Of a stretch of DNA of 64,000 nt, positions 1 to 64,000 are shown one piece after another. Origin of the DNA: Azovibrio restrictus DSM 23866 (GTDB taxonomy: Bacteria > Pseudomonadota > Gammaproteobacteria > Burkholderiales > Rhodocyclaceae); contig NZ_AUCH01000018.1 of NCBI RefSeq assembly GCF_000429665.1, positions 25,317-89,316 of the forward strand, given 5' to 3'. Position numbers and translations under genes: made by a program. Each line of letters starts with the position of its first letter. Within the stretch, counting starts at the first letter, position 1. The notes beneath the pieces were generated by a model. It was given only the letters and a program-made list of their open reading frames with translations, made no database searches and had not been told where the DNA came from.

Positions 1-2706
1 TTTCCCGAGGCCCACAGCTTCCGGGTGGCCGATGCCCAGGGCAACTACCTGTTCGATGCCACCGGCCGGCTGGCCAACGTCAACATCGCCGACCGCTCCT
101 ATTTCCGCACCCTGCGCGACCAGCCCGGGGTGGGCCTGGTGGTTTCCGAACCGATGGAATCCCGGGTCACCGGGGACTGGGTGATCGTCTATGCCCGGCG
201 CCTGGAAGACAGCCAGGGCCGCTTTCTCGGCATCGTCCTGGCGGCGGTGCGCAGCAACTTCTTCGAACAGTTCTTCGCGACCCTGCACCTGGGGGAGGGC
301 AGCGTCATCGCCCTGTGGGGCAGCGACATGGAACTGGTGGCCCGCTGGCCCCAGCTGCCCCGGAAGTTGGGACAGCGCCTGGGCGACAGTCCCATCCTCG
401 ATGCCCTGGCAGCAGGCCGGACCGAGGGCAGCTTCCGTCGGGCCGGAGCCCTGGACGGGGTGGAGCGCCTGTTCTACTTCCGCCAGCTGCAGGGGGTGCC
501 CTTCGTGGTCAGTGTCGGTCAGGCCGATGTCCAGGTCCTGGCGGAGTGGCGCCAGCGGGTCAAGGTCTATGCCTTCCTCGGCGCCGTCACCACCCTGGCC
601 ATGGTGCTGCTGGTGCGGGTATGGACCCTGCGCTACCGCCACGCCCTGTCCCTGGCCGAGCAGATGACCCAGGCGGTCAAGGCCAAGAGCCGCGAGGGGC
701 GGGCCCTGCTGGATTCCATCCCCGACCCGGCCTGGCTGCTGGATACGGATGGTCGCTACCTGGCAGTGAATGAGGCCTTCTGCCGCTACAAGGGACAGTC
801 CATGGAAGAGGTGGTGGGGCATACGGTGGACGAGCTGTTTCCCCCCGATGAGGCAGAGCGGCTGCGGCAAGGGCAGCAGGAGGTGTATGCCCGGGGCGGT
901 CCGGTGCGTCAGGAGGTGTGGCTGGACCTGGGCCGGGACCTGGGGCGGCGCCCCTTCGAGTTCCTCCGGGTGCCGGTGTGCGACGAACAGGGGCAGCCCC
1001 GGGGCCTGGCCGGGGTGGCCTGGGACATGTCCGAGCGTTTCGAGGCGGAAGCCCGGCAGCGGCTGATCACCCAGGTCTTTGACCATAGCACCGAGGCCCT
1101 GTTGATCCTGGACGGGCGGATGGAGGCGGTGGCGATCAACCGGGCGTTCACCGAGTTCACCGGCTACCAGCTGGAGGATGTCCTGGGGCACATCCCCCGG
1201 GAGTTCGCCGCCCCCCGGCACGACGGCGCTTTCTTCGACATGATCCGGGAGCGGCTGGCCGAGCAGGGCAGCTGGTCCGGGGAGGCCTGGGTGCGCTGCA
1301 AGAACGGCCTGGAGCGGCCCCTGGAATGCCGGGCCACGCCCATCGTCAATGGGGACCAGGTGGTGAACTGGACCGTGTTCATGCGCGACCTGTCCGAGCG
1401 CAAGGCCGCCGAGGCCCGCATCGACACCCTGACCAACATGGATCCCCTCACGGACCTGCCCAACCGCAGCAGCTTCACCCGCTATCTGGAGGACTGGCTC
1501 GCGGCCGGGGGCGCCGGGGCCCTGCTGGTCCTGGATCTGGATCAGCTGAGCCGGGTCAATGACGCCTATGGCCACGCGGCCGGGGACAAGCTCCTGCGCC
1601 GCATGGGCGGGCGCCTGCGGCGCCTGCTCCGGGAGCGGGACGTGATCGGCCGCCTGGGGGACGACCAGTTCGGCATCCTGTTCGGATTTTCCGGGGTGGA
1701 CCTGCACGGGGTGGAAAGCGTCACCCGCAAGCTCCTGGAGGCCGTGGCCCGGCCCATCCTGATCGAGGGGCATCACGTGGTGTGCACCGCCTGCGTCGGC
1801 ATCTGCCTGGTGCCCCGGGACGGCAAGGAGGCGGCCCTGCTGCTGCGCAATGCCGATGCGGCCATGCACGACGCCAAGAATGCGGGGCAGAACAGCTACC
1901 GCTGCTTCTCCGAAGACATGAACCAGCGGCTCACCGAGCGCCTGCGCCTGGAAAGCGACCTGCGCGGCGCCCTGGAGCGCCGGGAGCTGCGGCTCCATTA
2001 CCAGCCCCAGGTGGAAATCCGCAACGGGCACATTGTCGGCTTTGAAAGCCTGCTGCGCTGGGCCCACCCGGAGCTGGGGCTGATCTCGCCCCTGGCTTTC
2101 ATTCCCCTGGCCGAGGAAACCCGCCTGATCCTGCCCATCGGCGACTGGGTGCTGGAGGAGTCCTGCCGCCAGAACCGGGCCTGGCAGGACCAGGGGCTGC
2201 CTCCCATGGTGGTGGCGGTGAACATCTCCGCCGTGCAGTTCCAGGGCGACATCCTGGTGGACAGCGTCGCCCGGGCCCTGGAAAGATCGGGCCTGGAGGC
2301 CCGCTGGCTGGAGCTGGAAATCACCGAGAGCGTGCTGATGCAGGAGCCGGAGCAGGCGGCCGCCACCCTGGTCCGGCTCAAGGCCCTGGGGGTGCGCCTG
2401 TCCATCGACGATTTCGGCACCGGGTATTCCAGCCTGGCCTACCTGAAGCGCTTCCCCATCGACAAGATCAAGATCGACCGGTCCTTCATCCGCGACCTCT
2501 GCCACGACCCCGACGACGCCGCCATCGTGCGCATGGTCCTGGGCATGGCCCGGGAGCTGCAGCGCACGGTCATTGCCGAAGGGGTGGAAAGCGAAGCCCA
2601 GCTGGGCTTCCTGCTGGCGCACCAGTGCCATGAATACCAGGGTTTCCTGTGCAGCCCGCCGGTTCCGGCGGCCCAGGTGCCCGCCCTGCTGCAACGGCTT
2701 TCCTGA
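1..2706 (+). CDS. Sensor diguanylate cyclase/phosphodiesterase (Cache-like/PAS-GGDEF-EAL), 5' end outside window
   Basis: The reading frame is open from nt 1. A PAS-like segment reads LLDTDGRYLAVNEAFCRYKG. The GGDEF-type domain has a degenerate motif (RLGDDQFGI). The EAL domain shows YQPQV, ESLLRW, DDFGTGYSSL and KIDRSFI. The N-terminal region resembles an extracytoplasmic Cache-type sensor followed by a TM segment (VYAFLGAVTTLAMVLLV). Confidence 0.85.
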   Translation, partial: FPEAHSFRVADAQGNYLFDATGRLANVNIADRSYFRTLRDQPGVGLVVSEPMESRVTGDWVIVYARRLEDSQGRFLGIVLAAVRSNFFEQFFATLHLGEGSVIALWGSDMELVARWPQLPRKLGQRLGDSPILDALAAGRTEGSFRRAGALDGVERLFYFRQLQGVPFVVSVGQADVQVLAEWRQRVKVYAFLGAVTTLAMVLLVRVWTLRYRHALSLAEQMTQAVKAKSREGRALLDSIPDPAWLLDTDGRYLAVNEAFCRYKGQSMEEVVGHTVDELFPPDEAERLRQGQQEVYARGGPVRQEVWLDLGRDLGRRPFEFLRVPVCDEQGQPRGLAGVAWDMSERFEAEARQRLITQVFDHSTEALLILDGRMEAVAINRAFTEFTGYQLEDVLGHIPREFAAPRHDGAFFDMIRERLAEQGSWSGEAWVRCKNGLERPLECRATPIVNGDQVVNWTVFMRDLSERKAAEARIDTLTNMDPLTDLPNRSSFTRYLEDWLAAGGAGALLVLDLDQLSRVNDAYGHAAGDKLLRRMGGRLRRLLRERDVIGRLGDDQFGILFGFSGVDLHGVESVTRKLLEAVARPILIEGHHVVCTACVGICLVPRDGKEAALLLRNADAAMHDAKNAGQNSYRCFSEDMNQRLTERLRLESDLRGALERRELRLHYQPQVEIRNGHIVGFESLLRWAHPELGLISPLAFIPLAEETRLILPIGDWVLEESCRQNRAWQDQGLPPMVVAVNISAVQFQGDILVDSVARALERSGLEARWLELEITESVLMQEPEQAAATLVRLKALGVRLSIDDFGTGYSSLAYLKRFPIDKIKIDRSFIRDLCHDPDDAAIVRMVLGMARELQRTVIAEGVESEAQLGFLLAHQCHEYQGFLCSPPVPAAQVPALLQRLS

Positions 2707-2846
2707 GTTCTCCGGGGCCTGGCGGCGCTTGTCGGGAACCCGACAAAGCCCCCGCCATCCTGGCCCGGGGGCGCGTCCCTGCTGGTTTTCCGGGCTCGGC
2801 GTGAAATTTGCTGTCGTGCTGTGTTCCCCCACAGAGGCCACACAAC

Positions 2847-3692
2847 ATGACACCAGAACTGCGCCAGAAACTCCTTGCCGGTCTTCACGACGGCTCCATC
2901 GTGCCCTACCTGGGCTGCGGCGTCCTGCGGGACGTGGTGGCCGTGGAAGGCGGGCAGCCCATCCCCGCCGACAGCGATTCCCTGATCATCGCCCTGAACG
3001 GCGGCAAGCCCATGTCCCCGAAGCTCATGTACGAGTTCCCCCGGGCCGCCATGAACGTGGAACTGAAGCGGGGTCGCAGCGCCGTGGAGAAATTCCTCAC
3101 CCGCACCTACGGGCAGACCGCCTGGACCCGGGCCCGCCTGCATGACTGGCTCAAGGAAATCCGTCCCCCCTACGTGGTAGACATCAACCGGGATACCCAG
3201 CTGCAGGATTCCTACGCCGGGGTGCCCCACCTGTTGATCATGGGCATCGCCCGCATGGGGGGCACCGACTACCGCTTCAAGCTCTACGAGTACGGGGCGG
3301 AGGGGTACCGGGAGATCGCCCCGGAAGCGGTCAATCCGGCCCTGCCCATCCTCTTCAAGCCCATGGGCTCGCCCGTGCCCAAGCCCAGTTACATCGCCTC
3401 CGACGCGGACTACGTGGATTACATCACCGAGCTGATGGGCGGCTTTTCCATCCCCGGCTTCCTCAAGGAGCGCCGGGTGGGCAAGCAATACCTGCTGATG
3501 GGCCTGCGCCTCAACCGGGACACGGAACGCATGGTCATGGCCGACATCATCTACAGCGCTGGCAGCCCCGCCGGCTGGGTGATGCTCCCCGAACCCAATG
3601 ACAAGGAACGCCGCTTCTGCAAGAAGCTGGGCCTGGAAGTGGTCGAAGCGGACTGGAGCGAGCTGGTGGGCGAAGTCCCGGTAACCGCCTGA
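2847..3692 (+). CDS. Hypothetical protein, possibly SIR2-like/Rossmann-fold (low-confidence function)
   Basis: The ORF runs 2808..3692 with an ATG at 2847 (MTPELRQ). The N-terminal IVPYLGCGVLRD loosely resembles the GAGxS NAD-binding loop of the SIR2_2 family. No firm motif identification is possible by eye. The motif CCACAGAGGCCACACA lies immediately upstream of the start and is related to the downstream tandem repeat. Confidence 0.45.
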   Translation: MTPELRQKLLAGLHDGSIVPYLGCGVLRDVVAVEGGQPIPADSDSLIIALNGGKPMSPKLMYEFPRAAMNVELKRGRSAVEKFLTRTYGQTAWTRARLHDWLKEIRPPYVVDINRDTQLQDSYAGVPHLLIMGIARMGGTDYRFKLYEYGAEGYREIAPEAVNPALPILFKPMGSPVPKPSYIASDADYVDYITELMGGFSIPGFLKERRVGKQYLLMGLRLNRDTERMVMADIIYSAGSPAGWVMLPEPNDKERRFCKKLGLEVVEADWSELVGEVPVTA

Positions 3693-3693
3693 T

Positions 3694-4275
3694 CCAACTT
3701 GTTGATTTAAAACTTGAACCTTTGCCACAGAGGCACAGGGACGCAGAGAAAGTCTTGAAACAGATGCTTGCATGGTTTGCATCGCTCTCCCAGAGGTTGG
3801 GTAGGGAATCCAGGCTGCTTTTCCTCCGTGTCTCTGTGTCTCTGTGGTTCAACTGAGGTTTTGACGTTGAATCAAGCTAGCTGCCTGATTCAGCTTGGTA
3901 ATGTTGAACAGAAACCTTTGCCACAGAGGCACAGAGACGCAGAGAAAGTCATAAAACAGATGTTTGCATGGTTTGCATCGCTCACCCAGAGGCTGGGTAG
4001 GGGAATCCAGGCTGCTTTTCCTCAGTGTCTCCGTGTCTCTGTGGTTCAACTGAGGTTTTAGCGTTCGGTCAAGCTGGATCGCCTGGTCCAACTTGTTAAT
4101 TTAAAACAAAATTTTTCACCATGGAGGCACAGAAGCACAGAGAAAGTCTTAAAAAATGCTTGCATGGTTTGCATCGCTCACCCAGAGGTTGGGTAGGGGA
4201 ATCCAGGCTGCTTTTCCTCCGTGTCTCTGTGTCTCTGTGGTTCAACTAAGGTTTTAACGTTCGATCAAGCGACCA
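3694..4275. repeat. Three tandem copies of a ~196-bp unit, each forming a long imperfect hairpin (arms CCACAGAGGCACAGAGACGCAGAG / CTCCGTGTCTCTGTGTCTCTGTGG) around a conserved ~70-nt core
   Basis: Direct reading gives unit cores at 3725-3847, 3921-4043 and 4119-4240 with more than 90% identity. Each unit is preceded by the AT-rich segment CCAACTTGTT(G/A)ATTTAAAAC. Arm complementarity improves with G:U pairs if the plus strand is transcribed. Confidence 0.8.
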
Positions 4276-4327
4276 GCCTGCCCCAGAAGCCGGCGGTCGC
4301 TTCTTTACATCACCAAGGGAGGTAGAC

Positions 4328-6877
4328 ATGGAAGGCAAGGCCAGGGATCAACTGCAGCACCTGAAGCAGGATTTCATCCCCTACATGGGCAATGTGGCCC
4401 GTTGCGAGCGGGAGCTCACCGAGCTGGATTTCAACTGGCGCATGATCGAGACCATCGCCAAGATGATCTGTCCGGCGGAGGCCAAGAACATCCTGCCCAC
4501 CATGGCCCGCACCCGGGCCGGATTCGCCAAGCTGGAAGCCCAGTTGATGGATAACCTGATTCTGGAGACCATCCGGAAGGTGGTGCTGGAAGTGCGCTCC
4601 AAGGCCCAGGTGGTGGTGGACATCGTCATCCGCAACCTGTTCGAGCGCACCGCTGACGTGGGCTTCCTGGCCACCGACGACAACATCCGCCAGTTCATCC
4701 TGCAGGAGGCCGGGGCCCCCAACAGCGAATGCCTGCGGGCCCGTCTGGCCGAGTACCGGGACAAATACACGGTCTACGACGAGATCATCATCCTCAATAC
4801 CAAGGGGCGGGTGCTGACTCACCTGAACACCGAACATCCCCTGACCGCCTCCGCCGATCCCCTGCTGGCCGAGACCCTGGCTTCCGGCGGCTACGTGGAG
4901 ACCTTCCGGGCCACGGACCTGCGCCCGGGCCAGGACCAGGCCCTGATCTACTCCCAGCGCATCGAGCACCCGGAGAGCGGCGAGCCCATCGGCGTGCTCT
5001 GCCTGTCCTTCAAGTTCGCCGATGAGATGGCCGGCATCTTCCAGCGCCTGGGCACGGGGGACGACCGTTCCGTGCTGCTCTTGCTGGATGAGGCCGGGCG
5101 GGTGATCGCCTCCAGCGACATCCATCACATCCCCCTGGGCTGCAGCCTGGAGATGGTGGAGGGGGATTACGGCATCGTCGCCTTCGGTGGCCGGGAATAC
5201 CTGGCCAAGACATGCGCCACGGCCGGCTACCAGGGCTACCTGGGCATGGGCTGGCGTGGTCACGTGATGGTGCCCCTGAGCTCGGCCTTCAAGGACATCC
5301 AGGGCAAGGCCCTGGACATCATCGGCAAGGACACCCTGGCGGCCATTCTCAGCAATGCCGAACAGTTCTGCCCGGCCCTGGCCGAGATCGCCCGGGACGC
5401 GGACACCATCAACCTGGCCCTGCGCCGGGTGGTGTGGAGCGGTCAGGTGATGGCGGCCGGGGCCTCCAGCGGCAGCGGCGACCTGTCCCGCCTGAAGGTG
5501 ATCCTGCAGCAGATTTCCGAAACCGGGGACCGTACCAGCAAGCTCTTTGCCGACTCCATCCGCGACCTGTACGGCACGGTGATCTCGTCGCTCCTGGCCG
5601 ACGCCCAGTTCATCGCCGGCCTGATGATAGACATCATGGACCGTAACCTCTACGAGCGCGCCAACGACTGCCGCTGGTGGGCCCTGACGCCGGACATCCG
5701 CCGCCTCATGAGCGAGGCGGACTTCACCCCGGAAGCCGTAGACAAGATCAACGCCATCCTGGCCTACATCAACGGGCTGTACACGGTCTATACCCGGCTG
5801 TTCGTCTATGACCTGGCCGGCAACGTGGTGGCCGCCTCGGACTTGCACCAGGACGGCCTGGCCGTGGTGGGGAAAAGGGTGGAGGCCGACTACGTGGCCC
5901 GGGTCTGCCGGCTCCAGTCCTCCCAGCAGTACTGCGTCTCCGCCTTCGAGAAAAGCTGGCTGTACGGCGGCTTTCCCACCTACATCTACAACGCCGCCAT
6001 CCGGCACGTGGAAGATCCGGCCCAGGTGGTGGGGGGCATCGGCATCGTCTTCGACGCCGGGCCCGAATTCCGCAACATGCTCAAGGCCGCCCTGCCCGGC
6101 AAGGAAGGGGCCTTCGCCCTGTTCCTGGACCGTAACGGCATCATCATCTCCACCACCACCGAGACCCAGCCCGTGGGCCGCCGTTTTGCCCTGGACGAAG
6201 GCTACCTGGGCCTGGAAAACGGCGCTGGCCGCTCCTCGGTGATGGAGCTGGAGGGGCAGCTCTACATCGTCGGTGCCCGCATGTCCTCGGGCTACCGGGA
6301 ATACAAGCGCAGCGGCGACTACCAGAACGACATCCTGGCCGCGGTGTTCGTGCCCATCGGCCGCAAGCAGGAGGCGGCCGCCCCGGGGAAGGCCCCGGAA
6401 AGCCTGGCCTTCCCCCTGCCCAAGGGGCGGGAGACGGCGGATTTCGCCACCTTCTACATCGGCCGGCGCCTCTACGCCCTGCCGGCGGCGGCGGTGATTG
6501 ACTCGGTGGACGCAGACGCCATCTCCCCCATGGGCGGCGCCCGCCGCTACCTGGCCGGCATCCTCACCCTGCCCCTGGGAGGCGAGGAGAGCAACAGCAT
6601 CGTGCCGGTGCTGGACATGCACTTCCTCCTCGATCTGCCCGCCGCCGAATCGCGCAACCACATCGTCATCATGCGCACGGCCGGCGGCCCCATCGGCCTG
6701 CTGGTGAGCGACCTGCACCAGGTGCCGGAATTCGACCTGGCCGACGTGGAAGAGGTCCCCGAGATGATCCGCCAGGACACCGGCTACATTGCCAGCGTCA
6801 TCCACCTGCACGAACAGGGCAAGGTGGTCCAGGTTCTGGACCCGGAAAAGATCTTCCAGGCCGCCCGGGCCCACTGA
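4328..6877 (+). CDS. CheW-like domain signal-transduction protein with large duplicated N-terminal sensor-like region
   Basis: A GGAGG RBS sits 6 nt upstream of the ATG. The C-terminal ~150 aa (FYIGRRLYALPAAAVIDSVD ... IVIMRTAGGPIGLLVSDLHQVPEF) is a CheW-like domain. The N-terminal region contains two related modules (LFERTADVGFLATDD / LYERANDCRWWALTPD). The antisense ORF 4310..6874 is spurious. Confidence 0.8.
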   Translation: MEGKARDQLQHLKQDFIPYMGNVARCERELTELDFNWRMIETIAKMICPAEAKNILPTMARTRAGFAKLEAQLMDNLILETIRKVVLEVRSKAQVVVDIVIRNLFERTADVGFLATDDNIRQFILQEAGAPNSECLRARLAEYRDKYTVYDEIIILNTKGRVLTHLNTEHPLTASADPLLAETLASGGYVETFRATDLRPGQDQALIYSQRIEHPESGEPIGVLCLSFKFADEMAGIFQRLGTGDDRSVLLLLDEAGRVIASSDIHHIPLGCSLEMVEGDYGIVAFGGREYLAKTCATAGYQGYLGMGWRGHVMVPLSSAFKDIQGKALDIIGKDTLAAILSNAEQFCPALAEIARDADTINLALRRVVWSGQVMAAGASSGSGDLSRLKVILQQISETGDRTSKLFADSIRDLYGTVISSLLADAQFIAGLMIDIMDRNLYERANDCRWWALTPDIRRLMSEADFTPEAVDKINAILAYINGLYTVYTRLFVYDLAGNVVAASDLHQDGLAVVGKRVEADYVARVCRLQSSQQYCVSAFEKSWLYGGFPTYIYNAAIRHVEDPAQVVGGIGIVFDAGPEFRNMLKAALPGKEGAFALFLDRNGIIISTTTETQPVGRRFALDEGYLGLENGAGRSSVMELEGQLYIVGARMSSGYREYKRSGDYQNDILAAVFVPIGRKQEAAAPGKAPESLAFPLPKGRETADFATFYIGRRLYALPAAAVIDSVDADAISPMGGARRYLAGILTLPLGGEESNSIVPVLDMHFLLDLPAAESRNHIVIMRTAGGPIGLLVSDLHQVPEFDLADVEEVPEMIRQDTGYIASVIHLHEQGKVVQVLDPEKIFQAARAH

Positions 6878-6893
6878 AGCGAGGGAAGCCGGC

Positions 6894-7622
6894 TCAGCCC
6901 GGCGCCCGGATCACCAGCCGGTCACCGCTTCGGGTGACGGGCATGGGGAAGTCGTAACAGTCGGCCCGGGTGGCCAGCTCCAGGTCCGCCGGGGGCAGGT
7001 GTTCCCAGCTGCCGGCGCTGAAGCGGCGGCCAAAGTCCGAGGCCCTTACCCGGGCGATGTAGGGAGCCGGGTCCGTGGCCGGGTCCCGGAGCAGGGCCTC
7101 CAGGTAGTCGGCGCAGGCCAGGTCCTCGTCCCCGTCCCGGTCCACCCATTCCCCGGTGATCACGAAACACACGGCCCGGGTGCCGTCGGCCCGGATCGCC
7201 GCCGCCGTGGCCCGGGCGCACACCAGGCTGGCCGCATAGAGCCGGCGGGCCTGGCGAAAACGCTGCAGTCCCCGCACCCCGGCGGCCGTGCTCAGCACCA
7301 CTTCGCGGCCCGCCAGTTCCTCCTGCAGCAGGGCGGCGGGGGAACTGCCCCGGTCGAAACCGGGCATGGGGGCGCCGCCGCCCACGGCGCCCACCCGCAA
7401 GGGCTGCGGCAGTTCCGTCGCCAGCAGCTGGGCCGCCGCCGCTCCCTCCACCGGATAGATGGCCCGGGCGCCCCGGGCCAGGGCCACCGCCGCCGTGGTG
7501 AAGGAGCGGAGCACGTCGATGACCACCACCGTATCCCGGGCGGCGGCCTGGTTCTGCAGTCGGTTCAGGTAGAGGCGGGAACATTCCATGGCAAACAGCC
7601 CCGGAGGCGACGCCCCGAGCAT
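6894..7622 (-). CDS. 2-phosphosulfolactate phosphatase (ComB) family protein
   Basis: The motif VVVIDVLRSFTTAAVAL is characteristic of the ComB family. Length is ~240 aa. The start may be the internal Met (MECSRLY, 7589). Confidence 0.65.
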   Translation of the reverse strand: MLGASPPGLFAMECSRLYLNRLQNQAAARDTVVVIDVLRSFTTAAVALARGARAIYPVEGAAAAQLLATELPQPLRVGAVGGGAPMPGFDRGSSPAALLQEELAGREVVLSTAAGVRGLQRFRQARRLYAASLVCARATAAAIRADGTRAVCFVITGEWVDRDGDEDLACADYLEALLRDPATDPAPYIARVRASDFGRRFSAGSWEHLPPADLELATRADCYDFPMPVTRSGDRLVIRAPG

Positions 7623-7703
7623 ACCGGCTGCAGGGACGGGCGGCCAGGGGCGGGAGCGTGGCAGGAACTGGAGGATCGGAGGGCGCGGTGGAAGGTTAGC
7701 GCC

Positions 7704-8066
7704 TTACCAGACTGTCCATTCTCCGGTTTGCCAGTTGAACAGCACCAGACCGTCCGAGTCGGACAGTTCGGTGGCATCCTGGAGCATCTCGAAGAGGACG
7801 TCTTCTTCGCCTTCCGGGGGTGACACGGAAAATGTGATTTCCGTGTCGAATAGGGAGACCCGGATCAGGCTCTCTGCCTCGGTTTTGGCAAATACCCGCG
7901 CTGCTGGAACTGTCTCCAGGGGCTGGTAGCCATACAGTTCCAGCCGCTCCACAAAGCTGTCCACGTCAGCTTTTGCAAGGGGAGTATGTGCAAAGGCATC
8001 AAGCTCGAATCCCGCATCAACTTTCTGTTTCACGTCCGGGTGATAAATGGAAAGGTCGTAACTCAT
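7704..8066 (-). CDS. Hypothetical acidic small protein (120 aa)
   Basis: It is a clean ORF with noticeably lower GC than its surroundings. No recognisable motif and a weak RBS. Confidence 0.4.
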   Translation of the reverse strand: MSYDLSIYHPDVKQKVDAGFELDAFAHTPLAKADVDSFVERLELYGYQPLETVPAARVFAKTEAESLIRVSLFDTEITFSVSPPEGEEDVLFEMLQDATELSDSDGLVLFNWQTGEWTVW

Positions 8067-8180
8067 CCTGGCGGCTTCTCGGGGCGGTGGCGGAATATTC
8101 GAGAATCATAGTGTCCGGCCGTCAACTTGAATAGCTGGAGGGGCGATTGCAGGGGCTGGGGGCTTGCCTCCCGCCGGGCT

Positions 8181-9116
8181 TCAGCGTCCGGCTGGGGAGC
8201 CGGCCAGCAGGGATAGGGCCTGGTCCCGGCAGCGGGTGGCGGCGGTCTTGTCCAGGGCCTTGAGCCAGCGGGGGGGGATGTGGGCGTGGCCGTACCAGGC
8301 GCCGGCCAGGGCGCCGAGGATGGCGCCGGTGGTGTCCGCGTCGCCGCCCCGGTTGACCACGTCGATGAGGCAGCTTTCGAAGCTGTCGGTGGCGAAGAAG
8401 GCCTGGAACACGGCCTGCAGGGTGTGCACCACGTAGCCGCTGGGATTTTCCTGGGGCCTGGTGTTTTCCCAGGCGTATTCGGGGAACTGGGTGACCAGGG
8501 CCCGGGCCCGGGCTTTCAGCCCGGTCCAGGGGGCGCCGAGGATGGCGTCCTGGATCATCAGGGTGAGGCAGATGCCGCCCGCGTCGGACAGGGGGTTGTT
8601 GTGGGTCACGTGGGCCTGGGTCCGGAAGGCGGCAGCCACCTGGGCCTCCTCCTGGCCCAGGGTGGCCAGGGCCACGGGCAGGGCGCGCATGATGGCGCCG
8701 TTGCCCGCATCGTGTTCGCTTTCCGGGGCTTCGGGGATGCCGGTGCGGCGAAAGTGCACCAGGTTGCGGCGCACCGTGTTGCCGATATCCACGGGTTTGG
8801 CGCGCATCCAGGCGTCGAAGGCCTGGGCCGAGGCCAGGGCTTCCACCTGGCCGGCGCTGGCCAGGATGGCTTCTCCCAGGGCCAGGCTCATGGTGGTGTC
8901 GTCGGTGACCTGGCCGGGCTTCAGGTGCAGCCAGCCGCCCCCGGTGATGTCTTTGTGCAGGCCCCCCTGGCGGCTGAACTGCTGCCGGATTTCCCGGGGG
9001 GTGAGGAATTCCACGGTGGCGCCCAGGGCGTCCCCCAGGGCGAGGCCCAGGTAGGCCCCCAGGGCCCGCTCGCCCAGGAGTTCGGGCTCAGGTTTCCGGG
9101 GCAAAGCACTTGGCAT
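8181..9116 (-). CDS. draG: ADP-ribosyl-[dinitrogen reductase] glycohydrolase DraG (ADP-ribosylglycohydrolase family)
   Basis: Motifs LGLALGDALGATVEF, DDTTM, GNGAIMR and GGDADTTGAI match the ADP-ribosylglycohydrolase family. The gene lies in a nif context directly after nifQ. The start is ambiguous (ATG at 9116 or 9155), and both overlap the nifQ 3' end. Confidence 0.8.
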   Translation of the reverse strand: MPSALPRKPEPELLGERALGAYLGLALGDALGATVEFLTPREIRQQFSRQGGLHKDITGGGWLHLKPGQVTDDTTMSLALGEAILASAGQVEALASAQAFDAWMRAKPVDIGNTVRRNLVHFRRTGIPEAPESEHDAGNGAIMRALPVALATLGQEEAQVAAAFRTQAHVTHNNPLSDAGGICLTLMIQDAILGAPWTGLKARARALVTQFPEYAWENTRPQENPSGYVVHTLQAVFQAFFATDSFESCLIDVVNRGGDADTTGAILGALAGAWYGHAHIPPRWLKALDKTAATRCRDQALSLLAGSPAGR

Positions 9117-9660
9117 GGTCGGCGCACTCGCCACAGGAGGGGGCAGGGCAGACATAGATGCCGTCCCGGGTGCAGTAGTGGCGGTAGATGAACTTCTTCC
9201 ACTTCATGTCCCCGGTGTTCTGGCGGGCCAGGGCGGGGAAGGCATGGAACAGCAGGTGGGAGAGTTCGCCCCGGTCGGCCAGGCCCAGGTCCTGCCACAG
9301 GTGGTCGCGGCCGGCGCAGGCCACGGCGACGATGAAGGCCAGCCAGATGTCGGAGGGAAAGCGGCCGGCCCGGTGTTCCAGGAGCAGGGCCACCAGATCC
9401 TGGCGCTCGGGGATGTCTTCCACGGCCTGGTCGGGCAGGGGCGGACGGGGGCCGGGAAAGTAGGCGTTCCAGAGGCAGTCCAGCTCCGCCGGGGGCAGGC
9501 CCAGGCTGGCGGGCAGGGCGCCTTCCTGGCACAGGCGGCCGGCCAGCAGGCTGGCCAGCACCGGGCGGTTGGGGTCGCCGGCCACGGCGGCGGCGGCAGG
9601 ACGGGAGAGCAGTTCGGCCCAGATCAGGCGGCGCTGGTTGGCGATGGAAAAGGCGTTCAT
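9088..9660 (-). CDS. nifQ: Nitrogen fixation protein NifQ (FeMo-cofactor Mo donor)
   Basis: It is ~190 aa with the C-terminal Cys cluster CPAPSCGECADHAKCF typical of NifQ. An AGGAG RBS precedes the ATG at 9660. The gene sits in the nif operon. Confidence 0.8.
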   Translation of the reverse strand: MNAFSIANQRRLIWAELLSRPAAAAVAGDPNRPVLASLLAGRLCQEGALPASLGLPPAELDCLWNAYFPGPRPPLPDQAVEDIPERQDLVALLLEHRAGRFPSDIWLAFIVAVACAGRDHLWQDLGLADRGELSHLLFHAFPALARQNTGDMKWKKFIYRHYCTRDGIYVCPAPSCGECADHAKCFAPET

Positions 9661-9715
9661 GGGAACTCCTGCCGGTTGGGGCGGGAAGGCCGGCGGGCCG
9701 GCCTCCACCGCAGGA

Positions 9716-10078
9716 TTACCTGCTCGGGTATTCGATCAGCAGGTCTTCGTCGCGCAGCACCATCTGGCAGGCCAGGCGCCATTCGCTGTGGTTCAGGTCG
9801 TCTACGCGCATTGCGTCGATCTGGGCCTGGGTGATCTTGCCCAGGCCTTTCAGGACCTTGACCTCGTCATCGGTGAGGGGGGCACCCATGGGGCCGTGCT
9901 TCTTGTCGATGCGCTGGGTCTTGACCAGGCAGGTGCCGCATTCCCCGTTTTCGCAGCCGAAATCGATGGGGATGTGGTTATCCTTGGCCAGCTTGAGGAC
10001 CGTGTCCCGATGGCTGCCGGCGACGGCATACACGGTCTTGTCCTTGTGCATGGGACTGCTGAAAGTGATGTTTGGCAT
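9716..10078 (-). CDS. [2Fe-2S] ferredoxin, Shethna protein II (FeSII)-like nitrogenase protective protein
   Basis: The Cys pattern FGCENGECGTCLV...LACQ, the N-terminal xITFSSPMHKDKTVYAVAG and the C-terminal DEDLLIEY resemble Azotobacter FeSII as recalled. Length is 120 aa. The gene is in the nif operon. Confidence 0.7.
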   Translation of the reverse strand: MPNITFSSPMHKDKTVYAVAGSHRDTVLKLAKDNHIPIDFGCENGECGTCLVKTQRIDKKHGPMGAPLTDDEVKVLKGLGKITQAQIDAMRVDDLNHSEWRLACQMVLRDEDLLIEYPSR

Positions 10079-10184
10079 GACTTCTTCTCCGTAGTTGCTG
10101 ATGTGAGATCGGGGTTTGTTCCCCGTTTTTTTCTCTGTCGGGCTTGGGGTCCGGGGGCCGGAAGGGGCCGGGAGTGGCGAGAAT

Positions 10185-10472
10185 TCAGGCGGGCTTCACC
10201 ACCACGTCCCCGTCCAGCACCTGGGCCTGGCAGGCCAGGCGGTGGCCCCGGGGGGCGAACATGTCTTTCAGCACCTGGTCTTCCAGCACCGAAGGGTCGG
10301 CCAGATGTTCGCCGCCGGAAACCACCTGGGTCAGGCAGGTGCCGCATTCGCCTTCCCGGCAGCCGTAGGTGATGGCGGCGCCGACCCGCTCCGAGACTTC
10401 GATCAGGCGGGTGCCGGCGGGTACGGTGATGGTGACGCCGATGTCTTCAAATGTGACTTTTGCCTTGGGCAT
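10185..10472 (-). CDS. [2Fe-2S] ferredoxin
   Basis: Cys pattern YGCREGECGTCL...LACQ in a 95-aa protein within the nif operon. Confidence 0.75.
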   Translation of the reverse strand: MPKAKVTFEDIGVTITVPAGTRLIEVSERVGAAITYGCREGECGTCLTQVVSGGEHLADPSVLEDQVLKDMFAPRGHRLACQAQVLDGDVVVKPA

Positions 10473-10497
10473 GTGAGGGTCTCCCTGGGTGGTGGGT

Positions 10498-11805
10498 TCA
10501 GGCCGCCTCGGCGAACAGCGCGTCGGGCGGGGTGGTGAGGTGGCGGGCCAGCTTACGGCCCAGTTCCTGGCACTGGGCCAGTTCTTCTTCGGTGGGCACG
10601 AGTTTCAGGCGCAGGCCGTCGAAGGGCAGGTGCAGGCGCAGGCCCTTGAGGCGGTCCTCCATCATGGCCACGGCTTCGCCGCTCCAGCCGAAGGAGCCGA
10701 AGGCGGCGCCCAGCTTGCCGCGCACGTGAATGGTGTGCAGGGATGAGAGCAGGTCCCAGACGGGTTTGGTGGCGTCGCCGTTGATGGTGGGGCTGCCGAT
10801 GGCGATGCCGTCGGCGGTTTCGATCAGGTCGATGAAGGGGCTCACGTCGCCCACTTCCAGGTCGTACAGGGAGACACGCACGCCTTCTTCCTCCTCGGCC
10901 CCCTGGGCGATGGCTTCGGCCATGCGCCGGGTGGCCCCGTAGGCGGAGATGTAGAAGATCAGCAGGGTCTTTTCCCCCACCACCTGGTCGTCCAGGCGGC
11001 CTTCGGCCAGCTCCCGGTAACGCTGCACGTAGTGGCGCGGGTTCTGGCGCAGCACCGGGCCATGGGCCGGGGCGATCAGTTGCAGCTCCAGGGGTTCGAG
11101 CAGTTCCAGACCGGTCAGCACATGCTGGCGGAAGGGCCGCATGATGTGGGCGTAGTAGTACTCGAAGGAAAAGCGGAAGTCCCCCACCTTGTCGTTGAAC
11201 AGGCGGTTGTCGCAGAAGTGGCAGCCGAACACGTCGCCGGAAAAGAGCAGGGCCAGTTCCGGCACGTAGGTGCATTGGGTGTCGGGCCAGTGCAGGAAGG
11301 GGGTCTGGTAGAAGGCCAGGGTACGGCCGCCCAGGTCCAGGCTGCTGCCGGTCTTCACCAGGGTGAAGGCGGAAGGGGTGACGTCGGTGGATTTCAAGAG
11401 GGCCTTGAACATCATCGGCGCCCGGCTGGAAAGATAGACGTGGGCCTGGGGGGCGCGCTTCATCAACTCGGGCAGGGCGCCGGAATGGTCGGGCTCCAGG
11501 TGGTTGATGACGATGGTGGTGATCTCGTCGTAGCTGCAGACGGATTCCAGGCGCTTGAAGAATTCCGGCGCGAAGGCTTCCTTGACCGTGTCGATCACGG
11601 CCACGCCTTTTTCGCCGCGCACCACGTAGCTGTTGTAGGTGGTGCCGTTGGCGGTGGACAGGACGATGTCGAAGGAGCGCAGGGCCGGGTCCAGGACCCC
11701 GACCCAGTGCACCCCGTCGGCGATTTCCACCGCCCGGCCGGGCTGGATCCTAGCGGCAGGTGCCGGGCTGGTGCTCATGGTCCTCGTCGTCATGGTGGTG
11801 ACCAC
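10498..11805 (-). CDS. fprA: Flavodiiron protein (A-type flavoprotein FprA/flavorubredoxin-like; metallo-beta-lactamase + flavodoxin domains)
   Basis: The diiron-site region reads NSYVVRGEKGVAVIDT...INHLEPDHSGALP, and a C-terminal flavodoxin-like domain is present. Such proteins are common in nif clusters. The start may be an internal Met. Confidence 0.8.
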   Translation of the reverse strand: MVTTMTTRTMSTSPAPAARIQPGRAVEIADGVHWVGVLDPALRSFDIVLSTANGTTYNSYVVRGEKGVAVIDTVKEAFAPEFFKRLESVCSYDEITTIVINHLEPDHSGALPELMKRAPQAHVYLSSRAPMMFKALLKSTDVTPSAFTLVKTGSSLDLGGRTLAFYQTPFLHWPDTQCTYVPELALLFSGDVFGCHFCDNRLFNDKVGDFRFSFEYYYAHIMRPFRQHVLTGLELLEPLELQLIAPAHGPVLRQNPRHYVQRYRELAEGRLDDQVVGEKTLLIFYISAYGATRRMAEAIAQGAEEEEGVRVSLYDLEVGDVSPFIDLIETADGIAIGSPTINGDATKPVWDLLSSLHTIHVRGKLGAAFGSFGWSGEAVAMMEDRLKGLRLHLPFDGLRLKLVPTEEELAQCQELGRKLARHLTTPPDALFAEAA

Positions 11806-12211
11806 TGCACTGGTGCTGGTTACCCTGGCAGCCCAGCTCGTCCTCGCTGGCGCTCTGGCCGGCCAGGCCCACCCAGGCGTCCACCTCTTCCAGGACGAAG
11901 CCCACGTGATGCAGGCCGGCGGCCTGCATCAGGGGGCGGCGGATCAGGATCGGGTGTTCCAGCATCAGGGCGATGGCGCTCTCCGCGTCTATGCTGTCCG
12001 GGTCGATCCGGCCGTCCTTGATCATGGGGGCAGAACGGTTGAACCAGTGGGGCACGGGCAGGGGCTCCAGGAAGGCCAGCAGGCCTTCCCGGGTCCAGGG
12101 CTCCGCGAGCAGGTTCTTCACGTCCAGGGTATGGCCGGCGGAAAGGAGCAGTCCCTTCTGTTTGGCGTTGCCGCCGCAGCCGGGTTTTTCGTAAAAGGTG
12201 ATGTGGGCCAT
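11750..12211 (-). CDS. Nitrogenase-associated protein (ArsC/Spx-family thioredoxin-fold) with His/Asp-rich C-terminal tail
   Basis: The N-terminus MAHITFYEKPGCGGNAKQKGLL matches the ArsC-like NAP family. It overlaps the fprA start by ~55 nt. Confidence 0.7.
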   Translation of the reverse strand: MAHITFYEKPGCGGNAKQKGLLLSAGHTLDVKNLLAEPWTREGLLAFLEPLPVPHWFNRSAPMIKDGRIDPDSIDAESAIALMLEHPILIRRPLMQAAGLHHVGFVLEEVDAWVGLAGQSASEDELGCQGNQHQCSGHHHDDEDHEHQPGTCR

Positions 12212-12224
12212 GGTGCTCCTGGAT

Positions 12225-12512
12225 TCAGGCGGGTTGGCCCTGGGCGGCGGCCTTGAGGATTTCCTGGAGTTTCTCCACGGGAATCCCGGTCAGGCTGCCC
12301 AGGGGGTTCAAGGGGGTGCCCAGTTCATCGACGATGGCGCATTCGATGGGGCAGATGGCGGCGCACTGGGCCTCGGGGAATTCCGCGAGGCACTCGGTGC
12401 ACTTGTCGCTGTCGATGGCGAACACCGGGTCGGCTTCGTAGATGGCGGTGTTGGGACACACATCCACGCAGGCCCAGCAGTTCACACAGGCTTCAGTGAT
12501 GGAAAGCGCCAT
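12225..12512 (-). CDS. fdxN: 2x[4Fe-4S] ferredoxin III, nif-specific (FdxN)
   Basis: Two Cys clusters, CVNCWACVDVCP and CTEC...CAAICP, in a 95-aa protein immediately downstream of nifB. Confidence 0.8.
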   Translation of the reverse strand: MALSITEACVNCWACVDVCPNTAIYEADPVFAIDSDKCTECLAEFPEAQCAAICPIECAIVDELGTPLNPLGSLTGIPVEKLQEILKAAAQGQPA

Positions 12513-12523
12513 GGTCTTCTCCT

Positions 12524-14038
12524 TCAGGCACGTTTCTGGTCAGGGGCGGGGGTGGCCAGCTTGCCGGCCTCGGCCAGTTCCCGATACACGGCCATCACGG
12601 CAGCCTCGATGGACTCCATGGCGTGCTCGCCGTTGGGCTGGATGCCCGCCTGTTCCAGCAGGCCCCAGGGTTCGAAGCCGATCTTGGAGCAGAGCACCAC
12701 CTCGCAACCCGCCAGGGCGGCGATGGTGCGGTCCAGGATGGAGTCGGCGCTGAGCCCGTCCTGGCCCTCGTCGCCGCAGGTGTCGCCGCCGATGCAGTAG
12801 AGCTCGGTCTTGCGGTGGCTGATGAAGCGCACCCCGGCCGGCGAGGCTTCGTACACCAGGAACTCCTTGGCATGGCCGAAGTGCTGGTTGATCAGCCCCT
12901 GGCCGGCGGTGGCCACGGCCATCAGCACCGGGCGGCTGTCGGCGGGCAGGGGGGCAGCGGGCTCGGCAGCCAGGGGAGCGCCCAGGCCGGCCCGCTTGGC
13001 TTCCAGTTGGTCGATGATGGCGTCGTGCACTTCCTTTCTGCGGGCCATGGCGGAGTCGTAGTCGATCTCCATGGCGTCCAGCTTGTCCAGGGCGAATTCG
13101 GCGCCCCGGTCCTCGCCCAGGAGGCCCACGGCGTCGGCCCGGCACTGGCGGCAGTGGCGCATCATGGCCATGTCGCCGGCGCACTCGTCCTGAATCGCCT
13201 GCAGTTCCTCGGCCGTGGGGCTGCGCTGCTCCATGATGCCGTAGTAGGTGCCGTGCTCGGCTTCGGCGATCAGGGGCATGACGTTGTGCAGGAAGGCGCC
13301 CTTGGCCTTCACCACCTTGGAGACTTCCTTCAGGTGCTCGTCGTTCACCCCGGGGATCATCACCGAGTTCACCTTCACCAGGATGCCCCGGGCGGTGAGC
13401 ATTTCCAGGCCCTTCTGCTGCTGCTCGATGAGGATCCTGGCCGCCTCGACGCCGCGGATGCGCTTGTTCTCCCAGTAAATCCACGGGTAGATTTTGGCGC
13501 CGACCTCGGGATCAAGGCAGTTGATGGTGATGGTGACGTGGTCGATGTTGTGCTTGGCGATCTCGTCCACGTACTTGGGCAGGTTGAGCCCGTTGGTGGA
13601 GACGCACAGCTTGATGTCCGGCGCCTTCTCGGAGAGCTGGCGGAAGGTCTCGAAGGTGCGCTCCGGGTTGGCCAACGGGTCTCCGGGTCCGGCGATGCCG
13701 AGTACCGTCATCTGGGGAATGGTGGCGGCTACGGCCAGCACTTTCTTGATGGCCTGGTCCGGGTTCAAGAGCTCGGACACCACCCCGGGGCGGGATTCGT
13801 TGGCGCAGTCGTACTTGCGGTTGCAGTAGTTGCACTGGATGTTGCAGGCCGGGGCCACGGCCACGTGCATGCGGGCGAAGTAGTGGTGCGCTTCTTCCGA
13901 GTAGCAGGGATGGTCCTGGACCTTGGCGCGGATGTGGTCCGGCAGGTGGGAAAGGGCGTCGGGCGCAGTGCCGCAGCCGCTGGAGGAGCAGCCGCCACCG
14001 GAGGCGGGGGCCGTATTGCTGATCACGGGCAGGTCCAC
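12524..14038 (-). CDS. nifB: Nitrogenase FeMo-cofactor biosynthesis radical-SAM protein NifB (with C-terminal NifX/NafY-like domain)
   Basis: The radical-SAM motif CNIQCNYCNRKYDCANESRPGV and the C-terminal dinitrogenase FeMo-co-binding-like domain are present. Confidence 0.95.
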   Translation of the reverse strand: MDLPVISNTAPASGGGCSSSGCGTAPDALSHLPDHIRAKVQDHPCYSEEAHHYFARMHVAVAPACNIQCNYCNRKYDCANESRPGVVSELLNPDQAIKKVLAVAATIPQMTVLGIAGPGDPLANPERTFETFRQLSEKAPDIKLCVSTNGLNLPKYVDEIAKHNIDHVTITINCLDPEVGAKIYPWIYWENKRIRGVEAARILIEQQQKGLEMLTARGILVKVNSVMIPGVNDEHLKEVSKVVKAKGAFLHNVMPLIAEAEHGTYYGIMEQRSPTAEELQAIQDECAGDMAMMRHCRQCRADAVGLLGEDRGAEFALDKLDAMEIDYDSAMARRKEVHDAIIDQLEAKRAGLGAPLAAEPAAPLPADSRPVLMAVATAGQGLINQHFGHAKEFLVYEASPAGVRFISHRKTELYCIGGDTCGDEGQDGLSADSILDRTIAALAGCEVVLCSKIGFEPWGLLEQAGIQPNGEHAMESIEAAVMAVYRELAEAGKLATPAPDQKRA

Positions 14039-14074
14039 GATTGAGGCTCCTTGAAAGTCATCGGGGAGCTAACA

Positions 14075-14192
14075 GCAATCGTTGTGCCAGGCTGCTTATT
14101 CCTTGTTAAACAAGGGTTTGTGTTTTTGTTGTGGTGGCTGTGCCAGTCCTGGAGGTGCGGCTTGTCGGACGGGCTTGTCGGGAAGGTGACAA
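14075..14192 (-). promoter_or_regulatory. nifB promoter: sigma54 -24/-12 element (TGGCAC-AACGA-TTGC, 14075-14089 on minus) plus NifA UAS TGT-N10-ACA (TGTCGGGAAGGTGACA, 14177-14192)
   Basis: The plus strand reads GCAATCGTTGTGCCA, which is the reverse complement of TGGCACaacgaTTGC with exact GG/GC spacing. A palindromic TGT-N10-ACA sits ~100 bp further upstream, the canonical NifA-dependent architecture. Confidence 0.8.
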
Positions 14193-14235
14193 GCACCGGG
14201 GCGGGGCGCCGCCCGCTCCGGTGCTTAAAGGGGGC

Positions 14236-15765
14236 TCAGCCTTCGGTCTTGGCCGCAGCCTTCTTGCTGCGGGAACTCTTGCGCGGTGCTTTGGCGGTGC
14301 TTGCGGTGCTTGCGGTGGCGGGGGTGGCGACCGGAGCGGGTTCGGCGGCGGCCTGGGGCGCTGCGGCAGCGCTGGAGGCTGCAGCGGCGGGCTTTCGGGC
14401 CGCAGCCTTGGCGGCTTTCCCGGTCTTGGCGGTGCCGCTCCTGGTAGCGGTGGCCTGGGGGGCTGCATCCTGGAGGCCGGCGTCTTTGGTGGCAGACGCT
14501 GTGGTGGCAGATGCTTTGGTGCCAGATCCCTTGGTGGCAAGGTCTGTAGTGGCAACGCCCTTGCCGCCGGATTCTTTCGTGCCGCTCGCCTTGGCCGCGC
14601 CGCTCTTGCGGGCCGGGGTCTTGCGGGGGCTGGTTTTCCTGGCCGTGCTCTTGACGGGCTGGGCCTGGGCTTCCTGGGGCAGGGTCTCCGAGGCGGGGGG
14701 CTCTGCTGCCGGAGCAGCCTCCTGGGCTGGCGCAGCTTCCTGTGCGACGGGGGCGGCCGGCTCGGGCGCGGCGCTGCTGTCCTCTCCCTTCCGGTTGCGG
14801 CCTTTGCTCCGGGCGCCGCGGTTGTTCCGTTCCTTCTCGGCGGCGGGGCGCGGGGGGGCTTCCGGGGCGGCGCTCTGGGCCTGTGCCGGGGCTTCGGCGG
14901 CGCTCACCGGGGCGGGAGCCGGCGTTTCCACCGGGCTGGCGGGCAGGGGGGCGCCGGCGCTGCGGAACACGTAGGCGCCGGATTTCTCGTCCCGGCCGAA
15001 GGCGATTAGGCCCCGGTGCTGGGCTTCCTCAAGCAGGTTGCCGAAGGCCTTGAAGCCATAGTAGGACTCGTTGAAGCCCGGATTGCGCCGCTTGATGGCT
15101 TCCTTCAGCACCGAGGCCCAGAGCTTTTCCGTGTCGCTGCGTTCGGCCATCAGGTCTTCGAAGGTGGCCACGGCCAGTTCTATGCCCTTGCTGCGCAGTT
15201 CCTCCTTGCGCTTTCTGTCGTCCTCGCCCCGCTTGCTGCCGGCTTCCCGGGCGACATCCTTGCGCACCGTGGCGCGTTTGGCCTCCCGGTCCCGCACCAG
15301 GTCGTCGTAGAAGATGAATTCGTCGCAGTTGGCGATGAGCAGGTCCGAGGTGGATTGCTTCACCCCGACGCCGATCACCTGCTTGGCGTTTTCCCGCAGC
15401 TTGGAAACCAGGGGGGAGAAGTCGGAATCCCCGGAGATGATCACGAAGGTGTCCACGTGGGCCTTGGTGTAGCAGAGGTCCAGGGCATCCACCACCAGGC
15501 GGATGTCGGCGGAGTTCTTGCCCGACTGGCGTACGTGGGGAATTTCGATGAGTTCGAAGTTGGCTTCGTGCATGCCGGCCTTGAAGGCCTTGTAGCGGTC
15601 CCAGTCGCAGTAGGCCTTCTTCACCACGATGGAGCCTTTCACCAGCAGCCGCTCCAGCACCGGCTTGATGTCGAATTTTTCGTACTGGGCGTCGCGCACG
15701 CCCAGGGCGACGTTCTCGAAGTCGCAGAAGAGGGCCATGCTGACATTTTCGGGGGCGGACGCCAT
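14236..15765 (-). CDS. NYN (LabA-like) ribonuclease-domain protein with OST-HTH/LOTUS RNA-binding domain and long Ala/Pro/Lys-rich histone-H1-like C-terminal tail
   Basis: NYN motifs MALFCDFENV, KKAYCDWDRY, SGKNSADIRLVVDA and FVIISGDSDFSPLV are present. The OST-HTH-like stretch reads ELAVATFEDLM...YGFKAFGNLLEEAQHRGLI. The C-terminal ~220 aa are low complexity (A/P/K/T/S). An AGGAGAA RBS precedes the ATG at 15765. Confidence 0.8.
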   Translation of the reverse strand: MASAPENVSMALFCDFENVALGVRDAQYEKFDIKPVLERLLVKGSIVVKKAYCDWDRYKAFKAGMHEANFELIEIPHVRQSGKNSADIRLVVDALDLCYTKAHVDTFVIISGDSDFSPLVSKLRENAKQVIGVGVKQSTSDLLIANCDEFIFYDDLVRDREAKRATVRKDVAREAGSKRGEDDRKRKEELRSKGIELAVATFEDLMAERSDTEKLWASVLKEAIKRRNPGFNESYYGFKAFGNLLEEAQHRGLIAFGRDEKSGAYVFRSAGAPLPASPVETPAPAPVSAAEAPAQAQSAAPEAPPRPAAEKERNNRGARSKGRNRKGEDSSAAPEPAAPVAQEAAPAQEAAPAAEPPASETLPQEAQAQPVKSTARKTSPRKTPARKSGAAKASGTKESGGKGVATTDLATKGSGTKASATTASATKDAGLQDAAPQATATRSGTAKTGKAAKAAARKPAAAASSAAAAPQAAAEPAPVATPATASTASTAKAPRKSSRSKKAAAKTEG

Positions 15766-15995
15766 AGGGGATTCTCCTGTTATCGCGGAGTCCGGCCCCG
15801 CCTGCAAAGGCGCCCATCATAGCCATCTATGGCCGGGCGCGCATCAGCGAGGGGGGCTGGCGCCTCGTTTTCGCGCCCCGTTCTCCGTTACGTTATGTTT
15901 TAAAGTGCACAACGAGTATGGCTTTTGTCGTGTTGTTGACGCACTTTGTTTCCTGTTTTTCCTTGTGTGTGTGGGGTTTCTGGCATTCGCTATGT

Positions 15996-16011
15996 TGGCA
16001 TGTATATTGCG
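15996..16011 (+). promoter_or_regulatory. Candidate sigma54-type promoter (TTGGCAT-GTATA-TTGC) upstream of TonB receptor gene
   Basis: The sequence fits TGGCAC-N5-TTGCW with correct GG/GC spacing, ~55 nt upstream of the 16065 start. This is a single-site match and could be chance. Confidence 0.3.
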
Positions 16012-16064
16012 AAGCCAGGGCGAGACGGATAGTGCTTCGATACCCATGCCATGAAAGGAAAGCC

Positions 16065-18116
16065 ATGAAAACCACTCCCCCCTTTATCCGCTGTGCCCTC
16101 ACCGTTGCCCTGGGGCTGGCCTTCCAGGCGGCTCAGGCCGCCGATGCCGGCGCCGGTCAGGTGCCCGGGGACGGCAGCGTGTTCACCCTGGGGCAGATCA
16201 CCGTCACTTCCCACCGGGAGGACGAACGCCCCATCGGTACCGACAGCCTGAACCGGGAGACCCTGCGGGATTTCGACAAGGACGGCCTGGCCGAGGCCTT
16301 GAATCTGGTGCCCGGGGTGACGAGCACCAGCGGCGCCGGCAGCCGTAACGAAGCCCTGATCAGCGTGCGCGGTTTCGACCGCTGGCAGGTGCCCCTGCTC
16401 ATGGACGGCATCCGCCTCTACCTGCCCGCCGACAACCGCATTGACTTCGACCGCTTCCTGACCCCCGACCTGTCCGAGATCCAGGTTTCCAAGGGCTATG
16501 TTTCCGTGTTGAACGGTCCTGACGGCATGGGCGGCGCCATCAACCTGGTGACCCGCAAGCCGGTCAAGGCCTTCGAGTCCGAGGTCCGGGCCTCCATCGC
16601 CATGGGGGGCGAGGGCCAGTACAACGGCAACACCGTCTATGCCAACGTGGGCGGGCGCCAGGAAAGCTATTACTTCCAGGCTAGCGTCGAACAGCGGGAC
16701 ATGGACCACTGGCGGCTCTCCGATGACTTTCAGCCCACCCAGGCCGAAAACGGCGGCCAGCGAGACCACACCAGCAAGAAGGACTGGCGTATCAACCTGA
16801 AGGCGGGCCTGACCCCCAACGCCACCGACGAATACTCCCTGAACTTCGTCAAGCAGCGCGGCGAGAAGCACGGTATCGGCTCCGTCACCGGCACGTCCAG
16901 CATCAGCACCTGGGACTGGCCCAAGTGGGATACCTGGAGCCTGTACTGGCTGTCCCACACCCAGCTGGGTGAATCCAGCTGGCTCAAGACCAAGGCCTAT
17001 TACAACAAGTTCGAAAATGACCTGGTGGCTTATACCAACACCAGCCTCAACACCCCCAACTGGACCAGCTACTACGACGACAACGCCAAGGGGGTGAGCC
17101 TGGAGCTGGGCACCGAGCATTTTGCCCGGCAGACCCTGAAGGCGGCCTTCCACTACCGCCGGGACGACCATACCGAGTGGCAGCTCACCCACGCTAGCGG
17201 CTTCACCGAGCCCAAACAGAGCACCGTCGAGGACACCTACTCCCTGGCCATCGAGGACACCTGGCACCTGACCTCCCGGCTCGACCTGATCGGCGGCATC
17301 AGCCGTGACTGGCGCAAGTCCCGGAAGGCCGAGGAGTTCCGGAGCGGGGACGGTTTCTTCGAGCAGCCCACGGCGGACAGCCAGGCCACCAACTATCAGG
17401 CGGCCGCCATCTATCGCTATAGCGGCACGGGCAAGGTGCATCTGTCCTACTCGGACCGGACCCGCTTCCCCACCATGTTCGAGCGCTTCAGCTCCCGCTT
17501 CGGCGGCGCCCTGTCCAACCCCTGGCTGGACCCCGAGCGGGCCCGCAACGTGGAGCTGGGCCTGGCTGACGAGCTGCTGCCCGGCCTGCGCGGCGAGGTG
17601 GCCCTGTTCCACAACCGGGTCAAGGACGCCATCCAGGCCGTGCCCATCGTCTATAACGGCGGCAACTACAGCCAGAGCCAGAACGTGGGCGACGCCACCT
17701 TCAAGGGCCTGGAGCTGGGGCTCACGGCCCGCCTGGCCCAGGGGCTGGAAGTGGGGGGCAACTATTCCTACATCGACACCCGCATCGACAACCCCAACGA
17801 TGCAGCCGCCCGGCTTACCACCACGCCGCGCCACAAGGCCCTGGTGTACGCCAAGTGGCAGGCCACGGGCGGGCTGCGGGTGATTCCCAGCCTGGAATAC
17901 GGGAGCCCCCGCTGGTCCGCCGACGCGGTCAAGAGCAGCAGCTACGTGAAGACCGGGGAATACGCGCTCCTCAACCTGAAGCTCGAATACCGGCTCACCC
18001 CCAGCTGGGATGTCTCCCTCACGGGGCGCAACCTGCTCGACAAGAACTACGCGCTGGTGGATGGCTATCCCCAGGAAGGCCGCAACTTCCTCCTGGCCAC
18101 CCGCCTGCAGTTCTGA
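16065..18116 (+). CDS. TonB-dependent outer-membrane receptor
   Basis: The signal peptide MKTTPPFIRCALTVALGLAFQAAQA follows an AAGGAAA RBS. A plug domain is present, and the C-terminal beta-barrel ends ...NFLLATRLQF (terminal Phe). The ORF-track start 15918 is upstream of the true start. Confidence 0.9.
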   Translation: MKTTPPFIRCALTVALGLAFQAAQAADAGAGQVPGDGSVFTLGQITVTSHREDERPIGTDSLNRETLRDFDKDGLAEALNLVPGVTSTSGAGSRNEALISVRGFDRWQVPLLMDGIRLYLPADNRIDFDRFLTPDLSEIQVSKGYVSVLNGPDGMGGAINLVTRKPVKAFESEVRASIAMGGEGQYNGNTVYANVGGRQESYYFQASVEQRDMDHWRLSDDFQPTQAENGGQRDHTSKKDWRINLKAGLTPNATDEYSLNFVKQRGEKHGIGSVTGTSSISTWDWPKWDTWSLYWLSHTQLGESSWLKTKAYYNKFENDLVAYTNTSLNTPNWTSYYDDNAKGVSLELGTEHFARQTLKAAFHYRRDDHTEWQLTHASGFTEPKQSTVEDTYSLAIEDTWHLTSRLDLIGGISRDWRKSRKAEEFRSGDGFFEQPTADSQATNYQAAAIYRYSGTGKVHLSYSDRTRFPTMFERFSSRFGGALSNPWLDPERARNVELGLADELLPGLRGEVALFHNRVKDAIQAVPIVYNGGNYSQSQNVGDATFKGLELGLTARLAQGLEVGGNYSYIDTRIDNPNDAAARLTTTPRHKALVYAKWQATGGLRVIPSLEYGSPRWSADAVKSSSYVKTGEYALLNLKLEYRLTPSWDVSLTGRNLLDKNYALVDGYPQEGRNFLLATRLQF

Positions 18117-18131
18117 ACCTTCAAGGGAGTC

Positions 18132-19472
18132 ATGCACATGGGACAACAAATGAACATCAAGCGCCGTCGCGCCACCGGCCTGCTGCTTGCAGGGGCTGCC
18201 GCGGCGGGCCTGGGCGGCTGGCGCGGAGCCCTGGGAGCCGGGGAGCGGGTGGTGGTGCTGACCAGCTACCCGGAGGAACTGGTGGGGCGTTTCCAGCTGG
18301 CCTACGAGGCCCGCCATCCCGGCCGCCGGGTGGAAATCCTCTGGCGCCAGTCCGCCGACGCCCTGGCCTACCTGCGCCGGGGCGGCCAGCAGGAGGTGGA
18401 CGTGTACTGGACCCCGGCGCCCCGCAATTTCGCCCTCCTCAAGGCCGAGGGGCGGCTGGCTCCCCTGCTGCTGGATACGGCAGCCCTGCCGTCCCGGGTG
18501 GCCGGCTATCCCATTTCCGACCCGGACGGCCAGTTCGCCGCCTTCGAGCTGGCCGGCTACGGCATCGCCTATAACCGGACGGCCCTGGGCCGCCTGGGGC
18601 TGACGCCGCCCCGGGATTGGCGCGACCTGGCCGATCCCCGTTACCGGGGCCAGGTGGAGCTGCCCATCCCCGGCCGGGTGGGGTTCGCGCCAGTATTGAT
18701 CGAGGCCGTCCTCCAGGGCTATGGCTGGGACGAGGGCTGGGCGGTGCTGGCCGCCATCGCCGCCAATGCGGAATTCGGTAGCGGCGACAGCAACCCGGGT
18801 ACCGATGATCTGGTGAGCGGCCGCCGGGCGGCGCGCCTGACCATAGACTTCTTCGCTGCCGCGGCCCGCTCCAGCGGCGCATCCGTGTCCTTCATCTACC
18901 CGCCCCGCACCGCCTACAACCCGGCCCAGGTGGCGATCCTGGCCGGGGCGCCCCACCCGGCGGCGGCCCGGGATTTCGTCGAGTTTCTGCTGTCCGCCGA
19001 GGGACAGGAACTGCTGCTGCACCCGGACGTGCACCGTCTGCCGGTGCGCAAGGCCCTGTACGAGGCCCATCCGGAACTCTCGGCCCAGCCCTTCGCCCCC
19101 GGCAACCTGGCCTACAGCGACGTGCTGACCCGCTCCCGCCAGGGGCTGGTGGCGGCCCTGTTCGAACAGGCCCTGGTGCAGCCCCACGGGCGGGCCCTTC
19201 CCCTGTGGCAGGCCCTGCACCGGGCCGAGGCGGCCGGAGCGGACCCGGCCGTGACTGCTGAGGCCCGGGCCCTGCTGAGCGCCTGTCCGGTGCCGGATGC
19301 CCAGCAGGCGGATGGGGAGCTGCGCCGCCTGTTCGATTTCCCCGACCGGGTGCCGGGCCAGCCCGAGCCACCGCCGGCCCCGGCCCGCCTGGCCCGGGAG
19401 GCCGAGTGGCGGAACCGGGTCGAAGCGGCTCAGGCCCGGGCCGGAAAACTGCTGCAAGCCTGGAGGAGTTGA
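18132..19472 (+). CDS. Periplasmic ABC-transporter substrate-binding protein (FbpA/AfuA-like iron(III)-type family), Tat-like signal
   Basis: The N-terminus RRRATGLLLAGAAAAG looks like a Tat/Sec signal. SBP-family-1-like motifs include DVYWT, GYGIAYN and DPRYRGQVELP. The start could be 18132, 18138 or 18150. Confidence 0.7.
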   Translation: MHMGQQMNIKRRRATGLLLAGAAAAGLGGWRGALGAGERVVVLTSYPEELVGRFQLAYEARHPGRRVEILWRQSADALAYLRRGGQQEVDVYWTPAPRNFALLKAEGRLAPLLLDTAALPSRVAGYPISDPDGQFAAFELAGYGIAYNRTALGRLGLTPPRDWRDLADPRYRGQVELPIPGRVGFAPVLIEAVLQGYGWDEGWAVLAAIAANAEFGSGDSNPGTDDLVSGRRAARLTIDFFAAAARSSGASVSFIYPPRTAYNPAQVAILAGAPHPAAARDFVEFLLSAEGQELLLHPDVHRLPVRKALYEAHPELSAQPFAPGNLAYSDVLTRSRQGLVAALFEQALVQPHGRALPLWQALHRAEAAGADPAVTAEARALLSACPVPDAQQADGELRRLFDFPDRVPGQPEPPPAPARLAREAEWRNRVEAAQARAGKLLQAWRS

Positions 19473-20863
19473 TGATGCATCTAGAACGCAAAAATGGAGG
19501 GTGGCTCCCGGCCGCTCTGGTCCTGCTGGCAAGCCTGGCCTGGGGCCCGGCCGGAGCCGGGGAAGCAGCGGCGGGCGGCCGCTTCACCACCCGGGACCAG
19601 GGCCGGGACGCCTACCAGCAGATCCTCTGGGACCTGGTGCCTGCAGCCGAGCGGGAGCGGGTCCTGGCCGGCCGGGGCCTGGTGCGCCAGACCTGGGTGA
19701 TCTCCCCTTCCCTGGAACCCCGTATCGCCGGCCTGGGCCCCACCTACAACCGGCCCGCCTGCATTTCCTGTCACCCGCGCAACGGCCGGGGCGCTGCGCC
19801 CGATGATCAGGCCCGGCCCATGCACTCGATGCTGGTGCGGCTTTCCATTCCCGGTCGCGATGCCCATGGCGGGCCCCTGCCCGAGCCGGTCTATGGGGAT
19901 CAGCTGAACGAGTTCGGCATCCCTGGCGTGCCCGGCGAAGGGGAGGCCTACCTGGTCTGGGAGAGTCGTGAGGAGCAGCTGGCCGACGGCACTCGGGTGG
20001 AGCTGCGGGCTCCCCGGGTGGCCTTCCGGGGGCTGATCCAGGGCCCCATGCATCCTGAGCTCATGACCTCGGTGCGGGTGGCGCCGCCCATCTTTGGTCT
20101 GGGCCTGCTCGAAGCCGTGCCGGAGGCCGACATCCTTGCCCTGGCCCGGGCCCAGAAAAAAGCCGGTCAAGGCGTGGCCGGCCAGCCCAACCGGGTCTGG
20201 GATGCGGCCCGGCAGCGCCAGGCATTGGGGCGTTTCGGCCTCAAGGCCAACCAGCCCACGGTGCGCCAGCAGATTGCCGGCGCCCTGGCCGGGGACATGG
20301 GTATCACCTCGGTCCTGTTTCCCGAGCCCAACTGCCCTCCGGCCCAGCAGGCCTGTGCTGCCCAGTCGGATCAGCACCCGGAGCTGGTGCCCGGGGCCCT
20401 GGAGGAAATGACTTTGTATCACTACCTGCTCGCCGTGCCCGCCCCCCGCAACCAGGGGGGCCCCCAGGTGCGCCGGGGCCGCCGCCTGTTCGCCGAGGCC
20501 GGTTGCGCCAGCTGCCACCAGCCCCGCCTGCGCACCGGCCCCTTCCCGGGATTTCCGGCCCTGGGGGGGCAGCGCATCCAGCCCTACACGGACCTGCTGC
20601 TGCACGACATGGGGCCGGAGCTGGCTGATGGCCGGCCCGACTACCAGGCCAGCGGCAGCCAGTGGCGGACGCCGCCCCTGTGGGGCCTGGGGCTGCTGCC
20701 GACGGTGAATGGGCACGGCACCCTGCTCCATGACGGCCGGGCCCGCAATGTCCTGGAGGCCATTCTCTGGCACGGGGGCGAGGCCAGCCGCTCCCGGGAG
20801 GCGGTGCGCCGCCTGCCGGCCGCCGAGCGGGAGGCGCTGCTGGCTTTTCTTGCTTCCCTGTGA
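19472..20863 (+). CDS. Di-heme c-type cytochrome oxidoreductase/peroxidase-like protein (DUF1111 family)
   Basis: Two CxxCH motifs are present (CISCH, CASCH), plus a signal peptide. The start ATG overlaps the upstream stop (TGATG), with a GGAGG RBS inside the upstream gene. The ORF-track start 19406 is too far upstream. Confidence 0.75.
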   Translation: MMHLERKNGGWLPAALVLLASLAWGPAGAGEAAAGGRFTTRDQGRDAYQQILWDLVPAAERERVLAGRGLVRQTWVISPSLEPRIAGLGPTYNRPACISCHPRNGRGAAPDDQARPMHSMLVRLSIPGRDAHGGPLPEPVYGDQLNEFGIPGVPGEGEAYLVWESREEQLADGTRVELRAPRVAFRGLIQGPMHPELMTSVRVAPPIFGLGLLEAVPEADILALARAQKKAGQGVAGQPNRVWDAARQRQALGRFGLKANQPTVRQQIAGALAGDMGITSVLFPEPNCPPAQQACAAQSDQHPELVPGALEEMTLYHYLLAVPAPRNQGGPQVRRGRRLFAEAGCASCHQPRLRTGPFPGFPALGGQRIQPYTDLLLHDMGPELADGRPDYQASGSQWRTPPLWGLGLLPTVNGHGTLLHDGRARNVLEAILWHGGEASRSREAVRRLPAAEREALLAFLASL

Positions 20864-20941
20864 GGTTTACCCGGGCGGGGGGAGGCGGCGGAGGCGTTTG
20901 GCGGGTACACTGCCGGACTTTTCCCCGTACCTCGCCTGCCC

Positions 20942-22249
<1,308 letters not shown>

Positions 22250-22321
22250 GCCTCCCCTGGCCCTGTGCATTGCATGACTCTTGCTTGAAATCCGGGCCTC
22301 CGGTCCCTGGAAACTGAACCC

Positions 22322-23293
22322 ATGATGACCACCGTGTACCAGCTGGATATCCCCGAAGCCCACCTTGCGCCGCCCCGGGAAGGCACCCGACGCATCATCG
22401 ACGGGCAGGAGCGGGTCTATTACGACGGCTACTGGATCAAGACCTACCCGGTGCCTGCCGATTCCCTGGAAGCCAAGAAGCGCCTGATCGAGGCCCTGAC
22501 CCGGCGGCTCTTCAACCATACCGAATACGGGCTCAACATTCCCGGCACCCGGCTGGCGGAAGCCCGGACCGCCTTTGCCGCGGAAAGCGACCCGGCCCGG
22601 CGCCGGGTCAAGGGAGCCATGCTGGCTGGTGCCCTGTTCAACCGGGCCACGGACATCTTCCGCAAGCTGGTGGAGCTCCAGGCCGACGGCATCGAGGTGC
22701 ACAGCGACGATGCCCTGATGCGGGAATGCGGCCAGTGCCTGCTGGAAGCCATGGAGCTGGGGCGCTTCGTGCGCCACCGGAGCGGCGAGGAGGGCATAGA
22801 CGAGCTCTGGGGCGAGCCCTTCCGGGCTTTCTCCATTCCCGTGGAAGATTTCTACGAAAGCCGCTACATCAAGATCGGCCAGACCCTGCGCGACATCGAC
22901 CGGATTGCCGCCACCATGGTGGCCACCTTCGGGCGGATTCCCCTGTTTGCCGGGGTGGAGGGGCTGATCCTGGATTTTGCTGCGGCCGCCCGGGTCAAGA
23001 CCGAGACCCTGCGCACCGATCCTCAGATCTTCGACGTCTGGGCCCGCCTGGTGGCCGCGGGGGAATGCCTGGCCCAGTTCCCGCCCCAGCCCCTGGCGGC
23101 AGTGCCGGAAGCGGGGCCGGTCCACAGCTTTGCCGATGGCCTGGAGCTGCTCCTGAAGGGGCGGGACCTGGTGTTCTATATCACCCGGGCCCGCACCCCG
23201 ATGCCCAAGAGCACCCGGGAATACGAGGAACGCTGCCGGGCCTACCTGGCCACCGGCCAGCTGCCCTTCCAGCCGCCTGCCGCACCGCTGTAG
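22322..23293 (+). CDS. Hypothetical protein (323 aa)
   Basis: The ORF shows coding-like composition but no recognisable motif. Confidence 0.5.
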   Translation: MMTTVYQLDIPEAHLAPPREGTRRIIDGQERVYYDGYWIKTYPVPADSLEAKKRLIEALTRRLFNHTEYGLNIPGTRLAEARTAFAAESDPARRRVKGAMLAGALFNRATDIFRKLVELQADGIEVHSDDALMRECGQCLLEAMELGRFVRHRSGEEGIDELWGEPFRAFSIPVEDFYESRYIKIGQTLRDIDRIAATMVATFGRIPLFAGVEGLILDFAAAARVKTETLRTDPQIFDVWARLVAAGECLAQFPPQPLAAVPEAGPVHSFADGLELLLKGRDLVFYITRARTPMPKSTREYEERCRAYLATGQLPFQPPAAPL

Positions 23294-23311
23294 GGCGGCA
23301 AGCTGAAAACC

Positions 23312-23354
23312 TCATTTGTTGAACCACAGAGGCACAGCGGCACAGAGAAAAGCC
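23312..23354. repeat. Partial dispersed copy of the 5' arm of the 3.7-kb tandem repeat (TTGTTGAACCACAGAGGCACAGCGGCACAGAGAAAAGCC)
   Basis: Read directly from the sequence. It shares the CCACAGAGGCACAG...CACAGAGAAA motif and the upstream TTGTTGA...GAACC segment. Confidence 0.6.
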
Positions 23355-23446
23355 TGGCCTGGGGTGGACTGCTTGCCTCTCCATGGGCTTGGGGCAAGAC
23401 ATTGATTGTTTTCGTTTTTTCAGGTCGGTGTGGCGAGGGGGCTGCT

Positions 23447-24115
23447 TCAATCCACACCCAGGTCCCTGACGTAGTCGTGGTCCGGGTGAATCTGCTCCAC
23501 CGGGATGCCCAGTTCCCAGGAAGAAATCTGGAGCACCCGTTCCAGGATGTGTTCCCGGGTCCAGGGCCGGTGCTCCGGCAGAGGGACGTAGGGCAGCAGG
23601 TCCCGGACCCGGGTCAGCTGGGGCGGCAGGCGGTCCGCCTGCCAGTCAGCCAGATATAGTCCGCCCAGCCACAGCCCGAACAGGCCCGCCAGAAGCCAGC
23701 CTGCGGCAACCTGCTGGAACACCAGGACTGTACCCCCCGCCAGGGGCAGCCCCAGGCTCCACAGGGCGGTGCGCCGCTTGCTGCTGCACAGCAGGGGCAG
23801 GTAGGGGGCCTTCAGGGCTAAGCGCAGGCGGGGCCATTGACGGCGCAGGTCCGGGCCCAGGCAGTCAAGCAAAGCCGTGTCCGGGTGCAGCTCCCGGCGC
23901 CTGGCGCCAAACTCATCCACCAGGACGCTCCGCAGCCGGTAAAAGGCCGCCTGGGAGAGGCAGGGGGCTGCCGTCCCCGGCGCCCCGCCCAGCAGCTCAG
24001 CCACATGGTCGGCCAACTGCCGGGGCGTACGCAAATCGGCCGCGTCCCCGTCGGCGATGCTGACTCCGAATTCCGCCTCCACGGCCAGGAGCAGTTCGAC
24101 GGCATCAAGACCCAT
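23447..24115 (-). CDS. Membrane protein with ACP-like (PP-binding-like) N- and C-terminal segments lacking the phosphopantetheinyl Ser
   Basis: The N-terminus MGLDAVELLLAVEAEFGVSIADGD resembles an ACP helix-II region, but with Ala in place of the conserved Ser. Central hydrophobic helices are present, and the C-terminus WELGIPVEQIHPDHDYVRDLGVD is also ACP-like. Confidence 0.5.
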   Translation of the reverse strand: MGLDAVELLLAVEAEFGVSIADGDAADLRTPRQLADHVAELLGGAPGTAAPCLSQAAFYRLRSVLVDEFGARRRELHPDTALLDCLGPDLRRQWPRLRLALKAPYLPLLCSSKRRTALWSLGLPLAGGTVLVFQQVAAGWLLAGLFGLWLGGLYLADWQADRLPPQLTRVRDLLPYVPLPEHRPWTREHILERVLQISSWELGIPVEQIHPDHDYVRDLGVD

Positions 24116-24193
24116 GGAATGTCCCTCAGGGGGTTAGATAGAGCCAAATGGCTTTGGGGTTGGGGCCAGGCCGGGACTTCCTCTGTGCCCGTT

Positions 24194-25243
24194 TCAGGCC
24201 CCCAGGCGGGCGAACTGGAAGTAGGAGGACCAGAGGCAGTCCGCCTCCCAGTCCAGGGCGCCCTCCTGCAAGCCCTCCCGAGCGAGCATCTGTCGGGCCC
24301 GGGCGCTGGCCTCCTCGGGGGCGCTGACGTAGTAGACCGCGTGGCGCTGCTGCCCCTGCAGCAGGGTGTAGGCCAGGATGCCTTCCTGGCGCTGTTCCAG
24401 CTGGCCGGCCAGGTTGTCCTGGAGCTCCTGGGCCTGTTCCAGGGTAGCGGCACAGCGCACCGGCAGGCTCAAGGTGAGGGCGTGGGCCAGGTCGGCGCGC
24501 ATGGCCAGGGCATTGGCGCTTTCATTCACGCTCACCAGGCTGATTTCTTCCTGGTCCGCCCCGTCGTGGCGGGGGAAGCTCACTTCCAGTCCCCGCCAAC
24601 TCTGCTCGGAGGACGGGAAAAGCCCCGTATGGCCCAGGTCCTGCTGCCAGAAGGCATCGAACACCGGGCGGAAGCCGTTCAAGGGGATGGCCCCGGCGGG
24701 CAGGGGCTCCGGGGGAAAGACGAAATCCACGCAGCCTACCTTCACGGCGAAATCGTATTCTCCCAGGACGTGGTCCAGGATGATCATGGCCATGCCGGCG
24801 GCCTGATCCTGCTTCGCTTCGGGAATGGCTTCGGCAAAGCCGATCTCCAGGCCCACCTGGCCGTCATCGGCATAGTGCCGGACCAGCAGATCCCGGGTCT
24901 CCAGGTTCATGCCGTCCATGCTGATGCCGAAATCAGTGCCCTGGGAACGGGAGCGGAAAGCTTCCAGTTGATAGCCGGGCAGGGCGGGGGCCTGGGCAAC
25001 CAGGGCAGAAAGCAGGGGAAAGTGCTCACTCCGGCCGTGGGCGGTGAGGATCAGTTTCAGGGGCGGCTGCTCCTCCCTGCCGGACAGCTCAAAGGCCAGC
25101 TCCGGGTGGAAATCCGCCAGCCAGTCATTCCAGGCCGGCACCCTGTCGTGCGGGGGCAACGCGTTCCAGGCATCCAGTCCTTGCTGGAATTCCCGCCAGA
25201 AACGAGCGATGGCAACAGTGTCTTCAGCTTGGTGAGAGGGCAT
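24194..25243 (-). CDS. Hypothetical protein (~350 aa)
   Basis: An AGGAGCC RBS precedes the ATG at 25243. The alternative start at 25276 is less supported. No recognisable motif. Confidence 0.5.
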   Translation of the reverse strand: MPSHQAEDTVAIARFWREFQQGLDAWNALPPHDRVPAWNDWLADFHPELAFELSGREEQPPLKLILTAHGRSEHFPLLSALVAQAPALPGYQLEAFRSRSQGTDFGISMDGMNLETRDLLVRHYADDGQVGLEIGFAEAIPEAKQDQAAGMAMIILDHVLGEYDFAVKVGCVDFVFPPEPLPAGAIPLNGFRPVFDAFWQQDLGHTGLFPSSEQSWRGLEVSFPRHDGADQEEISLVSVNESANALAMRADLAHALTLSLPVRCAATLEQAQELQDNLAGQLEQRQEGILAYTLLQGQQRHAVYYVSAPEEASARARQMLAREGLQEGALDWEADCLWSSYFQFARLGA

Positions 25244-25310
25244 GGAGGCTCCTGATGATGTCGATGCGTGCGTCATTGAACACCGGGCGGTGCCCGGCAG
25301 GCAAGCGGGC

Positions 25311-26324
25311 TCAGCCCAGTTCCACCCGGTAGCAGCCGGCCATTTCCCGGGTTTCCATGTCCACGGCCAGGAACTTTCCGATCACTTCCATATTGCTGTG
25401 CAGGTGGGAGGAGAGCCGGTGGGTGGTGAAGCTGCCCTGCCCGGCCAGGGCCATCGGCAGTAGCAGCTGGTCGGCCAAGTGCTCGCCGACGGCTGCGCCG
25501 CTGTCCCGATAATGCCTGGCTTCCCTGGCCGCCTGGTCGGCCACGGTTTCCGCCGGCAGGCCCCGTTCGCCGCAGGCGGAAAAGAGCTCCGTCAGTTCCG
25601 GATACTCCAGCACCACCATCAGCACATTGCCCGGCCCCTCGTTGGCGGGCAGCACCCGCAGCTCCTCGTCCAGGGGCCCCAGGGAACTGGCGGCCCGCTG
25701 CATTTCCCGCTTGGCAATTTCAGCGGGCACCCCGGAAACCACGCCAATGGCGCGGGTGCGTTGCAGGGGGCCGGGGCTTTCCAGCTGCAAGGGCTGCCAG
25801 GCCGTGACCGGCGCCGTGGACGCCAGCACCTCGCCGCCGCCGGCCGGATAGAAGCCGTGACGCAGCAACTGGATGTCCAGCGTCACCCCCATGCGCTGCA
25901 GCAGCGGCTGCCAGCAGCGGATCAGGAAATCGGCCGGCGGCGCCGCCGGGTTGTGGGTGCCGCCGCTGACGCGCAGGGTGCTCGGTCCGTCGGCGTACCA
26001 CAGGGCCGGCAACACCGTCTGCAGCACCAGGGTGGAGCTGCCGGCGGAGCCGATGGCGAAGGCGTAATCCCCACCCCGGATCGGCCCCGGCTGGAAGCGC
26101 AAGCGTTGCGAGCCGGGCACAGCTCCTTCCACCTGCGCTCCACACACCGCGGCCGCCGCCTGCACGGCCGTCAGATGCTGACGCAGCAAGCCCGGTTTCC
26201 TGCGCCCGGCACGAATGCGCTCGATGGCAAAGGGGATGCCGGTGATCATCGACAGGCTCAAGGCCGTCCGCAAAATCTGGCCCCCGCCCTCACCGCGGGA
26301 ACCGTCGAGTTCTATCCATTCCAT
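25311..26324 (-). CDS. rtcA: RNA 3'-terminal phosphate cyclase RtcA
   Basis: The N-terminus LDGSRGEGGGQILRTALSLSMITGIPFAI is the RtcA signature. Length is ~337 aa. Confidence 0.9.
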   Translation of the reverse strand: MEWIELDGSRGEGGGQILRTALSLSMITGIPFAIERIRAGRRKPGLLRQHLTAVQAAAAVCGAQVEGAVPGSQRLRFQPGPIRGGDYAFAIGSAGSSTLVLQTVLPALWYADGPSTLRVSGGTHNPAAPPADFLIRCWQPLLQRMGVTLDIQLLRHGFYPAGGGEVLASTAPVTAWQPLQLESPGPLQRTRAIGVVSGVPAEIAKREMQRAASSLGPLDEELRVLPANEGPGNVLMVVLEYPELTELFSACGERGLPAETVADQAAREARHYRDSGAAVGEHLADQLLLPMALAGQGSFTTHRLSSHLHSNMEVIGKFLAVDMETREMAGCYRVELG

Positions 26325-26354
26325 GTTGTTGTTCTCGTTGCTTGTTGTTGTGAT

Positions 26355-27200
26355 TTAGTCGTTGCCGCCTCTAGCGCATGCAGCGATAGCGTCTGCCAGA
26401 ACGGAAGAGAAATAGCCGTCGGCGAGAATTTCCGGGTGAGTTTTCAGCGCCTCCAAGGCAGGAAGAAAACCTTGGTCAGCCAGGGCTGCCGCAGCATCTA
26501 TCGCCCAGGAACCGTGAAACTCCCCCTGCAGTTCCTGCATCACCCGCTCCCGAACCCGCTCATCCCCCCTCCGGGCAAGGCCGATCAAAGCTTCGCCGCG
26601 TATTTCGGGATCGGCATCGCCGCTCGCCGCCAGCAAGCCGTCCCGGATCGCCGGACCATCCTGTTCGCTCAAGGATGCCAGGCCAAAGGTCGCCCAGTTG
26701 CGCACGTCCCTTGCTTCGTCCTGCATCAGCCTCAGTAGCGCTTCAGCGGCTTCCGGCTGCGGATAACGGCCCAGGGCAAAGGCCAGTCCATGACGCAGCG
26801 TTGCACGCGAACTGTCCAGAAATGCAAGCATCTGCGGCAGATATTCGGGGAATTCCCGGTGACCCAATCCAAAAAGGCTCGCTTCATTGACCCGCCAGTG
26901 CGAGTCGCGCAGTCCTCGCCCCAGCATCTCTTTCGCCAATTCGACCTCCGCTGCCTGATGGGGCAACTTGGCGCCCGGCATGGCAAGCTGGCACAGAATG
27001 TTGACGACCAGCGTCCGCATGCGCCAGTTACGGCTTTGCGCATGCCGTCGCAGCCAGCTACCTTGATCCCTACCCCGGTATTGGCGAAGTGCCGTTACGC
27101 ATTCCCAGTAGGCATCGTCATCCTCGTCATGCTGCAAGGCCATGCCAATCAGCGAACGAGCCGTTTTTGACGCCAGACTCATGGGGTCCCGTGCCATCAT
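26355..27200 (-). CDS. HEAT-repeat (PBS-lyase-type) protein
   Basis: Repeated ~30-aa units read ...DVRNWATFGLASL... and ...DADPEIRGEALIGLARRGD. The ATG at 27200 overlaps the upstream stop (TGATG). Lower GC than the flanks. Confidence 0.7.
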   Translation of the reverse strand: MMARDPMSLASKTARSLIGMALQHDEDDDAYWECVTALRQYRGRDQGSWLRRHAQSRNWRMRTLVVNILCQLAMPGAKLPHQAAEVELAKEMLGRGLRDSHWRVNEASLFGLGHREFPEYLPQMLAFLDSSRATLRHGLAFALGRYPQPEAAEALLRLMQDEARDVRNWATFGLASLSEQDGPAIRDGLLAASGDADPEIRGEALIGLARRGDERVRERVMQELQGEFHGSWAIDAAAALADQGFLPALEALKTHPEILADGYFSSVLADAIAACARGGND

Positions 27201-28054
27201 CACTCCTTTTGTCCCGCATTAGCCGACACCGCCAGCACCGTCCGCATCAAAAACGCATCGAGTTCGGCGGCATCGCCCTCCGGCTTCTTGTAATCGGCAT
27301 CGACCACCGTCCGCGCCAGTTCGCTTTCGATAAAAGCGTGGATGCGCGGCCAGCGCGGGCTGTATTCGGCCTCGCCGGCGCGCATCTTGATTTCCAGCAG
27401 GGCGTTGATTTCGTCGAGCAGCGCCGCGTCCGTCACCAGGCGCTCGGCCAGATCAGCAAAGCGCATCGGCGGCTGGCCGAGGCCGTGTTCGATCCACTGC
27501 GCCGCCAGCAGCGGCCGCAGCACGTAGAGGTACTTCTTCAGCCGCACGCTGTCGCCCTGCAAGTAGCCGCGAAAGTTGCGGTGCGCCATCGCCAGGTAGT
27601 GATAACGCCCGCGCTTGGGCGAAAACCACTGTGTCGCCAGCTCGCGGATGCCTGCGGTCAAGGCCGTGTCTTCCCGGTAAACCACCGGCGAATCCAGCCA
27701 TTCAAGCAGCACCGGATTGGCCCGGCGCAACAGACGCAGCGCCTTGCGCAGCTCCCAGCCGCCGACATCCAGCTCGTCGCTGATCGGCAATTCGATCACG
27801 TCGCGCTTCGGCTCGACGGCGAGATACCAGGGCAGGCGATGGACGTAGAGGAAACGCACGTCGTAATCGCTGTCCGGCGACGCAAAGCCCCAGCCCCGGC
27901 TGCCGGATTCGCAGGCGTAGAGCACCGTGACATCGTGTTGTATCTCGATGTCGGCGAGCGCCTGCATGACCCGGTCGCGAACTTCCGGGTCTATGGGGTG
28001 GGCGCTCAGGACTTTTTGTTTTTCGGTTTCCATGATGGTGGCCGTTCTACCCAA
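27200..28054 (-). CDS. Polymerase-beta-superfamily nucleotidyltransferase (RlaP/PF10127-like, RNA-repair-associated)
   Basis: The NTase motif YACESGSRGWGFASPDSDYDVRFLYV matches the GS-x9-13-DxD pattern. The listed start 28054 is a TTG, and the ATG at 28033 (METEKQK) is an alternative. The gene sits between rtcB and rtcA. Confidence 0.7.
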   Translation of the reverse strand: MGRTATIMETEKQKVLSAHPIDPEVRDRVMQALADIEIQHDVTVLYACESGSRGWGFASPDSDYDVRFLYVHRLPWYLAVEPKRDVIELPISDELDVGGWELRKALRLLRRANPVLLEWLDSPVVYREDTALTAGIRELATQWFSPKRGRYHYLAMAHRNFRGYLQGDSVRLKKYLYVLRPLLAAQWIEHGLGQPPMRFADLAERLVTDAALLDEINALLEIKMRAGEAEYSPRWPRIHAFIESELARTVVDADYKKPEGDAAELDAFLMRTVLAVSANAGQKE

Positions 28055-29452
28055 TCAATCAAATTCTTCCAGCGAGACAAGCAATCGGTCGTGATTCCCC
28101 CATGCTTCTCTCAATCCACTCTGGCGCATGGCCTGGCGCAACCGTTCCTGCATGGCCGGCGGCTGGCTGGCGAGGGCATAGCGTTGTCTTGCCAGACTAT
28201 TTGCAAGCTCCCGGAGAATCGTCTGCTGTTCCGGCTTGCTGCGGTAACGCGGCAGCAATTCCAGCAACCAGGCCAAGTGTTCCCAGTAAGCCAGACGTTG
28301 CGCGAAAGCCAACTGACGACTGAGATCGCCGTGCCTTTCCAACGCTTCGCCGATCTGCTGCAACTGCTCGCCGGAGAGCAGAACCTTGCCCTTGCGCAGC
28401 AACTGCCCGGCCAGTTTCGCCACTTTTGGTGAACTATCGAGCATCGCCTGCACAGTTGGCACATCGGCCGTCTCCCGCGAAATGGCGACCCAGGCCAGCA
28501 AGGCGGCTTGCCGCACCTGCGGACGGACGTCGGCAAAGGCTTTTTCTACCAGCGGCAGGCTTCCCCGGTTTTTCAATACACCGAGTAGTTGCAGCCAGCC
28601 AAGGTAGGTTCGCGGCGCCAGGGCTTCTCCGTTGCCCTGAGCGGAGACAAACGCAGCCAGATCGAAGCCGATCTGCTTTGCTGCCCACAGCGCTACGCCA
28701 CGCACCGCGCCGGAAGGATCGAGCAAAGCCTGCTCGAGCAACGCCTGCCGGTCAGAAGGCGCCCTTTGCCACAGGGCCAGAAAAGCCTTTTGCCGATTGC
28801 GCGGATGGCGGTCGGTCAGTAAGGCGCGTAGGGCGGCTTCGGCGAGCGAACCGGATGCTTCGCAGGCAGACAGGAGGCGTGAACGGACGAGAAAATCTGC
28901 GTGCCGCGCGCTCAGCCGGACGACCTCAGCCTGCGCCGCTGCCGGCCAGCGCAGCATCCGCGACAGCAGGAAGCTGGCAACCGGGCCACGGCTTTTGCGG
29001 AAGCGGGCAAGCACCAGCGAGCGATGTTCCGGCCGGTCGAGAAAAGCGCCGACTTGATCGACAAACGTGCTGTGGTCGGTACGCGATTTCCCGGACAGAC
29101 CGACGATAGCTTCCAATGCAGCCAGAACAGCTGGTAGTCGTTCCGTTTCCAGATACGTTGCGGCGGCACCTCTTGCGGTCTGCCGAACTTCATACACCCA
29201 GTCGTTCAAGCGCAAGACGATAGCTTGCAGGGCAACCGGAGCCGGGCTTTTTGCCAGGCGCCAGGTTGCCTCCTCACGCACGAAACCGTCTTGGTCGCGG
29301 CTGAGCGTGACCAATATCCGTAGTGCATCATCCGCAGCGGGATCGCCTTCGGCAAGCAGCTCCTGGAGCAGGCGTCGCCGTTCGAGATGGGGCAAATTCG
29401 CGCCATCCGGTGTGCTGGCACGGCGCAGCACTTCCCGCAGTTTTTTCAGCAT
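28055..29452 (-). CDS. All-helical HEAT/ARM-like repeat protein (465 aa), function unknown
   Basis: It has helical repeat character. No vWA/MIDAS motif is present, so it is not a Ro60/Rsr orthologue. It lies immediately downstream of rtcB. Confidence 0.6.
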   Translation of the reverse strand: MLKKLREVLRRASTPDGANLPHLERRRLLQELLAEGDPAADDALRILVTLSRDQDGFVREEATWRLAKSPAPVALQAIVLRLNDWVYEVRQTARGAAATYLETERLPAVLAALEAIVGLSGKSRTDHSTFVDQVGAFLDRPEHRSLVLARFRKSRGPVASFLLSRMLRWPAAAQAEVVRLSARHADFLVRSRLLSACEASGSLAEAALRALLTDRHPRNRQKAFLALWQRAPSDRQALLEQALLDPSGAVRGVALWAAKQIGFDLAAFVSAQGNGEALAPRTYLGWLQLLGVLKNRGSLPLVEKAFADVRPQVRQAALLAWVAISRETADVPTVQAMLDSSPKVAKLAGQLLRKGKVLLSGEQLQQIGEALERHGDLSRQLAFAQRLAYWEHLAWLLELLPRYRSKPEQQTILRELANSLARQRYALASQPPAMQERLRQAMRQSGLREAWGNHDRLLVSLEEFD

Positions 29453-29456
29453 CTGC

Positions 29457-30674
29457 CTATCCTTTCACACAAACCACCTGCCGCAAGGTATGCACCACCT
29501 CCACCAGCTCGCGCTGGGCGTGCATCACGGCGTCGATGTCCTTGTAGGCCATCGGGATTTCATCGATCACGTCACTGTCCTTGCGGCACTCCACATGGGC
29601 GGTGGCCTTGATCTGGTCGTCCACGGTGAAGCGGCGCTTGGCTTCGTTGCGGCTCATGGTGCGCCCGGCGCCGTGGCTGCAGGAGCAAAAGGACTCTTCG
29701 TTACCCAGGCCGCGCACGATGTAGCTGCGGGCGCCCATGGACCCGGGGATGATCCCGAGCTCGCCCTTCTTGGCCGACACGGCGCCTTTTCGCGTCACCA
29801 GCACCTCGCTTCCGAAGTGGGTTTCGCGCTGCACGTAGTTGTGGTGGCAGTTCACCGCTTCCACGTCGGCGGTGAAGGGCTTGGCGATGATCTGGCGTGC
29901 CGCCGCGACGACGTTGGTCATCATCACGTCGCGGTTACGCCGGGCAAAGTCCTGGGCCCAACCCACGGCTTCCACGTAATCGGCGAAGTGCTCGGCGCCT
30001 TCCTCGAAGTAGGCGAGATTCTTGTCCGGCAGGTTGGCGATGTGCTGGCGCATATCGGCCTGGGCCAGTTCGATGAAATGGCTGCCGATGGCGTTACCCA
30101 CTCCGCGCGAACCGGAATGCAACATGAACCAGACGTGATCGGCCTCGTCGAGGCAGACTTCGATGAAGTGGTTACCGGTTCCCAGGGTTCCCAGGTGTTT
30201 GTAGTTGTTGGTGTTCTTCAGGCGCGGGTATTTTTCGGTGATGCGCGTGAAGCCCGGCAGCAAGGCCGACCACATGGCGTCGACGGCTTCCGGCGGGTTT
30301 TCCCACGAGCCTTTATCGCGCCCGCTACGGGTCATGGTTCGCCCGTGCGGCACGGCAGCTTCGATGGCCGAGCGCAGGCCGTGCAGGTTATCCGGCAGGT
30401 CGCTGGCAGTCAGCGTGGTACGCGCCGCCATCATGCCGCAGCCGATATCGACGCCGACCGCCGCCGGGATGATCGCCCCTTGCGTCGGGATCACGCTGCC
30501 GATGGTCGAACCCTTACCCAGATGCACGTCCGGCATCACCGCCAGGTGGCGGAAGATGAAGGGCATCTTCGCAGTGTTCATCAGCTGTTTGCGGGCGTCG
30601 TCCTCGACCGGGACGCCTTCGGTCCACAGTTTGATCGGCTTGCCTTCGCTCACGTCTTGTACTTGATAGGGCAT
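29457..30674 (-). CDS. rtcB: RNA-splicing ligase RtcB (3'-phosphate/5'-OH RNA ligase)
   Basis: RtcB motifs GTLGTGNHFIE, HSGSRGVG, HNYV and the overall ~405-aa architecture are present. An AAAGGAAAG RBS precedes the start. Confidence 0.92.
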   Translation of the reverse strand: MPYQVQDVSEGKPIKLWTEGVPVEDDARKQLMNTAKMPFIFRHLAVMPDVHLGKGSTIGSVIPTQGAIIPAAVGVDIGCGMMAARTTLTASDLPDNLHGLRSAIEAAVPHGRTMTRSGRDKGSWENPPEAVDAMWSALLPGFTRITEKYPRLKNTNNYKHLGTLGTGNHFIEVCLDEADHVWFMLHSGSRGVGNAIGSHFIELAQADMRQHIANLPDKNLAYFEEGAEHFADYVEAVGWAQDFARRNRDVMMTNVVAAARQIIAKPFTADVEAVNCHHNYVQRETHFGSEVLVTRKGAVSAKKGELGIIPGSMGARSYIVRGLGNEESFCSCSHGAGRTMSRNEAKRRFTVDDQIKATAHVECRKDSDVIDEIPMAYKDIDAVMHAQRELVEVVHTLRQVVCVKG

Positions 30675-30728
30675 TTTTCTTTCCTTTCTTGGGCAGTGCT
30701 CCTGCCGGATTATTCGTTTTGCATTCTA

Positions 30729-30790
30729 CTGGTGGACACGGCGGGACTCGAACCCGCAGTAAGCCGCCATCGGGCATTACTCCGATGTGC
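30729..30790 (-). ncRNA. tRNA 3'-half-like module (T-arm + acceptor 3' strand + encoded CCA) in the rtcB leader
   Basis: The minus strand reads ...GCGGG-TTCGAGT-CCCGC-CGTGTCC-A-CCA, ending 55 nt upstream of the rtcB ATG. No matching 5' acceptor strand was found. A preceding hairpin (CATCGG-AGTAATGC-CCGATG) has an 8-nt loop. Confidence 0.5.
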
Positions 30791-30950
30791 GGGGAAGCTT
30801 TAAACGCGCGCCATTCGCGGAACCTTACGCAGACCCCGGAACTGCATCCTCAAATACCGCTCCCCGCTGAAGCTTTCGGTTTTACCCTTCACCGGTCTCG
30901 TCACTCGTTTACCGGCCGCTCGCCGTTTCGCGTTCGTGCCCTTGTTCGTT

Positions 30951-31370
30951 TCAATGCCCGTTGGCCAAAGCAGCCAGACGCGCCTGTTTTCTCAACAACC
31001 CGGCCTGTGACACCTGCCGGGCCAATTCCTTGCGTTGCCGTTCGCGCTGGCGGCAGGGACGGCAGCGTTTGGCGATGGCGTCTTGCGAACCGCCGATGGT
31101 TTCGTACCACCAGCGTTGCTGCTCGGCGGTCCACACGCAGGCCGCAGCGCAATCGCAGCAGGTGAAGGGCCTATCGACGTAGTAGCCGCGCAGCGCGAAG
31201 GGGCTCAGGCCATAGCTGTTATTGGCCATCAGCTTGCTGTAATCCACCGGCACGACAGGGCCGGGCGGCGGTGCAACAACCCGGTTGGCCGCTCGCGCTG
31301 CCAGGCGATGCAGCCGCCGCGCCGCCTTGATCTCGGCGCGGCGCTGTTTTCCGCTTTTGTAGCCTTCCAT
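30951..31370 (-). CDS. Hypothetical Cys-rich basic protein (139 aa)
   Basis: A clean ORF with Cys clusters (CCDCAAAC, CRPC). It sits between the SPFH gene and rtcB. Confidence 0.5.
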   Translation of the reverse strand: MEGYKSGKQRRAEIKAARRLHRLAARAANRVVAPPPGPVVPVDYSKLMANNSYGLSPFALRGYYVDRPFTCCDCAAACVWTAEQQRWWYETIGGSQDAIAKRCRPCRQRERQRKELARQVSQAGLLRKQARLAALANGH

Positions 31371-31432
31371 GTTCGTTTCTCCTTGCTATAGGCTGTTCGC
31401 CCTGCGCTCAGCTGCCCGCTCCAGCCAGGCAG

Positions 31433-32569
31433 CTACTTCGCCAGGGTCACCAACCCGTTCAACACCTGATCGAGGCCACCGAAGACCGAGATGCGGTCGA
31501 TCCGTTCGGCCACCCGCTCCAGGGTTTCCAGTTCCTTCAGGCGCAGGGCGACCGGGTTGTCTTCCATGACCTTGGCGGTGTTGAGCAGCGAGCGGGTCGC
31601 CGCCGTTTCCTCGCGCCGGCGCAGCACGTTGGCTTCCGCTGCCTTGCCGGCTTCCACCACCTGGGCCAGGATGGCTTTCATCTCGCCCGGCAGCACGATG
31701 TCCTTGACGCCGACACCGCCGATTTCCAGGCCGAAGCCGGCCAGTTTCCGGGTCACATGTTCGGCCACCACCTCGTCGATGAGCTGCTTGTTTTCCAGCA
31801 ATTCGTCCAGGTTGCGCGTCCCGACCGCCGCCCGCAGGCCGAACTGCAGTTCCCGGTAGAGGTGTTCGCCCGGCTTGGCCAGCCGGGCGAAGGCGCCGAG
31901 CACGTCATCGAAACGCCAGGTGGCGGCCAGGTTGAGGCGCAGGCCCACCTTGTCCCGGGTGAGGATTTCCTGGCCGGTCACTTCCATGGTCTGCCAGCGG
32001 GTATCCACCAGCTCCACCTGCAGGTCCCGGTTGAAGCGCCAGTAGGCCGTCACTCCGGGCTGCAGCAGGGGCTGCTGCACGCCGTCGATGCGCAGCAGAC
32101 CCACGTGGGCAGCCGGCACCTGCACCATGAAGACGCCGTTCAGTCCCAGCACCGGGCGGCCGCGCAGGGCGGGCTGCAGCAGGCGCTTCACCATTTCGGC
32201 CGGCAGGGCGGCGTCGGCCCGCAGGTCGAGCTTTTCCAGCCGCTGGCTCACCAGGCCGCGCCAGAACACCCGGCGGGCGGCGGGGGGCAGCACTTCCACC
32301 AGCACGTCGTTCTCGTAGCGCAGCCCCACCTCATCCTCGTTCAGGTCCATGCAGACGAAATGGCGCTCGGCCTCGGCCGGATCGTTCTGGCGCAGGTAGT
32401 CCACCAGCTCCGTGTCAGCCATGGGGGCATCGGTGTGCCATACGGTCAGCGACAGGGCGCCGAGCGGATCAAAAAAGTAATGGCGGCCCGGATTGAGGAT
32501 GCGCTCGAAATCCCCGTTGCGCAGCAGGGCGGCCCGTTCGTTCTTCTTCACGATGAAACGCTTCAACAT
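31433..32569 (-). CDS. SPFH/band-7 (stomatin/slipin-like) domain protein
   Basis: The C-terminal region GVKDIVLPGEMKAILAQVVEAGKAAEANVLRRREETAATRSL is typical of the SPFH family. It is the first ORF of the rtc operon. Confidence 0.7.
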   Translation of the reverse strand: MLKRFIVKKNERAALLRNGDFERILNPGRHYFFDPLGALSLTVWHTDAPMADTELVDYLRQNDPAEAERHFVCMDLNEDEVGLRYENDVLVEVLPPAARRVFWRGLVSQRLEKLDLRADAALPAEMVKRLLQPALRGRPVLGLNGVFMVQVPAAHVGLLRIDGVQQPLLQPGVTAYWRFNRDLQVELVDTRWQTMEVTGQEILTRDKVGLRLNLAATWRFDDVLGAFARLAKPGEHLYRELQFGLRAAVGTRNLDELLENKQLIDEVVAEHVTRKLAGFGLEIGGVGVKDIVLPGEMKAILAQVVEAGKAAEANVLRRREETAATRSLLNTAKVMEDNPVALRLKELETLERVAERIDRISVFGGLDQVLNGLVTLAK

Positions 32570-32831
32570 TTTGTTCTCCCTTGCGTCGATGAAATCTGCC
32601 GGCTCACGCCGGTCCGGCGGATGCCCGGATTGGCCCTGGTGGGGGGGCTTGGGCTGCCGGGCGTCGGCACTGGCTACGGCCCGGACCTGTGGTCCGGACT
32701 GTGCGTCGCCTGACGCCCGGCAGCTTCACCCTGCCGCCAAGGCAGACCCGGGCACCGGGCCGGACCGGCGGCGGGTGCTTGCGCATGCCGCAGCCGGCGG
32801 GGTACTGCTGTAAGGCTGTCGTGTGAGGACA

Positions 32832-32905
32832 GTTTTGGAGCGGGATTCGAACCCGCGACACACCGTTGATGAGACGGTTGCTCTACCCGATTGAGCTATC
32901 CAATG
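32832..32905 (-). tRNA. tRNA-Met(CAU)-like gene, probably defective (pseudo-tRNA / tRNA mimic)
   Basis: The minus strand reads CATTGGA-TA-GCTC-AATCGGGTA-GAGC-A-ACCGT-CTCATCA-ACGGT-GTGTC-GCGGG-TTCGAAT-CCCGC-TCCAAAA. The D, anticodon and T arms are canonical with anticodon CAT. Position 37 is C, acceptor base pairs 1:72 and 2:71 are mismatched (C:A, A:A), and no CCA is encoded. Confidence 0.55.
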
Positions 32906-33030
32906 GAGGGATGACCGGGAATCGAACCCGGGCGAGCCACCAGGCACCCCGACATCGCTTTCCTGCAGCTGCGGCATACGGCGGAATGACCGGAAACTTC
33001 CTGATTCCACCGCACCGGCGGGGTTGGACC
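32904..33030 (-). ncRNA. tRNA-like module (T-arm CCGGG-TTCGATT-CCCGG + acceptor 3' TCATCCC-T-CCA) preceded by a stable hairpin (GGTGGAAT...ATTCCGCC); abuts the tRNA-Met-like element
   Basis: Read from the minus strand. No complementary 5' acceptor strand is present. The direct-repeat segments CCGGTCAT(T/C)CC occur twice. Confidence 0.45.
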
Positions 33031-33074
33031 CCCTGTCCCGTGGGCTTTGCTGCAAGTGGGCGACGGCTACTCTA

Positions 33075-33091
33075 TTGCGAGAGGCGTGCCA
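33075..33091 (-). promoter_or_regulatory. Candidate sigma54 promoter (TGGCAC-GCCTC-TCGCA on minus) for the tRNA-like-SPFH-rtcB-...-rtcA operon, presumably RtcR-dependent
   Basis: The plus strand TGCGAGAGGCGTGCCA is the reverse complement of TGGCACgcctcTCGCA. The -24 GG and -12 GC are correctly spaced, with one mismatch to TTGC. It lies between divergent rtcR and the operon. Confidence 0.55.
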
Positions 33092-33366
33092 GCTAGACGG
33101 TTGTGGCGCAAGTCATTGAATTAACGGGCTTGTGCTGGCGGACTGGGAGATGTGGTCTGCTAATTAACGATTTATTGTTATAGTTGTTTATAAATTTATC
33201 TATGCACTGAAGTGGCGGCTTGCTTTTTTGAGCCGCTGAAAAACCAACCCCTCCCGGCCTCCCCTTGTCAGGGGAGGAGCATCCGTCGCCACGCGATGGC
33301 ACTTCCCCCTGACAAGGGGGCTGGGGGGCCACCTTTTTTCCGGATGACCGTGAGATTCCCCTCCCC

Positions 33367-34953
33367 ATGAAAAAAACCGTCGTCATCGGCTTTGTCGGCA
33401 TCCAGCTCGACTATGCCGGCAAGGGCAGCGCCCGCTGGGAGAAGTGGCGGCCCACCGTCGCCCTGTGCCAGCAGGAAGACCTGGTCGTGCATAGGCTGGA
33501 AGTGATCCACGACGCGCGCAGCCGCAGCCTGGCCGAGCGCATCGGCAACGACGTCGCCCGCATTTCGCCGGAGACCGAGTTCAAGCGGCTGGAAATGGAA
33601 CTGCGCGACCCCTGGGATTTCGAGGAGGTGTACACCGCTCTGCACGACCTAGCGCGCAGCTATCCCTTCGATACCGAGAACGAGGATTACCTGATCCACA
33701 TCACCACGGGCACCCACGTGGCGCAGATCTGCTGGTTCCTGCTCGCCGAGGCGCACTACCTGCCGGCGCGCCTGTTGCAGACCTCGCCGCCGCGCAAGAA
33801 GGAGATCGCCAATTCGGTCGGCAGCTACGAGATCATCGACCTGGACCTGTCCCGCTACGACCGCATCGCCCAGCGTTTCGCCCGGGAGCGCGACGACAAC
33901 CTGTCCTTCCTCAAATCCGGCATCGCCACGCGCAACCCGGCGTTCAACCGGATGATCGAGCAGATCGAACAGGTCGCCGGCCGTTCGCGCGCGCCGATGC
34001 TGCTGGTCGGCCCGACCGGCGCCGGCAAGTCCTTCCTCGCCCGCCGCGTTTTTGAACTGAAACGCCAGCGCCAGCAACTGAAAGGCCGTTTCATCGAAGT
34101 GAACTGCGCCACCCTGCGCGGCGACTCGGCCATGTCCACCCTCTTCGGCCACAGCAAGGGCGCCTTTACCGGCGCGCAACAGGAACGGCCCGGCTTGCTT
34201 CGTTCCGCCGATGGCGGCCTGCTCTTTCTCGACGAAATCGGCGAACTCGGCCTCGACGAACAGGCCATGCTGCTCAAAGCCATCGAGGAAAAACGCTTCT
34301 TCCCCTTCGGCAGCGACCAGGAGGCAAGCAGCGACTTCCAGCTCATCGCCGGCACCCACCGCGACCTGCGCCAGTGGGTGCGCCAGGGCAAGTTCCGCGA
34401 AGACCTCTACGCCCGCATCAACCTGTGGACCTTCGACCTGCCCGGCCTCGCCGGCCGCCCGGAGGACATCGAACCCAACCTCGACTACGAGCTGGAACGC
34501 TTCGCCGCCGAACACGGCCAGCAGGTGCGTTTCAATGTCGAAGCAAGGCGCCGCTACCTGGCCTTCGCCACCTCACAGGCCGCGCGTTGGCACGGCAACT
34601 TCCGCGAATTGGGCGCTTCCCTCACCCGCCTCGCCACGCTGGCTACCGCCGGGCGCATCACGGAAAGCGACGTCGCCGACGAAATCGCCCGCCTCACCGC
34701 CACCTGGGCCGAAGAACCCACGGCCGACGCCTGCGCCCAGGTGCTTGGCGGCGAAGCGGACCAGCTCGACCTCTTCGACCGCAGCCAGTTGAATGCCGTC
34801 ATCGCCGTCTGCCGCGCCAGCCCCAGCCTGTCGGAGGCAGGGCGGCGGCTGTTTGCGGTATCGCGGGTGGAAAAGAAACAGAGCAACGACGCCGACCGGC
34901 TGCGCAAATACCTGGCCCGCTTCGGGCTTAGCTGGGGGGCGCTGCGGGGCTAG
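33367..34953 (+). CDS. rtcR: Sigma54-dependent transcriptional regulator RtcR (CARF sensor domain + AAA+ + HTH)
   Basis: The N-terminus MKKTVVIGFVGIQLDYAG is an RtcR/CARF signature. The AAA+ region has Walker A GPTGAGKS and the GAFTGA motif. Length is 528 aa. The gene is divergent from the rtc operon. Confidence 0.9.
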   Translation: MKKTVVIGFVGIQLDYAGKGSARWEKWRPTVALCQQEDLVVHRLEVIHDARSRSLAERIGNDVARISPETEFKRLEMELRDPWDFEEVYTALHDLARSYPFDTENEDYLIHITTGTHVAQICWFLLAEAHYLPARLLQTSPPRKKEIANSVGSYEIIDLDLSRYDRIAQRFARERDDNLSFLKSGIATRNPAFNRMIEQIEQVAGRSRAPMLLVGPTGAGKSFLARRVFELKRQRQQLKGRFIEVNCATLRGDSAMSTLFGHSKGAFTGAQQERPGLLRSADGGLLFLDEIGELGLDEQAMLLKAIEEKRFFPFGSDQEASSDFQLIAGTHRDLRQWVRQGKFREDLYARINLWTFDLPGLAGRPEDIEPNLDYELERFAAEHGQQVRFNVEARRRYLAFATSQAARWHGNFRELGASLTRLATLATAGRITESDVADEIARLTATWAEEPTADACAQVLGGEADQLDLFDRSQLNAVIAVCRASPSLSEAGRRLFAVSRVEKKQSNDADRLRKYLARFGLSWGALRG

Positions 34954-35027
34954 TGCTGCCCGGGAAAGGCGCCCCGGGGAGGGGCGCTGGAGGGGGTTGT
35001 CAGTTCCGGGGATCCCGGAGGCGGGCC

Positions 35028-35954
35028 TCAGGCTTCGCCCTTGAGGGCCAGGAATTCGTCGATCAGCCGGGCCAGGACTTCCTCTTCATCCCCGTCGCTG
35101 ACTCCCAGGAGCTGGGCCACCTGGCGCACCTTGCCCGGGTTCACCCGGCGTCGCACCACGGCCGGTTCCGGCGTGGCGCTTTCCCAGGGCGGGGGCTCGC
35201 TGGCCCCGGGGGCCGCCGCCGGGCTGTCGGCCGGGGTCGGGGCTGCAGGGCGGGCCGGGGCCGCATATTCAGCATCCGCTTCCGCCTGGGGCGGCTTGCG
35301 GGCCCGCTTCACCCCGGCCCGGACCAGCACCTGTTCCACCTCCTGGCGAGGCAGCTTTTCCCCTTCCGGCAGCTGGGCGATCCGTTCTATCAGTTCCCGG
35401 GCCTGGCCTTCATCCTTGCGGGCCAGCTTTTCCAGCTGCAGGGCGGTGCTGGTGCTGCCCAGCCGGCCCGTTTCCAGCAGGGCGTCCACTTCCGGGGAGA
35501 GGCGGGCGGCGGCCGTGGCCTGCTGCAGCCAGGCTCCCTTGCGGCCGAAATGTCCGGCGGCGGCCTCCTGGTCCTCGTAGCGGCGGGCGATGCGCGCGAT
35601 GGCCCGGGCCATGTCCCGGGGTTCCAGAGGCTGACGCACCCCCTGGCCCATGTTCTCGAACACCTGGAGTTCCAGGGCCTCTTCCGCCGAGCAGGAATGC
35701 ACCAGGGCCGGCACGGTCGCCAGCCCGGCTTCCCGGGCGGCCCGCCAGCGCCGCTCCCCGACGATCAGCCGGTACTGGCCGTTGGCGTCGGCAGGCTGCA
35801 CCAGCAGCGGATGGATCACCCCCAGGCGCTGCAGGGAGTTGACCAGGCCCTTGAGTTCTTCCGCGTCCAGCCGCCGCCGGGCATGGGCCGGGTCGGGAAT
35901 GATGCGCTCCACCGGAATGTGCAGGAATTCACGCTGGGAAATTTGCTCGGCCAT
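35028..35954 (-). CDS. ParB/Sulfiredoxin-like nuclease-domain protein with Ala/Pro-rich C-terminal region
   Basis: The ParB N-terminal-domain region reads IPVERIIPDPAHARRRLD...LIVGERRWRAAREAGLATVPALV. No partner parA is present. Confidence 0.7.
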   Translation of the reverse strand: MAEQISQREFLHIPVERIIPDPAHARRRLDAEELKGLVNSLQRLGVIHPLLVQPADANGQYRLIVGERRWRAAREAGLATVPALVHSCSAEEALELQVFENMGQGVRQPLEPRDMARAIARIARRYEDQEAAAGHFGRKGAWLQQATAAARLSPEVDALLETGRLGSTSTALQLEKLARKDEGQARELIERIAQLPEGEKLPRQEVEQVLVRAGVKRARKPPQAEADAEYAAPARPAAPTPADSPAAAPGASEPPPWESATPEPAVVRRRVNPGKVRQVAQLLGVSDGDEEEVLARLIDEFLALKGEA

Positions 35955-36139
35955 GGCCCCTCCAACAGTTCAGTCAGCCCCGCCGCCGGCGGGGAAAGGG
36001 GCCGGATGTTCCCCGTTTTCCGGGGGATTTTCAAGCTGCGGGATCGGCCCTGTTGCGGGACGGGGGCCCTGCCCAGGCCCTGGAGGGCTTGCCCTCCAGG
36101 GCCGCGGCTGGGCAGTTCGGGCCAGGCTTGTCCAGGATT

Positions 36140-39100
36140 TCAGATGCCGCCGCCGCTACGCCAGGCCTGGGTCAGTTTGGCCAGGGCCTGTTGGGTGGGG
36201 CCGGAAGGCCAGAGGGTGGCCAGCCAGTCCAGGTGCGCCGCCTGGGTTTCCAGGGTCTGGCGTTCCCGCAGGGCGGCGGCCTGAGCCTGGTAACGGCGGG
36301 CCAGGGCGGTGCCGAGGGCGGGATCTTCCAGGGCGGCGGGGCTGCCCGGGTGCAGCAGGCTGTGGCCCAGGGCGCTGACCCGCTCGGCTTCCAGCATCAG
36401 GAGGGCGTCACTGGAGTCCTGAGCCAGCTCCTGCAGCCAGACCTGGCCCTGGGCCTGCCATTCGGCCAGGGCCGCCGCCTGGCCCCGGGCGGCGAGGATC
36501 AGGGTGGCATCCAGGGCGGCCAGCAGGGCTGGCCCGTGGCAGGATTCGCCGCCGTCCCGGGCTAGGGTGCTGGCGCTCAGGCAGCTGGCGCGCATCTGCT
36601 CCAGGCTCTTCTCGGGATTGCGCCGGCTGTGCAGCCGGGCCAGGCTGAGGCAGGCCAGCCCCTGGGCCAGCCGGTAGCGGCGTCCGGCGTTTTCTCCCAG
36701 GGCCAGGGCGAGTTCCAGCCGCTTCAGGCCCTGTTCCACCAGGGCCAGCCCCTCCGCTTTGCCCTGCCGGAGTTCAGCCAGGCCCTGGAGGGTTTCCAGG
36801 GCGGCCAGGGCATCCACCATGTCCAGCCGGGCGCTGCCGTCGGCCTGGAGCAGGGCGGCCCGGTAATGGCTGATGGCCGGGGCCCAGCCGGGCTCTCCCA
36901 GTTCGCTCCAGGCAGCGGCCAGGCTGCCACGGATGGCGCCGTACTGGAGGAAGCGGCCTCGGGCCGCGTTTTCCAGGGCGTTCAGGCGGGCCTGGTAGCG
37001 CTCCCGGGCCGGGGCGTCGGTGAGGGTGAGCTGGCTGCGGGCGTGCAGCTGCAGCAGGTCGGTGTGGAACTGGGCCGGGTGCAGGTAGTCGGGCAGGCGT
37101 TCCTCGGCCCGGGGGTCGGGGGCCAGCTGGTAACGTTCATCCCCGTAGGCCTGGTAGGCGCCCCAGGTGTTGCAGTCCGGGTGCCGGGCATAGGTGGCCT
37201 GGCGGGCCTGCAGCACCGCGTCCCCCAGGGGGTGACCGGCCAGCATGGCGCTGTGGAAAGTGGTGGCGAAGGTTTCCGCAGCCTGGTCATCCACGGCCCA
37301 GCCGGCGGCCACTACCGCCTTGCAGCCCATTTCGATGAATTCGGTGGCCAGATTGGCCGCCAGCCTGCCCCAGCGGGGCCGGGCGTCGCCCGCCATGCTG
37401 CCCAGGTGGCAGCAGTTGATGAACACCAGTTCCGGCACCCGGCGCAGCTTGCTGATCTGGGCCGTGGTGAGATACACGCCGGCTTCCATCACCAGCCCGG
37501 TCTGGCCGGCGCCGGCCTCCGCCACCTGGCCGTGGGCGGCCAGGTGCATGACCTGGTATTCCCCGTCGAACAGGCGCGCCAGGATGTCCTGGCTGTCGGC
37601 CTGGTAGAGGGGCATGCAGCTGTAGGCCTGGGCTTCGTACAGCCCGGCCACGGCCCGGGCCTCCCGCTGGGCCCCGGGCAGTTCGACCAGGCCGGAACGG
37701 GTGTCGCCCAGGACCAGCAGCCGGCGGTTGCGCACCACCCGCACCTTGTTGCGCCCGTGGGGGCTGGCCAGCTGGCGGATCAGGCCGACCCGGCAGGCCA
37801 GGGGCTGGCCTCCGGCTTCCGGGCGCATCAGTTCCCAGGGATAGACCGCCGCCTTGTCGTCCACCCCCAGGATCAGGCCGCGCAGGTCGGCGATGGCCGC
37901 CTTGAGGCTGTTGGGGATCATCAGCTCGAACAGGGCCCGGGACAGGCCGGGCTGGTCCCGGGTGCTGCCGGTGGCGGCGCGCAGCAGGCCGTCCACCGCC
38001 TGGCGCTGATCGGGTTCCTCATCCACCCCGTTCCTGGCCTGGCTGGTGATCAGGGTGAAGCGCAGGGCCTCGCCCTGGGCGCCGGCGGTGACGTGCACCC
38101 GCGGCCAATGCTGGCTGCGGTCCTGGTCCTGGGCTTCCCCGGGGCCCCGGAAGGCGCCGGCGGCCCGGGCCAGGCTGCCGTCGTAGCTGAGGCAGTCCCG
38201 GTAGCGTTCTTCCCGCACCAGTTCCTGCAGGCTGCGGGCGGCGGCGATGGCCCGGGCTTCCTCCTCCTCGAACAGTTCCAGGCTGGCGATGGGGGCCAGG
38301 CCCGGGGTCTCCTGCAGGCGCCGGTTGGCTTCCCGCAGGGCGTCGGCCAGGCTGCGCAGGGCCAGGCTGAGTCCCAGGCCCCCGTAACCGCTGCCCACCA
38401 GCAGGGTGGCCAGGGACACCGGTTCGGGGGCGGAGGGCGAGCGCTGGGCGAGATTGCGCACGTACTCCAGCAGGCCCTGGGTCAGCAGCCGGGTGAGGCG
38501 GCCGGGGGTGAGATCACCCAGGCTGCCCAGCCCCAGCACCACGGCCCCGGGAAAGCGGCTGCCCGCCGGGGCCGGGAACACCAGCACCTCTCCGGCCCAG
38601 CCGTTGAAGCGGCCCAGGTTGCGGGCCTGCTCCAGGCCGCCTCCCAGCTGCTTGTTTACGAAGCCGACGCTGCCGCGCAGGGATTCATGGCTGTAGGCGC
38701 CCACCAGCACCGGGCTGCCGGCGTTGGCGAGGCTGCCGTGGGTGATGCCGATACGGGCGGGTTCGGCTTCTGCCGCCGCTGTCGGCTGGCCGGGGGCGGC
38801 GCCTCCCAGGGCGGCGGCTTCCACCTCTTCCGGGCTGGGGTAGATGCGCGGCGGCGCCAGGGGGGCAGGCTGGAATCCGCCGGGGCCCGCCGCGCGGCTG
38901 GCCGGGGGCGTGCCGGGCAGGGGGCAGCGGCCGGTCTGCAGCAGTTGCAGGTAGGCGGCAAAGCAGTCCTGGGCCCGCATCAGGTCCCCGTGGGCGGCCG
39001 GGGCATACCAGACCGGCACTCCGGCCGGGATGCCGGTGGCCCAGGCCACCCGGCCGTCACCCGCCTGGCTCCAGCGGATTTCCATCTGGCCGTCGTGACA

Positions 39101-41446
39101 GCGCAGGGCCACGGGGGTGGGGGCCTGGCCGGCCACGTAGGCGCAGCAGGCCGGGTCCAGGGGCGCGGCCGCCAGCTGTTCCACCTGCTGCCGGGCGGCG
39201 GCCAGGGCTTCTGCCGGGGGCGGGCGCCAGCCGTCGCCGGCGCCCGGGGCGGTTGCAAAGTCTGCCGCCCGCTGCCGTTCCCGGTTTTCCCGGTCTTCCC
39301 CGGCCCAGGCGGCCCAGGTGGCCGGATCGAAATAATCCACCCCGTCCGGGGCCTTGCCGTCGGCCTGGGGCCAGGGTAGCAGCTCCAGAACCCCGGGGTA
39401 GCGGCTGACGATCTCCAGGAATTCCCCCATGTCGTGGCGCCAGTCCAGCCACTGCTCGATCTGCTGGATGAAGCGGTCCCGGCCGGTGAGCACGGCGGCC
39501 ATGCCGTGGGAGCCCTGGTTGGGGGTGCCGAACTGCACCAGGCGGCTGCCCGGAATGGCCTTGAATTCCTCCCAGCGGCCGGCCAGGGCCAGCCGGGCCA
39601 CCAGCCCGCCCATGGAGTGGGCCATGATGCCCAGGGGCTGGCGGCGGGCCCGGGCGTCGTCCATGGCCTGCTCCAGGACCGGGGTGAATGCCGCCGCCGC
39701 CGCGGCAATGGAGAGGCGCCAGTCATAGGCCCAGGGGCGGACCTCATGGCTGGCGCCCAGGTAGGCGGCCAGGGCGGCGTAGCTCCTGTCCAGCCAGCCC
39801 CGGGGGCTGACCTGGGGCGCGTCGATGGCGAGACGGTTCATGTGTCCGGCGATCAGTTCCACCGGGTTGAACCAGATGTGCTCGTCGGCCAGGGCCAGGT
39901 GGCTGCCCATGATGCCGGGCAGCATCAGGACGATGGGGGCGTCGGCCCGGGGCGCGGGCCGTCGGACATCCCGGGCGATGGGGTCGGTGGAGGGGCCGCT
40001 CAGGGCGGTGAAGCTGTGGTTGTCCCCGGCCAGGGCCTGGAGCAGGGGCTGGTAGCTTTCCTGCCGCTCGAAATAGGTGAAGTGGGTGACATCCGGGCCG
40101 CGCACGGATTTCTGCCAGATGCCCGGGCGGCGGCGGGCGCCGCCGCTCATGGAAGGGGTGTTCACCACCAGGTCCGTGTGGCCGCCGTAGAAGCTTTCCA
40201 GGAGGCAGTCCCCGAGCCAGGTGAGCAGGCTCTTGCCCTGGAAATCCCCGGCGATCACGTGCAGGGGCATGTCCAGCTCCACCCGGGGATCGTTGAGCAG
40301 GGCCACCAGGGGCGAGTCGGGCATCATTGCCTCCAGGCCCGGCAGCACCCGGGCATCGGTGCGTTCCTTGACCACCGCCAGGAGGAAGTTCTTCAGCAGC
40401 CGGTAACCCTGGGACAGGGGCTCCAGCAGGGGGATGGATTTGCCCGCCAGCTCCAGGCCGCCTCCCAGCAGGTTGAGCATGACGCTGGCCCAGCGGTCCA
40501 GGCGCCCCGAGGCCAGGGTGGTGCCCCGGGCCGTGGCGGCCACCCGCACGAAACGCTCCACCCGGATCCCCTTGTCCTGCAGCAGGCGGCTGAGTTCTTC
40601 CAGCCGGGCCGCGTCTTCCGCGTGGCCCGGGCGCCCGGTCTGCTGGGCCTGTTCCAGGAAGCCCTGGATGTCGCTGCTCGAGTAGGGGACCTCCCCGAGC
40701 CGGTTGGCCCGGGCCAGGAGTTCCCCCACCATGCCGCCCCGGGAGTGGCTGACCAGGTGCAGCCGGGCCCCAGCCGGCAGGGTGCGGGCCAGGGCCAGGG
40801 CGTTGCAGATGGGGCTTTCGCTCAGGCTGCGGTGCTCGAAGCCGTAGATGCGCTCCCCGTAGGCGGCAGCCAGGGTCGCCCGGGCGCTGTTGTCCCAGAG
40901 TTTGCCGAAACTGCCCCGGGTGGAGGAGGCGGTGCCGTGGATGAACAGCAGGGAGGGGGCGTCGGCGGCCGGCATGGCCGTCAGGGGGTAGAGCTGCCAG
41001 CGCTGGTTGTCGAGCCGGTACAGGCCCTGGCGGTTTTCCAGGGCGTAGTCCTGGAAGGCGCCAGCGGCGGCCAGGGCCGTCATGCCCGCCGGGCCCTGGC
41101 GGAACACCCGCAGGGATTTCAAGAGCCAGCGGCCCAGTCCGTCCCGGGCCGCGCCGGCCAGCAGGCCGCGCAGCTCCGGCGCCAGGGCGGCCTGGAGCAG
41201 GGCCGGGCCCCCGTCCCGGTCGGCCTGCCGGCCCAGATAGCGTTCCGCGTCGGCGGCGGCCACCAGGATGCGGGTGCCGTCCTCCAGCTCCAGCTCCAGC
41301 ACCGTGTCCGGCGCCAGTTCCAGGGGCGGGGGAGCCGTTCCCCCGTCCCGGGCATAGGCGCCCGTAAGAATCGACTGGCCCTCCCAGTCTCCGTCGCGGA
41401 TGGGCTGGGGCGGGGTGGGCAGTTGCAGCAGGATGGGATCGGTCAT
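36140..41446 (-). CDS. Giant (1768 aa) multidomain protein: two alpha/beta-hydrolase (lipase/esterase-like GxSxG) modules + CHAT caspase-like protease domain + C-terminal TPR-like helical repeats
   Basis: GxSxG nucleophile elbows occur at LVSHSRGGMVG and IMAHSMGGLVARL. The CHAT His/Cys dyad region reads VMHLAAHGQV ... ELVFINCCHLGSMAG. No P-loop NTPase motif was seen. The antisense ORFs 36629..39379 and 39434..42334 are spurious. Confidence 0.8.
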   Translation of the reverse strand: MTDPILLQLPTPPQPIRDGDWEGQSILTGAYARDGGTAPPPLELAPDTVLELELEDGTRILVAAADAERYLGRQADRDGGPALLQAALAPELRGLLAGAARDGLGRWLLKSLRVFRQGPAGMTALAAAGAFQDYALENRQGLYRLDNQRWQLYPLTAMPAADAPSLLFIHGTASSTRGSFGKLWDNSARATLAAAYGERIYGFEHRSLSESPICNALALARTLPAGARLHLVSHSRGGMVGELLARANRLGEVPYSSSDIQGFLEQAQQTGRPGHAEDAARLEELSRLLQDKGIRVERFVRVAATARGTTLASGRLDRWASVMLNLLGGGLELAGKSIPLLEPLSQGYRLLKNFLLAVVKERTDARVLPGLEAMMPDSPLVALLNDPRVELDMPLHVIAGDFQGKSLLTWLGDCLLESFYGGHTDLVVNTPSMSGGARRRPGIWQKSVRGPDVTHFTYFERQESYQPLLQALAGDNHSFTALSGPSTDPIARDVRRPAPRADAPIVLMLPGIMGSHLALADEHIWFNPVELIAGHMNRLAIDAPQVSPRGWLDRSYAALAAYLGASHEVRPWAYDWRLSIAAAAAAFTPVLEQAMDDARARRQPLGIMAHSMGGLVARLALAGRWEEFKAIPGSRLVQFGTPNQGSHGMAAVLTGRDRFIQQIEQWLDWRHDMGEFLEIVSRYPGVLELLPWPQADGKAPDGVDYFDPATWAAWAGEDRENRERQRAADFATAPGAGDGWRPPPAEALAAARQQVEQLAAAPLDPACCAYVAGQAPTPVALRCHDGQMEIRWSQAGDGRVAWATGIPAGVPVWYAPAAHGDLMRAQDCFAAYLQLLQTGRCPLPGTPPASRAAGPGGFQPAPLAPPRIYPSPEEVEAAALGGAAPGQPTAAAEAEPARIGITHGSLANAGSPVLVGAYSHESLRGSVGFVNKQLGGGLEQARNLGRFNGWAGEVLVFPAPAGSRFPGAVVLGLGSLGDLTPGRLTRLLTQGLLEYVRNLAQRSPSAPEPVSLATLLVGSGYGGLGLSLALRSLADALREANRRLQETPGLAPIASLELFEEEEARAIAAARSLQELVREERYRDCLSYDGSLARAAGAFRGPGEAQDQDRSQHWPRVHVTAGAQGEALRFTLITSQARNGVDEEPDQRQAVDGLLRAATGSTRDQPGLSRALFELMIPNSLKAAIADLRGLILGVDDKAAVYPWELMRPEAGGQPLACRVGLIRQLASPHGRNKVRVVRNRRLLVLGDTRSGLVELPGAQREARAVAGLYEAQAYSCMPLYQADSQDILARLFDGEYQVMHLAAHGQVAEAGAGQTGLVMEAGVYLTTAQISKLRRVPELVFINCCHLGSMAGDARPRWGRLAANLATEFIEMGCKAVVAAGWAVDDQAAETFATTFHSAMLAGHPLGDAVLQARQATYARHPDCNTWGAYQAYGDERYQLAPDPRAEERLPDYLHPAQFHTDLLQLHARSQLTLTDAPARERYQARLNALENAARGRFLQYGAIRGSLAAAWSELGEPGWAPAISHYRAALLQADGSARLDMVDALAALETLQGLAELRQGKAEGLALVEQGLKRLELALALGENAGRRYRLAQGLACLSLARLHSRRNPEKSLEQMRASCLSASTLARDGGESCHGPALLAALDATLILAARGQAAALAEWQAQGQVWLQELAQDSSDALLMLEAERVSALGHSLLHPGSPAALEDPALGTALARRYQAQAAALRERQTLETQAAHLDWLATLWPSGPTQQALAKLTQAWRSGGGI

Positions 41447-41495
41447 GGCAGCCTCCGGGGCGGGGATGTGGGGGGAATGGATAGGGGGCCCGGGC

Positions 41496-42326
41496 TTACA
41501 GGCGGGCGGCCTGGACGTGCATCCAGTCGTAGTTGCGGCTGCGGCCCAGGCTCACCCAGCCTTCCGCCTCCCAGCACTGCCACCAGGGCTCGTACTCGGG
41601 GCGGGCGAAGCGGGCCCGCTGGCTGTTCCAGCGCAGCTGGTTGTGATCCGGGTCGAAATCCAGGGCGATGCCCCAGGCGTGGGTGGAAAGGGCGCTGCCG
41701 CCCCGCTTGTCGCGCATCTGGTAGCAGCCGCCGAACAGGTCCAGGCCCAGTTCTCCCAGCTGGCCGATGCCGTAGTGGTCCAGCACCCGGGCCAGCACCC
41801 GGCCCAGGCTGGGGGCCACCCGGGCGTGGCAGCGCAGGCGTTCCACCCGGGTGGCCGGGTCCCAGGCCAGGCGCAGGGGATAGGGCAGAGGGCAGGACAC
41901 CAGCCCGGCTTCCCCGGGCTCCCCGTAGCAGGCGCGCAGCTCGGCGGAACGTTCCAGGGGCCAGCCGTTGGGGTTGGGGGGCACGCGCTCCTGGCGCCAG
42001 GGGGCGGGCGGCTGGCCGTGGGCCTGCAGATAGGCCAGCTGCTCCGCCCCGTGACGGCTCTGGGGCCCCCAGAGGCCGTCCAGGGGACCAGGGTCGAAAC
42101 CCGCCGCCCGGCACTGGAGCTGCAGGGCCAGCTGGGCCTGGCGCCCGGCCGGCCAGCTGCGCCAGTCTTCTTGCGTGTCGGGGGCGGCCTGTTGCAGGAA
42201 GGCCTGCACGGCGTTACGGGTTTGCGGGCCCAGGCACCCGTCGATGTCGGGCAGGTGCAGGGCGGTTTGCAGGGTGCGCAGGGCCGGGGCTTGCATGGCG
42301 GGCTCCATTCCATGGGAATCAGACAC
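41496..42326 (-). CDS. Peptidoglycan-binding domain + M15-family (VanY/endolysin-like) zinc peptidase
   Basis: The N-terminal PG_binding_1-like segment is LHLPDIDGCLGPQTRNAVQAFL. The C-terminal LAS-type metallopeptidase motifs are SALSTHAWGIALDFD and HVQ. Confidence 0.65.
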   Translation of the reverse strand: MSDSHGMEPAMQAPALRTLQTALHLPDIDGCLGPQTRNAVQAFLQQAAPDTQEDWRSWPAGRQAQLALQLQCRAAGFDPGPLDGLWGPQSRHGAEQLAYLQAHGQPPAPWRQERVPPNPNGWPLERSAELRACYGEPGEAGLVSCPLPYPLRLAWDPATRVERLRCHARVAPSLGRVLARVLDHYGIGQLGELGLDLFGGCYQMRDKRGGSALSTHAWGIALDFDPDHNQLRWNSQRARFARPEYEPWWQCWEAEGWVSLGRSRNYDWMHVQAARL

Positions 42327-42470
42327 CTATTTAAGAGCTTCGGCTGCGCACTTGCAAATGGAATATTGCGGGGCTGTCCCCTGGTGCGGCGTGCAGGGGG
42401 GCTCCAGCCCCGGCGGCTTCTCCGGTAAAGTGGCGGCCTTCGATGGCAGACCCGGAACGGGAAAGACTGG

Positions 42471-43709
42471 ATGCGCCTCCTGCACACCTCCGACTGGCAC
42501 CTGGGCCAGCATTTCATGGGCAAGACCCGTCAGGCCGAACATCAGGCCCTGATCGGCTGGCTGCTGGAGCAGGTGGAAGCCCGGCAGGTGGATGCGGTGC
42601 TGATCGCCGGCGACCTGTTCGATACCGGCACGCCCCCCAGCTATGCCCGGGAGCTCTACAACCAGCTGGTGGTGAGCCTGCACGCCCTCCGGGTGCCGCT
42701 GCTGCTCCTGGCCGGCAACCATGATTCCGTCGCCACCCTGAACGAAAGCCGGGAGCTGCTGGCCCGGCTGGGGGCCACGGTGATCACCACGGCGGGCGCC
42801 GATCCGGCCGACCAGCTCGTGCTCCTGCCCGGGCGGGACGGAAATCCTGGCTGCCTGGTGGGGGCGGTGCCCTTCATTCGCCCCCGGGACCTGCTCCAGA
42901 GCCAGGCCGGGCAGAGCGGCGAAGACAAGCAGCGCTCCCTGCAGAGCGCCATCCAGGCCCATTACGCCGCCGTCCACGAGGCCCTGGTGGAACGCCAGCA
43001 GGAGCTGGAAACCAGCCTGGGCCGGCGCCTGCCTTTGGTGCTGACCGGCCACCTGACCACCGTGGGCGCCAGCGCCAGCGAATCGGTGCGGGAAATCTAC
43101 GTGGGCGCCCTGGAAGCTTTTCCCACCAGCGCTTTTCCTCCGGCCGACTACATCGCCCTGGGCCATATCCACCGGCCCCAGAAGGTGGGCGGCCTGGAGC
43201 TCATCCGCTACAGCGGTTCGCCCCTGCCCCTCAGTTTCGACGAGGCCGGCCAGCAGAAGGAAATGCTGCTGGTGGACCTGGAGGCCGCTGGCCTGGCGGC
43301 GGTGACGCCCCTGCCCGTGCCCCGCTTCCAGGGGCTGGCGGCGATCCGGGGCAGCCTGGACAGTCTCGCCGGCCCCATCGGCGCCGCCGCCGCCCTGGGC
43401 TCGCCGGAACGGCCCACCTGGCTGGAGGTGACGGTGAACGGCGACGACTGGCTGGCCGACCTGCCCGCCCGGCTGGAACAACTGACGGCCGGCTGGCCGG
43501 TGGACATCCTGCGCATCCGCCGGGCCCGGGGCAACGAGGCCGCCCGGCTCGCCGCCAGTCCGGGCCTCACCCTGGAAGAACTGAGTCCGGACGAGGTCTT
43601 CGCCCGCCGCCTGGCCCAGGAGGACCTGGACGAGCCCCAGCGCGAGGCGCTGACCGGGCTGTACCGGCACATCCTGGCGGGCATGGCCGACCCGGCCCCT
43701 GGTCCATGA
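42471..43709 (+). CDS. sbcD: Exonuclease SbcCD nuclease subunit SbcD (Mre11-like)
   Basis: The calcineurin-like phosphoesterase motifs MRLLHTSDWHLG, AGDLFD and GNHD are present. Confidence 0.9.
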   Translation: MRLLHTSDWHLGQHFMGKTRQAEHQALIGWLLEQVEARQVDAVLIAGDLFDTGTPPSYARELYNQLVVSLHALRVPLLLLAGNHDSVATLNESRELLARLGATVITTAGADPADQLVLLPGRDGNPGCLVGAVPFIRPRDLLQSQAGQSGEDKQRSLQSAIQAHYAAVHEALVERQQELETSLGRRLPLVLTGHLTTVGASASESVREIYVGALEAFPTSAFPPADYIALGHIHRPQKVGGLELIRYSGSPLPLSFDEAGQQKEMLLVDLEAAGLAAVTPLPVPRFQGLAAIRGSLDSLAGPIGAAAALGSPERPTWLEVTVNGDDWLADLPARLEQLTAGWPVDILRIRRARGNEAARLAASPGLTLEELSPDEVFARRLAQEDLDEPQREALTGLYRHILAGMADPAPGP

Positions 43710-44296
43710 GCCCCATGCAGATCATCCTGATGCGCCATGGCCGGCCCCTGGGCCCCGGCCTCAGATGGCTGAGCGCCCGGGCCTTCGGCGCCTGGGTGGA
43801 TGCCTATGACGCGGCGCCCATCGATCCCGCCTGTCCGCCGCCCGCCGTAGCCCTCCGGCTGGCCCGGCAGGCCGCTTGGGTGCAGTGCAGCAGCCTGCCC
43901 CGTTCCCTTTCCTCGGCGGCCGCCCTGGGGGTTCGGCCCGATGCCGGGGATGCCGCTTTCCGGGAGCTGGACATGCCCCGTGCAGACTGGCGTTTTCCCC
44001 CTCTGCCCGTGGCCTGCTGGTTGCTGCTGTTCCGGCTGGCCTGGGTGGCGGGCTACCGTCGTCAGGCCGAATCCTTTGCCGCGGCCCGGGACCGGGCTGC
44101 TGCCTGCGCCGCCGGGCTGATCCAGCTGGCCGGCCAGCAGGGCAGCGTGCTTTTTGTCGGGCACGGGGCCCTGAACTGGTTCATCGGCCGGGCCCTGCGC
44201 CGGGCGGGCTGGCAGTCTTCCGGCGGCGCCCGGCGCCACTGGGAGGCCGCCGTGTTCAGCCGGGGCGAACCCGTTTTTCCGGAGCATGCCGGATGA
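43706..44296 (+). CDS. Histidine phosphatase (phosphoglycerate-mutase-like) family protein inserted between sbcD and sbcC
   Basis: The RHG catalytic motif (IILMRHGRP) is present. Its start overlaps the sbcD stop (ATGA) and its stop overlaps the sbcC start (ATGA). Confidence 0.65.
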   Translation: MSPMQIILMRHGRPLGPGLRWLSARAFGAWVDAYDAAPIDPACPPPAVALRLARQAAWVQCSSLPRSLSSAAALGVRPDAGDAAFRELDMPRADWRFPPLPVACWLLLFRLAWVAGYRRQAESFAAARDRAAACAAGLIQLAGQQGSVLFVGHGALNWFIGRALRRAGWQSSGGARRHWEAAVFSRGEPVFPEHAG

Positions 44297-47200
44297 AGAT
44301 CCTCCGTCTGCGCCTGAAGAACCTCAACTCCCTCAAGGGGGAGTGGAGCATAGACTTCACCCGGCCGCCCTTCGTGGATAACGGCCTGTTTGCCATCACC
44401 GGGCCCACCGGGGCGGGCAAGTCCACCCTGCTGGACGCCATCTGCCTCGCCCTCTACCACCAGACGCCGCGCCTGGAGCGGATTTCCAGCAGCGACAACG
44501 GCATCATGACCCGGCACACGGCCGACTGTCTGGCCGAGGTGGAATTCGAGGTGAAAGGGTCGGCCTATCGGGCCTTCTGGAGCCAGCGCCGGGCCCGGGA
44601 CAAGGCGGATGGCGCCCTGCAGGCCGCCAAGGTGGAACTGGCCGAGCTGGCCCCCGATGGCAGCGGCACCATCCTTTCCAGCCAGGCCGCGGACAAGCTG
44701 AAGCGCATCGCGGAGATCACCGGCCTCGACTTTCCCCGGTTCACCAAGTCCATGCTGCTGGCCCAGGGCGGTTTTGCCGCCTTCCTGAACGCCAGCGCCA
44801 ACGAGCGGGCCGAGCTCCTGGAGGAGCTCACCGGCAGCGAGATCTACGGGGAAATCTCCCGCCGGGTCTTCGAGCAGGCCCGGGCGGCCCGTCAGGTGCT
44901 GGAGCAGCTCCAGGCCCGGGCCGAGGGGGTGGAACTGCTGAGCGAAGCCCAGCGGGCGGAAATGGCCGCCCGGATGGCCGGTCTGGAAAGCCAGCTGGCG
45001 GCCTGTCAGGCCCGGATCGCCACGCTCCAGGCCCAGCGCCAGTGGCGCCTGGACCTAGCCGGGAGCGAGCAGGAGGTCAGGGCTGCCGAAACCCGGCTGG
45101 CCGAGGCCGCCGCAGCCCTGGCTGAGATCGTCCCTGAGCTCCAGCGCCTGGCGGTGGATGAACCGGCCCAGGCCCTGCAGGCGCCCCATCTGGCCTGGCA
45201 GCAGGCGGCCGCCCTGGGCCGCCAGAGTGCCGCCGGGCTGGCCCAGCTGCGCCAGGAGCTGCAGCGTCTCCAGGCGGAGCAGTACGGCTGCCACCAGGAA
45301 GCCAGGGCCCTGGCGACCTTCCTGGCCGGGCAGGCGCAGGCCGCCCTGGGGCAGCTGGAGCAGGAGCTCCGGACCCTGGACGAATTCCGGGCCGCCCATC
45401 CCCAGCAGGCCCAGCTGGGGGAAAAACTGGGGGAATGGAAATCCCGCCTCGACGAAGCCCGGCGCCTGGAGGAGGAAAGCGCTGCCGGGCAGCGGCAGTT
45501 GCAGCAGTTGGCTGCCGAAATCGCCGCCCAGCAGGGGCGCCTGACGGCCCAGGCCCAGGCGGTCGGCACTGCCGGAGAGCTGGCTGCCCGGGCCGAGGCC
45601 AGGCTGCAGCAACTGTTGCAGGAGCAGGCGCAGCGCCTGGCCGGGCAAAGCCTGCCCGGGCTGCGGGCCGCCTGGCAGCAGGCCCAGACCCACCTCGGGC
45701 AGCAGCGGCAGCTTGCCGATCTGGCCCGCCAGCGGCGCGAGTTGAGCGCCCGCCACCGGGCCCGGCTCGAGCAGCAGCAGCGCTTGCAGACCCGGATGGC
45801 CGGCCAGGAGCAGGCCCTGGGCGAACTGCGCCGGGCCTATGAAAACCTCAACAGCCAAGTCCTGGACAAGCGCCGCCTGCTGGAGCAGGAAAAACTGATC
45901 CAGAGCCTGGAGGCCCACCGCCACCAGCTCCAGCCGGGCCAGCCCTGTCCCCTGTGCGGCGCCACCGGGCATCCAGCCATCGCCGCCTACCAGGCCCTCG
46001 ACCTGTCCGCCACCGCCAACGCCCTGGGCGAGAAGGAGGCGGAGCTCAAGGCCCTGACGGAAAAGGGCCAGCAGGCCCGGGCCGAGCAGGCCGCCAGCCG
46101 CGCCACCCTGGAGGCCGGGGAGAAGGAAGCCCTGGCCCTGGTGGCGGAACTGACCCGCCTCGCCGGGCTCTGGCAGGAAGCCCTGGAGGCGTTGGCGTCC
46201 GGGGACGGGTTTTCATCTTCATCCGATGTTGTGGCAGCAGCCGCCTGGGAGGATGAAAGCGCCCTGGCCGCGGCCTGCCAGCGGGCTGAACAGGAACTGC
46301 AGCGCCTGGCCCAGGACCTGCAAGCTGCCGAACAGGGGGAGGCGGCCATCCAGGCCGCCCGCCAGCAGACCGCCCAGGCGCAGCAGGCCCTGGAAGCCGC
46401 CCGGCACCAGCAGGGCTTGCTGCAGCAGCAGGGCCAAGCCCAGGAGGTTCGCCAGGGGGAGTTGCAGCAGGCCCTGGCCGCCCGCCAGCAGGCCCGGGCC
46501 GATCTGCTCGGCCAGCTCACTGCCGCCATCCAGGCCGCCGGGCACGGGGCCCCGGACCTGTCGTCGCCCACTGCTGCTGCCGACTGGCTGGCGGCCCGGG
46601 AAGCCGAGTGGCGCTTGTGGGAGCAGCGGCAGCTCCGCCGCCAGGAGCTGGCCGGCGCCCTGATCCGCCAGCAGAGCCAGGCGGAGGCCGCCCGGGCTGC
46701 GGCTGCCCTGTGGGAGCAGCGCGGCCGGGAACTGGCCCTTGCCCCCGAGGGGGCGACGGCCGCTCCCGACCTTGATCCGGCCGATGGGGCCGAGGCCGCC
46801 GCCCGGCTGGCCCGCTGTGAACAAGACAGCGAGCGCCTGGACCGGGAGCTGGCGGCCCTGGCCGGGCGCCAGAGCCAACTGGCTGCCGACCTGGCCCGCC
46901 AGGAACTGGCCGAGCAGGCATGCGCCGCCGCCTGGCAGGCCGCCCTGCACGACAGTCCCTTCCCCGATCAGGCCGCCTGGCAGGCGGCCCTGCTTTCCGA
47001 GGACGAGCGCCAGCGCCTGGGGCAGCTGAGTCAGGTGCGGCAGCAGGCCCGGCAGCAGGCCGAAGCCGTGCTCCAGGCCGCCCGGGACAAATTACAGAAG
47101 CTGCAGGCGCAGCTCTCCAGTGCCGGGGAACCGCCGGCCCTGATCGAGCTGGAAGCCCTGCTGGCCCAACAGGACAGCCAGCTGCGCAGCCACAGCGAAC

Positions 47201-47805
47201 AGCTGGGGGCCGAGCGGGCCCTGCTGGAGCGGGACACCCGGGCCCGCCAGAACCAGCAGACCCTGTTCGCCGAAATCGACCGGCAGCGGGCCGACAGCGA
47301 CCTCTGGCAACGGCTGGACAGCCTGATCGGCTCGGCCCGGGGCGACAAGTTCCGCAAGTTCGCCCAGGGCCTCACCCTGGACCACCTGCTGGCCCTGGCC
47401 AACCGCCACCTGGGCCGTCTGCACGGCCGCTACCTGCTGCGCCGCAAGGACCTGGGGGAGCTGGAACTGGACATCATCGACAGCTGGCAGGGGGACGTGG
47501 CCCGGGACACACGCACCCTCTCCGGCGGCGAGAGCTTCCTGGTCAGCCTGGCCCTGGCCCTGGCTCTTTCGGACCTGGTCAGCCACAAGACCTCCATCGA
47601 CTCCCTGTTCTTGGATGAAGGTTTCGGCACCCTGGACGGGGAGACCCTGGAAACCGCCCTGGATGCCCTGGACAGCCTCAACGCCAGCGGCAAGATGATC
47701 GGCATCATCAGCCACGTGGAAAGCCTGAAGGAGCGGATACCGGTGCAGGTCCATGTGGACAAGAGCAGCGGCGTGGGCTACTCGGGCCTGCGGGTGAAGG
47801 GCTAG
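44293..47805 (+). CDS. sbcC: Exonuclease SbcCD ATPase subunit SbcC (SMC/Rad50-like)
   Basis: The N-terminal Walker A FAITGPTGAGKST is present, followed by a long coiled coil with a CPLCG zinc hook. The C-terminal signature LSGGESFLVSLALALAL...LFLDEGFGTLD is present. The true start is MKILRLRL at 44293 (track start 43876 is upstream in-frame). Confidence 0.92.
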   Translation: MKILRLRLKNLNSLKGEWSIDFTRPPFVDNGLFAITGPTGAGKSTLLDAICLALYHQTPRLERISSSDNGIMTRHTADCLAEVEFEVKGSAYRAFWSQRRARDKADGALQAAKVELAELAPDGSGTILSSQAADKLKRIAEITGLDFPRFTKSMLLAQGGFAAFLNASANERAELLEELTGSEIYGEISRRVFEQARAARQVLEQLQARAEGVELLSEAQRAEMAARMAGLESQLAACQARIATLQAQRQWRLDLAGSEQEVRAAETRLAEAAAALAEIVPELQRLAVDEPAQALQAPHLAWQQAAALGRQSAAGLAQLRQELQRLQAEQYGCHQEARALATFLAGQAQAALGQLEQELRTLDEFRAAHPQQAQLGEKLGEWKSRLDEARRLEEESAAGQRQLQQLAAEIAAQQGRLTAQAQAVGTAGELAARAEARLQQLLQEQAQRLAGQSLPGLRAAWQQAQTHLGQQRQLADLARQRRELSARHRARLEQQQRLQTRMAGQEQALGELRRAYENLNSQVLDKRRLLEQEKLIQSLEAHRHQLQPGQPCPLCGATGHPAIAAYQALDLSATANALGEKEAELKALTEKGQQARAEQAASRATLEAGEKEALALVAELTRLAGLWQEALEALASGDGFSSSSDVVAAAAWEDESALAAACQRAEQELQRLAQDLQAAEQGEAAIQAARQQTAQAQQALEAARHQQGLLQQQGQAQEVRQGELQQALAARQQARADLLGQLTAAIQAAGHGAPDLSSPTAAADWLAAREAEWRLWEQRQLRRQELAGALIRQQSQAEAARAAAALWEQRGRELALAPEGATAAPDLDPADGAEAAARLARCEQDSERLDRELAALAGRQSQLAADLARQELAEQACAAAWQAALHDSPFPDQAAWQAALLSEDERQRLGQLSQVRQQARQQAEAVLQAARDKLQKLQAQLSSAGEPPALIELEALLAQQDSQLRSHSEQLGAERALLERDTRARQNQQTLFAEIDRQRADSDLWQRLDSLIGSARGDKFRKFAQGLTLDHLLALANRHLGRLHGRYLLRRKDLGELELDIIDSWQGDVARDTRTLSGGESFLVSLALALALSDLVSHKTSIDSLFLDEGFGTLDGETLETALDALDSLNASGKMIGIISHVESLKERIPVQVHVDKSSGVGYSGLRVKG

Positions 47806-47858
47806 GGATTGCCGGGCGGGCCGGGGGGCCGGCGGCGCCCCTGGAAAGGGAGGCTGGC

Positions 47859-48977
47859 TCAGTCCTGCTTCCAGGCCAGCCGGGTCCAGGGGCTGGAAGG
47901 GTCCTGCAGGAGGAACTGGCGGGCGTCGTCGAAGATATCCATGTTCCCGCCGCCGCTCCAGAAGCCCCTGCCGATGATGTAGTTCTCGCTCATCTCCTGC
48001 CAGGAGGCAAAGCGGGCTTTCAGTGCGGTGCTGGCCAGCCTGATCCAGTGCCAGGCCTCCTCATCCAGGATGAAGCCGGCGGCGGCGGCCAGGCGGGCCA
48101 CGGCCACCAGGCGGCAGTAGTCCCAGGCATGGATGGAGGGATGGCGCTCGCCGTGGGTGCGCAGGTAATGCACGGCGCAGACGAAATGATCCTTCTCCTT
48201 ACGCTTCAACTGCTGGCGGGCCTCCGGCGCCAGCAATTCCAGGGGATCGATGACGTCCGGCCTGGCCGCGAGCATTTCCCTGATCTGATCGTACTCGTCC
48301 CGGTGCCCTTCCGTGTCCAGCCACTGCAGCATCCGGCGGGCCTCGGCCCCGTTGCGGATGCCCCAGCTTTCCTCCAGCAGGGCGCCCATGAGCTTCTTGT
48401 GGAAGCGCCCCGGGATGTCCCCGTGCAGACAGTCATGGCGCTGCTGGTTGGCCGCAGTCTGCATGGCGCTCAAAGCCAGCCCGAACAGCTGATCCTCGGA
48501 CAGGGGCGGCACGGGCTGGTACGCCATCCTGAGCTGGTTCAGGAGCTCCACCAGCTTGGTCGGGCCATAACCCCGGAAATAGGCCTGGAACGAGATTTCG
48601 CCGCTCTCACCCGGGGCCTTGCCCGAATCGGGGGTGAAATGGACGTAGATTCTCTTGTTGCCGGGGGAGTCGAGGGAGCCGCCCAGAAAGAAGCTCTCGA
48701 TCTCCGTCCAGGCGTGCCGCCGGGGGGAGAACGCCTGACGCAGGCAGAACCCCGTTTCATCCAGGGTCAGCTGCTCGCGCAGTCGCAGCAGGGCGAACAG
48801 GCCGAGGGCCAGGAATCCAGCGCCGATCCCGGCCACGGTCATGTTGAATTTCGTGAACAGTCCGGACCACAGCATCAGCCCGCCCCCGATGAAAAAGGGC
48901 GGGCCGAGCAGAACCATCAATATCTTGCGGCCTAGGCCTAGGGGTAACACCATGGGTAACTGGACTGGCGCTTTCAT
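47859..48977 (-). CDS. Membrane-anchored hypothetical protein (possible DUF1266-like C-terminal domain)
   Basis: An AGGAGGA RBS precedes ATG 48977 (MKAPVQ). Two N-terminal TM helices are present. The rest of listed ORF 47859..50318 is antisense to the helicase gene and spurious. GC is lower than the genome background. Confidence 0.6.
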   Translation of the reverse strand: MKAPVQLPMVLPLGLGRKILMVLLGPPFFIGGGLMLWSGLFTKFNMTVAGIGAGFLALGLFALLRLREQLTLDETGFCLRQAFSPRRHAWTEIESFFLGGSLDSPGNKRIYVHFTPDSGKAPGESGEISFQAYFRGYGPTKLVELLNQLRMAYQPVPPLSEDQLFGLALSAMQTAANQQRHDCLHGDIPGRFHKKLMGALLEESWGIRNGAEARRMLQWLDTEGHRDEYDQIREMLAARPDVIDPLELLAPEARQQLKRKEKDHFVCAVHYLRTHGERHPSIHAWDYCRLVAVARLAAAAGFILDEEAWHWIRLASTALKARFASWQEMSENYIIGRGFWSGGGNMDIFDDARQFLLQDPSSPWTRLAWKQD

Positions 48978-49211
48978 GTCTCCTCCTGGAATTGGCAAGT
49001 CCCTCCTGCAGCGGCGCCATTGCTGGCCCCGGGAGAGGGAGTTGGAAATCCCATTATCATAATCCAGGGGCGGGGCAGGTTCCAGCGCCGCAACCGGGCA
49101 TTCCAATTGCAAGAAAAGCGTCAGAGAATAGGCGCACCTCAAAATCATGAATACGGGGCGGGGCGCTGCAGGGTGGAGGCTTTGCAGTGCTGCTCGGACC
49201 CGGTCTAGCCC

Positions 49212-51035
49212 ATGGCACTTTTCTTTCCCGACATTCATTCCAAGAACCTGAAGCTCACCCCCGGAGAGCGTCGGTTTGCAACCTGTCTGTTGCGCACCCT
49301 GGAGGACGATTATTGTTGCTGGATCAATGTGCCGGTCGGCAGCAAGCAGCTTCGGCCTGACTTCATCGTGCTGCATCCAGGGCGCGGCATCCTGACCCTG
49401 GAGGTGAAGGACTGGAAGCTGCCGACAATCCGCAGCATGGATCGTTTCAGCGCCGAAATCATGACGGAGCGGGGCCCCAAGACCCTGGTCAATCCCCTGG
49501 AGCAGGCCAGGGGCTACGCGCTGGCCATCAAGGAAATCCTGGAGCGCGATCCGCTCTTGGTACAGCAGGAGCCCGGGCGTTATCACGGACATTTGCTGCT
49601 GCCCTGGGGCTTCGGTGTGGTCCTGACCAACATCAGCCGCCGTCAGTTCGAGGCGAGTGGTCTGGCGCAGGCGATTCCCTCGGACCGGGTCATCTGCCAG
49701 GACGAAATCACCGAAGGAACTGATCCGGAAGCCTTTCAACAAAGACTCTGGGACATGTTCCAGTACCAGTTCGGCGGCTTGTTGTCTCTGGCGCGCATCG
49801 ACCGGGTGCGCTGGCATCTTTTTCCTGAGGTGCGGATCAACCAGCTCGGGCTGTTCGGTGGCGAGGCCGAAGAACCGGACCAGGAGGGGCGGATCAACCA
49901 GTTCCTGCCGGAGCTGATCAAGGTCATGGATACCCAGCAGGAAAAGATTGCCCGCAATCTGGGAGAGGGGCACCGCATCGTGCATGGCGTTGCCGGCTCC
50001 GGCAAAACCCTTTTGCTGGCTTTCCGCTGCCTGCATCTGGACAAGATGAACCTGGTCAAGCCCATCCTGGTGTTGTGCTACAACAAGACCCTGGCCGCGA
50101 AGCTGACGGAAATGCTGCGTCAGCGGGGCGTAGGCGACAACGTTCATATTCGGCACTTTCATGGCTGGTGCAAGGCCATGTGCGACCTCTATCAGCTGGA
50201 CCTGGAAAAATCCGAGCGGCCCGTCTACAAGCGGCAGGTGGAGGCGGTCATCCGGGGGGCCGAGGCCGGCCGGGTTCCCCGGGCCCAGTATTCGGCGATC
50301 CTGATTGATGAAGGCCACGATTTCGAGCCGGAGTGGTTCAGGCTGCTGATCCAGATGATCGATCCGGAAACCAATTCCCTGCTGCTGCTCTACGACGATG
50401 CCCAGAGCATCTACGGCAAGAAGAAGCGCCGTTCAGTCTCCTGGGCCAGCCTGGGTATCAAGGCGAGCGGGCGCAGCACCATCCTCAAGGTCAATTACCG
50501 GAATACCGTCGAGGCCCTGGATTTTTCCTACCAGTTCCTTTCAGCCTATATCGACGAAAGCAGCGGTACGGAGGAGGCTCCCCTGATCCATCCGGACGCG
50601 GGGGGACGCAATGGACGCAAACCGCTTGTCAGGCGTTTCGATTCACTGTCCGGAGAAGCTGATCATCTGGCCCAATGGCTGCAGGCCAGGGCCAGAACCG
50701 GGGTGCCCTATGAGGACATGGCCGTACTTTGCCGTTTCAACCGGCAGATCGAGGATTTTCACGGTGTCCTGAGTCGCAAGGGCGTGCCTGCCAGCAAGGA
50801 ACTGCTGGGGCGCTCCGGGGTTCGCCTGCTGACCATCCATGCCAGCAAGGGACTTGAGTTCAACACGGTGGCCATTCCTGATCTGGGCTGCATGCCCTAT
50901 GCCAAGGTGAGCCCGGAGGAGGAGGCGAAGCTCCTCTACGTGGCACTGACTCGTTCCACTGACTCCCTGTTGGTTTCCTACCATCGGGAAAGCGAGTTCA
51001 CCCAGCGTTGTGAAGCCCTGGCCAAGGGTGACTGA
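49212..51035 (+). CDS. NERD nuclease-domain / UvrD-like SF1 helicase fusion protein (Nhi-like nuclease-helicase)
   Basis: The N-terminal NERD-like region reads CWINVPVGSKQLRPDFIVLHPGRGILTLEVKDW. Helicase motifs include VHGVAGSGKT (Walker A), LIDEGHDF, IHASKGLEF and LYVALTRS. GC is lower than the flanks. Confidence 0.8.
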   Translation: MALFFPDIHSKNLKLTPGERRFATCLLRTLEDDYCCWINVPVGSKQLRPDFIVLHPGRGILTLEVKDWKLPTIRSMDRFSAEIMTERGPKTLVNPLEQARGYALAIKEILERDPLLVQQEPGRYHGHLLLPWGFGVVLTNISRRQFEASGLAQAIPSDRVICQDEITEGTDPEAFQQRLWDMFQYQFGGLLSLARIDRVRWHLFPEVRINQLGLFGGEAEEPDQEGRINQFLPELIKVMDTQQEKIARNLGEGHRIVHGVAGSGKTLLLAFRCLHLDKMNLVKPILVLCYNKTLAAKLTEMLRQRGVGDNVHIRHFHGWCKAMCDLYQLDLEKSERPVYKRQVEAVIRGAEAGRVPRAQYSAILIDEGHDFEPEWFRLLIQMIDPETNSLLLLYDDAQSIYGKKKRRSVSWASLGIKASGRSTILKVNYRNTVEALDFSYQFLSAYIDESSGTEEAPLIHPDAGGRNGRKPLVRRFDSLSGEADHLAQWLQARARTGVPYEDMAVLCRFNRQIEDFHGVLSRKGVPASKELLGRSGVRLLTIHASKGLEFNTVAIPDLGCMPYAKVSPEEEAKLLYVALTRSTDSLLVSYHRESEFTQRCEALAKGD

Positions 51036-51135
51036 GCCATCCAGGCGCTTGCGGCAGGCCCATGGCTGCCAGGGGATTGCGCAAAGCAGCCGTGGGCATG
51101 TTCAGTTCACGCCCACGGCCATGGGGAGGCGGGCT

Positions 51136-51333
51136 TCAGGAGTGTTGCAGCTTGTTGGCGTGAACGAACATGGCCCATTCCTCCGGGTCCAGTTCCATCT
51201 GGCAGTTGTCGCCTTCGATATCCGCTTCCAGGAGGAAGAACTCCGGGGCGGCCTGGTAGGTGGTGATGCGGGAAACATTGACGGTCAGGGGGCTGATGGC
51301 GGATTGCCAGCGGCCCAGGGCAGGTTGTTCCAT
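51136..51333 (-). CDS. Small hypothetical protein (65 aa)
   Basis: A short ORF (MEQPALGRWQSAISPL...) in the low-GC islet. Weak support. Confidence 0.25.
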   Translation of the reverse strand: MEQPALGRWQSAISPLTVNVSRITTYQAAPEFFLLEADIEGDNCQMELDPEEWAMFVHANKLQHS

Positions 51334-51516
51334 GATCGACCTTTCTCGGCAAATGGAGGAAATGCCTCGAATCCTGGCTATGGACGGGAATCCCATGTAG
51401 CAGTGATCCGGACATGAGCTTGGGACTGATGTTTGGCGAAAGGGTTCCAGGGGGGGAAAATCCCGGGCCGTGATCGTCATGCTGGCGATCCTGATGCCGA
51501 GAGGGAGTTTCCATTC

Positions 51517-51681
51517 ATGTTCTTCGCCATCCTTTTCCTGTGCCTGGCCGCCCTGGGCAGCTATTTTTTCCCCGAATGGTCCTGGGCCGCGCTGCTCGGC
51601 GCTTCCTTCGGCATCGTCGTGACCCTGCGCCTGGCGCTGCTGCTGGGGGAGCGTTCGGGCAAGGCGGCGGACCGGGGCTGA
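51517..51681 (+). CDS. Small hydrophobic membrane protein (54 aa)
   Basis: A GAGGGAG RBS sits 7 nt upstream of the ATG. It has two predicted TM helices (MFFAILFLCLAALGSYFF...). Confidence 0.35.
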   Translation: MFFAILFLCLAALGSYFFPEWSWAALLGASFGIVVTLRLALLLGERSGKAADRG

Positions 51682-51748
51682 TGCCCGGGGCAGCATGGTC
51701 CCTGGTGCTGCAGGTATACTTTCGGCATTTCATCCGGGGTTTTGTCCC

Positions 51749-52726
51749 ATGGCCATTTTTCGCTGCAACAAATGCGGTCTGCTTGCCGAGCAGGCGGATT
51801 CCCTTGCGGGACAATCTCTGAATTGCTCCAAGTGCGGGGCGCCAGCCCAGGTGTATCCCACCTTGTTTTTCATAGAAAAGCTTCTGGCGCGCTATTTTTC
51901 CGCCCAAAAGGAGATTGCCCAGTTGAAGGGACCGGTGGCTGAGCCGGCCCCCGCGCTTCCCGGGGGGGGAATGGAAGGCATTGATCTGGGAAATACCGAC
52001 GCCCTGGCCAGTGACCAGCAGCATGGTCCGATCTATGACTGGTTTCGCAAGAAACAGATCAGGGTGGAGGCCAATCTGCGCGGTGTTGATACGAGCGGCT
52101 TCTTCGATGAAGTGGCGGAAGCCATCGGCGCCAATCTGCCTGTCCTGAAGGAAGTGCTGGAGCGGATACGCTGGTCCCAGCAGAAGGAGCATGCCAGTGC
52201 CACCATCAATCTGGACAAGAAATCCCCGGAGGATGCCAAGGCCATCATCCGGTTCTGTCAGCAACTTTACGATTTTTCCTTCGTGGCCAAGTGCTTTCAC
52301 AACAAGCCTGAAAACAATGTGCGCCTGATTCTGCAGAGCGCCCCGGCCATCCGCTGTTTCTTCAGCGGGGAATGGCTGGAGTGGCATGCGCTGATGACCA
52401 GCCTGCGCTATGCCAAAGAGCGCAAGCAACGGTTTTCCTGCGCCCGTGGCTTGAAGCTGGATCTGGGCAAGGAGACCCACGAACTGGATGTGTTCATGCT
52501 GATCGATGGTAAGACCCCGGTCTGTATCGAATGCAAAAGCGGGGAGTTTCGCCAGAACATCGATCTTTATCTGGCCCTGAAGAAGCGCCTGGGCCTGGAG
52601 CGCAGGCAGTTCCTGATGTGCATTGCCGGCCTTGAAGATGAAAAAGCCAGGGCTTTTTCCGCCATGTATGACCTGAGCTTCACCAACGAACGGGGACTGG
52701 CGGAGCAACTGGCTCAGCTGTTCTGA
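51749..52726 (+). CDS. Zn-ribbon (CxxC...CxxC) protein with C-terminal PD-(D/E)xK nuclease-like motif
   Basis: The N-terminus reads FRCNKCGLL...NCSKCGAP. The C-terminus HELDVFMLIDGKTPVCIECKSGEF fits the D...(D/E)xK restriction-endonuclease fold. GC is low. The ATG at 51749 is preferred over track start 51695. Confidence 0.55.
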   Translation: MAIFRCNKCGLLAEQADSLAGQSLNCSKCGAPAQVYPTLFFIEKLLARYFSAQKEIAQLKGPVAEPAPALPGGGMEGIDLGNTDALASDQQHGPIYDWFRKKQIRVEANLRGVDTSGFFDEVAEAIGANLPVLKEVLERIRWSQQKEHASATINLDKKSPEDAKAIIRFCQQLYDFSFVAKCFHNKPENNVRLILQSAPAIRCFFSGEWLEWHALMTSLRYAKERKQRFSCARGLKLDLGKETHELDVFMLIDGKTPVCIECKSGEFRQNIDLYLALKKRLGLERRQFLMCIAGLEDEKARAFSAMYDLSFTNERGLAEQLAQLF

Positions 52727-52800
52727 GGCAGGTCGCTGCTTGGAGAAGGTCGAGGCCCCGGGAACGGGGCCTCGACACATCGGCGGCGACCCGCCGTCCC

Positions 52801-53535
52801 TCAGTGATCCAGGGGTTTGAGCAGGAAGGAGAAGGTGGCGGCGTGCTGGACGATGTCGGCGTCCTCGGTGCTGGCCGGCGCTTCGTGGGTGGCGTAGATG
52901 ACGTTCAGGCCCTGGTTTGGCACCTTGATCCTGACGATGCCCTGGGAGTCGGTCTTGACCGAGCGGTTGTCGGGGTCGTTGGCGAAGTCCGGGGCGAGGC
53001 GCAGGCCGGGCAGGGGTTTGCCGTTGAAGAGCACGCGCAGCGCCATGATCTCCCCCTTCTTCCTGGGTAGCCGGGGTTCCACGGGCAGGATCTGCAGGGG
53101 CTGGTCCGCCAGGGGCTGCGCGGCCTGGTTCAGGTCGCCGCTCTGGTGGATGGCATGCTTGTAGTAACGGCCGCTCTTGATGGCGTCGGGGGTGGCGCTC
53201 TTGGCGGCATTCACCCATTTCCCGTCGCGCTGCTGGCTGTAGTAGCCATTGTCCAGGGTGGCGCCGAGCAGGGCCGGGGCATCCCGGGTGTCCACCAGCA
53301 GCAGGTATTCGGTCTTGGTGAGCAGCATCGGCAGGGCCTGGCCGTTGGCGTCCAGGGCCTGCAGCTGGCTGATCTTGTCGGCCTTGGGGACGATCGGGCC
53401 ATCTTCGGCGCCATCGCCGTAGACCAGGGCCAGCTTGCCGGCCCGCTGGGCGAACCAGATGCCGTGGGCGTTGGCGGCGGGACTGAGGCAGGCCAGGAGC
53501 AGCAGGGCGCTGGCCAGTTTTTGCAGACGGATCAT
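52801..53535 (-). CDS. Periplasmic DUF4198-like protein (signal peptide), TonB-cluster associated
   Basis: The signal peptide is MIRLQKLASALLLLACLSPAANA. The true start is the ATG at 53535, and the upstream part of ORF 52801..54507 is out of frame with the real neighbour. Confidence 0.6.
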   Translation of the reverse strand: MIRLQKLASALLLLACLSPAANAHGIWFAQRAGKLALVYGDGAEDGPIVPKADKISQLQALDANGQALPMLLTKTEYLLLVDTRDAPALLGATLDNGYYSQQRDGKWVNAAKSATPDAIKSGRYYKHAIHQSGDLNQAAQPLADQPLQILPVEPRLPRKKGEIMALRVLFNGKPLPGLRLAPDFANDPDNRSVKTDSQGIVRIKVPNQGLNVIYATHEAPASTEDADIVQHAATFSFLLKPLDH

Positions 53536-53549
53536 GTTTTTCTCCAGGT

Positions 53550-54686
53550 TCAGAAATAGGAGCGCCAGCCCCCCTGATGCTGGCGCTTGTAGGCGGCGAA
53601 GCTGTGGCACAGGGGATAGACGGCGAGCAGCACCAGGGCGGCGGTCAGCCAGATCGGCCAGACCTGTTCGAAGCCGTAGCGGCTGCCCTGGTTGGGGCCC
53701 CAGATTTGCAGGCAGAGCAGGTACAGGCCGTGCAGCAGGTAGAGGTGCAGGACGTAGAAGAACATGGGCACCCGGCCCAGGTCGGACCAGAAGCGCGGCA
53801 GGGGCCGGCGCTCCAGGCGTACCAGCAGCAACAGCCCGGTGCCCAGGGTGAGCAGCAGGAACAGTAGCGAGGGCGGGTATTTGGTCAGGTTGAGCCAGCT
53901 CATCAGCTGCCCCAGCAGGGTATCGGCCGGCTGGCGCGGGTGCTCGCCGTAGACGTCCAGGGCGCGCAGCAGCAGGAACAGCAGCAGGGCACCCAGCCCG
54001 GCCGGGAGCAGCCAGCGGCGCCGCAGTTCGGGGCTGGCGCTGCGGCCGTACAGGGGGCCGGCGGCGTAGCCGAGCAGGATCACCCCGAACCAGGGCAGGG
54101 CCGGATAGGAAGTGCGCGCCTGCAGCCCGAACAGCTCGATCAGCGAGCGGTCGTGCAGGATGGCCCAGAGCACCTGGCCCGTGTCGCCGGGGTTGAGATG
54201 CAGGCCGTCGAACAGGTGGTGCCCGGCGATGATGGCGATGCCGAGGACGAATTGCCAGAGGCGCGGCAGCCAGAGCAGCAGGGCCAGGGCCAGCATGCTC
54301 AGGCCTATGGCCCAGATCACCTGCAGGTAGATGATCCGGGGCGGCCAGCTGAAGGTCCAGGCGAAGTTGATCAGCGTCAGCTCCAGGAGCACCAGGAACA
54401 GGCCCCGCTTGAGCAGATAGACGCTGGTGGCCGGGCGGGGATCGGCGAATTTCTGGCCGTAGCACCAGGCGCCCAGACCGGTCAGGAAGACGAAGATCGG
54501 GGCGCACCAGTGGCTGGCCAGGCGGGTGAAGAACAGGGCCGGGTCCACGCTGCCCAGGTCCATGGGGTCGCTGACCTGTTGGTGCAGGTAGAAGAACTCG
54601 CGCACGTGATCCACCAGCATCAGGGCCATCACCAGGCCCCGCAGGGTATCGATGGCGCTGATGCGTTGGGCAGCTTGGGGGATCAA
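53550..54686 (-). CDS. Polytopic membrane protein, DUF1624 (acyltransferase-3-like) family
   Basis: The N-terminal motif RISAIDTLRGLVMALMLVDH is followed by multiple TM helices. The probable TTG start lies just after the TonB receptor stop. Confidence 0.6.
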   Translation of the reverse strand: MIPQAAQRISAIDTLRGLVMALMLVDHVREFFYLHQQVSDPMDLGSVDPALFFTRLASHWCAPIFVFLTGLGAWCYGQKFADPRPATSVYLLKRGLFLVLLELTLINFAWTFSWPPRIIYLQVIWAIGLSMLALALLLWLPRLWQFVLGIAIIAGHHLFDGLHLNPGDTGQVLWAILHDRSLIELFGLQARTSYPALPWFGVILLGYAAGPLYGRSASPELRRRWLLPAGLGALLLFLLLRALDVYGEHPRQPADTLLGQLMSWLNLTKYPPSLLFLLLTLGTGLLLLVRLERRPLPRFWSDLGRVPMFFYVLHLYLLHGLYLLCLQIWGPNQGSRYGFEQVWPIWLTAALVLLAVYPLCHSFAAYKRQHQGGWRSYF

Positions 54687-54688
54687 GT

Positions 54689-56812
54689 TCAGAACCTCGT
54701 CTGCAGGCCGAGGGTGAGGGTGCGCGGCGTGCCCGGCGTCACCCAATACACGTCATAGGAGCTGGCGTAGTAGGTCTTGTCGAACAGGTTTTCCACGTCC
54801 AGGGACAGGCGCAGGTTCTTGCTGGGCTTCCAGTAGGTCATCAGGCGGGCCGTGGTGTAGGCGGGCAGGCTGAAGCTGTCGAGGGCGTTGCCGGAGCGCT
54901 CGCCCACATGGGTGAGCCCGGCGCCGATGCCGTAGCGGCCGGCGGAGAAAGCGTCCTCGTACATGGCCATGACGCTGCCGCTGTGCCTGGGCACGTTGAG
55001 CAGGCGGGCGCCTTGCAGGGCGGCGTTGTTGTCCTTGGTGATCTTGGCGTCGGTATAGGCGTAATTGGCGGTGACGCGGATCTTGTCGGTCAGCTGGCCG
55101 GAGAAATCCACTTCCAGGCCCCGGCTGCGGGCCTCGCCAGCGGCGATGGAAAAGCCCGAGTTGTTCAGGTCGTTGGTGAGCACGTTCTTCTTGTCGATAT
55201 CGAACAGGGCCAGGGTGCCCCCGTAGCGCTTGTCGGCCGATTCGTACTTGACCCCCACTTCCCGGGCGCGTCCTTCTTCCGGGGCGAAGGCGCCGCCATT
55301 CACGTCGCTGCCGGTGTTGGGCCGGAAGGACTCGCTGGCCAGGGTGTAGACGGACAGGGTCGGATTGAGGAGCCAGGTTAGGCCGATGCGAGGTGTGGTG
55401 GCCTGGTGATCCTGCTGGACCCGGGTGTCGCTGCTGCGATTGCTGATGTCCTGGCGGAAGCGGTCATGGCGCAGCCCCACCAGGAGCCGCCAGCTTTCGG
55501 CCAGGGCGATCTGGTCCTGCAGGAAGAAACCGGTGCCGTACTGTTTTTCCAGGGTATCCACGGGTGTGGTGTTCAGGGCCAGGGGCGTCTGGCCATAGAC
55601 CGGGTCGTGGATGTTGATGCCGTAGGCGCTGGTGGAGCGGCCCCGGGTCATCAGCTGATCCAGCTCGAAACGGTAGCTGTCGAGGCCGGCCAGCACCTCG
55701 TGGCGGATGGTGCCGGTGGCGAACTTGCCCTGCAGCTCGCCCTGGAAGGAAATGTCGTGGGAATCGTAATCCCGGTAACGGCGCTCCCGTTCGATGATGG
55801 GGGCACCGGCCGTGGTCCAGCGCACGACCCCGGCGCTCCGGGGGCTGGCTTCGGTGGAATAGCCGCTGAATTCCCCGGTCCGGTAGGCTAGGCCGGCCTT
55901 GGCCTTCCAGTCGCTGGAGAACTCATGCTCCAGGGTCAGCTGGTGGGTCTTGTTGTCGATGGTGACGTCGCCGTCCCCGGGTTCTCCCAGGAAGGTCTTG
56001 CGGGAAATGCTGCCGGTGCGGCCGTTGACCGCCACCACGCCGCGGTCCAGGGGGGCCTTGTGGCGCAGGATTTCCAGGTCGTAGTTGAGCAGGGTGTCGG
56101 GAGACAGCACCCAGGTGAAGGAAGGCGCCACCAGGTAGCGTTCGCTCTCCACCTGGTCCCGGAAACTGCCCTTGTCCTCCACCGCCAGGTTCAGGCGGTA
56201 GGCCAGCCGCTCGGAGAGGGGGCCGGTGGAATCCAGGGTGCTGCGGTAGCTGTCGTAGCTGCCCGCATAGACCTCCAGGGAGTGGCCGGCCTTGAACTGG
56301 GGTTTCTTGGTCACCACGTTGAGGATGCCGCCCGGCTCGCTGGCCCCGTACAGGGCGGCGGCCGGCCCCTTGAGGACTTCCACCCGCTCCACGTTGGCCA
56401 TGTCCCGGGGGGCGTTGAAGCCCCGGTTGCCGATGAAGCCGTTGCGCAGGAAGCTGGGGCCGGTGTTTTCATGGCCGGCGAAACCGCGGATGGCGAAGTT
56501 GTCCCACAGGCCCCCGAAGCTGTTCTGGCGGGTGACGCCGCTGACGTAGTCGTAGGCCTCCTCCAGCCGCACGGCGCCGATGTCGTCGATGATCTGGCGG
56601 GGAATTACCCGCACCGACTGGGGCAGTTCCCGCAGCGGCGTGCCGGAACGGGCGACGCTGCTTTCCTCCTGGTAATAGGCCTGGCCTTCGCCACGGCCCA
56701 CCACGTTCACTTCCGTGAGTTGCAGATCATTTTCCTGGGCCCAGGCGCTGCAGTGGAAACCGGCCAGCAGCATCAGGGCCAGGGGCTTGGGCTTGAATCG
56801 GGTTTGCATCAT
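54689..56812 (-). CDS. TonB-dependent siderophore/metal receptor
   Basis: A signal peptide is present, with a TonB-box-like DLQLTEVNVVGRGE. A plug domain is present and the beta-barrel ends in terminal Phe (...LQTRF). Confidence 0.9.
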   Translation of the reverse strand: MMQTRFKPKPLALMLLAGFHCSAWAQENDLQLTEVNVVGRGEGQAYYQEESSVARSGTPLRELPQSVRVIPRQIIDDIGAVRLEEAYDYVSGVTRQNSFGGLWDNFAIRGFAGHENTGPSFLRNGFIGNRGFNAPRDMANVERVEVLKGPAAALYGASEPGGILNVVTKKPQFKAGHSLEVYAGSYDSYRSTLDSTGPLSERLAYRLNLAVEDKGSFRDQVESERYLVAPSFTWVLSPDTLLNYDLEILRHKAPLDRGVVAVNGRTGSISRKTFLGEPGDGDVTIDNKTHQLTLEHEFSSDWKAKAGLAYRTGEFSGYSTEASPRSAGVVRWTTAGAPIIERERRYRDYDSHDISFQGELQGKFATGTIRHEVLAGLDSYRFELDQLMTRGRSTSAYGINIHDPVYGQTPLALNTTPVDTLEKQYGTGFFLQDQIALAESWRLLVGLRHDRFRQDISNRSSDTRVQQDHQATTPRIGLTWLLNPTLSVYTLASESFRPNTGSDVNGGAFAPEEGRAREVGVKYESADKRYGGTLALFDIDKKNVLTNDLNNSGFSIAAGEARSRGLEVDFSGQLTDKIRVTANYAYTDAKITKDNNAALQGARLLNVPRHSGSVMAMYEDAFSAGRYGIGAGLTHVGERSGNALDSFSLPAYTTARLMTYWKPSKNLRLSLDVENLFDKTYYASSYDVYWVTPGTPRTLTLGLQTRF

Positions 56813-56860
56813 GTTTCCTGTGAGAAAAATGGGGGGAATGCTACAAGAATTTGCGATTCG

Positions 56861-56880
56861 TGAAAATCATTATCATTTGC
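56861..56880 (+). promoter_or_regulatory. Fur box (TGAAAATCATTATCATTTGC) upstream of TonB receptor gene
   Basis: The sequence matches the AATCATTATCATT core of the GATAATGATAATCATTATC Fur consensus, ~50 nt upstream of the 56812 start. Confidence 0.7.
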
Positions 56881-56917
56881 CGCGAGGGCCGAAAGGGGCC
56901 TTCAGAGGCGGGGGGCC

Positions 56918-58060
56918 TCATTCCCAGGCCAGGCTGCCGCCGCTCTGGTACTCGGTGACCCGGGTCTCGAAGAAGTTCTTTTCCTTCCTCAGGTTGGCCT
57001 GTTCGTCCAGCCAGGGCAGGGTGGCTTCGGCGCCTGGGTAGGGCTCATCCAGGCCCAGCTGCCGGGCCCGGCGGTTGGCGACGAAGCGGAACTGGCCCAG
57101 GTGCAGCTCGGCGTTGTAGCCGAGGATGGGTTCCCGCAGGATGTAGCGGGCGTAGGCGTCCTCGGCGGCTTCGGCCTCCTGCCAGAGCTCGGCCACGGCC
57201 TTCGGGTCCAGCTTCAGGTTCTCTTCCTTGATCAGCTCGCGCACCACCCGGATGCCGAAGGCGCAGTGCAGTACCTCGTCGCGCATGATGTACTGGAGCT
57301 GCTCGGCGGTGCCCTTCATGAGGCCCCGGCGCTGCAGGGCGAAGATGGGCGAGAAGCCGTTGTAGAACCAGCAGCCTTCGAAGATGCCGGCGAAGAACAG
57401 GTAGGAGAGGGCGAATTCGTGCAGGTTGTCCCGGTCGGTGAGGTCCAGGTCGGAGCGCAGCACTCGCTCCAGGCGCCGGTTGGAGAGGGCGATCTTGCCG
57501 TGGATGGCGGGCACCACCCGGTAGCGGTTGTAGATTTCCCCCTGGTCCAGGTTCAGGGTCTCGATGCAGTGCTGGTAGGTCCAGGTGTGCAGGGCTTCTT
57601 CGAAGACCTGGCGGGCCTGGTAGATCTGCAGTTCCGGCGCCGTCATCTTTTCCATCACCGCCAGGCCGATGTTGCGCATGGCGAGGATGTCCGAGGTGGT
57701 CAGGTAGCCGAGCACGTTCTCGAACACGTGGCGTTCCGCCGGGGTCAGCTTGTGGTGATAGTCCTGTACGTCCTGGGCCATGTTCACCTCGGTGGGTGTC
57801 CAGTGGTTCTTGTTGGCGGTGAGGAAGAACTCCCAGGCCCAGGGGTACTTGAAGGGGGCCAGCTGGTTGATGTCCCCCTGGCCGTTCACGATGCGCTTGT
57901 CGGCGGCGCGGATGGGCGCCAGGGCAGGGCCGGCGGCGCTGGCGGGAGCGGGGCCCCGGGGGGTGAGGCTGCCCGGGGCAGCCGCAGGGGCCTGGGACGG
58001 TTGCGGAGGGGGGGCCAAGCGCACGGGGGCGTCGTCCCAATCGTCGAAATAGGCGCTCAT
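56918..58060 (-). CDS. nrdB: Ribonucleoside-diphosphate reductase beta subunit NrdB (class Ia) with Pro/Ala-rich N-terminal extension
   Basis: Motifs FFAGIFEGCWFYNGF and the E...H diiron ligand regions are present, with C-terminal ...EYQSGGSLAWE. The start MSAYFDDWDD at 58060 overlaps the nrdA stop (ATGA). Confidence 0.9.
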   Translation of the reverse strand: MSAYFDDWDDAPVRLAPPPQPSQAPAAAPGSLTPRGPAPASAAGPALAPIRAADKRIVNGQGDINQLAPFKYPWAWEFFLTANKNHWTPTEVNMAQDVQDYHHKLTPAERHVFENVLGYLTTSDILAMRNIGLAVMEKMTAPELQIYQARQVFEEALHTWTYQHCIETLNLDQGEIYNRYRVVPAIHGKIALSNRRLERVLRSDLDLTDRDNLHEFALSYLFFAGIFEGCWFYNGFSPIFALQRRGLMKGTAEQLQYIMRDEVLHCAFGIRVVRELIKEENLKLDPKAVAELWQEAEAAEDAYARYILREPILGYNAELHLGQFRFVANRRARQLGLDEPYPGAEATLPWLDEQANLRKEKNFFETRVTEYQSGGSLAWE

Positions 58061-60924
58061 TGGCAGGCCTCGCAGGTGGGGTCGTCGATGGCGCAGAACC
58101 TGGGCGCGGCGTCGCCTTCCTGGGCTTCGTCCCTGGGCTCGTTTCCAGGCTCGTTCCGATTTCCGGCCAGCTTCTCGGCCTGGGAGGCGCCCAGGGTACG
58201 CAGGTAGTAGGTGGTTTTCAGGCCCTTTTCCCAGGCCAGCTTGTAGAGCTCGTCCAGCTTCTTGCCCGAGGGGGTGGCCAGGTAGAGGTTGAGGGACTGG
58301 GCCTGGTCTATCCATTTCTGGCGTCGGGAAGCGGCTTCCACCAGCCACTTGGGATCGATTTCGAAGGCGGTGGCATAGCGGGCCTTCAGGTCGGCCGGCA
58401 CCCGTTCGATGCGGGCGAGGGAGCCGTCGAAATACTTGAGGTCGGCGACCATCACCGGGTCCCACAGGTCCCGGGCCTTCAGGTCCCGCACCAGGGCCTC
58501 GCTGACCACGGTGAATTCGCCGGAGAGGTTGGATTTCACGTAGAGGTTCTGGTACTCCGGGTCTATGCCCTGGGAGACTCCGACGATGTTGGAGATGGTG
58601 GCCGTGGGGGCAATGGCGATGCAGTTGGAGTTGCGCATCCCCACCTGGCGGATGCGGGTCCGTAGGGCGTCCCAGTCCAGGGTGCTGCTGCGGTCCTGGG
58701 CCACCGGCCGACCCCGGCCTGCTTCGAGCAGGGCGATGGAATCCAGGGGCAGGATGCCCCGGTCCCAGAGGCTGCCGGCAAAGCTGGAATAGCGGCCCCG
58801 CTCCTCGGCCAGCTCGGTGGAGGCCTGGTAGGCCAGGTAGCAGACGGCTTCCATGGAGCGGTCGGCGAATTCCACCGCCTGTTCCGAGGCATAGGGCAGG
58901 CCCAGCTGGTGCAGGCAGTCGGAGAAGCCCATGATGCCCAGGCCCACGGGCCGGTGCCGCACGTTGGCGTTCCTGGCCTTGGGGGTGGCGTAGAAGTTGA
59001 TGTCCACCACGTTGTCGAGCATGCGCATGGCGGTGCGCACGGTGCGGGCCAGCTTTTCCAGGTCCAGTTCCGGGCCCTGGGGGCCGTCCTGCAGGTGGGC
59101 GGGCAGGTTCACCGAGCCCAGGTTGCACACGGCGGTTTCCGTGTCGGAGGTGTTAAGGGTGATCTCGGTGCACAGGTTGGAGCTGTGCACGACCCCGGCA
59201 TGCTGCTGGGGCGAGCGCAGGTTGCAGGGGTCCTTGAAGGTGATCCAGGGATGCCCGGTCTCGAACAGCATGGTGAGCATCTTGCGCCACAGCTGCACGG
59301 CGGAGACCTTCTTGCACAGCCGGATTTCGCCCCGGGCAGCCCTGGCCTCGTAGTCCGTGTAGGCCTCGGCGAAGGCGCGGCCGAATTTTTCGTGCAGGTC
59401 GGGCACGTCGTTGGGGGAGAACAGGGTCCATTCCCCGTTTTCCATGACCCGTTCCATGAACAGGTCGGGAATCCAGTGGGCGGTGTTCATGTCGTGGCAG
59501 CGGCGCCGCTCGTCCCCGGTGTTCTTCCTCAGCTCCAGGAATTCCTCGATGTCCAGGTGCCAGGTTTCCAGGTAGGCGCACACGGCGCCCTTGCGCTTGC
59601 CCCCCTGGTTCACCGCCACGGCGGTGTCGTTGACCACCTTGAGGAAGGGAATCACCCCCTGGCTCTTGCCGTTGGTGCCCTTGATGCGGCTGCCCAGGGC
59701 CCGCACTGGGGTCCAGTCGTTGCCGAGACCGCCGGCGTACTTCTGCAGCAGGGCGTTTTCCTTGACCCCCTGGTAGATGCCTTCCAGGTCGTCGCTCACC
59801 GTGGTCAGGTAGCAGGAAGACAGTTGTGAGTGGCGGGTGCCGGCGTTGAACAGGGTCGGCGTGGAACACATGAAATCGAAGCTGGAAATGAGCCGGTAGA
59901 ACTCGATGGCCCGGGTTTCCCGGTCGATCTCGTTCAGAGCCAGGCCCATGGCCACCCGCATGAAGAAGAACTGGGGCAGTTCGATGCGGCGCTCGTCGAT
60001 GTGCAGGAAATAGCGGTCGTAGAGGGTCTGCAGGCCCAGGTAGCCGAACTGCAGGTCGCGCCCCGGTTCCAGGGCGGCGGCTAGGCGGGGCAGGTCGAAT
60101 TCGAGCAGGCGCGGGTCCAGGAGCTCGGCCTCCACCCCCTGCTTCACGAAGCGGGTGAAGCTGGCCCGGGTTTCTCCGTCCATGGCTTCCGGGCTCACTT
60201 CATGGCCCAGCACTTCCCGCTGCAGGGCGAACAGCTGCAGCCGGGCGGTGACCTTGTCGTAGGCCGGGTCCTGCTCGATCAGGGTGCGGGCTGCCAGGAT
60301 CAGGGCCTGGTGCACATCCTCCAGGGGCACCCCGTCGTAGAGGTTCTTCAGGGCTTGTTCCAGGACCGTGGGGGCCGATACCACCGGCCCCAGGCCGGCA
60401 CAGGCAGCCTCCACCCGGGCCAGCAGGGCGCGGGTATCCAGGGGGCAGCGCTGGCCCTGGTCCAGCACCTGCAGGCCGGTCCCTGCCTGGGGCGCCTGCT
60501 GTTCGGCGGCGCGCTTTTCCGCCTGCCGTTCCCGGTACAGCACGTAGGCCCGGGCCACGTCGTGTTCACCGGCCCGCATCAGGGCCAGTTCCACCTGATC
60601 CTGGATGGTTTCGATATGCACGGTGCCCCCGGCCGGGCGGCGACGCAGCAGGGCATCCACCACGTTCTGGGTGAGCTGGTGCACCACTTCCCGGGCACTG
60701 CTGGAGGTGGCGCCCTGGCTGCCCTTGACCGCCGTGAAGGCCTTGGCCAGGGCCACGGCGATCTTCTCGGGCTGGAAGGGCACCAGGTTGCCGTTGCGAC
60801 GGATGACTTCGAGGCTGGCGGCACCGGACGGCGCGAAACTCCCGGCGCCGGAACCCTGCTCGTGGTGTTGGTAGGCGGCTTCCAGCACCTGCTGGCCGCC
60901 CGTGACGGTGTGTGAACTCTGCAT
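58057..60924 (-). CDS. nrdA: Ribonucleoside-diphosphate reductase alpha subunit NrdA (class Ia, with ATP-cone)
   Basis: The ATP-cone reads LEVIRRNGNLVPFQPEKIAVAL. Catalytic-core motifs (NLCTEI, C-terminal ...CEACQ) are present. The start is MQSSHT at 60924 with a GGGAG RBS; the track start 61059 is upstream. Confidence 0.92.
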   Translation of the reverse strand: MQSSHTVTGGQQVLEAAYQHHEQGSGAGSFAPSGAASLEVIRRNGNLVPFQPEKIAVALAKAFTAVKGSQGATSSSAREVVHQLTQNVVDALLRRRPAGGTVHIETIQDQVELALMRAGEHDVARAYVLYRERQAEKRAAEQQAPQAGTGLQVLDQGQRCPLDTRALLARVEAACAGLGPVVSAPTVLEQALKNLYDGVPLEDVHQALILAARTLIEQDPAYDKVTARLQLFALQREVLGHEVSPEAMDGETRASFTRFVKQGVEAELLDPRLLEFDLPRLAAALEPGRDLQFGYLGLQTLYDRYFLHIDERRIELPQFFFMRVAMGLALNEIDRETRAIEFYRLISSFDFMCSTPTLFNAGTRHSQLSSCYLTTVSDDLEGIYQGVKENALLQKYAGGLGNDWTPVRALGSRIKGTNGKSQGVIPFLKVVNDTAVAVNQGGKRKGAVCAYLETWHLDIEEFLELRKNTGDERRRCHDMNTAHWIPDLFMERVMENGEWTLFSPNDVPDLHEKFGRAFAEAYTDYEARAARGEIRLCKKVSAVQLWRKMLTMLFETGHPWITFKDPCNLRSPQQHAGVVHSSNLCTEITLNTSDTETAVCNLGSVNLPAHLQDGPQGPELDLEKLARTVRTAMRMLDNVVDINFYATPKARNANVRHRPVGLGIMGFSDCLHQLGLPYASEQAVEFADRSMEAVCYLAYQASTELAEERGRYSSFAGSLWDRGILPLDSIALLEAGRGRPVAQDRSSTLDWDALRTRIRQVGMRNSNCIAIAPTATISNIVGVSQGIDPEYQNLYVKSNLSGEFTVVSEALVRDLKARDLWDPVMVADLKYFDGSLARIERVPADLKARYATAFEIDPKWLVEAASRRQKWIDQAQSLNLYLATPSGKKLDELYKLAWEKGLKTTYYLRTLGASQAEKLAGNRNEPGNEPRDEAQEGDAAPRFCAIDDPTCEACQ

Positions 60925-61275
60925 TTTCCAACGCTCCCCGGTGGTGGCTCGGGGTGTTGGAGGATGTGGCCGGTCTTGCGGAAGCGGCAGGCGGGATGCG
61001 CCAGCTGCCTGCGGACAGGGGCCGTCATCGTCCTGGAGGCACCCCGCTCCGTTCGACAAAGTGATCTGGACGGGCGAGGTATCCTGGCTTTCGGGTCATC
61101 GCGTCGCGCCGGCCTTCCCGGAAAAATCCAGTGGCACCGATGGCGTGAAACTCACCGACTACAGTTGCGGGGGCAGCTCCGGAATGGGGCGGATGTTTCC
61201 GCCGGGACCGGATTCCCTGACACGTCTGGGGCCGGAGTTTAGGCGGGGGGTAGAGGCCGTGTCAACGGAGTTTTT

Positions 61276-61320
61276 GACTAGATGTAGTTGTGTGGTGTGT
61301 TGTTGCTACTAGATATGGTG
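61276..61320 (-). promoter_or_regulatory. Tandem NrdR boxes (ACTAGATGTAGT / ACTAGATATGGT, centres 31 bp apart) upstream of nrdA
   Basis: Two 16-bp imperfect palindromes resemble the NrdR consensus acaCwAtATaTwGtgt and are spaced three helical turns apart, the typical arrangement. Confidence 0.65.
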
Positions 61321-61427
61321 CTCTTGGCCTGCTGCAGCCTTGCCTGGCAAAGCCGCCTGAGCGCCCGGTTCTCTATGCTTTATGGCTATACTTGCCGCTT
61401 CCATTGACGAGCTTCGAGGGGCAGGGC

Positions 61428-64000
61428 ATGCGGCGTTTTGAACTGGTGGAGGGCACTTCCAGCAAGTTCTGGGAAGTCTCGGTGACCGATGCGGAACTGA
61501 CGGTGAGATTCGGGCGCATCGGCACCCAGGGGCAGAGTAAAAGCAAGACCTTCGCCAGCGCCCAGGCCGCCCAGCAGGAAGAAGCCAAGCTGATCCGGGA
61601 AAAGACCGGCAAGGGCTACCAGGAAGTGGGCGGCGGGGCGGAGGCGCCGGCCCCGGCCAGCGGAACGCCAGCCTTGCCCACGTCCCAGCCGGCCGCTACC
61701 CATCCTGAAGCAGCCCCGGTCGGGGCGGCTGCGGCTGTGGCGTCTAAGGCCTTTGTGTCCCAGGCCGTTGCGTCCAAGGCCGCAGCTTCCCCGGAGCCGG
61801 CGGTGCAGCCCGCTTCCCCTCCTGCCCCGGCCGCCTCACCGGCTTTCCGGACCGATGTCCCGGCTCTGCCCCTGGTCTGGCCCACCGGGGGATTTGCCTG
61901 GACCGAGGGCCTGCGCCAGTCCCTGCCGGTGCTGCGGGGCATCCGCCTGGGGGAATTCCCGGTCCGGCCGGAGCGGATCCAGGAAGCGCTCAAGTGTGAT
62001 GACCAGGTGCAGCAGTACGCCCGCCGCTACTGGGATGAACTGATACAACACGGCGCCCCCGTGGAAGGGGATTTCTGGTCCGAGGCCAGCATGCGCGAGC
62101 ACTGTCAGCCCGGGCGTCTGGAGCGGCGGGACCCGGCGGCCTGGCGGCAGCTGTTCCTGCAATGCTGCTGCTGGCGCAACTGGAACGACCGCAACCAGGC
62201 GCCCTGGGAACTGGAAATGGCCGTGGCCCTGCACGGCCTGCCCTTTGCCCTGGAGGTCCTGCTCGACTGCGGCCCGGCCATGGCCCGCCAGCATTCCTGG
62301 TGGTACAGCCAGCAGGGGGGCTACGCTTACCTGCGGGCCGGCCTTGCGGCGGCGGATGCGGGGCTCCATCAGCAGTGCCTGGCGCTCGCCACGGCGCGCC
62401 GGGGGCGGGATGATCTGCTCGATCACGCTATCTGCTACCTCTTCCCGGAGCAGTCCGCCTGGGCCGAAGACTGCGTTGCCCGGGCTCTCCCCGAAGGTGA
62501 CACCTGGTGGCTGGACACCTGCTGCATGTCCGTCGCAGCCGCCTGCCGCCATTTCCGGCGCCGCCAGCTCTACGTCCAGTATGCCCAGCCTGCGGCCCTG
62601 CTACAGCTGCAGCTGCACGACGTGGGGGCCCTGGAGCTGCTGCTGCTGTTCCTGGATAAATGCGGCACCCGGGGGGAATGTCAGGAGGTGCTGCGCCTGC
62701 TGAGCCGCTGCGCCACCCCCGAACTGCTGCCCGCCCTGCTGGCCCGCATCGACAACCGGGATGTGCGCGACACCCTGGACAAGCTCACCGAGCGTTGGCC
62801 CGTGGCCCTGCTCCGGGAGGCCATCGCCCTCTGCCAGCGCCATCCGGCCCGCAACCTGGAGGCCTGGGCCGTGCGTCTTGCCCTGCGTTTGCCCGAATCC
62901 GTGCCGGCGGCCCTGGAGGCCAGTAACGACGGGGAGCGCCAGGCCTTCACCAGCCTGCTGCAGCAGCTTTCCATGCCCGAGGAAGCGCCCTTCGAGTCCC
63001 TGCCCGAATTGCTGCGCACCCCGCCCTGGACCCTGAAGCAGCGGCCGGCCCCCATCCCCGTCCTGGACCTGACGCCCCGGGAATCCCCCGTGGACATCCT
63101 CTGGTCCGAGGCGGATAAAGCCCGGGCTGCCGCCTATACCCGTCCCGCCTGGCTGGAGAATCGGCTCAAGTCCGTCAAGGCCGGTAAGCCCCAGGCCAGG
63201 GAAATCTACCTCCTGGGCGAACTGGACATCCTGCCCGCAGGCCGGGAGCGTCTACTGGCGGGCGGAGCCCTGCAGGAGGGGGACCTGGAACGCAAGAACT
63301 ACTACTACGAGGATGTGCATCTGCTCCTGGAACTGCCCCCCGAGATGGCCCTGGCCGTCTGGGAATTCATGCCGCCCCGGCACTGGAGCAGCTGGAGCCT
63401 GGAAACACCGGTGCAGGCCCTGCTGCTGCGTCATGGGGCCCGCTTCCTGCCTGGCCTGCTGGCCTACGGGAACATCTTCCCGGAACAGGGGCTGGCGCTC
63501 CTGCTCCCTTGCCGTGCCGCCGCAGTCGCTCCCCTGGCGGCGCACGCCCTGAAGAACACCAAAAAGGCCAGGGGCCCGGCCCAGGCCTGGCTGAAACAGC
63601 ATCCGGAAACCGCCATCCAGGCCCTGGTGCCCCTGGCCCTGGGGCAGGACCGGAAGGCCCGGGAAAATGCCCAGTACGCCCTGCGCTGGCTGGCCCAGAA
63701 CGGCCTGGAGGCCCAGGTGCGGAGCGGCGCCGGGGCCTATGGCGCGGCGGCGGCCGCCGCCGTGGACCAGGTCCTGGCCGTGGATCCCACCCTGATCGTG
63801 CCGGCCCGGATGCCCAAGCTGCCCGCCTTCTTCGTCCCCGCTGCCCTGCGCCGGCCCCAGTTGCGCAGCGGCGGCGCCCTGCCGGTCCAGGCGCAGGAAT
63901 ACCTGGGCAACATGCTCAGCATCAGCACTCTGGGGGAACCCTATGGGGGCCTGGAGGTGGTGCGCGCCGCCTGCACTCCGGAATCTCTGGCCGAGTTCGC
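61428..64000 (+). CDS. WGR-domain protein, MolR-like (WGR + large DUF4132-like C-terminal region), 3' end outside window
   Basis: The N-terminus MRRFELVEGTSSKFWEVSVTDAELTVRFGRIGTQGQSKSKTF is a WGR domain. An Ala/Pro-rich linker follows, then a long helical region that runs open to the window end. It is absent from the ORF track because no stop lies in the window. A GAGGGG RBS is present. Confidence 0.65.
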   Translation, partial: MRRFELVEGTSSKFWEVSVTDAELTVRFGRIGTQGQSKSKTFASAQAAQQEEAKLIREKTGKGYQEVGGGAEAPAPASGTPALPTSQPAATHPEAAPVGAAAAVASKAFVSQAVASKAAASPEPAVQPASPPAPAASPAFRTDVPALPLVWPTGGFAWTEGLRQSLPVLRGIRLGEFPVRPERIQEALKCDDQVQQYARRYWDELIQHGAPVEGDFWSEASMREHCQPGRLERRDPAAWRQLFLQCCCWRNWNDRNQAPWELEMAVALHGLPFALEVLLDCGPAMARQHSWWYSQQGGYAYLRAGLAAADAGLHQQCLALATARRGRDDLLDHAICYLFPEQSAWAEDCVARALPEGDTWWLDTCCMSVAAACRHFRRRQLYVQYAQPAALLQLQLHDVGALELLLLFLDKCGTRGECQEVLRLLSRCATPELLPALLARIDNRDVRDTLDKLTERWPVALLREAIALCQRHPARNLEAWAVRLALRLPESVPAALEASNDGERQAFTSLLQQLSMPEEAPFESLPELLRTPPWTLKQRPAPIPVLDLTPRESPVDILWSEADKARAAAYTRPAWLENRLKSVKAGKPQAREIYLLGELDILPAGRERLLAGGALQEGDLERKNYYYEDVHLLLELPPEMALAVWEFMPPRHWSSWSLETPVQALLLRHGARFLPGLLAYGNIFPEQGLALLLPCRAAAVAPLAAHALKNTKKARGPAQAWLKQHPETAIQALVPLALGQDRKARENAQYALRWLAQNGLEAQVRSGAGAYGAAAAAAVDQVLAVDPTLIVPARMPKLPAFFVPAALRRPQLRSGGALPVQAQEYLGNMLSISTLGEPYGGLEVVRAACTPESLAEF

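Follow-up and report, generated by a model that had tools for sequence, protein, structure and literature searches.

tRNA-shaped structured RNAs linked to the SPFH and rtcB genes of a predicted RtcR/sigma54 RNA-repair operon

The operon, its promoter and its SPFH protein

The window analysed here, a 64 kb (64,000-nucleotide) stretch of Azovibrio restrictus DSM 23866 (GCF_000429665.1, NZ_AUCH01000018.1:25317-89316), contains an RNA-repair operon with the order RtcR, leader, SPFH, zf, RtcB, HEAT, RlaP, HEAT and RtcA. The rtcR gene (33367-34953, plus strand) encodes a sigma54 activator with an RtcR/CARF-type N-terminal domain (Pfam RtcR 4e-86, Sigma54_activat 1e-50) and diverges from the operon, an arrangement shared by about 50 related loci. 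On the minus strand lie genes for an SPFH/Band-7 (‘slipin’) protein (31433-32569; Band_7 5e-27), a small treble-clef zinc-finger protein (zf_Tbcl; 30951-31370; PF13451 2e-10) encoded in only a subset of related loci, the RNA ligase RtcB (29457-30674; RtcB 1e-129), a HEAT-repeat protein (28055-29452; HEAT_2), the nucleotidyltransferase RlaP (27200-28054; RlaP 2e-95), a further HEAT-repeat protein (26355-27203; HEAT_2) and the cyclase RtcA (25311-26324; RTC 2e-78). An earlier sequence-only reading had an SPFH gene following tRNA-like modules, in agreement with the Band_7 match, and had recognized no Rsr/Ro60 gene; likewise, no TROVE/Ro60 Pfam match was obtained for any of 10 neighbouring ORFs (RtcR, eight operon ORFs and the ORF at 33093-33401).

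The same reading proposed a sigma54 promoter on the minus strand, divergent from rtcR, and this is borne out by TGGCACGCCTCTCGCA (33076-33091, minus strand), a match to the -24/-12 consensus that is the only TGGCACG-N4-TYGCW occurrence in the window (0.06 expected). It combines a -24 GG and a -12 GC with a divergent RtcR of CARF plus AAA+ architecture, and in 50 of 80 loci the same motif precedes the SPFH ATG by 452-565 nt. Transcription would start near 33065. Promoter motif and gene arrangement thus predict an operon of the RtcR/sigma54-controlled type, probably transcribed as one unit, since neither an internal sigma70-like promoter nor an intrinsic terminator was found on the minus strand from 33500 to 30500. 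The T-loop motif GGTTCGANTCC occurs three times in the window, always on the minus strand and inside the rtc operon (0.11 copies expected by chance; three copies reached in 0 of 100 shuffles).

The SPFH protein (378 aa) is modelled as an all-beta N-terminal part of ~145 aa followed by the SPFH domain and a long helix (AF2, mean pLDDT 78). No membrane helix is predicted (maximum 19-aa Kyte-Doolittle score 1.46), and the protein is therefore predicted to be soluble. Foldseek relates the model to stomatin, HflKC and prohibitin at E 1e-13 to 1e-10 and, weakly, to the major vault protein over 420-480 aligned columns (TM about 0.4).

A structured leader upstream of the SPFH gene

Comparison of 80 genome loci from beta- and gammaproteobacteria identifies the entire transcript leader (33064-32598, minus strand, ~470 nt) as a structured RNA backed by covariation. 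It comprises, in order, a 5′ stem-junction, a mini tRNA-like module (tL1), a cloverleaf (tL2) and a closed 3′ domain of 200 nt; over 120 of its base pairs covary or are conserved, and its loops are strongly conserved in sequence. Among related loci the leader lies upstream of the SPFH gene in every case, and its position relative to promoter and SPFH gene is constant across Rhodocyclales, Burkholderiales, Burkholderia, Ralstonia and Pseudomonas; 46 of 51 leaders share two T-loop motifs, placed near +163 and +238 relative to the promoter. The sequence-only reading had described three separate modules in the operon, a description that needs revision: the first two are adjacent domains of this leader, and the third is the end of a 212-nt RNA discussed below.

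The 5′ domain (32954-33064, minus strand) is folded by RNAalifold into a long irregular stem closing a two-hairpin junction, with helices P1 (33064-33060/32958-32954), P2 (33053-33049/32969-32965) and P3 (33045-33044/32972-32971) and hairpins A (33041-33014) and B (33013-32978). A covariance model of this domain (R2) finds a single match per source in 79 of 84, always 5′ of the SPFH gene, and none in 0.93 Mb of viral DNA bearing the same sequence anchors. Paired cells make up 94.2% of the domain alignment, whereas slid controls reach 36-43%, and 32 of 37 pairs show compensatory change, a level matched in 0 of 500 shuffles; here the alignment was fitted to the model, as holds for two of the alignments behind the pair counts (A5 and A8), which inflates the paired percentages.

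Downstream of this domain lies the mini tRNA-like module tL1 (32904-32950, minus strand). Its acceptor GGGGTG/CATCCC (32950-32945/32913-32908) and canonical T-arm CCGGG-TTCGATT-CCCGG (32931-32915) are followed by a T-CCA 3′ end (32907-32904), and a D-like hairpin of 2-3 bp with a GG loop is present without an anticodon arm. The T-arm covaries among relatives, as do the acceptor strands in a set of 46 leaders, where they keep a constant spacing of 12-16 nt, except in Pseudomonas, where it is about 41 nt and ARAGORN calls a full cloverleaf. An NCCA end occurs in just 10 of the 46 leaders. The module thus retains the T-arm, acceptor strand and T-CCA that had been assigned to a tRNA-like 3′ module at 32904-33030, but only 32950-32904 is tRNA-like, and the remainder of that range, beyond 32950 to 33030, belongs to the separate structured 5′ domain. 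Weak resemblance to mascRNA-type mini tRNA mimics, known alongside viral tRNA-like structures, is reflected in a score of 20.4 bits against the Rfam mascRNA-like family (gathering score 42.5).

The second tRNA-like domain, tL2 (32832-32905, minus strand), had been read as a tRNA-Met(CAU)-like gene, and it is indeed the only ARAGORN call in the window (tRNA-Met(CAT); no tmRNA was called) and scores 49.7 bits against Rfam tRNA (gathering score 29) in a local match over model positions 3-68 of 71. Its D arm (GCTC-AATCGGGTA-GAGC, with GG in the loop) and T arm (32856-32840, loop TTCGAAT, of the TTCRANY type) make up, together with the anticodon arm (32878-32862, loop CUCAUCA) and an acceptor of 5 bp rather than 7 (32903-32899/32839-32835), a cloverleaf capable of forming the elbow. 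The defects listed from the sequence can all be read directly: mismatches stand at 1:72 (C.A) and 2:71 (A.A), a C occupies position 37, and CTG rather than an encoded CCA follows position 72. All four arms are supported by the comparison, and the acceptor covaries (TTGGA/TCCAA versus TTCGA/TCGAA), with just 4-5 bp conserved across all 46 relatives. The anticodon loop, by comparison, has 7 nt in only 19 of the 46, where 26 distinct loops occur; in 26 of 46 it has 4-6 nt, including GAAA, GCAA and UUCG tetraloops. ARAGORN assigns the orthologues to Met, Thr, Leu, Ile, Val, Asn, Lys, Glu, Arg, Phe or no anticodon. A canonical decoding tRNA-Met was rejected on the short acceptor and the non-conserved, often shorter than 7-nt anticodon loop, and these comparative features indicate that tL2 does not decode.

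The covarying helices and the drifting tL2 loop also uphold the suggestion that the operon encodes defective tRNA mimics, and they bear on whether these elements might be ordinary tRNA genes, tRNA pseudogenes or att-site remnants of an integrated element. ARAGORN and Rfam do call tL2 a tRNA, its P. aeruginosa counterpart is annotated as tRNA-Arg, and tRNA 3′ halves are typical att remnants. Yet the position relative to promoter and SPFH gene is fixed across several proteobacterial orders, compensatory changes keep the helices while the anticodon drifts, the acceptor is truncated in all relatives, and the operon's T-arms have no further copy in the 64 kb window. We consider such an origin scarcely tenable, and the earlier dismissal of att-site duplication holds on the same fixed position and covarying helices.

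The behaviour of the anticodon loop weighs on two functional explanations as well. In the first, cleaved mimics would yield 5′ fragments with 2′,3′-cyclic phosphates, and these would adjust induction by binding to the CARF domain of RtcR. This is highly improbable: the tL2 loop is non-conserved and often a tetraloop, the leader is made only once RtcR is already active, and tL2 is joined covalently at its 5′ half to tL1 and the 5′ domain, so that this half would be unlike a tRNA half. In the second, uncleavable tRNA-shaped modules would act as decoys or competitive inhibitors that soak up the triggering tRNA-targeting nuclease or toxin. Loops of 4-6 nt in 26 of 46 relatives, including stable GNRA and UUCG tetraloops, and two elbows per RNA suit such a function, which has also been raised for YrlA, an RNA left uncut by a DNA-damage-induced anticodon nuclease. 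Anticodon nucleases, however, usually read the anticodon loop, here absent or variable; an RNA induced through sigma54 would face competition from a very abundant cellular tRNA pool; and the non-tRNA 5′ and 3′ domains and the strict SPFH linkage would be left unexplained. We assign the decoy explanation a small probability.

Directly 3′ of tL2 stands a conserved hairpin, CTGTC...GACAG (32816-32832, minus strand; 95.2% paired, compensatory change in 3 of 5 pairs), and the closed, multi-helix 3′ domain follows (32598-32798, minus strand). RNAalifold on 31 sequences gives 37 pairs in this domain, 31 of them with compensatory change, including helices S1 (32798-32792/32604-32598) and S2 (32770-32759/32618-32607), and a conserved CCUCCCCG lies among the inner helices. 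The SPFH ATG begins 28 nt beyond the end of the domain and 262 nt from tL2, with the SPFH gene downstream, an adjacency kept in 80 related loci.

A second RNA upstream of rtcB

The third element of the sequence-only reading, a supposed tRNA 3′ half, does have a T-arm and a CCA end and sits 55 nt upstream of rtcB. It is no 3′ half, however, because a 5′ acceptor strand, GGGCACG, exists at 30941-30935, and the element is accordingly the end of a 212-nt structured RNA, E3 (30730-30941, minus strand; RNAalifold, covariance model R1). The covarying 7-bp acceptor (30941-30935/30740-30734) closes a ~150-nt multi-helix insert, after which come the T-arm (30757-30741), a discriminator A and an encoded CCA (30732-30730); the 3′ strand reads CGTGTCC-A-CCA and ends at 30730, with the rtcB ATG (30674) 55 nt on. 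RNAalifold on 10 copies yields 59 pairs, 17 of them compensatory. Model R1 finds 13 strong copies, in which 95.9% of positions are paired against 35-43% when slid, with 28 compensatory pairs, figures from a model-fitted alignment. The T-arm is invariant, NCCA is present in 12 of 13 aligned copies, and pair 3:70 is G:U in 6 of 13 (this window included) and G:C in 7. E3 neighbours rtcB in a minority of loci, and most copies stand immediately upstream of it. No Rfam family matches E3, and no description of it was found in the literature as far as accessible.

In topology E3 resembles tmRNA: its ends pair as a 7-bp acceptor closing a large internal domain, followed by T-arm, discriminator and CCA, and the copy in this window shares G1-C72, G2-C71, G3:U70 and A73 with both tmRNA and tRNA-Ala. 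It differs in its scores, 11.7 bits against RF00023 and 16.1 against RF04321 (threshold 47 in each case), and in its candidate tag frame, which reads GCA..GCG-TAA here but has CAA in place of the stop at three other loci (L003, L081 and L084), L084 also carrying a 1-nt deletion in the frame. A tmRNA assignment was rejected on the sub-threshold scores, the lack of an ARAGORN call and the lack of a conserved tag reading frame.

Gene order separates the two RNAs. At one locus (L087) the order is RtcR, E3, RtcB, tandem tRNA-likes and a 42%-identical SPFH gene, and the tandem pair therefore goes with SPFH and E3 with RtcB. The survival of leader-SPFH and, in most loci, E3-rtcB adjacency through such reordering also speaks for an explanation purely in cis, by which these RNAs are leaders or processing signals without any trans function: their tRNA-like parts would attract RNase P, RNase Z or RNase E and so bring about cleavage of the polycistronic transcript, or cap fragment ends against exonucleases and so set the stability and translation of the SPFH and rtcB mRNAs. 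Neither promoter nor terminator separates leader from genes, the gaps are short (28 nt from the 3′ domain to the SPFH ATG, 55 nt from E3 to the rtcB ATG), and the 7-bp acceptor, T-arm and NCCA of E3 suit RNase P recognition by the YrlA rule from the literature. On the other hand, a leader of ~470 nt, with over 120 pairs that covary or are conserved and with strongly conserved loops, goes far beyond the needs of a processing signal, a helix sequesters the conserved CCUCCCCG and leaves it unavailable as an anti-Shine-Dalgarno sequence, YrlA and YrlB act from the same operon slot in trans as RNP components, and at one locus (L082) E3-like copies downstream of an rtcB fragment precede tRNA genes, not rtcB. 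We regard a purely cis-acting function as rather unlikely, with a modest probability. Each RNA lies immediately 5′ of ‘its’ gene, as is equally expected of a cis-acting leader.

Relation to known tRNA-like RNAs

[quoted passage not shown] RlaP, named in the same paper, also sits in this operon. [quoted passage not shown] With its tRNA call, adjacent Band-7/SPFH gene and RtcB operon, tL2 fits b7a-tRNA, for which Rfam has no family, by description and gene context, and the core idea is therefore already published. What differs is that the cloverleaf here is one domain of a ~470-nt leader, together with tL1 and two non-tRNA domains. The novelty implied by the sequence-only reading is further reduced by P. 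aeruginosa PA4581.1 (‘tRNA-Arg4’), already annotated and discussed as a tRNA gene and detectable by qRT-PCR (PMC13637947). PA4581.1 lies between rtcR (PA4581) and PA4582, which encodes the SPFH protein PaFlo8; it matches tL2 by position only, and also lacks CCA and has unusual tRNA features. Its level does not rise upon Rtc protein induction in P. aeruginosa (PMC13637947), which is at odds with a simple co-induction driven by the sigma54 promoter. None of the assays tried revealed a phenotype after deletion of paFlo8, the SPFH gene of that rtc locus.

The YrlA/YrlB-Ro60 system (Salmonella rsr-yrlBA-rtcBA, RF02553) is similar in that its RNAs are non-coding, carry tRNA-like T and D arms and lie between an RtcR/sigma54 promoter and rtcB, beside a putative scaffold protein gene. 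RF02553 matches the leader partially, over the tL1 T-arm and tL2 D-arm (model positions 30-81 of 114), scoring 26.3 bits where the gathering threshold is 69, and the Ro-binding motif GNCGAAN0-1G is absent from leader and E3 alike. YrlA is, moreover, a permuted single tRNA-like domain with a Ro-binding stem, whereas the leader holds two unpermuted modules in tandem.

A possible role as RNA partners of SPFH and RtcB

To our knowledge, no RNA-protein accessory of an rtc operon other than Ro60-Y RNA has been studied. The present comparison establishes the leader and E3 as conserved, structured, gene-linked and non-decoding; their likeliest role, to partner the soluble SPFH protein and RtcB through their tRNA shape in a manner resembling Ro60-YrlA, is an interpretation for which we see about as much reason to accept as to doubt. 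In this scheme, tRNA damage would lead RtcR to fire the sigma54 promoter, and the leader, free or attached to the mRNA, would fold and bind the soluble, probably ring-forming SPFH protein, a candidate interaction suggested by gene linkage. [quoted passage not shown] The comparative data favour such a scaffold or partner role and argue against any role requiring a cleavable anticodon loop. What is conserved is tRNA shape and not the anticodon; because that loop is dispensable, shape rather than decoding would be what matters.

A bolder variant takes the leader and the vault-protein-like SPFH protein as a Ro/Y-RNA- or vault-like RNP that holds broken tRNAs for RtcB, RtcA and RlaP, and E3 as a previously undescribed RNA class of tmRNA topology, matured at its acceptor end and, in strains with G3:U70, alanine-charged. 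The vault particle combines vault RNA with the major vault protein, which has an SPFH-like shoulder domain. The SPFH protein recalls this protein in its domain order, running from beta-rich repeats at the N terminus through an SPFH domain to a long helix; this structural likeness is weak, and cage formation here is an analogy only. We offer this variant tentatively and think it unlikely; if true, alanine charging of E3 would tie repair by RtcB to the translation machinery.

These observations bear on what bacterial RtcB repairs and on what its accessory factors do. Exact boundaries and covariation-backed secondary structures for the four leader domains now make the SPFH/b7a-tRNA prediction testable, and E3, with its tRNA-like CCA end, joins it as a second, separate RNA linked to rtcB. 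For annotation, tL2 orthologues are called as tRNA genes with arbitrary identities, among them Met, Arg and Ile, and should be excluded from the decoding tRNA set. In some relatives the same module is flanked by arrays of 3-13 apparently normal tRNA genes, a hint that RNA repair may be connected more broadly with the replacement of damaged tRNAs.

Promoter, operon and related loci

Two conserved, structured, non-decoding RNAs, each linked to particular genes, lie behind a conserved sigma54 promoter in the RNA-repair operon: a leader of about 470 nt upstream of the SPFH gene (33064-32598, minus strand) and E3, a 212-nt RNA upstream of rtcB (30941-30730, minus strand). The promoter, TGGCACGCCTCTCGCA at 33091-33076 on the minus strand, bears out a candidate proposed in the sequence-only reading, being the only place in 64 kb that fits the sigma54 consensus TGGCACG-N4-TYGCW (0.06 expected). 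It is divergent from a gene encoding an RtcR/CARF-type N-terminal domain (Pfam, 4e-86) and a sigma54-interaction domain (Pfam, 1e-50). On the minus strand, Pfam assigns SPFH/Band_7 (31433-32569), a treble-clef zinc-finger protein (30951-31370), RtcB (29457-30674), a HEAT-repeat protein between RtcB and RlaP, RlaP (27200-28054), a second HEAT-repeat protein between RlaP and RtcA, and RtcA (25311-26324). The minus strand from 33500 to 30500 shows neither a sigma70-like promoter nor an intrinsic terminator, consistent with the operon presumably forming a single transcript. An Rsr/Ro60 gene had not been recognisable by eye, and Pfam likewise gave no TROVE/Ro60 match among the 10 ORFs scanned.

Between rtcR and the sigma54 promoter lies a 14-nt perfect inverted repeat, CCCCTTGTCAGGGG / CCCCTGACAAGGGG (33261-33274 and 33306-33319, 31 nt apart); it is missing from the same spacer in 17 relatives and is therefore probably strain-specific rather than a conserved RtcR binding site. 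Additionally, the ORF after rtcA (24194-25276, minus strand) matches DUF695 only weakly and below threshold (E 8e-4, 20.1 bits vs a cut-off of 23.1), a very long ORF of 1768 aa (36140-41446, minus strand) lies a short way past rtcR, and a cobalamin riboswitch aptamer lies at 61077-61218 on the minus strand (Rfam RF00174, 82.3 bits).

Homologues of the SPFH protein number in the thousands; the nearest named ones are ‘slipin family’ proteins of Azonexus/Dechloromonas. A genome scan confirmed 569 related loci, the best 80 of which (63-92% identity) were retained; these come from Rhodocyclales, Burkholderiales, Burkholderia, Ralstonia, Chitinimonas and Pseudomonas. Synteny is stable, running from a divergent RtcR through a spacer of about 650 nt to SPFH, sometimes the zinc-finger gene, RtcB, sometimes RlaP, and RtcA. 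In 50 of the 80 loci a strict sigma54 consensus precedes the SPFH ATG by 452-565 nt.

Architecture of the leader RNA

Canonical T-loop motifs (GGTTCGANTCC) occur only three times in the window, at 32928-32918, 32853-32843 and 30754-30744, all on the minus strand, where 0.11 would be expected. Of 51 leaders anchored on the promoter, 46 have a pair of such motifs, about +163 and +238 from it. Four leader parts are backed by RNAalifold together with explicit pair counts. The 5' domain (33064-32954, minus strand) is a long irregular stem, P1-P3, closing a junction with two hairpins. It is followed by tL1 (32950-32904, minus strand), a mini tRNA-like module whose acceptor has 6-7 bp and whose D-like hairpin is tiny, with a GG loop; its T-arm is canonical and the anticodon arm is absent. 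A tRNA-like 3'-module had been noticed here, and its T-arm stands, while its extent shrinks to these 47 nt of tRNA-like sequence. Next comes tL2 (32905-32832, minus strand), a complete cloverleaf with an acceptor of only 4-5 bp, with a conserved hairpin directly 3' of it (32832-32816, minus strand). The 3' domain (32798-32598, minus strand) is closed, with 28 nt left between its end and the SPFH start codon.

Across 46 sequences, 95.6% of cells are paired vs 36-46% with the partners slid, 33 of 52 pairs show compensatory changes, and none of 500 shuffles matches. In the 3' domain, compensatory changes affect 31 of 37 predicted pairs; CCUCCCCG was rejected as a free anti-Shine-Dalgarno sequence, since it is paired inside a covarying helix of this domain. 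The acceptor strands of tL1 covary widely at a fixed distance from the T-arm (GGGGTGC/TCATCCC, GTGCGAG/CTCGCAC, GGGCGAT/GTCGCCC, TGGCTTG/CCAGCCA), and in Pseudomonas tL1 is a full cloverleaf abutting tL2 with no linker. The T-CCA that the window has after tL1 is present in only 10 of 46 leaders, so an encoded CCA is not a family feature. A purely cis role of these RNAs in processing or mRNA stability, for a leader that ends so near the SPFH start codon on what may be one transcript, is possible but rather unlikely.

Searching 84 sources with R2, a covariance model for the 5' domain, turned up a single copy in each of 79, in every case upstream of the SPFH gene; Burkholderiales loci without RtcR are among them. 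The R2 alignment has 94.2% of cells paired vs 36-43%, with 32 of 37 pairs compensatory, figures inflated in a model-fitted alignment. R2 gave no match in 0.93 Mb of viral DNA containing both sequence anchors, and IMG/VR pattern matches, considered as potential copies of the leader or E3 in phages or viruses, proved to be chance, with no model hits.

A non-decoding cloverleaf

ARAGORN calls one tRNA in the window, at 32832-32905 on the minus strand, with anticodon CAT. Read from the sequence, this tL2 has C.A at 1:72, A.A at 2:71, C at position 37 and no CCA, just as had been described for a tRNA-Met(CAU)-like gene. Its match to the Rfam tRNA model (49.7 bits) is local only, covering positions 3-68 of 71. 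The anticodon stem covaries and the loop drifts: it is 7 nt long in only 19 of 46 leaders and 4-6 nt in 26 of 46, including GAAA, GCAA and UUCG tetraloops, with 26 distinct loops altogether. Because the loop varies, the identities that ARAGORN gives to tL2 orthologues are arbitrary (Met, Thr, Leu, Ile, Val, Asn, Lys, Glu, Arg, Phe, or no proper anticodon). CAU recurs among the 7-nt loops, suggesting that the ancestor was a tRNA with anticodon CAU. The conserved parts are the D and T arms, the short acceptor and the nucleotides that form the elbow. Judged from these comparisons, what is conserved in tL2 is tRNA shape, and tL2 is non-decoding. The RNAs could be nuclease decoys, which we regard as improbable.

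With its truncated acceptor and variable anticodon loop, tL2 is not an ordinary tRNA-Met gene; nor are the elements att-site remnants, as had already been argued, since they keep their position from order to order and have no further copies in the window. That they are ordinary tRNA genes or att remnants after all is thus extremely unlikely. In the ARAGORN and Rfam check that had been proposed, the Rfam tRNA model matches tL2 only locally, and E3 matches no Rfam family. A YrlA-like permuted fold, combining the tL1 T-arm with the tL2 D-arm, was rejected: it scores 26.3 bits vs 69, and the tL1 and tL2 acceptors both covary; moreover, the abutting tL1 and tL2 acceptor strands of Pseudomonas make the hairpin of such a fold impossible.

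[quoted passage not shown] (bioRxiv 10.1101/312249) say that the existence of this RNA ‘has not been validated experimentally’ and call it possibly functionally redundant with YrlA. As described in that citing text, b7a-tRNA has three features that tL2 shares, and tL2 tests as neither a decoding tRNA nor YrlA. The core interpretation of the sequence-only reading, that the operon encodes tRNA mimics, was right and, going by the citing text, has been in print since 2016. Compared with b7a-tRNA through that description, the multi-domain leader, the two tandem tRNA-like modules and E3 appear to extend past what the accessible record describes. In P. aeruginosa, the space between rtcR and the rtc cluster holds PA4581.1 (‘tRNA-Arg4’), which has no CCA; qRT-PCR detects it at about half the canonical-tRNA level, and its level is unchanged on Rtc protein induction (PMC13637947). 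The adjoining SPFH gene, PaFlo8/PA4582, gave no phenotype on deletion in the assays used.

The rtcB-linked RNA E3

The third tRNA-like element keeps the T-arm and encoded CCA first ascribed to it and is not a 3' half, since its 5' acceptor strand lies 200 nt upstream, at 30941-30935. In E3, GGGCACG pairs with CGTGTCC, closing a multi-helix insert of about 150 nt, after which come the invariant T-arm, A or G as discriminator, and CCA. The closing stem covaries (GGGCGTG/CACGTCC, GGGTGTG/CATGCCC, GGGTACG/CGTGCCC). Ten distinct copies were aligned, from six genome loci (window included) and four distinct among seven metagenome matches; 17 of the 59 predicted pairs show compensatory change. R1, the covariance model of E3, recovers 13 strong copies and two diverged ones in locus L082, and its model-fitted alignment has 95.9% paired vs 35-43%, with compensatory change in 28 pairs. 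By minimum free energy E3 does not stand out from shuffles (z = -0.31), so the evidence for structure is comparative, from covariation only.

E3 is not a tmRNA or mini-tmRNA: the model aligns end to end at 11.7 bits vs a gathering score of 47, and there is no conserved tag frame, the apparent one, GCA...GCG-TAA, not being kept across copies. The acceptor of the window copy has tRNA-Ala/tmRNA features (G1-C72, G2-C71, G3:U70, A73, CCA), and the close relatives L003 and L005 carry G3:C70 instead. A conserved alanine identity is not supported, G3:U70 occurring in only 6 of 13 copies.

E3 is present in only 6 of the 80 genome loci and is linked to rtcB, not to the zinc-finger gene. At the rearranged locus L087 (748-5620), the order is RtcR, E3, RtcB, two abutting tRNA-likes (both called tRNA-Pro) and a distant SPFH (42% identity), and R2 gives no match. 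This order indicates that the tandem tRNA-like pair travels with SPFH, and E3 with RtcB.

A possible scaffold role

By analogy with Y RNAs and Ro60, the leader and E3 may act as RNA partners or scaffolds of the operon proteins, a role to which we give a roughly even chance; feedback on RtcR is a very improbable alternative. [quoted passage not shown] No membrane helix is predicted for the SPFH protein (31433-32569, minus strand), and its AlphaFold model (mean pLDDT 78) comprises an all-beta N-terminal region, the SPFH domain and a long helix, and matches the ring- or cage-forming SPFH proteins stomatin, HflK/C and prohibitin; the match to the major vault protein is whole-length (420-480 columns) and weak (TM about 0.4).

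tRNA arrays near Rtc-type modules

Burkholderiales relatives (Roseateles, Piscinibacter, Ramlibacter, Caldimonas, Rubrivivax, Aquabacterium) carry arrays of 3-13 full-length tRNA genes of many isoacceptors, on the same strand and 0.8-2.5 kb upstream of the leader-SPFH unit. The array tRNAs score 33-67 bits in Rfam over model positions 1-71. Examples are L042 (2713-3886), L079 (2135-3813), L062 (2819-3877) and L074 (2804-3840), with further arrays at L058, L063, L067, L068, L030, L032 and L077; no RtcR was found within 5 kb of the leader-SPFH loci with these arrays. At L042, array and leader are separated by an HNH endonuclease gene, an NtrC-type sigma54 activator is encoded upstream, and the SPFH gene is followed by a gene for a ClpP/SDH-like protease. 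On the metagenome contig L082 (722-2485, minus strand), an rtcB fragment is followed by the two diverged E3-like copies (57 and 49 bits) and then by nine tRNA genes (Asp, Glu, Arg x3, His, Cys, Pro, Ile), a second link of Rtc modules to tRNA arrays.

Follow-up and report, generated by a model that had tools for sequence, protein, structure and literature searches.

The locus and its genes

A stretch of 64,000 nt from Azovibrio restrictus DSM 23866, which as a whole we call the window, carries three consecutive genes on its minus strand, encoding an M15 peptidase, a giant protein and a ParB homologue. An earlier note on this DNA proposed that they form a three-gene defence or toxin set. This raises two questions, namely which of these genes belong together and what a protein combining two lipase-like hydrolases with a caspase-like protease would do for the cell that makes it.

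The three genes exist as the note described them (Table 1), co-directional and with the GC3 pattern of real genes (the genome is ~67% GC). A gap of 49 nt separates the M15 gene from the giant gene, sbcD adjoins the M15 gene on the side away from the giant gene, and the giant gene sits between the stress/repair operons rtc and sbcCD. These immediate neighbours are not classical defence-island genes. Because the M15 protein's homologues begin at the position of its Met11, the shorter of the two gene calls is more likely than the one that begins at an alternative GTG at 42326.

Table 1. Features of the three-gene region, in window coordinates.
Feature	Coordinates	Strand	Basis or remark
parB gene	35028-35954	-	ORF, 308 aa
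GC-rich hairpin	36065..36123	-	17 nt past the giant stop codon
Giant gene	36140-41446 (stop codon included)	-	ORF, 1768 aa
N-terminal conserved, mostly beta-strand domain, residues 1-160	40967..41446	-	Conserved columns in alignment A1
Alpha/beta hydrolase 1, DUF7379, residues ~161-495	39962..40966	-	Pfam DUF7379 6.4e-34
Alpha/beta hydrolase 2, LCAT/lysosomal phospholipase A2-like, residues ~496-845	38912..39961	-	Pfam, Foldseek
Pro/Ala-rich linker, residues 846-892	38771-38911	-	Precedes the macro-fold domain
Macro-fold domain, Peptidase_M17_N type, residues ~893-1095	38162..38770	-	Pfam Peptidase_M17_N 1e-5
CHAT caspase-like protease, residues ~1096-1440	37127..38161	-	Pfam CHAT 7e-29
C-terminal TPR tail, ASK1 central-regulatory-region / TPR-S type, residues ~1441-1768	36143..37126	-	All-helical
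M15 gene, as first called	41496-42326	-	ORF, 276 aa
M15 (LAS-type zinc) peptidase, N-terminal peptidoglycan-binding domain	41496..42296	-	Corrected start, 266 aa

Three catalytic centres in one chain

The motifs from which the giant protein had been interpreted were all found: HSRGG at residues 234-238 (SHSRGG with the preceding Ser), HSMGG at 610-614 (within AHSMGG), HLAAHG at 1301-1306 and FINCCHLG at 1342-1349. Pfam supports the hydrolases and the CHAT domain, and the TPR-like tail is indeed a helical TPR. We also agree that the protein has neither an NTPase domain, for which there was no match (two GxxxxGK[ST] strings, both within hydrolase 1, are chance occurrences), nor a hydrophobic, signal-peptide-like stretch at its N-terminus.

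The two hydrolases are related to each other (hhalign probability 89, E 2e-6). Across 20 sequences, H234, S235, the R-G-G that follows, D425 and H455 of the first are invariant, with a putative triad of S235-D425-H455; in the second, whose putative triad is S611-D797-H819, residues H610, D797 and H819 likewise never vary, and S611 is kept in at least 90%. Hydrolase 2 lies just over the Pfam LCAT gathering score of 21 (22.4 bits, 8e-5), and its best Foldseek matches, obtained with a low-confidence model, are LPLA2 (4x92) and LCAT (E 1.6e-5, TMt ~0.5). The nucleophile elbow and Ser-Asp-His triad of lipases are thus recognizable twice, and both domains are predicted to act on lipids. The fold and the His-Cys dyad (H1305 and C1346) place the third enzyme among CHAT, clan CD caspase-like proteases, and this catalytic centre is likewise intact and invariant in the 20 homologues.

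The macro-like domain is an addition to the earlier description, and its sequence match is solely to the M17_N branch, which is not known to bind ADP-ribose. The tail of the window protein falls below Pfam significance for TPR-S and is weakly matched by a profile of stand-alone TPR-S proteins (hhalign E 0.014). Residues 1-160 have no Pfam match and form strands in an AF2 model of low confidence; overall, the structure models are moderate for the C-terminal half (pLDDT 69) and poor for the N-terminal half (pLDDT 55).

A large family with a patchy distribution

Matches to the N-terminal half of the giant protein at E<=1e-30 amount to at least 1038 clusters at 50% identity, from at least 557 species, and full-length homologues keep a length of ~1750-1925 aa. 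PADLOC has no entry for this family and we found none in the literature; it is a large, uncharacterised family. Its members are scattered over Proteobacteria, Desulfobacterota, Acidobacteriota, Nitrospirota, Verrucomicrobiota and Actinomycetota, and this sporadic spread, together with ~50% identity between Beta- and Deltaproteobacteria, implies horizontal transfer. The gene is also carried on plasmids; in one case, a mobilizable Azotobacter plasmid, its neighbours include a type I R-M system, a recombinase and IS elements.

Database names such as 'lecithin:cholesterol acyltransferase' and 'pimeloyl-ACP methyl ester carboxylesterase', and the chromosomal context in the window, would suit a housekeeping enzyme that processes lipids or proteins and whose neighbour is there by chance. 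The sporadic, horizontally transferred distribution and the plasmid carriage speak against this, as do the immune-type partners described below and the absence of the gene from the sampled genome neighbourhoods of the close relatives Azospira, Quatrionicoccus and Oryzomicrobium. Nowhere did we observe the giant gene kept in single copy and in conserved synteny throughout an order, as a core gene would be, and we consider a housekeeping role very improbable.

Immune-type partners in related loci

We sampled the neighbourhoods of 80 related species-level loci, counting a partner if it lay within 10 kb of the giant gene. TIR genes occur in 27 loci, caspases in 25 and TPR-S genes in 18, and 44 loci have at least one of the three (29 of the 51 loci whose flanks both extend for 5 kb or more). 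These partners are mostly adjacent, co-directional and a few hundred bases from the giant gene; TIR-NB-ARC-TPR genes recur as well. PADLOC labels the relatives' neighbours with its 'caspase' model and as ThsB-like TIR, and the caspase is GSU0716-like (PDB 3bij). Thoeris-like and caspase-based immune systems are built from this set of genes. Because the giant is patchy across phyla, travels on plasmids and has such neighbours in 44 of 80 loci, it looks like a conflict or abortive-infection effector and not a housekeeping protein. To this extent the original proposal of a defence function survives, without its three-gene set and the role it gave to ParB.

The remaining 36 loci, Janthinobacterium and Zoogloea among them, have the giant gene stand-alone amid housekeeping genes. 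In the window, TIR HMMs built from the relatives' neighbours found no match in the 64 kb, no caspase or TPR-S partner was found there either, and PADLOC, which the note had suggested running, assigned none of the three proteins to a known defence model. The window holds a minimal, two-gene version (M15 and giant) of the locus, with TIR and caspase missing.

These stand-alone chromosomal copies are compatible with a regulated cell-death or lysis device that serves social or developmental roles (floc, sheath or biofilm turnover, stress autolysis) and answers to endogenous stress, not to phage. Aggregating or filamentous bacteria are frequent among the hosts (Zoogloea, Sphaerotilus, Crenothrix, Accumulibacter, Thauera, Desulfobulbus, Janthinobacterium), the window copy lies between two stress/repair operons, and Kaur et al. 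(PMC7159879, PMC8195603) associate caspase/TIR systems with a multicellular way of life. However, ThsB-like TIR and caspase partners have so far been shown experimentally in phage defence, and the plasmid copy neighbours an R-M system. We regard a social role as unlikely; it overlaps in mechanism with the immune effector that we favour, the trigger being the sole difference.

ParB stands outside the unit

The ParB-like protein had been taken for a ParB/Srx-fold nuclease. It is instead of the canonical ParB/Spo0J/Noc type, with a GERRxRA box and an HTH region, Pfam ParB_N at 5.5e-24, TIGR00180 at 3.9e-27 over residues 8-189, and matches to solved ParB and Noc structures at ~1e-18; it thus has the predicted CTP-binding N-domain and HTH of ParABS systems. 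The lack of parA was read correctly, as the ParA-type Walker A motif KGGxGK[ST] is absent from all frames of the 64 kb.

The genes are adjacent and co-directional, and their order is kept in contig L081, which is the one other place where the full arrangement repeats and is a 99% identical copy from the same species. Otherwise, the predicted co-occurrence fails. No ParB homologue lies near the giant gene in any of the 80 related loci, and ParB orthologues, which occur across Rhodocyclaceae, stand alone (50-60% identity) in three differing housekeeping contexts in Azospira, Quatrionicoccus and Oryzomicrobium, with no adjacent parA. The 185-nt spacer between the giant gene and parB contains a hairpin of -47.1 kcal/mol (z -4.1 vs shuffles); it has no T-tail and a consensus terminator scan did not flag it, and it is likely a terminator or transcript-end element that parts the two genes. 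Given the 0 of 80 loci, the stand-alone orthologues and this strong hairpin, we judge parB to be an unrelated, lineage-conserved orphan gene that lies downstream by chance, outside the module. A module of M15, giant and a ParB-like nuclease is close to refuted, and we give it almost no credence.

A facultative endolysin partner

The M15 protein is, by sequence, a full-length homologue of phage endolysins. It matches phrog_17001 'endolysin' at 1.2e-80 over residues 16-266 and shares 40-47% identity with proteins that 167 phage records annotate as endolysins and L-Ala-D-Glu peptidases. Its motifs STHAWGIALD and DWMH fit the zinc motifs SxHxxGxAxD and DxxH, H206, D213 and H260, the residues of zinc binding and catalysis, do not vary among 16 homologues, and Peptidase_M15_4 and PG_binding_1 are weak Pfam matches. 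There is no signal peptide. The gene is not set in a phage lysis cassette or prophage, its neighbours being sbcD and the giant gene.

The association of the M15 gene with the giant gene is genuine but optional. M15 occurs in 4 of the 80 species-level loci and is missing from >90% of giant loci, and the two genes are found together in about ten independent loci (L023, L048, L064, L070, L087, L088, L145, L172, the window and its near-identical copy L081); in three of these (the window, L088 and L172) the giant gene follows M15 directly. Most members of the M15 family have no giant gene nearby (e.g. L089). A second, unrelated endolysin family, Peptidase_M15_3 (phrog_894), lies directly downstream of the giant gene in L057, L070 and L073.

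Combinations of a lipase with a murein hydrolase are typical of interbacterial effectors. That pairing, and the size and patchy distribution of the giant, could suggest an offensive antibacterial toxin set delivered to competitors, like T6SS Tle/Tae-type effectors. We find this quite improbable: the giant has no signal peptide, no T6SS, T7SS or CDI genes and no recurrent small immunity-type gene were seen among immediate neighbours, the recurrent partners (TIR, caspase, TIR-NB-ARC-TPR, TPR-S) are cytoplasmic immune-type genes, and a C-terminal sensor-type TPR with CHAT better suits regulated self-activation.

A proposed model for the giant protein

We propose that the giant is a sensor-gated protease-phospholipase suicide effector of the TIR/caspase-linked conflict class, assisted by an endolysin and encoded with it in a two-gene M15-giant operon, a reading to which we give a probability of roughly 0.5. 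We infer its steps from the identity of the domains and from the genes that surround the giant. First, the TPR-S-type repeats, possibly with the macro-fold domain, would receive an activating signal, probably an NAD-derived nucleotide where a TIR gene adjoins; as the window has no TIR, the signal there would have its source in another part of the genome, or the protein would sense it directly. The signal would then turn on the CHAT protease, probably through oligomerisation as in SAVED-CHAT. Candidate targets of CHAT are the giant's own Pro/Ala-rich linker and, in relatives, the adjacent GSU0716-type caspase, and cleavage would free the two serine hydrolases, one of them LCAT/phospholipase-A2-like, to attack membrane lipids. 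An M15 protein without a signal peptide needs the membrane to be permeabilised to reach murein; once the inner membrane is breached, the endolysin would do so and lyse the cell, the phospholipases standing in for the holin of a phage endolysin.

More tentatively, the family may represent a new, widespread single-chain immune effector in which a TPR-S/macro-like sensor gates CHAT and frees two fused phospholipases. In some lineages, that of the window included, phage endolysins of two independent families would have been captured, and the parts together would make an abortive-infection device that achieves 'lysis from within' without a holin, whether or not a dedicated TIR signal generator serves it. 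We hold this broader hypothesis to be possible, and doubtful as yet.

Comparison with known systems

The proposed M15-giant operon resembles a phage holin-endolysin cassette, with a signal-peptide-less endolysin and a predicted membrane-damaging partner. It differs in that no holin, spanin or other phage gene is present among the window neighbours, and the membrane breach would be enzymatic, by phospholipase.

The analogy with Csx29 of type III-E Craspase, drawn in the earlier note, holds insofar as TPR and CHAT share one protein and the protease would be gated by a sensing event. It is otherwise loose: Csx29 has an N-terminal TPR followed by CHAT, whereas the giant has the reverse order, and neither a CRISPR array in the window nor cas genes among its neighbours were found. 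The solved structure nearest to the giant's CHAT is SAVED-CHAT, not Csx29. In Haliangium, a type III-B CRISPR/CBASS hybrid uses SAVED-CHAT to activate PCaspase in a proteolytic cascade (bioRxiv 10.1101/2023.06.23.546230). The giant differs in that its putative sensor is TPR-S or macro-like and not SAVED, in that its chain includes two lipase domains, and in having neither a cyclase nor a CRISPR context; the GSU0716-like caspase partner of relatives is missing from the window.

VMAP ternary (vWA-MoxR) conflict systems also couple a caspase-superfamily peptidase to an alpha/beta hydrolase; their caspase and hydrolase genes are obligately paired, and the products are predicted to serve socially living bacteria as effectors of suicide or immunity (Kaur et al. 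2020, PMC7159879). In the giant, by contrast, peptidase and hydrolases are fused in one polypeptide without an NTPase nearby, and vWA, MoxR and VMAP genes are neither among the window neighbours nor in the 25 commonest Pfam families of immediate neighbours (63 and 65 loci).

Thoeris systems offer a further comparison. The giant, which joins two lipases, CHAT and putative sensors in ~1800 aa and of which we found no published description, differs from them in its architecture and in a macro-like domain of the M17_N branch whose ligand binding is putative, and no adjacent TIR (ThsB) gene was found within the 64 kb of the window. In type IV Thoeris a caspase-like effector, ThsE, is activated by a TIR signal, in type II His-ADPR is bound by the Macro domain of the effector, and in type VIII the TPR domain of ThsI is the presumed cADPR sensor, following a prediction of Burroughs & Aravind 2020 (bioRxiv 10.64898/2025.12.03.692087). 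Relatives of the giant have ThsB-like TIR and caspase genes beside them at the frequencies given above, and its macro-fold and TPR-S/ASK1-type tail belong to the two types of domain with which Thoeris effectors are known or predicted to sense TIR-made signals. By analogy, the giant and Thoeris may share an effector logic, the killing of the cell by indiscriminate enzymes.

Architecture and spread of the giant protein

From its N- to its C-terminus the giant carries a beta-rich domain (residues 1-160), two hydrolases (1 and 2), the second of them LCAT/PLA2-like, a linker rich in Pro and Ala (residues 846-892), a macro-like domain, a CHAT domain and a TPR-S-type tail. Pfam assigns the alpha/beta hydrolase family DUF7379 (6e-34), an LCAT-like hydrolase to residues 569-655 (slightly over the gathering score) and CHAT to 1169-1436 (7e-29). 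A Peptidase_M17_N match at 915-988 (32 bits, cut-off 23.4) is the sole sequence match of the macro-like third domain. Across a 20-sequence alignment, invariant residues occur in hydrolase 1 (H234-S235-R-G-G, D425 and H455), in hydrolase 2 (H610, D797 and H819, with S611 nearly invariant at >=90%) and in CHAT (H1305-G1306 and C1346). Every motif that the earlier note had quoted for this protein is found in its translation, and the statement that it has no NTPase was borne out: only two chance GxxxxGK[ST] strings are present, both within hydrolase 1. AlphaFold2, run on a shallow 9-sequence alignment, gave a usable model of the C-terminal half (pLDDT 69) and a poor one of the N-terminal half (pLDDT 55), for which the best Foldseek matches were lysosomal phospholipase A2 and LCAT (E 1.6e-5, TMt ~0.5). 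By sequence, no solved homologues were found except designed TPR proteins.

The family is large and its architecture is rigid. A word-indexed search with the giant returned more than 1200 matches, the best 120 of which are mostly ~1780-1820 aa long and 48-57% identical over 82-100% of the query (mostly >90%). Searching exhaustively with HMMER and the first 880 residues recovered 1038 cluster representatives (50% identity) at E<=1e-30, of which the best 150 are mostly 1750-1925 aa. When each GTDB species is represented by one genome, relatives are encoded on at least 557 stretches, in hosts that include Beta-, Gamma-, Alpha- and Deltaproteobacteria/Desulfobacterota, Acidobacteriota, Nitrospirota, Verrucomicrobiota and Acidimicrobiia. 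This patchy distribution at ~50% identity implies horizontal transfer. Family members are also plasmid-borne: on a mobilizable plasmid of Azotobacter chroococcum, a stand-alone giant (55% identical) adjoins a type I R-M operon that is broken up by a PD-(D/E)XK nuclease gene and two Fic genes, together with a recombinase and three IS elements (IS701, IS630 and IS5 copies). One homologue, P0112 (1966 aa, on a 9.1-kb JGI contig, named 'lysozyme family protein' at its source), carries ~200 extra N-terminal residues in which Pfam identified no family; this extension may be a fused module that binds or cleaves murein, which would agree with a link to endolysins.

TPR-S was reportedly defined by Burroughs & Aravind in 2020 (J Bacteriol). 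That paper aside, the literature searched holds no relevant description of the giant family, DUF7379, PF24096 or TPR-S, although the architecture may already be mentioned there. It is plausible that the giant represents a widespread effector family, which in this lineage has an unusual partner, an endolysin.

Features of the window (GC ~67%) and of related loci
Sequence	Feature	Position	Strand	Remarks
Window	Repeat, 196-bp unit x3.0	3686-4270		84% matches; low-GC intergenic gap between two plus-strand genes
Window	Extended rtc RNA-repair locus	24194-34953		GC lower (62-64%); RtcR (CARF + sigma54 AAA+), Band7/SPFH, RtcB, 465-aa HEAT-repeat protein, RlaP (pol-beta-type nucleotidyltransferase), RtcA, DUF695-like protein
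Window	tRNA-Met (CAT)	32832-32905	minus	within the rtc locus; flanked by rtcR and the Band7/SPFH gene
Window	ParB ORF	35028-35954	minus	308 aa; clear GC3 signature
Window	Giant ORF	36140-41446	minus	1768 aa; clear GC3 signature
Window	M15 ORF	41496-42326	minus	276 aa; clear GC3 signature
Window	Small ORF	43706-44296		196 aa; weak His_Phos_1 match; spans the sbcD-sbcC junction
Window	Longest sbcC ORF	43876-47805		1309 aa; TTG start
Window	Stretch with DUF1266 and NERD-UvrD genes	47861-51035		60-63% GC; just past sbcC
Window	NERD-UvrD helicase	49212-51035	plus
L170	NERD-UvrD helicase	6237-8033		46% identical to that of the window; directly downstream of giant homologue P0007, then small MGE-like genes
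L057	Peptidase_M15_3 gene	15348-15953		directly downstream of giant, co-directional
L070	Peptidase_M15_3 gene	15494-16060		directly downstream of giant, co-directional
L073	Peptidase_M15_3 gene	15356-15940		directly downstream of giant, co-directional
L087	Locus with tandem giant paralogues	1-9369		2056 aa (cut by contig end) and 1803 aa
L173	Azotobacter plasmid locus (NZ_CP066312.1)	28270-51141		stand-alone giant

Genomic context of the window trio

The trio is flanked on one side by rtcR and the rtc RNA-repair operon (Band7, RtcB, HEAT-repeat protein, RlaP, RtcA), and on the other by a divergent sbcD-sbcC pair followed by DUF1266 and NERD-UvrD helicase genes. The tRNA-Met (CAT) gene in the rtc locus may encode a genuine elongator or initiator tRNA, or else a tRNA-like RNA connected with RNA repair. 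Gene order is unchanged on a Logan contig (run SRR25213504) whose giant is 99% identical, but because it comes from the same species it is not independent evidence. The longest sbcC ORF overlaps the 196-aa ORF, and the Logan gene call is 1170 aa, so that the start of sbcC is uncertain. The NERD-UvrD helicase, seen near the giant in only two loci (the window and L170), may be the remnant of a common island. Matches to RtcR by tblastn lie near the giant in four other loci (L034, L040, L044 and L047), and all four were taken as chance: they span just ~240-270 aa at 33-39% identity, and two of them, immediately downstream of the giant, are NtrC-type response regulators (Response_reg, Sigma54_activat, HTH_8).

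Immune-type genes often accompany giant relatives

We fetched 80 loci of giant relatives with flanks of up to 10 kb, clustered the flanking ORFs, identified the clusters by Pfam and PADLOC, and took the counts with HMMs derived from these clusters. Within 10 kb of the giant, a TIR gene is found in 27 of the 80 loci, a Peptidase_C14 caspase in 25 and a separate TPR-S protein in 18, with at least one of the three in 44 (29 of the 51 loci having at least 5 kb on both flanks). Most partner genes share the strand of the giant gene. The caspase, a close homologue of GSU0716 (PDB 3bij, E 1.5e-88), usually lies immediately upstream in the same direction, with a median distance of ~250 bp. Some loci have TIR partners only (for example L005, L006, L049 and L080) and others caspase partners only (for example L007, L012, L051 and L078); TIR-NB-ARC-TPR proteins are likewise common near giant relatives. 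These associations indicate that the giant is probably a conflict or cell-death effector. An offensive toxin is less likely, since the partners are cytoplasmic immune-type genes and neither secretion nor immunity genes are found among the immediate neighbours.

The giant stands alone amid unrelated genes in 36 of the 80 loci, including all those from Janthinobacterium and Zoogloea. The window is of this kind, as no TIR, caspase or TPR-S gene lies within its 64 kb. PADLOC, which the earlier note had recommended, recognized none of the three window proteins as part of a known defence model, its sole match being a chance one to BovA (0.03).

ParB is very unlikely to be a partner, and M15 is a facultative neighbour

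The earlier note had proposed that M15, giant and ParB form a three-gene defence or toxin module, and had named absence of co-occurrence in other genomes as evidence against it. Its ParB part fell: no ParB homologue was found in any of the 80 giant loci by tblastn and iterated HMM searches. The protein is a canonical ParB/Spo0J/Noc-type protein (ParB_N/TIGR00180 match) with homologues of ~305 aa at 50-61% identity across Rhodocyclaceae, in Azospira, Dechloromonas, Quatrionicoccus, Oryzomicrobium and Propionivibrio. In three genomes its orthologue (L082, L084 and L085, 50-60% identity) stands alone in three differing housekeeping contexts, with no parA, M15 or CHAT gene nearby. ParB is thus rejected as a module partner, on the 0/80 count and the unrelated contexts of its orthologues; it is a red herring whose membership is highly improbable, and the three-gene model is essentially refuted. 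In the window, the 185-nt spacer between ParB and giant holds a hairpin (36065-36123, -47 kcal/mol, z -4.1). This orphan, always without parA and in a neighbourhood that differs per genome, may be a ParB paralogue with a role in chromosome organisation or in regulation.

The M15 part of the proposal stood in part, in that M15 recurs in independent giant loci, facultatively. Pfam gives M15 only a weak Peptidase_M15_4 and PG_binding_1 match, whereas PHROG 17001 ('endolysin') matches it over its full length (1.2e-80), and annotated endolysins and L-Ala-D-Glu peptidases from 167 phage records share 40-47% identity with it. Its homologues begin at Met11 and are 266-271 aa long, with H206, D213 and H260 invariant. 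Because the peptidoglycan-binding domain starts at the N-terminus, the protein is without a signal peptide.

Four of the 80 species-level giant loci contain M15 (L023, L064, L070 and, more distantly, L048). Elsewhere it lies directly upstream of the giant in L172 (28-nt gap) and in L088, where the order is TIR, TIR-TPR, M15, giant (30-nt gap after M15) and TPR-S; L145 runs caspase, giant, M15, TPR-S; and in L087 the giant pair is followed by a small TIR-like gene (146 aa), an M15 homologue and another TIR gene. Several further matches to M15 and to the giant come from contigs of equal length, which suggests additional pairs on common contigs. Since both genes are rare, about ten to a dozen independent juxtapositions within 3 kb are not chance. 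Surveyed from the M15 side, 80 metagenome loci, many on contigs too short to judge, gave a giant only in L145 and a caspase in L148, and most family members (for example in Rheinheimera) have no giant neighbour. M15 is therefore mostly independent of the giant gene, and the link is real but facultative.

A second, sequence-unrelated endolysin-type family (Peptidase_M15_3, phrog_894, ~190 aa) adjoins the giant in three loci, one of which, L070, carries both families. That endolysins were recruited convergently from two families speaks for a functional connection with murein degradation. On balance, we lean towards M15 being a functional partner of the giant, and we give the joint reading, an effector giant with M15 as its partner, a probability of about 0.5.

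A proposed mechanism

Several known systems suggest how such a protein might act. In type IV Thoeris, NAD-derived signals from TIR activate a caspase-like effector (bioRxiv 10.64898/2025.12.03.692087; cf. 10.1101/2024.10.24.620036). In type II, TIR-made signals bind a Macro domain, and in type VIII a TPR domain, predicted by Burroughs & Aravind to be a TIR-signal sensor, is the presumed signal reader (both bioRxiv 10.64898/2025.12.03.692087). Binding of its ligand makes SAVED-CHAT oligomerise, and it activates a second caspase (10.1101/2023.06.23.546230). In VMAP conflict systems, an alpha/beta hydrolase always accompanies caspase-superfamily domains, and effectors that attack peptidoglycan are also known from such systems (PMC7159879).

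The giant fuses all these functions, and we therefore propose a chain from signal through CHAT and lipases to endolysin-mediated lysis. We infer that the TPR-S and/or macro-like domains would sense a signal and activate CHAT, which would cleave cellular proteins, the partner caspase or the giant itself. The membrane would then come under attack from phospholipase and esterase activity, and the endolysin, where present, would escape to the murein and lyse the cell, the lipases standing in for a holin. The window system is a minimal M15-giant operon. A stress or social autolysis device, alike in mechanism and different in trigger, is also plausible, as the hosts are floc-forming and filamentous.

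If the effector reading with its proposed chain holds, the scale is at least 1000 clusters at 50% identity in hundreds of species, and protease-gated lipases within a ~200-kDa polypeptide would be a new effector architecture in the TIR/caspase branch of bacterial immunity. The host would be using a phage endolysin to upset the timing of the phage itself. A two-gene construct and the TIR-containing relatives would suit testing whether the TPR-S and macro-like domains read NAD-derived signals.

Relation to known systems

Nearest among known systems are Thoeris (types II, IV and VIII), SAVED-CHAT/PCaspase, and the VMAP pairs of caspase and hydrolase; Csx29, which the earlier note had named as an example from conflict systems, is a more distant analogy than any of these. 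The window locus lacks a TIR and so is not Thoeris; lacking vWA and MoxR, it is not a VMAP system either. Nor is it Craspase: no CRISPR repeat array was found in the window and there is no gRAMP. If correct, our reading would make the giant a bridge between type IV Thoeris, SAVED-CHAT/PCaspase and the pairing of caspase with alpha/beta-hydrolase predicted by Kaur et al.

What the first reader, a model, noticed from the sequence alone, without database searches (positions are those of the whole stretch)
47830..52760. Low-GC islet between sbcC and a TonB cluster encoding a NERD-UvrD nuclease-helicase (Nhi-like), a Zn-ribbon PD-(D/E)xK protein and a membrane-anchored protein: candidate defense island
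GC drops visibly to roughly 55-58% by eye, against ~68% in the flanks. The 607-aa protein fuses a NERD nuclease-related domain to a complete SF1 UvrD-like helicase, the architecture of the single-gene Nhi anti-phage system. Nearby are a protein with an N-terminal double CxxC zinc ribbon and a C-terminal D...ExK motif, two tiny ORFs, and a divergently encoded membrane-anchored protein. No integrase or transposase is visible, so the insertion mechanism is unclear.
Basis: partly seen in the sequence, partly recalled or inferred. Interest (0 to 1): 0.65.

Follow-up and report, generated by a model that had tools for sequence, protein, structure and literature searches.

The report
Variable nuclease genes downstream of sbcCD
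Downstream of the DNA-repair genes sbcDC, this bacterium carries a changeable stretch with two unrelated, stand-alone predicted nucleases (a NERD-UvrD nuclease-helicase and a sensor-less Can2-type nuclease), which are plausible but unproven anti-phage genes and do not belong to the Nhi family.

Summary
The genes exist as described. The GC dip is real but milder and narrower than stated: about 0.60 over 49.0-52.8 kb (z = -2.1 within the window), carried by three genes whose GC3 is 0.71-0.79 against 0.87-0.93 next door.

The 607-aa protein is an intact NERD + UvrD-type (SF1A) helicase. It is not Nhi, whose helicase is the DUF2075 SF1B type. It matches PADLOC model C3a187, an uncharacterised type III CRISPR accessory cluster, over its full length (5e-148). 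Relatives are solo genes in unrelated neighbourhoods, on plasmids and at prophage edges. In Acidovorax they pair with an OLD-family nuclease.

The DUF1266 membrane protein has host-like composition and is frameshifted in that sister strain.

None of these genes co-occur elsewhere, so this is not one system. The sister species has a type III restriction-modification system at the same site, so this is a variable spot that sometimes holds defence genes. A defence role for the helicase-nuclease is plausible (about 0.5) and weaker for the Can2-like nuclease.

The parts
44293..47805 (+). sbcC, the left flank. It is conserved with the sister species up to its stop codon.
   Evidence: NCBIfam SbcC 1e-252. 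Synteny with L011 ends at window 47802.
47859..48977 (-). Gene A: a 372-aa protein with two N-terminal transmembrane helices and a C-terminal DUF1266 domain. Its composition is host-like and it is probably not part of any defence function.
   Evidence: Pfam DUF1266 3e-35. No PADLOC hit. GC3 0.87. Frameshifted in L004/L005 and intact in L097. Absent from the sister species.
48434..48461 (.). A 28-bp segment inside gene A that is deleted in the 98.5%-identical strains L004/L005. The deletion frameshifts A there.
   Evidence: blastn alignment gap. Only a 176-aa DUF1266 remnant is called in L004/L005.
49212..51035 (+). Gene B: a 607-aa stand-alone NERD (PD-(D/E)xK) nuclease fused to a compact UvrD/Rep-type SF1A helicase, of the C3a187 family.
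   Evidence: Pfam NERD, UvrD-helicase, UvrD_C and AAA_19. PADLOC C3a187 5e-148 over the full length. Invariant E19, D50, E64-x-K66, GSGKT, DEGHD, YDDAQ, NYRN, SKGLEF and YVA.TR motifs. GC 0.600, GC3 0.76.
49212..49544 (+). NERD nuclease domain of B (residues 1-111).
   Evidence: Pfam PF08378 residues 17-111. The first 233 residues alone match C3a187 at 1e-54.
49914..51011 (+). SF1A helicase core of B (residues ~235-600).
   Evidence: Pfam and PDB matches to UvrD, PcrA and HelD.
51136..51333 (-). 65-aa ORF convergent with B. It has no known domain, is found only in this lineage, and shares B's atypical GC3.
   Evidence: Gene calls in L004 and L097. 98-100% identical in four strains and absent from every other locus fetched at that point. 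No Pfam hit. GC3 0.79.
51517..51681 (+). 54-aa small hydrophobic protein with host-like composition. Homologues lie downstream of sbcC in two related species, so it is probably ancestral to the locus.
   Evidence: L025 and L029 at 57-59% identity. GC3 0.87.
51682..52766 (.). A 1085-bp strain-variable cassette that carries only gene C. In L004/L005 it is replaced by 53 bp. The left junction falls immediately after the TGA of the 54-aa ORF.
   Evidence: blastn break points and junction sequences. Present in L097-L100. Nucleotide similarity to other lineages is limited to the coding sequence.
51749..52726 (+). Gene C: 325 aa. It has a zinc ribbon (residues 1-37), a long helix (38-60), a disordered linker (61-90) and a Can2/VC1899-type extended PD-(D/E)xK nuclease domain (~100-325). 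It has no CARF domain.
52801..53535 (-). DUF4198 gene, the first gene of the TonB-receptor cluster (with HGSNAT_cat 53550-54686 and the TonB-dependent receptor 54689-56812). This cluster is also absent from the sister species at this site but has host-like composition.
   Evidence: Pfam. Synteny with L011 resumes only at window 56906. GC3 0.89-0.93.

Best explanation
The interval is not a single system. It is part of a variable stretch (47.8-56.9 kb) downstream of sbcDC that has collected unrelated genes, including two independent one-gene nuclease modules.

Gene B
- B is a stand-alone NERD-UvrD nuclease-helicase of the uncharacterised C3a187 family.
- Shown: the PD-(D/E)xK residues and all SF1 helicase motifs are intact and invariant. 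The gene moves between chromosomal sites, plasmids and prophage edges. Relatives at 44-46% identity are operonic with an OLD-family or ABC-ATPase nuclease partner.
- Inferred: B loads on DNA ends or replication and recombination intermediates of invading DNA, translocates as an SF1A motor (3'-5'), and cuts with its N-terminal nuclease. That makes it a functional analogue of Nhi, Hna, Gabija or RecB, most likely acting against phages or plasmids.

Gene C
- C is a recently gained one-gene cassette. It encodes the complete nuclease domain of the cOA-activated effectors Can2/Card1, but a zinc ribbon plus helix replaces the CARF sensor.
- Inferred: C is a dimeric metal-dependent nickase or RNase. 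Control probably comes through the zinc-ribbon module (nucleic-acid or partner binding) rather than through cyclic oligoadenylate. Its biological role, defence or nucleic-acid housekeeping, is open.

Gene A and the 54-aa ORF
- A (DUF1266 membrane protein) and the 54-aa ORF are host-like bystanders.
For: Variability
- A strain 98.5% identical lacks the 1085-bp C cassette and has a 28-bp frameshift in A. Other strains carry all the genes.
- In the sister species L011, 5.1 kb encoding a type III REase (5e-121) and MTase (1e-227) replaces window 47.8-56.9 kb.
- Among 22 related species, the 6 kb downstream of sbcC also holds Mrr, Old, SoFic-like, AriA-like and PDC-S48 hits.

Composition
- B, the 65-aa ORF and C have GC3 of 0.71-0.79, against 0.87-0.93 for their neighbours.

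Gene B
- Full-length match to C3a187.
- Catalytic motifs are invariant down to 46% identity.
- It is a solo gene in five unrelated chromosomal contexts.
- It lies on Ralstonia megaplasmids beside a gene pair annotated 'toxin' and 'transcriptional regulator', and on conjugative E. coli and Vibrio plasmids beside RelE/ParE-NadS and PIN-HTH pairs.
- It occurs on 8 IMG/VR contigs, mostly at contig ends.
- Neighbours of 14 homologue loci hit PD-Lambda-1 (2), Old, DpdF, PDC-S48 and methyltransferase models.
- In Acidovorax L026 a class-2-like OLD nuclease lies 32 bp downstream of the B homologue.

Gene C
- Model pLDDT is 80.8.
- The aligned length of 198-209 residues equals the 166-366 nuclease domain of Can2 (PMC7969007).
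- The same module is fused elsewhere to TerD, ankyrin, TPR, S1 and other zinc ribbons.
Against: - No experiment links either family to defence.
- B's closest relatives (56-83% identity) are widespread in Betaproteobacteria and often sit among housekeeping genes, for example directly after RNase G in at least 12 places. The 47% homologue is present in 114 Ralstonia megaplasmid records, in most listed records at about the same coordinate. That pattern also fits a conserved repair or recombination helicase.
- C's relatives sit at a fixed hrpA-crcB position in Dechloromonas-like genomes. Elsewhere they lie among metabolic genes, and they are absent from plasmids, phages and viral contigs. That is not a defence-island pattern.
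- B homologues have lower GC than their flanks in other genomes too, so the dip may partly be a property of the family.
- Most downstream-of-sbcC neighbours in related species are signalling or metabolic genes.
Confidence: 0.55

Rival explanations
1. B is a member of the Nhi (nuclease-helicase immunity) family and works as Nhi does.
For: Both are about 606-607 aa, with an N-terminal PD-(D/E)xK-type nuclease followed by an SF1 helicase. The 'Nhi-like' protein of Millman et al. carries a NERD domain.
Against: Nhi and Nhi-like are defined by a DUF2075/PF09848 helicase whose closest structural matches are the SF1B helicases Dda, Upf1 and DNA2. B's helicase is the UvrD/Rep SF1A type (PF00580, PF13361, PF13245). 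PF09848 scores 16.3 bits against a cut-off of 24. PDB matches are UvrD, PcrA and HelD. No Nhi-named PADLOC model appears among B's hits, and the N-terminal 233 residues hit only C3a187 and RTasNERD-Hel at E <= 1.
Confidence: 0.04
2. B is a housekeeping or accessory DNA-repair and recombination helicase-nuclease, comparable to RecB, AddA or HelD. It lies next to sbcDC because both process DNA ends. The low GC is a property of the family, not evidence of recent transfer.
For: Identity is high (56-83%) across many Betaproteobacteria. Homologues lie in housekeeping neighbourhoods in L006 and L007-L010. The gene is conserved in 114 Ralstonia megaplasmid records. B-like genes lie within 10 kb of sbcC in the window and in three Comamonadaceae. 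Homologues have lower GC than their flanks in other genomes.
Against: The position is not conserved between genera, and the gene is missing at this locus in the sister species. It is carried on conjugative plasmids and at prophage edges, and lies next to OLD, PD-Lambda-1, PDC-S48 and toxin-antitoxin genes. The family was first noticed next to type III CRISPR cassettes.
Confidence: 0.3
3. A, B, the small ORFs and C together form one multi-gene defence system or island acquired as a unit.
For: The genes are physically adjacent within 5 kb. B, the 65-aa ORF and C share a lower GC3.
Against: C is absent and A is frameshifted in a strain where B is intact. Seven further chromosomal and plasmid B contexts contain neither A nor C. 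None of about 85 C loci contains B. A and the 54-aa ORF have host-like GC3. The flanking genes of different homologues share no similarity.
Confidence: 0.05
4. C is a degenerate, 'cast-adrift' remnant of a CRISPR ancillary nuclease, like VC1899, with no current function.
Against: Purifying selection is strong across the family. About 110 columns are invariant, including the whole active site and the region before the nuclease core. There are 858 cluster representatives at E <= 1e-3, with repeated fusion of the module to different N-terminal domains. The position is conserved in Dechloromonas-like genomes.
Confidence: 0.1

Closest known systems
C3a187 'NERD+UvrD' cluster: type III CRISPR-associated accessory cluster 187 of Shah et al. 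2018 (PMC6546367), PADLOC model PDLC01087
   Same: B matches the model end to end (residues 1-603 to model positions 1-556 of 559, E 5e-148). The domain composition is the same.
   Different: In the window, and in the 14 homologue loci examined, the gene is not next to a type III CRISPR cassette. The cluster has no demonstrated function.
Nhi (S. epidermidis SERP2475) and the Nhi-like protein of Millman et al. 2022
   Same: Both are single polypeptides of about 600 aa with an N-terminal PD-(D/E)xK or NERD nuclease followed by an SF1 helicase. The logic of a nuclease-helicase acting on foreign DNA is the same.
   Different: The helicase is the UvrD/Rep SF1A type, not the DUF2075 type whose closest matches are SF1B helicases. 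PF09848 falls below threshold. B lacks the glyoxalase-like C-terminal domain. No sequence relationship was detected.
Class 2 OLD nuclease + UvrD-like helicase pairs, and Gabija (GajA + GajB)
   Same: B's helicase core matches GajB models (E 1e-19). In Acidovorax L026 a 45%-identical B homologue lies 32 bp upstream of an OLD-family nuclease whose best PDB match is the OLD-family endonuclease 6p74 (a class 2 OLD to my knowledge), with GajA also matching.
   Different: The window has no OLD or GajA partner. B carries its own nuclease (NERD), which GajB, to my knowledge, lacks.
Can2 / Card1 / VC1899 (DUF1887 family; Pfam Card1_endonuc PF09002)
   Same: C shares the whole extended PD-(D/E)xK nuclease domain and active-site motifs: G-x-W-[LF]-E, ELDV and IECK. 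One homologue is named 'DUF1887 family protein' by NCBI.
   Different: There is no CARF domain, and a zinc ribbon, helix and linker take its place. The gene is not CRISPR-linked. Pfam PF09002 is not reported for C itself and is near or below its cut-off in relatives.
E. coli YbeU/YbeR-type DUF1266 proteins
   Same: Gene A has a full-length DUF1266 domain (3e-35).
   Different: A has an N-terminal two-helix membrane anchor. It matches the NCBIfam YbeU-like model only weakly (39 bits against a cut-off of 386). No function is known.

Membership tests
Nhi / Nhi-like | N-terminal PD-(D/E)xK-type nuclease domain with intact catalytic residues | tested here: met
   NERD PF08378 at 5e-10. E19, D50 and E64-x-K66 are invariant in 12 sequences down to 46% identity.
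Nhi / Nhi-like | Central DUF2075 (PF09848) helicase, closest to SF1B helicases | tested here: not met
   PF09848 scores 16.3 bits against a cut-off of 24. The strong hits are UvrD_C, UvrD-helicase and AAA_19. PDB hits are UvrD, PcrA and HelD.
Nhi / Nhi-like | Match to a Nhi family profile | tested here: inconclusive
   No Nhi-named model appears among PADLOC hits. I could not verify that this PADLOC copy contains a Nhi model.
Nhi / Nhi-like | Anti-phage activity that depends on the nuclease and helicase, triggered by phage SSB or replication intermediates | not testable with these tools
   Needs plaque assays and escaper mapping.
C3a187 (NERD+UvrD CRISPR type III accessory cluster) | Full-length profile match | tested here: met
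   PDLC01087: 5e-148, residues 1-603 to model positions 1-556 of 559.
C3a187 (NERD+UvrD CRISPR type III accessory cluster) | Encoded next to a type III CRISPR-cas cassette | tested here: not met
   No ORF of 50 aa or more in 47.8-57 kb is left unassigned that could be a cas gene. Neighbour scans of 14 homologue loci listed no Cas10, Csm or Cmr models. The rest of the genome is unknown.
Gabija / class 2 OLD-helicase pair | Adjacent OLD-family (ATPase-Toprim) nuclease gene | tested here: not met
   tblastn of the Acidovorax OLD and ABC-ATPase partners against the window found no hit. B's neighbours are A and the 65-aa ORF.
Can2 / Card1 (DUF1887 CARF nucleases) | Can2-type PD-(D/E)xK nuclease domain with catalytic E/D...ExK | tested here: met
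Can2 / Card1 (DUF1887 CARF nucleases) | N-terminal CARF (Rossmann-fold) cOA-binding domain | tested here: not met
Can2 / Card1 (DUF1887 CARF nucleases) | Association with type III CRISPR or another cyclic-nucleotide synthase | tested here: not met
   Five annotated C loci and the neighbours from 23 further contexts show no such genes. Within the fetched flanks, most of the other metagenome loci showed only the hrpA-crcB synteny.
Defence island / hotspot | Content differs between close relatives at a conserved chromosomal position | tested here: met
   Strain-level gain or loss of C. The sister species has a type III R-M system between the same flanks.
Defence island / hotspot | Neighbouring genes are recognised defence systems | tested here: inconclusive
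   In the window, only B (a Cas-accessory model) and C (partial CARF_PDDEXK) hit PADLOC. Across 22 related species the downstream-of-sbcC region has R-M III, Mrr, Old, SoFic-like, AriA-like and PDC-S48 hits, but most genes are signalling or metabolic.

The most novel reading that the evidence does not exclude
Two new one-gene immune effectors lie side by side.

(1) The NERD-UvrD (C3a187) family would be a widespread single-protein anti-phage or anti-plasmid nuclease-helicase built on an SF1A motor. It would be convergent with Nhi and evolutionarily linked to the OLD/Gabija helicase partners.

(2) A large family (over 850 cluster representatives) would reuse the Can2/Card1 effector nuclease with the cOA-sensing CARF domain swapped for other input modules: zinc ribbon, TerD, ankyrin, TPR or S1. 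That would be a cyclic-nucleotide-independent way of triggering the same nuclease.
Probability: 0.3. Interest if true: 0.65.

Novelty: new variant of a known kind. Interest (0 to 1): 0.42.

Why it matters
If B protects against phages, a very common betaproteobacterial gene would gain a function. It is catalogued only as an uncharacterised CRISPR accessory cluster. It would also link solo NERD-UvrD proteins to the OLD/Gabija-type nuclease-helicase pairs.

If the CARF-less Can2-type nucleases are regulated enzymes, they would show that the effector domain of type III CRISPR signalling has been rewired repeatedly to other sensors. That would give a handle on how such nucleases are kept silent without a cyclic-nucleotide switch.

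If neither holds, the locus is an ordinary variable region with two orphan nucleases.

Tried and rejected
- Flanking repeats, tRNA and integrase as an insertion mechanism: only short, imperfect chance-level repeats, and the sole tRNA is 15 kb away.
- Promoter and terminator scan: not above shuffled expectation.
- A conserved partner gene for B or C: all-against-all comparison of flanking genes found nothing beyond synteny between close relatives.
- The idea that C is always next to a helicase (HrpA, DinG-like, B). In 80 metagenome loci this reduces to hrpA synteny in one lineage. No DinG-like or B neighbour was seen.
- CARF-likeness of C residues 92-198. A domain-only model reached only pLDDT 64, so no fold search was run on it. 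The Can2 domain boundaries from PMC7969007 explain the region as part of the extended nuclease domain.
- Plasmid, phage and viral carriage of C: none. Phage carriage of B in GenBank phages: none.
- Donor search for the C cassette: nucleotide similarity to other lineages is at most 80% and confined to the coding sequence.
- Literature search for a characterised NERD-UvrD defence protein or for TerD-DUF1887 fusions: none found.
- Rfam and tandem-repeat scans: nothing in the region of interest except a weak two-copy 30-bp repeat just outside it, inside the HGSNAT_cat gene.
Full report
**Observation**

- A, 47859-48977(-), 372 aa.
- B, 49212-51035(+), 607 aa.
- A 65-aa ORF, 51136-51333(-).
- A 54-aa ORF, 51517-51681(+).
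- C, 51749-52726(+), 325 aa. The start is fixed by 31 homologues that all begin MAI.RCNKC.

The flanks are sbcC (44293-47805) and a DUF4198 / HGSNAT_cat / TonB-dependent-receptor cluster.

The GC dip is real but smaller and narrower than stated.
- 500-bp windows read 0.56-0.62 between about 48.75 and 52.75 kb. sbcC reads 0.70-0.77 and the downstream side 0.65-0.69.
- The lowest 4-kb stretch of the whole window is 49001-53000 at 0.601, z = -2.1. Other stretches reach 0.62-0.63.
- Third-position GC is more telling. B is 0.76, the 65-aa ORF 0.79 and C 0.71. sbcC is 0.89, A 0.87, the 54-aa ORF 0.87 and the DUF4198 cluster 0.89-0.93.
- So only B, the 65-aa ORF and C are compositionally atypical.

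**Organism and locus history**

SbcC places the window in a Rhodocyclales-like betaproteobacterium. The nearest GTDB species representative is 'Betaproteobacteria bacterium UBA2592' (L011), at 80% identity over the C-terminal third of SbcC. Three levels of comparison are informative.

*1. Strains.*
- Contigs L004/L005 are 98.5% identical to window 42.0-57.0 kb. Window 51682-52766 (1085 bp, exactly gene C plus about 50 bp each side) is replaced there by 53 bp. The left break falls directly after the stop codon of the 54-aa ORF.
- The same strains have a 28-bp deletion in A (48434-48461) that frameshifts it.
- Strains L097-L100 carry C at the same place and an intact A.

*2. Sister species.*
- In L011, synteny runs through sbcDC to window 47802 and resumes at window 56906.
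- Between those points L011 has 5.1 kb encoding a type III restriction enzyme (PADLOC REase_III 5e-121) and its methyltransferase (MTase_III 1e-227).
- The window instead has 9.1 kb with A, B, the small ORFs, C and the TonB-receptor cluster.

*3. Twenty-two related species.*
- The 6 kb downstream of sbcC is not conserved. It mostly encodes signalling and metabolic proteins.
- It also includes Mrr (mREase_IV 4e-83, together with a VapC-like PIN gene in L029), Old, three SoFic-like, two AriA-like, PDC-S48 and one C3a187 hit.

The site is therefore a variable region that sometimes holds defence genes. No integrase, tRNA or meaningful flanking repeat explains the insertions.

**Gene B**

Domains:
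- Pfam finds NERD (residues 17-111) and a UvrD/Rep-type SF1 helicase: UvrD-helicase, AAA_19, UvrD_C and UvrD_C_2.
- NCBIfam and PDB searches give only distant UvrD, PcrA, Rep and HelD matches.
- An alignment reaching down to 46% identity keeps these motifs invariant: E19, D50, E64-x-K66 (nuclease), GSGKT, DEGHD, YDDAQ.IY, KxNYRN, SKGLEF and YVA.TR. Both activities are probably intact.

Family:
- The best PADLOC model is PDLC01087, 'C3a187, NERD+UvrD', matched end to end at 5e-148. The next models (GajB) score only 1e-19. The N-terminal 233 residues alone hit only C3a187 and RTasNERD-Hel.
- C3a187 is cluster 187 of Shah et al. 2018. It is a non-CARF accessory family seen beside type III-A/B cassettes in three genomes and suggested to add helicase-nuclease processivity (PMC6546367). 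It has no experimental characterisation that I could find.

Why it is not Nhi:
- Nhi (SERP2475, 606 aa) is defined by an N-terminal PD-(D/E)xK nuclease and a central DUF2075/PF09848 helicase. That helicase resembles Dda, Upf1 and DNA2, which are SF1B (bioRxiv 10.1101/776245).
[quoted passage not shown] The nuclease is listed as NERD.
- In B, PF09848 scores 16.3 bits against a gathering score of 24, and the helicase is clearly the UvrD type.
- B therefore shares the design of Nhi but not its family.

Distribution:
- Thousands of homologues exist. The closest, at 56-83% identity, come from Azoarcus, Propionivibrio, Nitrosomonadales, Gallionella, Nitrotoga and Rhodocyclaceae.
- The gene is always solo, and its neighbourhood differs between lineages:
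  - beside ParBc_2 (L001);
  - beside an N6_N4 methylase, DUF5681 and terminase prophage remnant (L002/L003);
  - between metabolic genes (L006);
  - directly after RNase G in at least 12 places (L007-L010).
- A 47% homologue lies on 114 Ralstonia megaplasmid records. In most listed records it sits at a similar coordinate, and in OE1-1 it lies beside a gene pair annotated 'toxin' and 'transcriptional regulator'.
- Homologues at 37-43% identity lie on conjugative E. coli and Vibrio harveyi plasmids, beside RelE/ParE-NadS and PIN-HTH modules and resolvases.
- Eight IMG/VR contigs carry one, mostly at a contig end. GenBank phages carry none.
- A PADLOC scan of 106 neighbour ORFs from 14 homologue loci found PD-Lambda-1 (2 members, 1e-85), Old (4e-186), DpdF (4e-110), PDC-S48, AriA-like, SoFic-like and methyltransferase hits. 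The PD-Lambda-1 hits are probably the gene just upstream of the homologue in L192/L193.
- In Acidovorax sp. Leaf191 (L026) the 45% homologue is followed after 32 bp by an OLD-family nuclease. Its best PDB match is the OLD-family endonuclease 6p74, a class 2 OLD to my knowledge, and GajA also matches.
- In Acidovorax L032 the homologue is followed after 25 bp by a 638-aa ABC-ATPase-like protein.
- Part of the family is therefore the helicase half of an OLD/Gabija-like pair. The window copy has no such partner.
- In L001, L006 and L007 the B homologue is 5-8 GC points below its flanks.

Taken together, B looks like a mobile accessory gene often found in defence and mobile-element contexts. Its frequent housekeeping neighbourhoods and its conservation within species keep a repair role alive.

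**Gene C**

Structure:
- The AlphaFold model (32-sequence alignment, pLDDT 80.8) shows a four-strand zinc ribbon (1-37), a long helix (38-60) and a disordered, low-complexity linker (61-90). A compact alpha/beta domain follows from about residue 100 to 325.
- Sequence profiles agree weakly. Can2 aligns at E 0.05 over G-x-W-[LF]-E, ELDV and IECK. PADLOC CARF_PDDEXK models align only over their nuclease parts.

No CARF domain:
- In SthCan2 the CARF domain is residues 3-151. The nuclease domain is residues 166-366 and includes an extra motif of four helices and two strands that is shared with VC1899 (PMC7969007).
- The 198-209 aligned residues, together with the HMM register (C 203 to Can2 229), mean that C residues ~100-325 correspond to the whole extended Can2 nuclease domain.
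- A domain-only model of residues 92-198 was too poor to use (pLDDT 64).

Conservation and architecture:
- All catalytic residues (E245, D247, E261, K263 and the GEWLEW helix) are invariant, as are many residues before the nuclease core.
- A profile search of 1.84 billion cluster representatives found 858 relatives at E <= 1e-3.
- In those relatives the ~70-331 module is attached to different N-terminal modules: TerD domains, 10-12 ankyrin repeats, TPR, S1 plus ANTAR, other zinc ribbons or coiled coils. Sometimes it carries C-terminal extensions. It never has a Pfam CARF domain.

Context:
- Homologues at 75-77% identity sit at a fixed spot divergent from hrpA and upstream of crcB in Dechloromonas-like genomes (L091, L093, L101, L102). 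One sits after a DinG-like helicase (L094).
- Of 80 metagenome loci, about half show hrpA and/or crcB within the fetched flanks, although many contigs are only a few kb long. In 23 other contexts the neighbours are overwhelmingly metabolic, with two SNF2 and two TIR_2 proteins the only defence-flavoured hits.
- There are no plasmid, phage or viral-contig copies.

C is therefore a conserved, probably active, stand-alone nuclease that is core-like in one clade. In the window's species it has arrived as a single-gene cassette. Nothing but its ancestry links it to defence.

**Gene A and the small ORFs**

- A has two N-terminal hydrophobic helices and a complete DUF1266 domain (3e-35). It has no PADLOC hit and host-like GC3. 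It is decaying in L004/L005.
- The 65-aa ORF is found only in this lineage and shares B's composition. It may have arrived with B.
- The 54-aa hydrophobic ORF has homologues downstream of sbcC in L025 and L029. It is probably resident.

**Are they one system?**

No.
- B, C and A never co-occur outside this lineage.
- The flanking genes of different homologues are unrelated.
- C can be absent while B is intact.

**Mechanism (inferred)**

*B.* B is an SF1A motor that loads on ssDNA or ends and feeds DNA to its own NERD nuclease. It probably targets replication or recombination intermediates of invading DNA, by analogy with Nhi, Hna, Gabija and RecBCD-type enzymes. What triggers it, and how self DNA is spared, are unknown.

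*C.* Can2 and Card1 are dimeric, metal-dependent DNA nickases and RNases that are switched on by cA4 binding to CARF. C keeps the nuclease but not the switch. The zinc ribbon plus helix, and the TerD, ANK, TPR or S1 modules in relatives, presumably provide dimerisation and a different input.

**Verdict**

The locus is a variable region carrying two orphan one-gene nucleases.
- B is a member of a catalogued but uncharacterised family (C3a187). It is not Nhi.
- C is a CARF-less variant of the Can2/Card1 nuclease.

I put the probability of a defence role at about 0.5 for B and about 0.3 for C. Interest is moderate.

Noticed in passing
window 22141-42471: About 20 kb absent from the syntenic region of sister species L011. 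It holds an Rtc RNA-repair module: RtcA 25311-26324(-), a HEAT-repeat protein 28055-29452(-), RtcB 29457-30674(-), a Band_7 protein 31433-32569(-), tRNA-Met 32832-32905(-) and RtcR 33367-34953(+). It also holds an unknown 443-aa gene and a 1768-aa DUF7379+CHAT protein at 36140-41446(-).
   Followed up: partly
window 43706-44296 (+): A 196-aa ORF with no recorded Pfam family lies between sbcD and sbcC, overlapping both ends. It is called as a gene in L004, L005 and L097. It is missing in L011, but a similar stretch exists in Azonexus caeni L014.
   Followed up: no
L011 11283-15602: The sister species carries a complete type III restriction-modification pair (REase_III 5e-121, MTase_III 1e-227) exactly where the window has A, B, C and the TonB cluster.
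   Followed up: yes
L026 16206-19768 and L032 12477-16233: In two Acidovorax species a NERD-UvrD homologue (44-46% identity) is operonic with a partner gene, 25-32 bp away: an OLD-family nuclease in L026 and a 638-aa ABC-ATPase-like protein in L032. Both pairs lie a few kb downstream of sbcC. This looks like a Gabija / class-2-OLD-like pair whose helicase carries its own NERD nuclease.
   Followed up: partly
L193 4100-7218 (also L192): On IMG/VR contigs a 414-aa gene lies directly upstream of a 37% B homologue. It is probably the source of the two PD-Lambda-1 PADLOC hits at 1e-85. The assignment is inferred from two identical ORFs, not shown per ORF.
   Followed up: partly
proteins P0266, P0283, P0326, P0372, P0347, P0365 (one search hits): The Can2-type nuclease module of gene C is fused in other organisms to TerD domains, 10-12 ankyrin repeats, TPR, or S1 plus ANTAR domains. 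I found no description of these architectures in the searchable literature.
   Followed up: partly
window 3686-4270: Three tandem copies of a 196-bp unit (84% match) in a lower-GC stretch of the window.
   Followed up: no
window 61077-61218 (-): Cobalamin riboswitch (Rfam RF00174, 82 bits), downstream of the TonB-receptor region.
   Followed up: no
window 15796-20942: A further segment absent from L011 synteny. It encodes a TonB-dependent receptor (15918-18116) and a solute-binding protein (18132-19472).
   Followed up: no
L029 11398-12772: In an Azonexus species the genes directly downstream of sbcC are a low-GC3 Mrr-type type IV restriction enzyme (PADLOC mREase_IV 4e-83) and a PIN (VapC-like) toxin.
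   Followed up: partly
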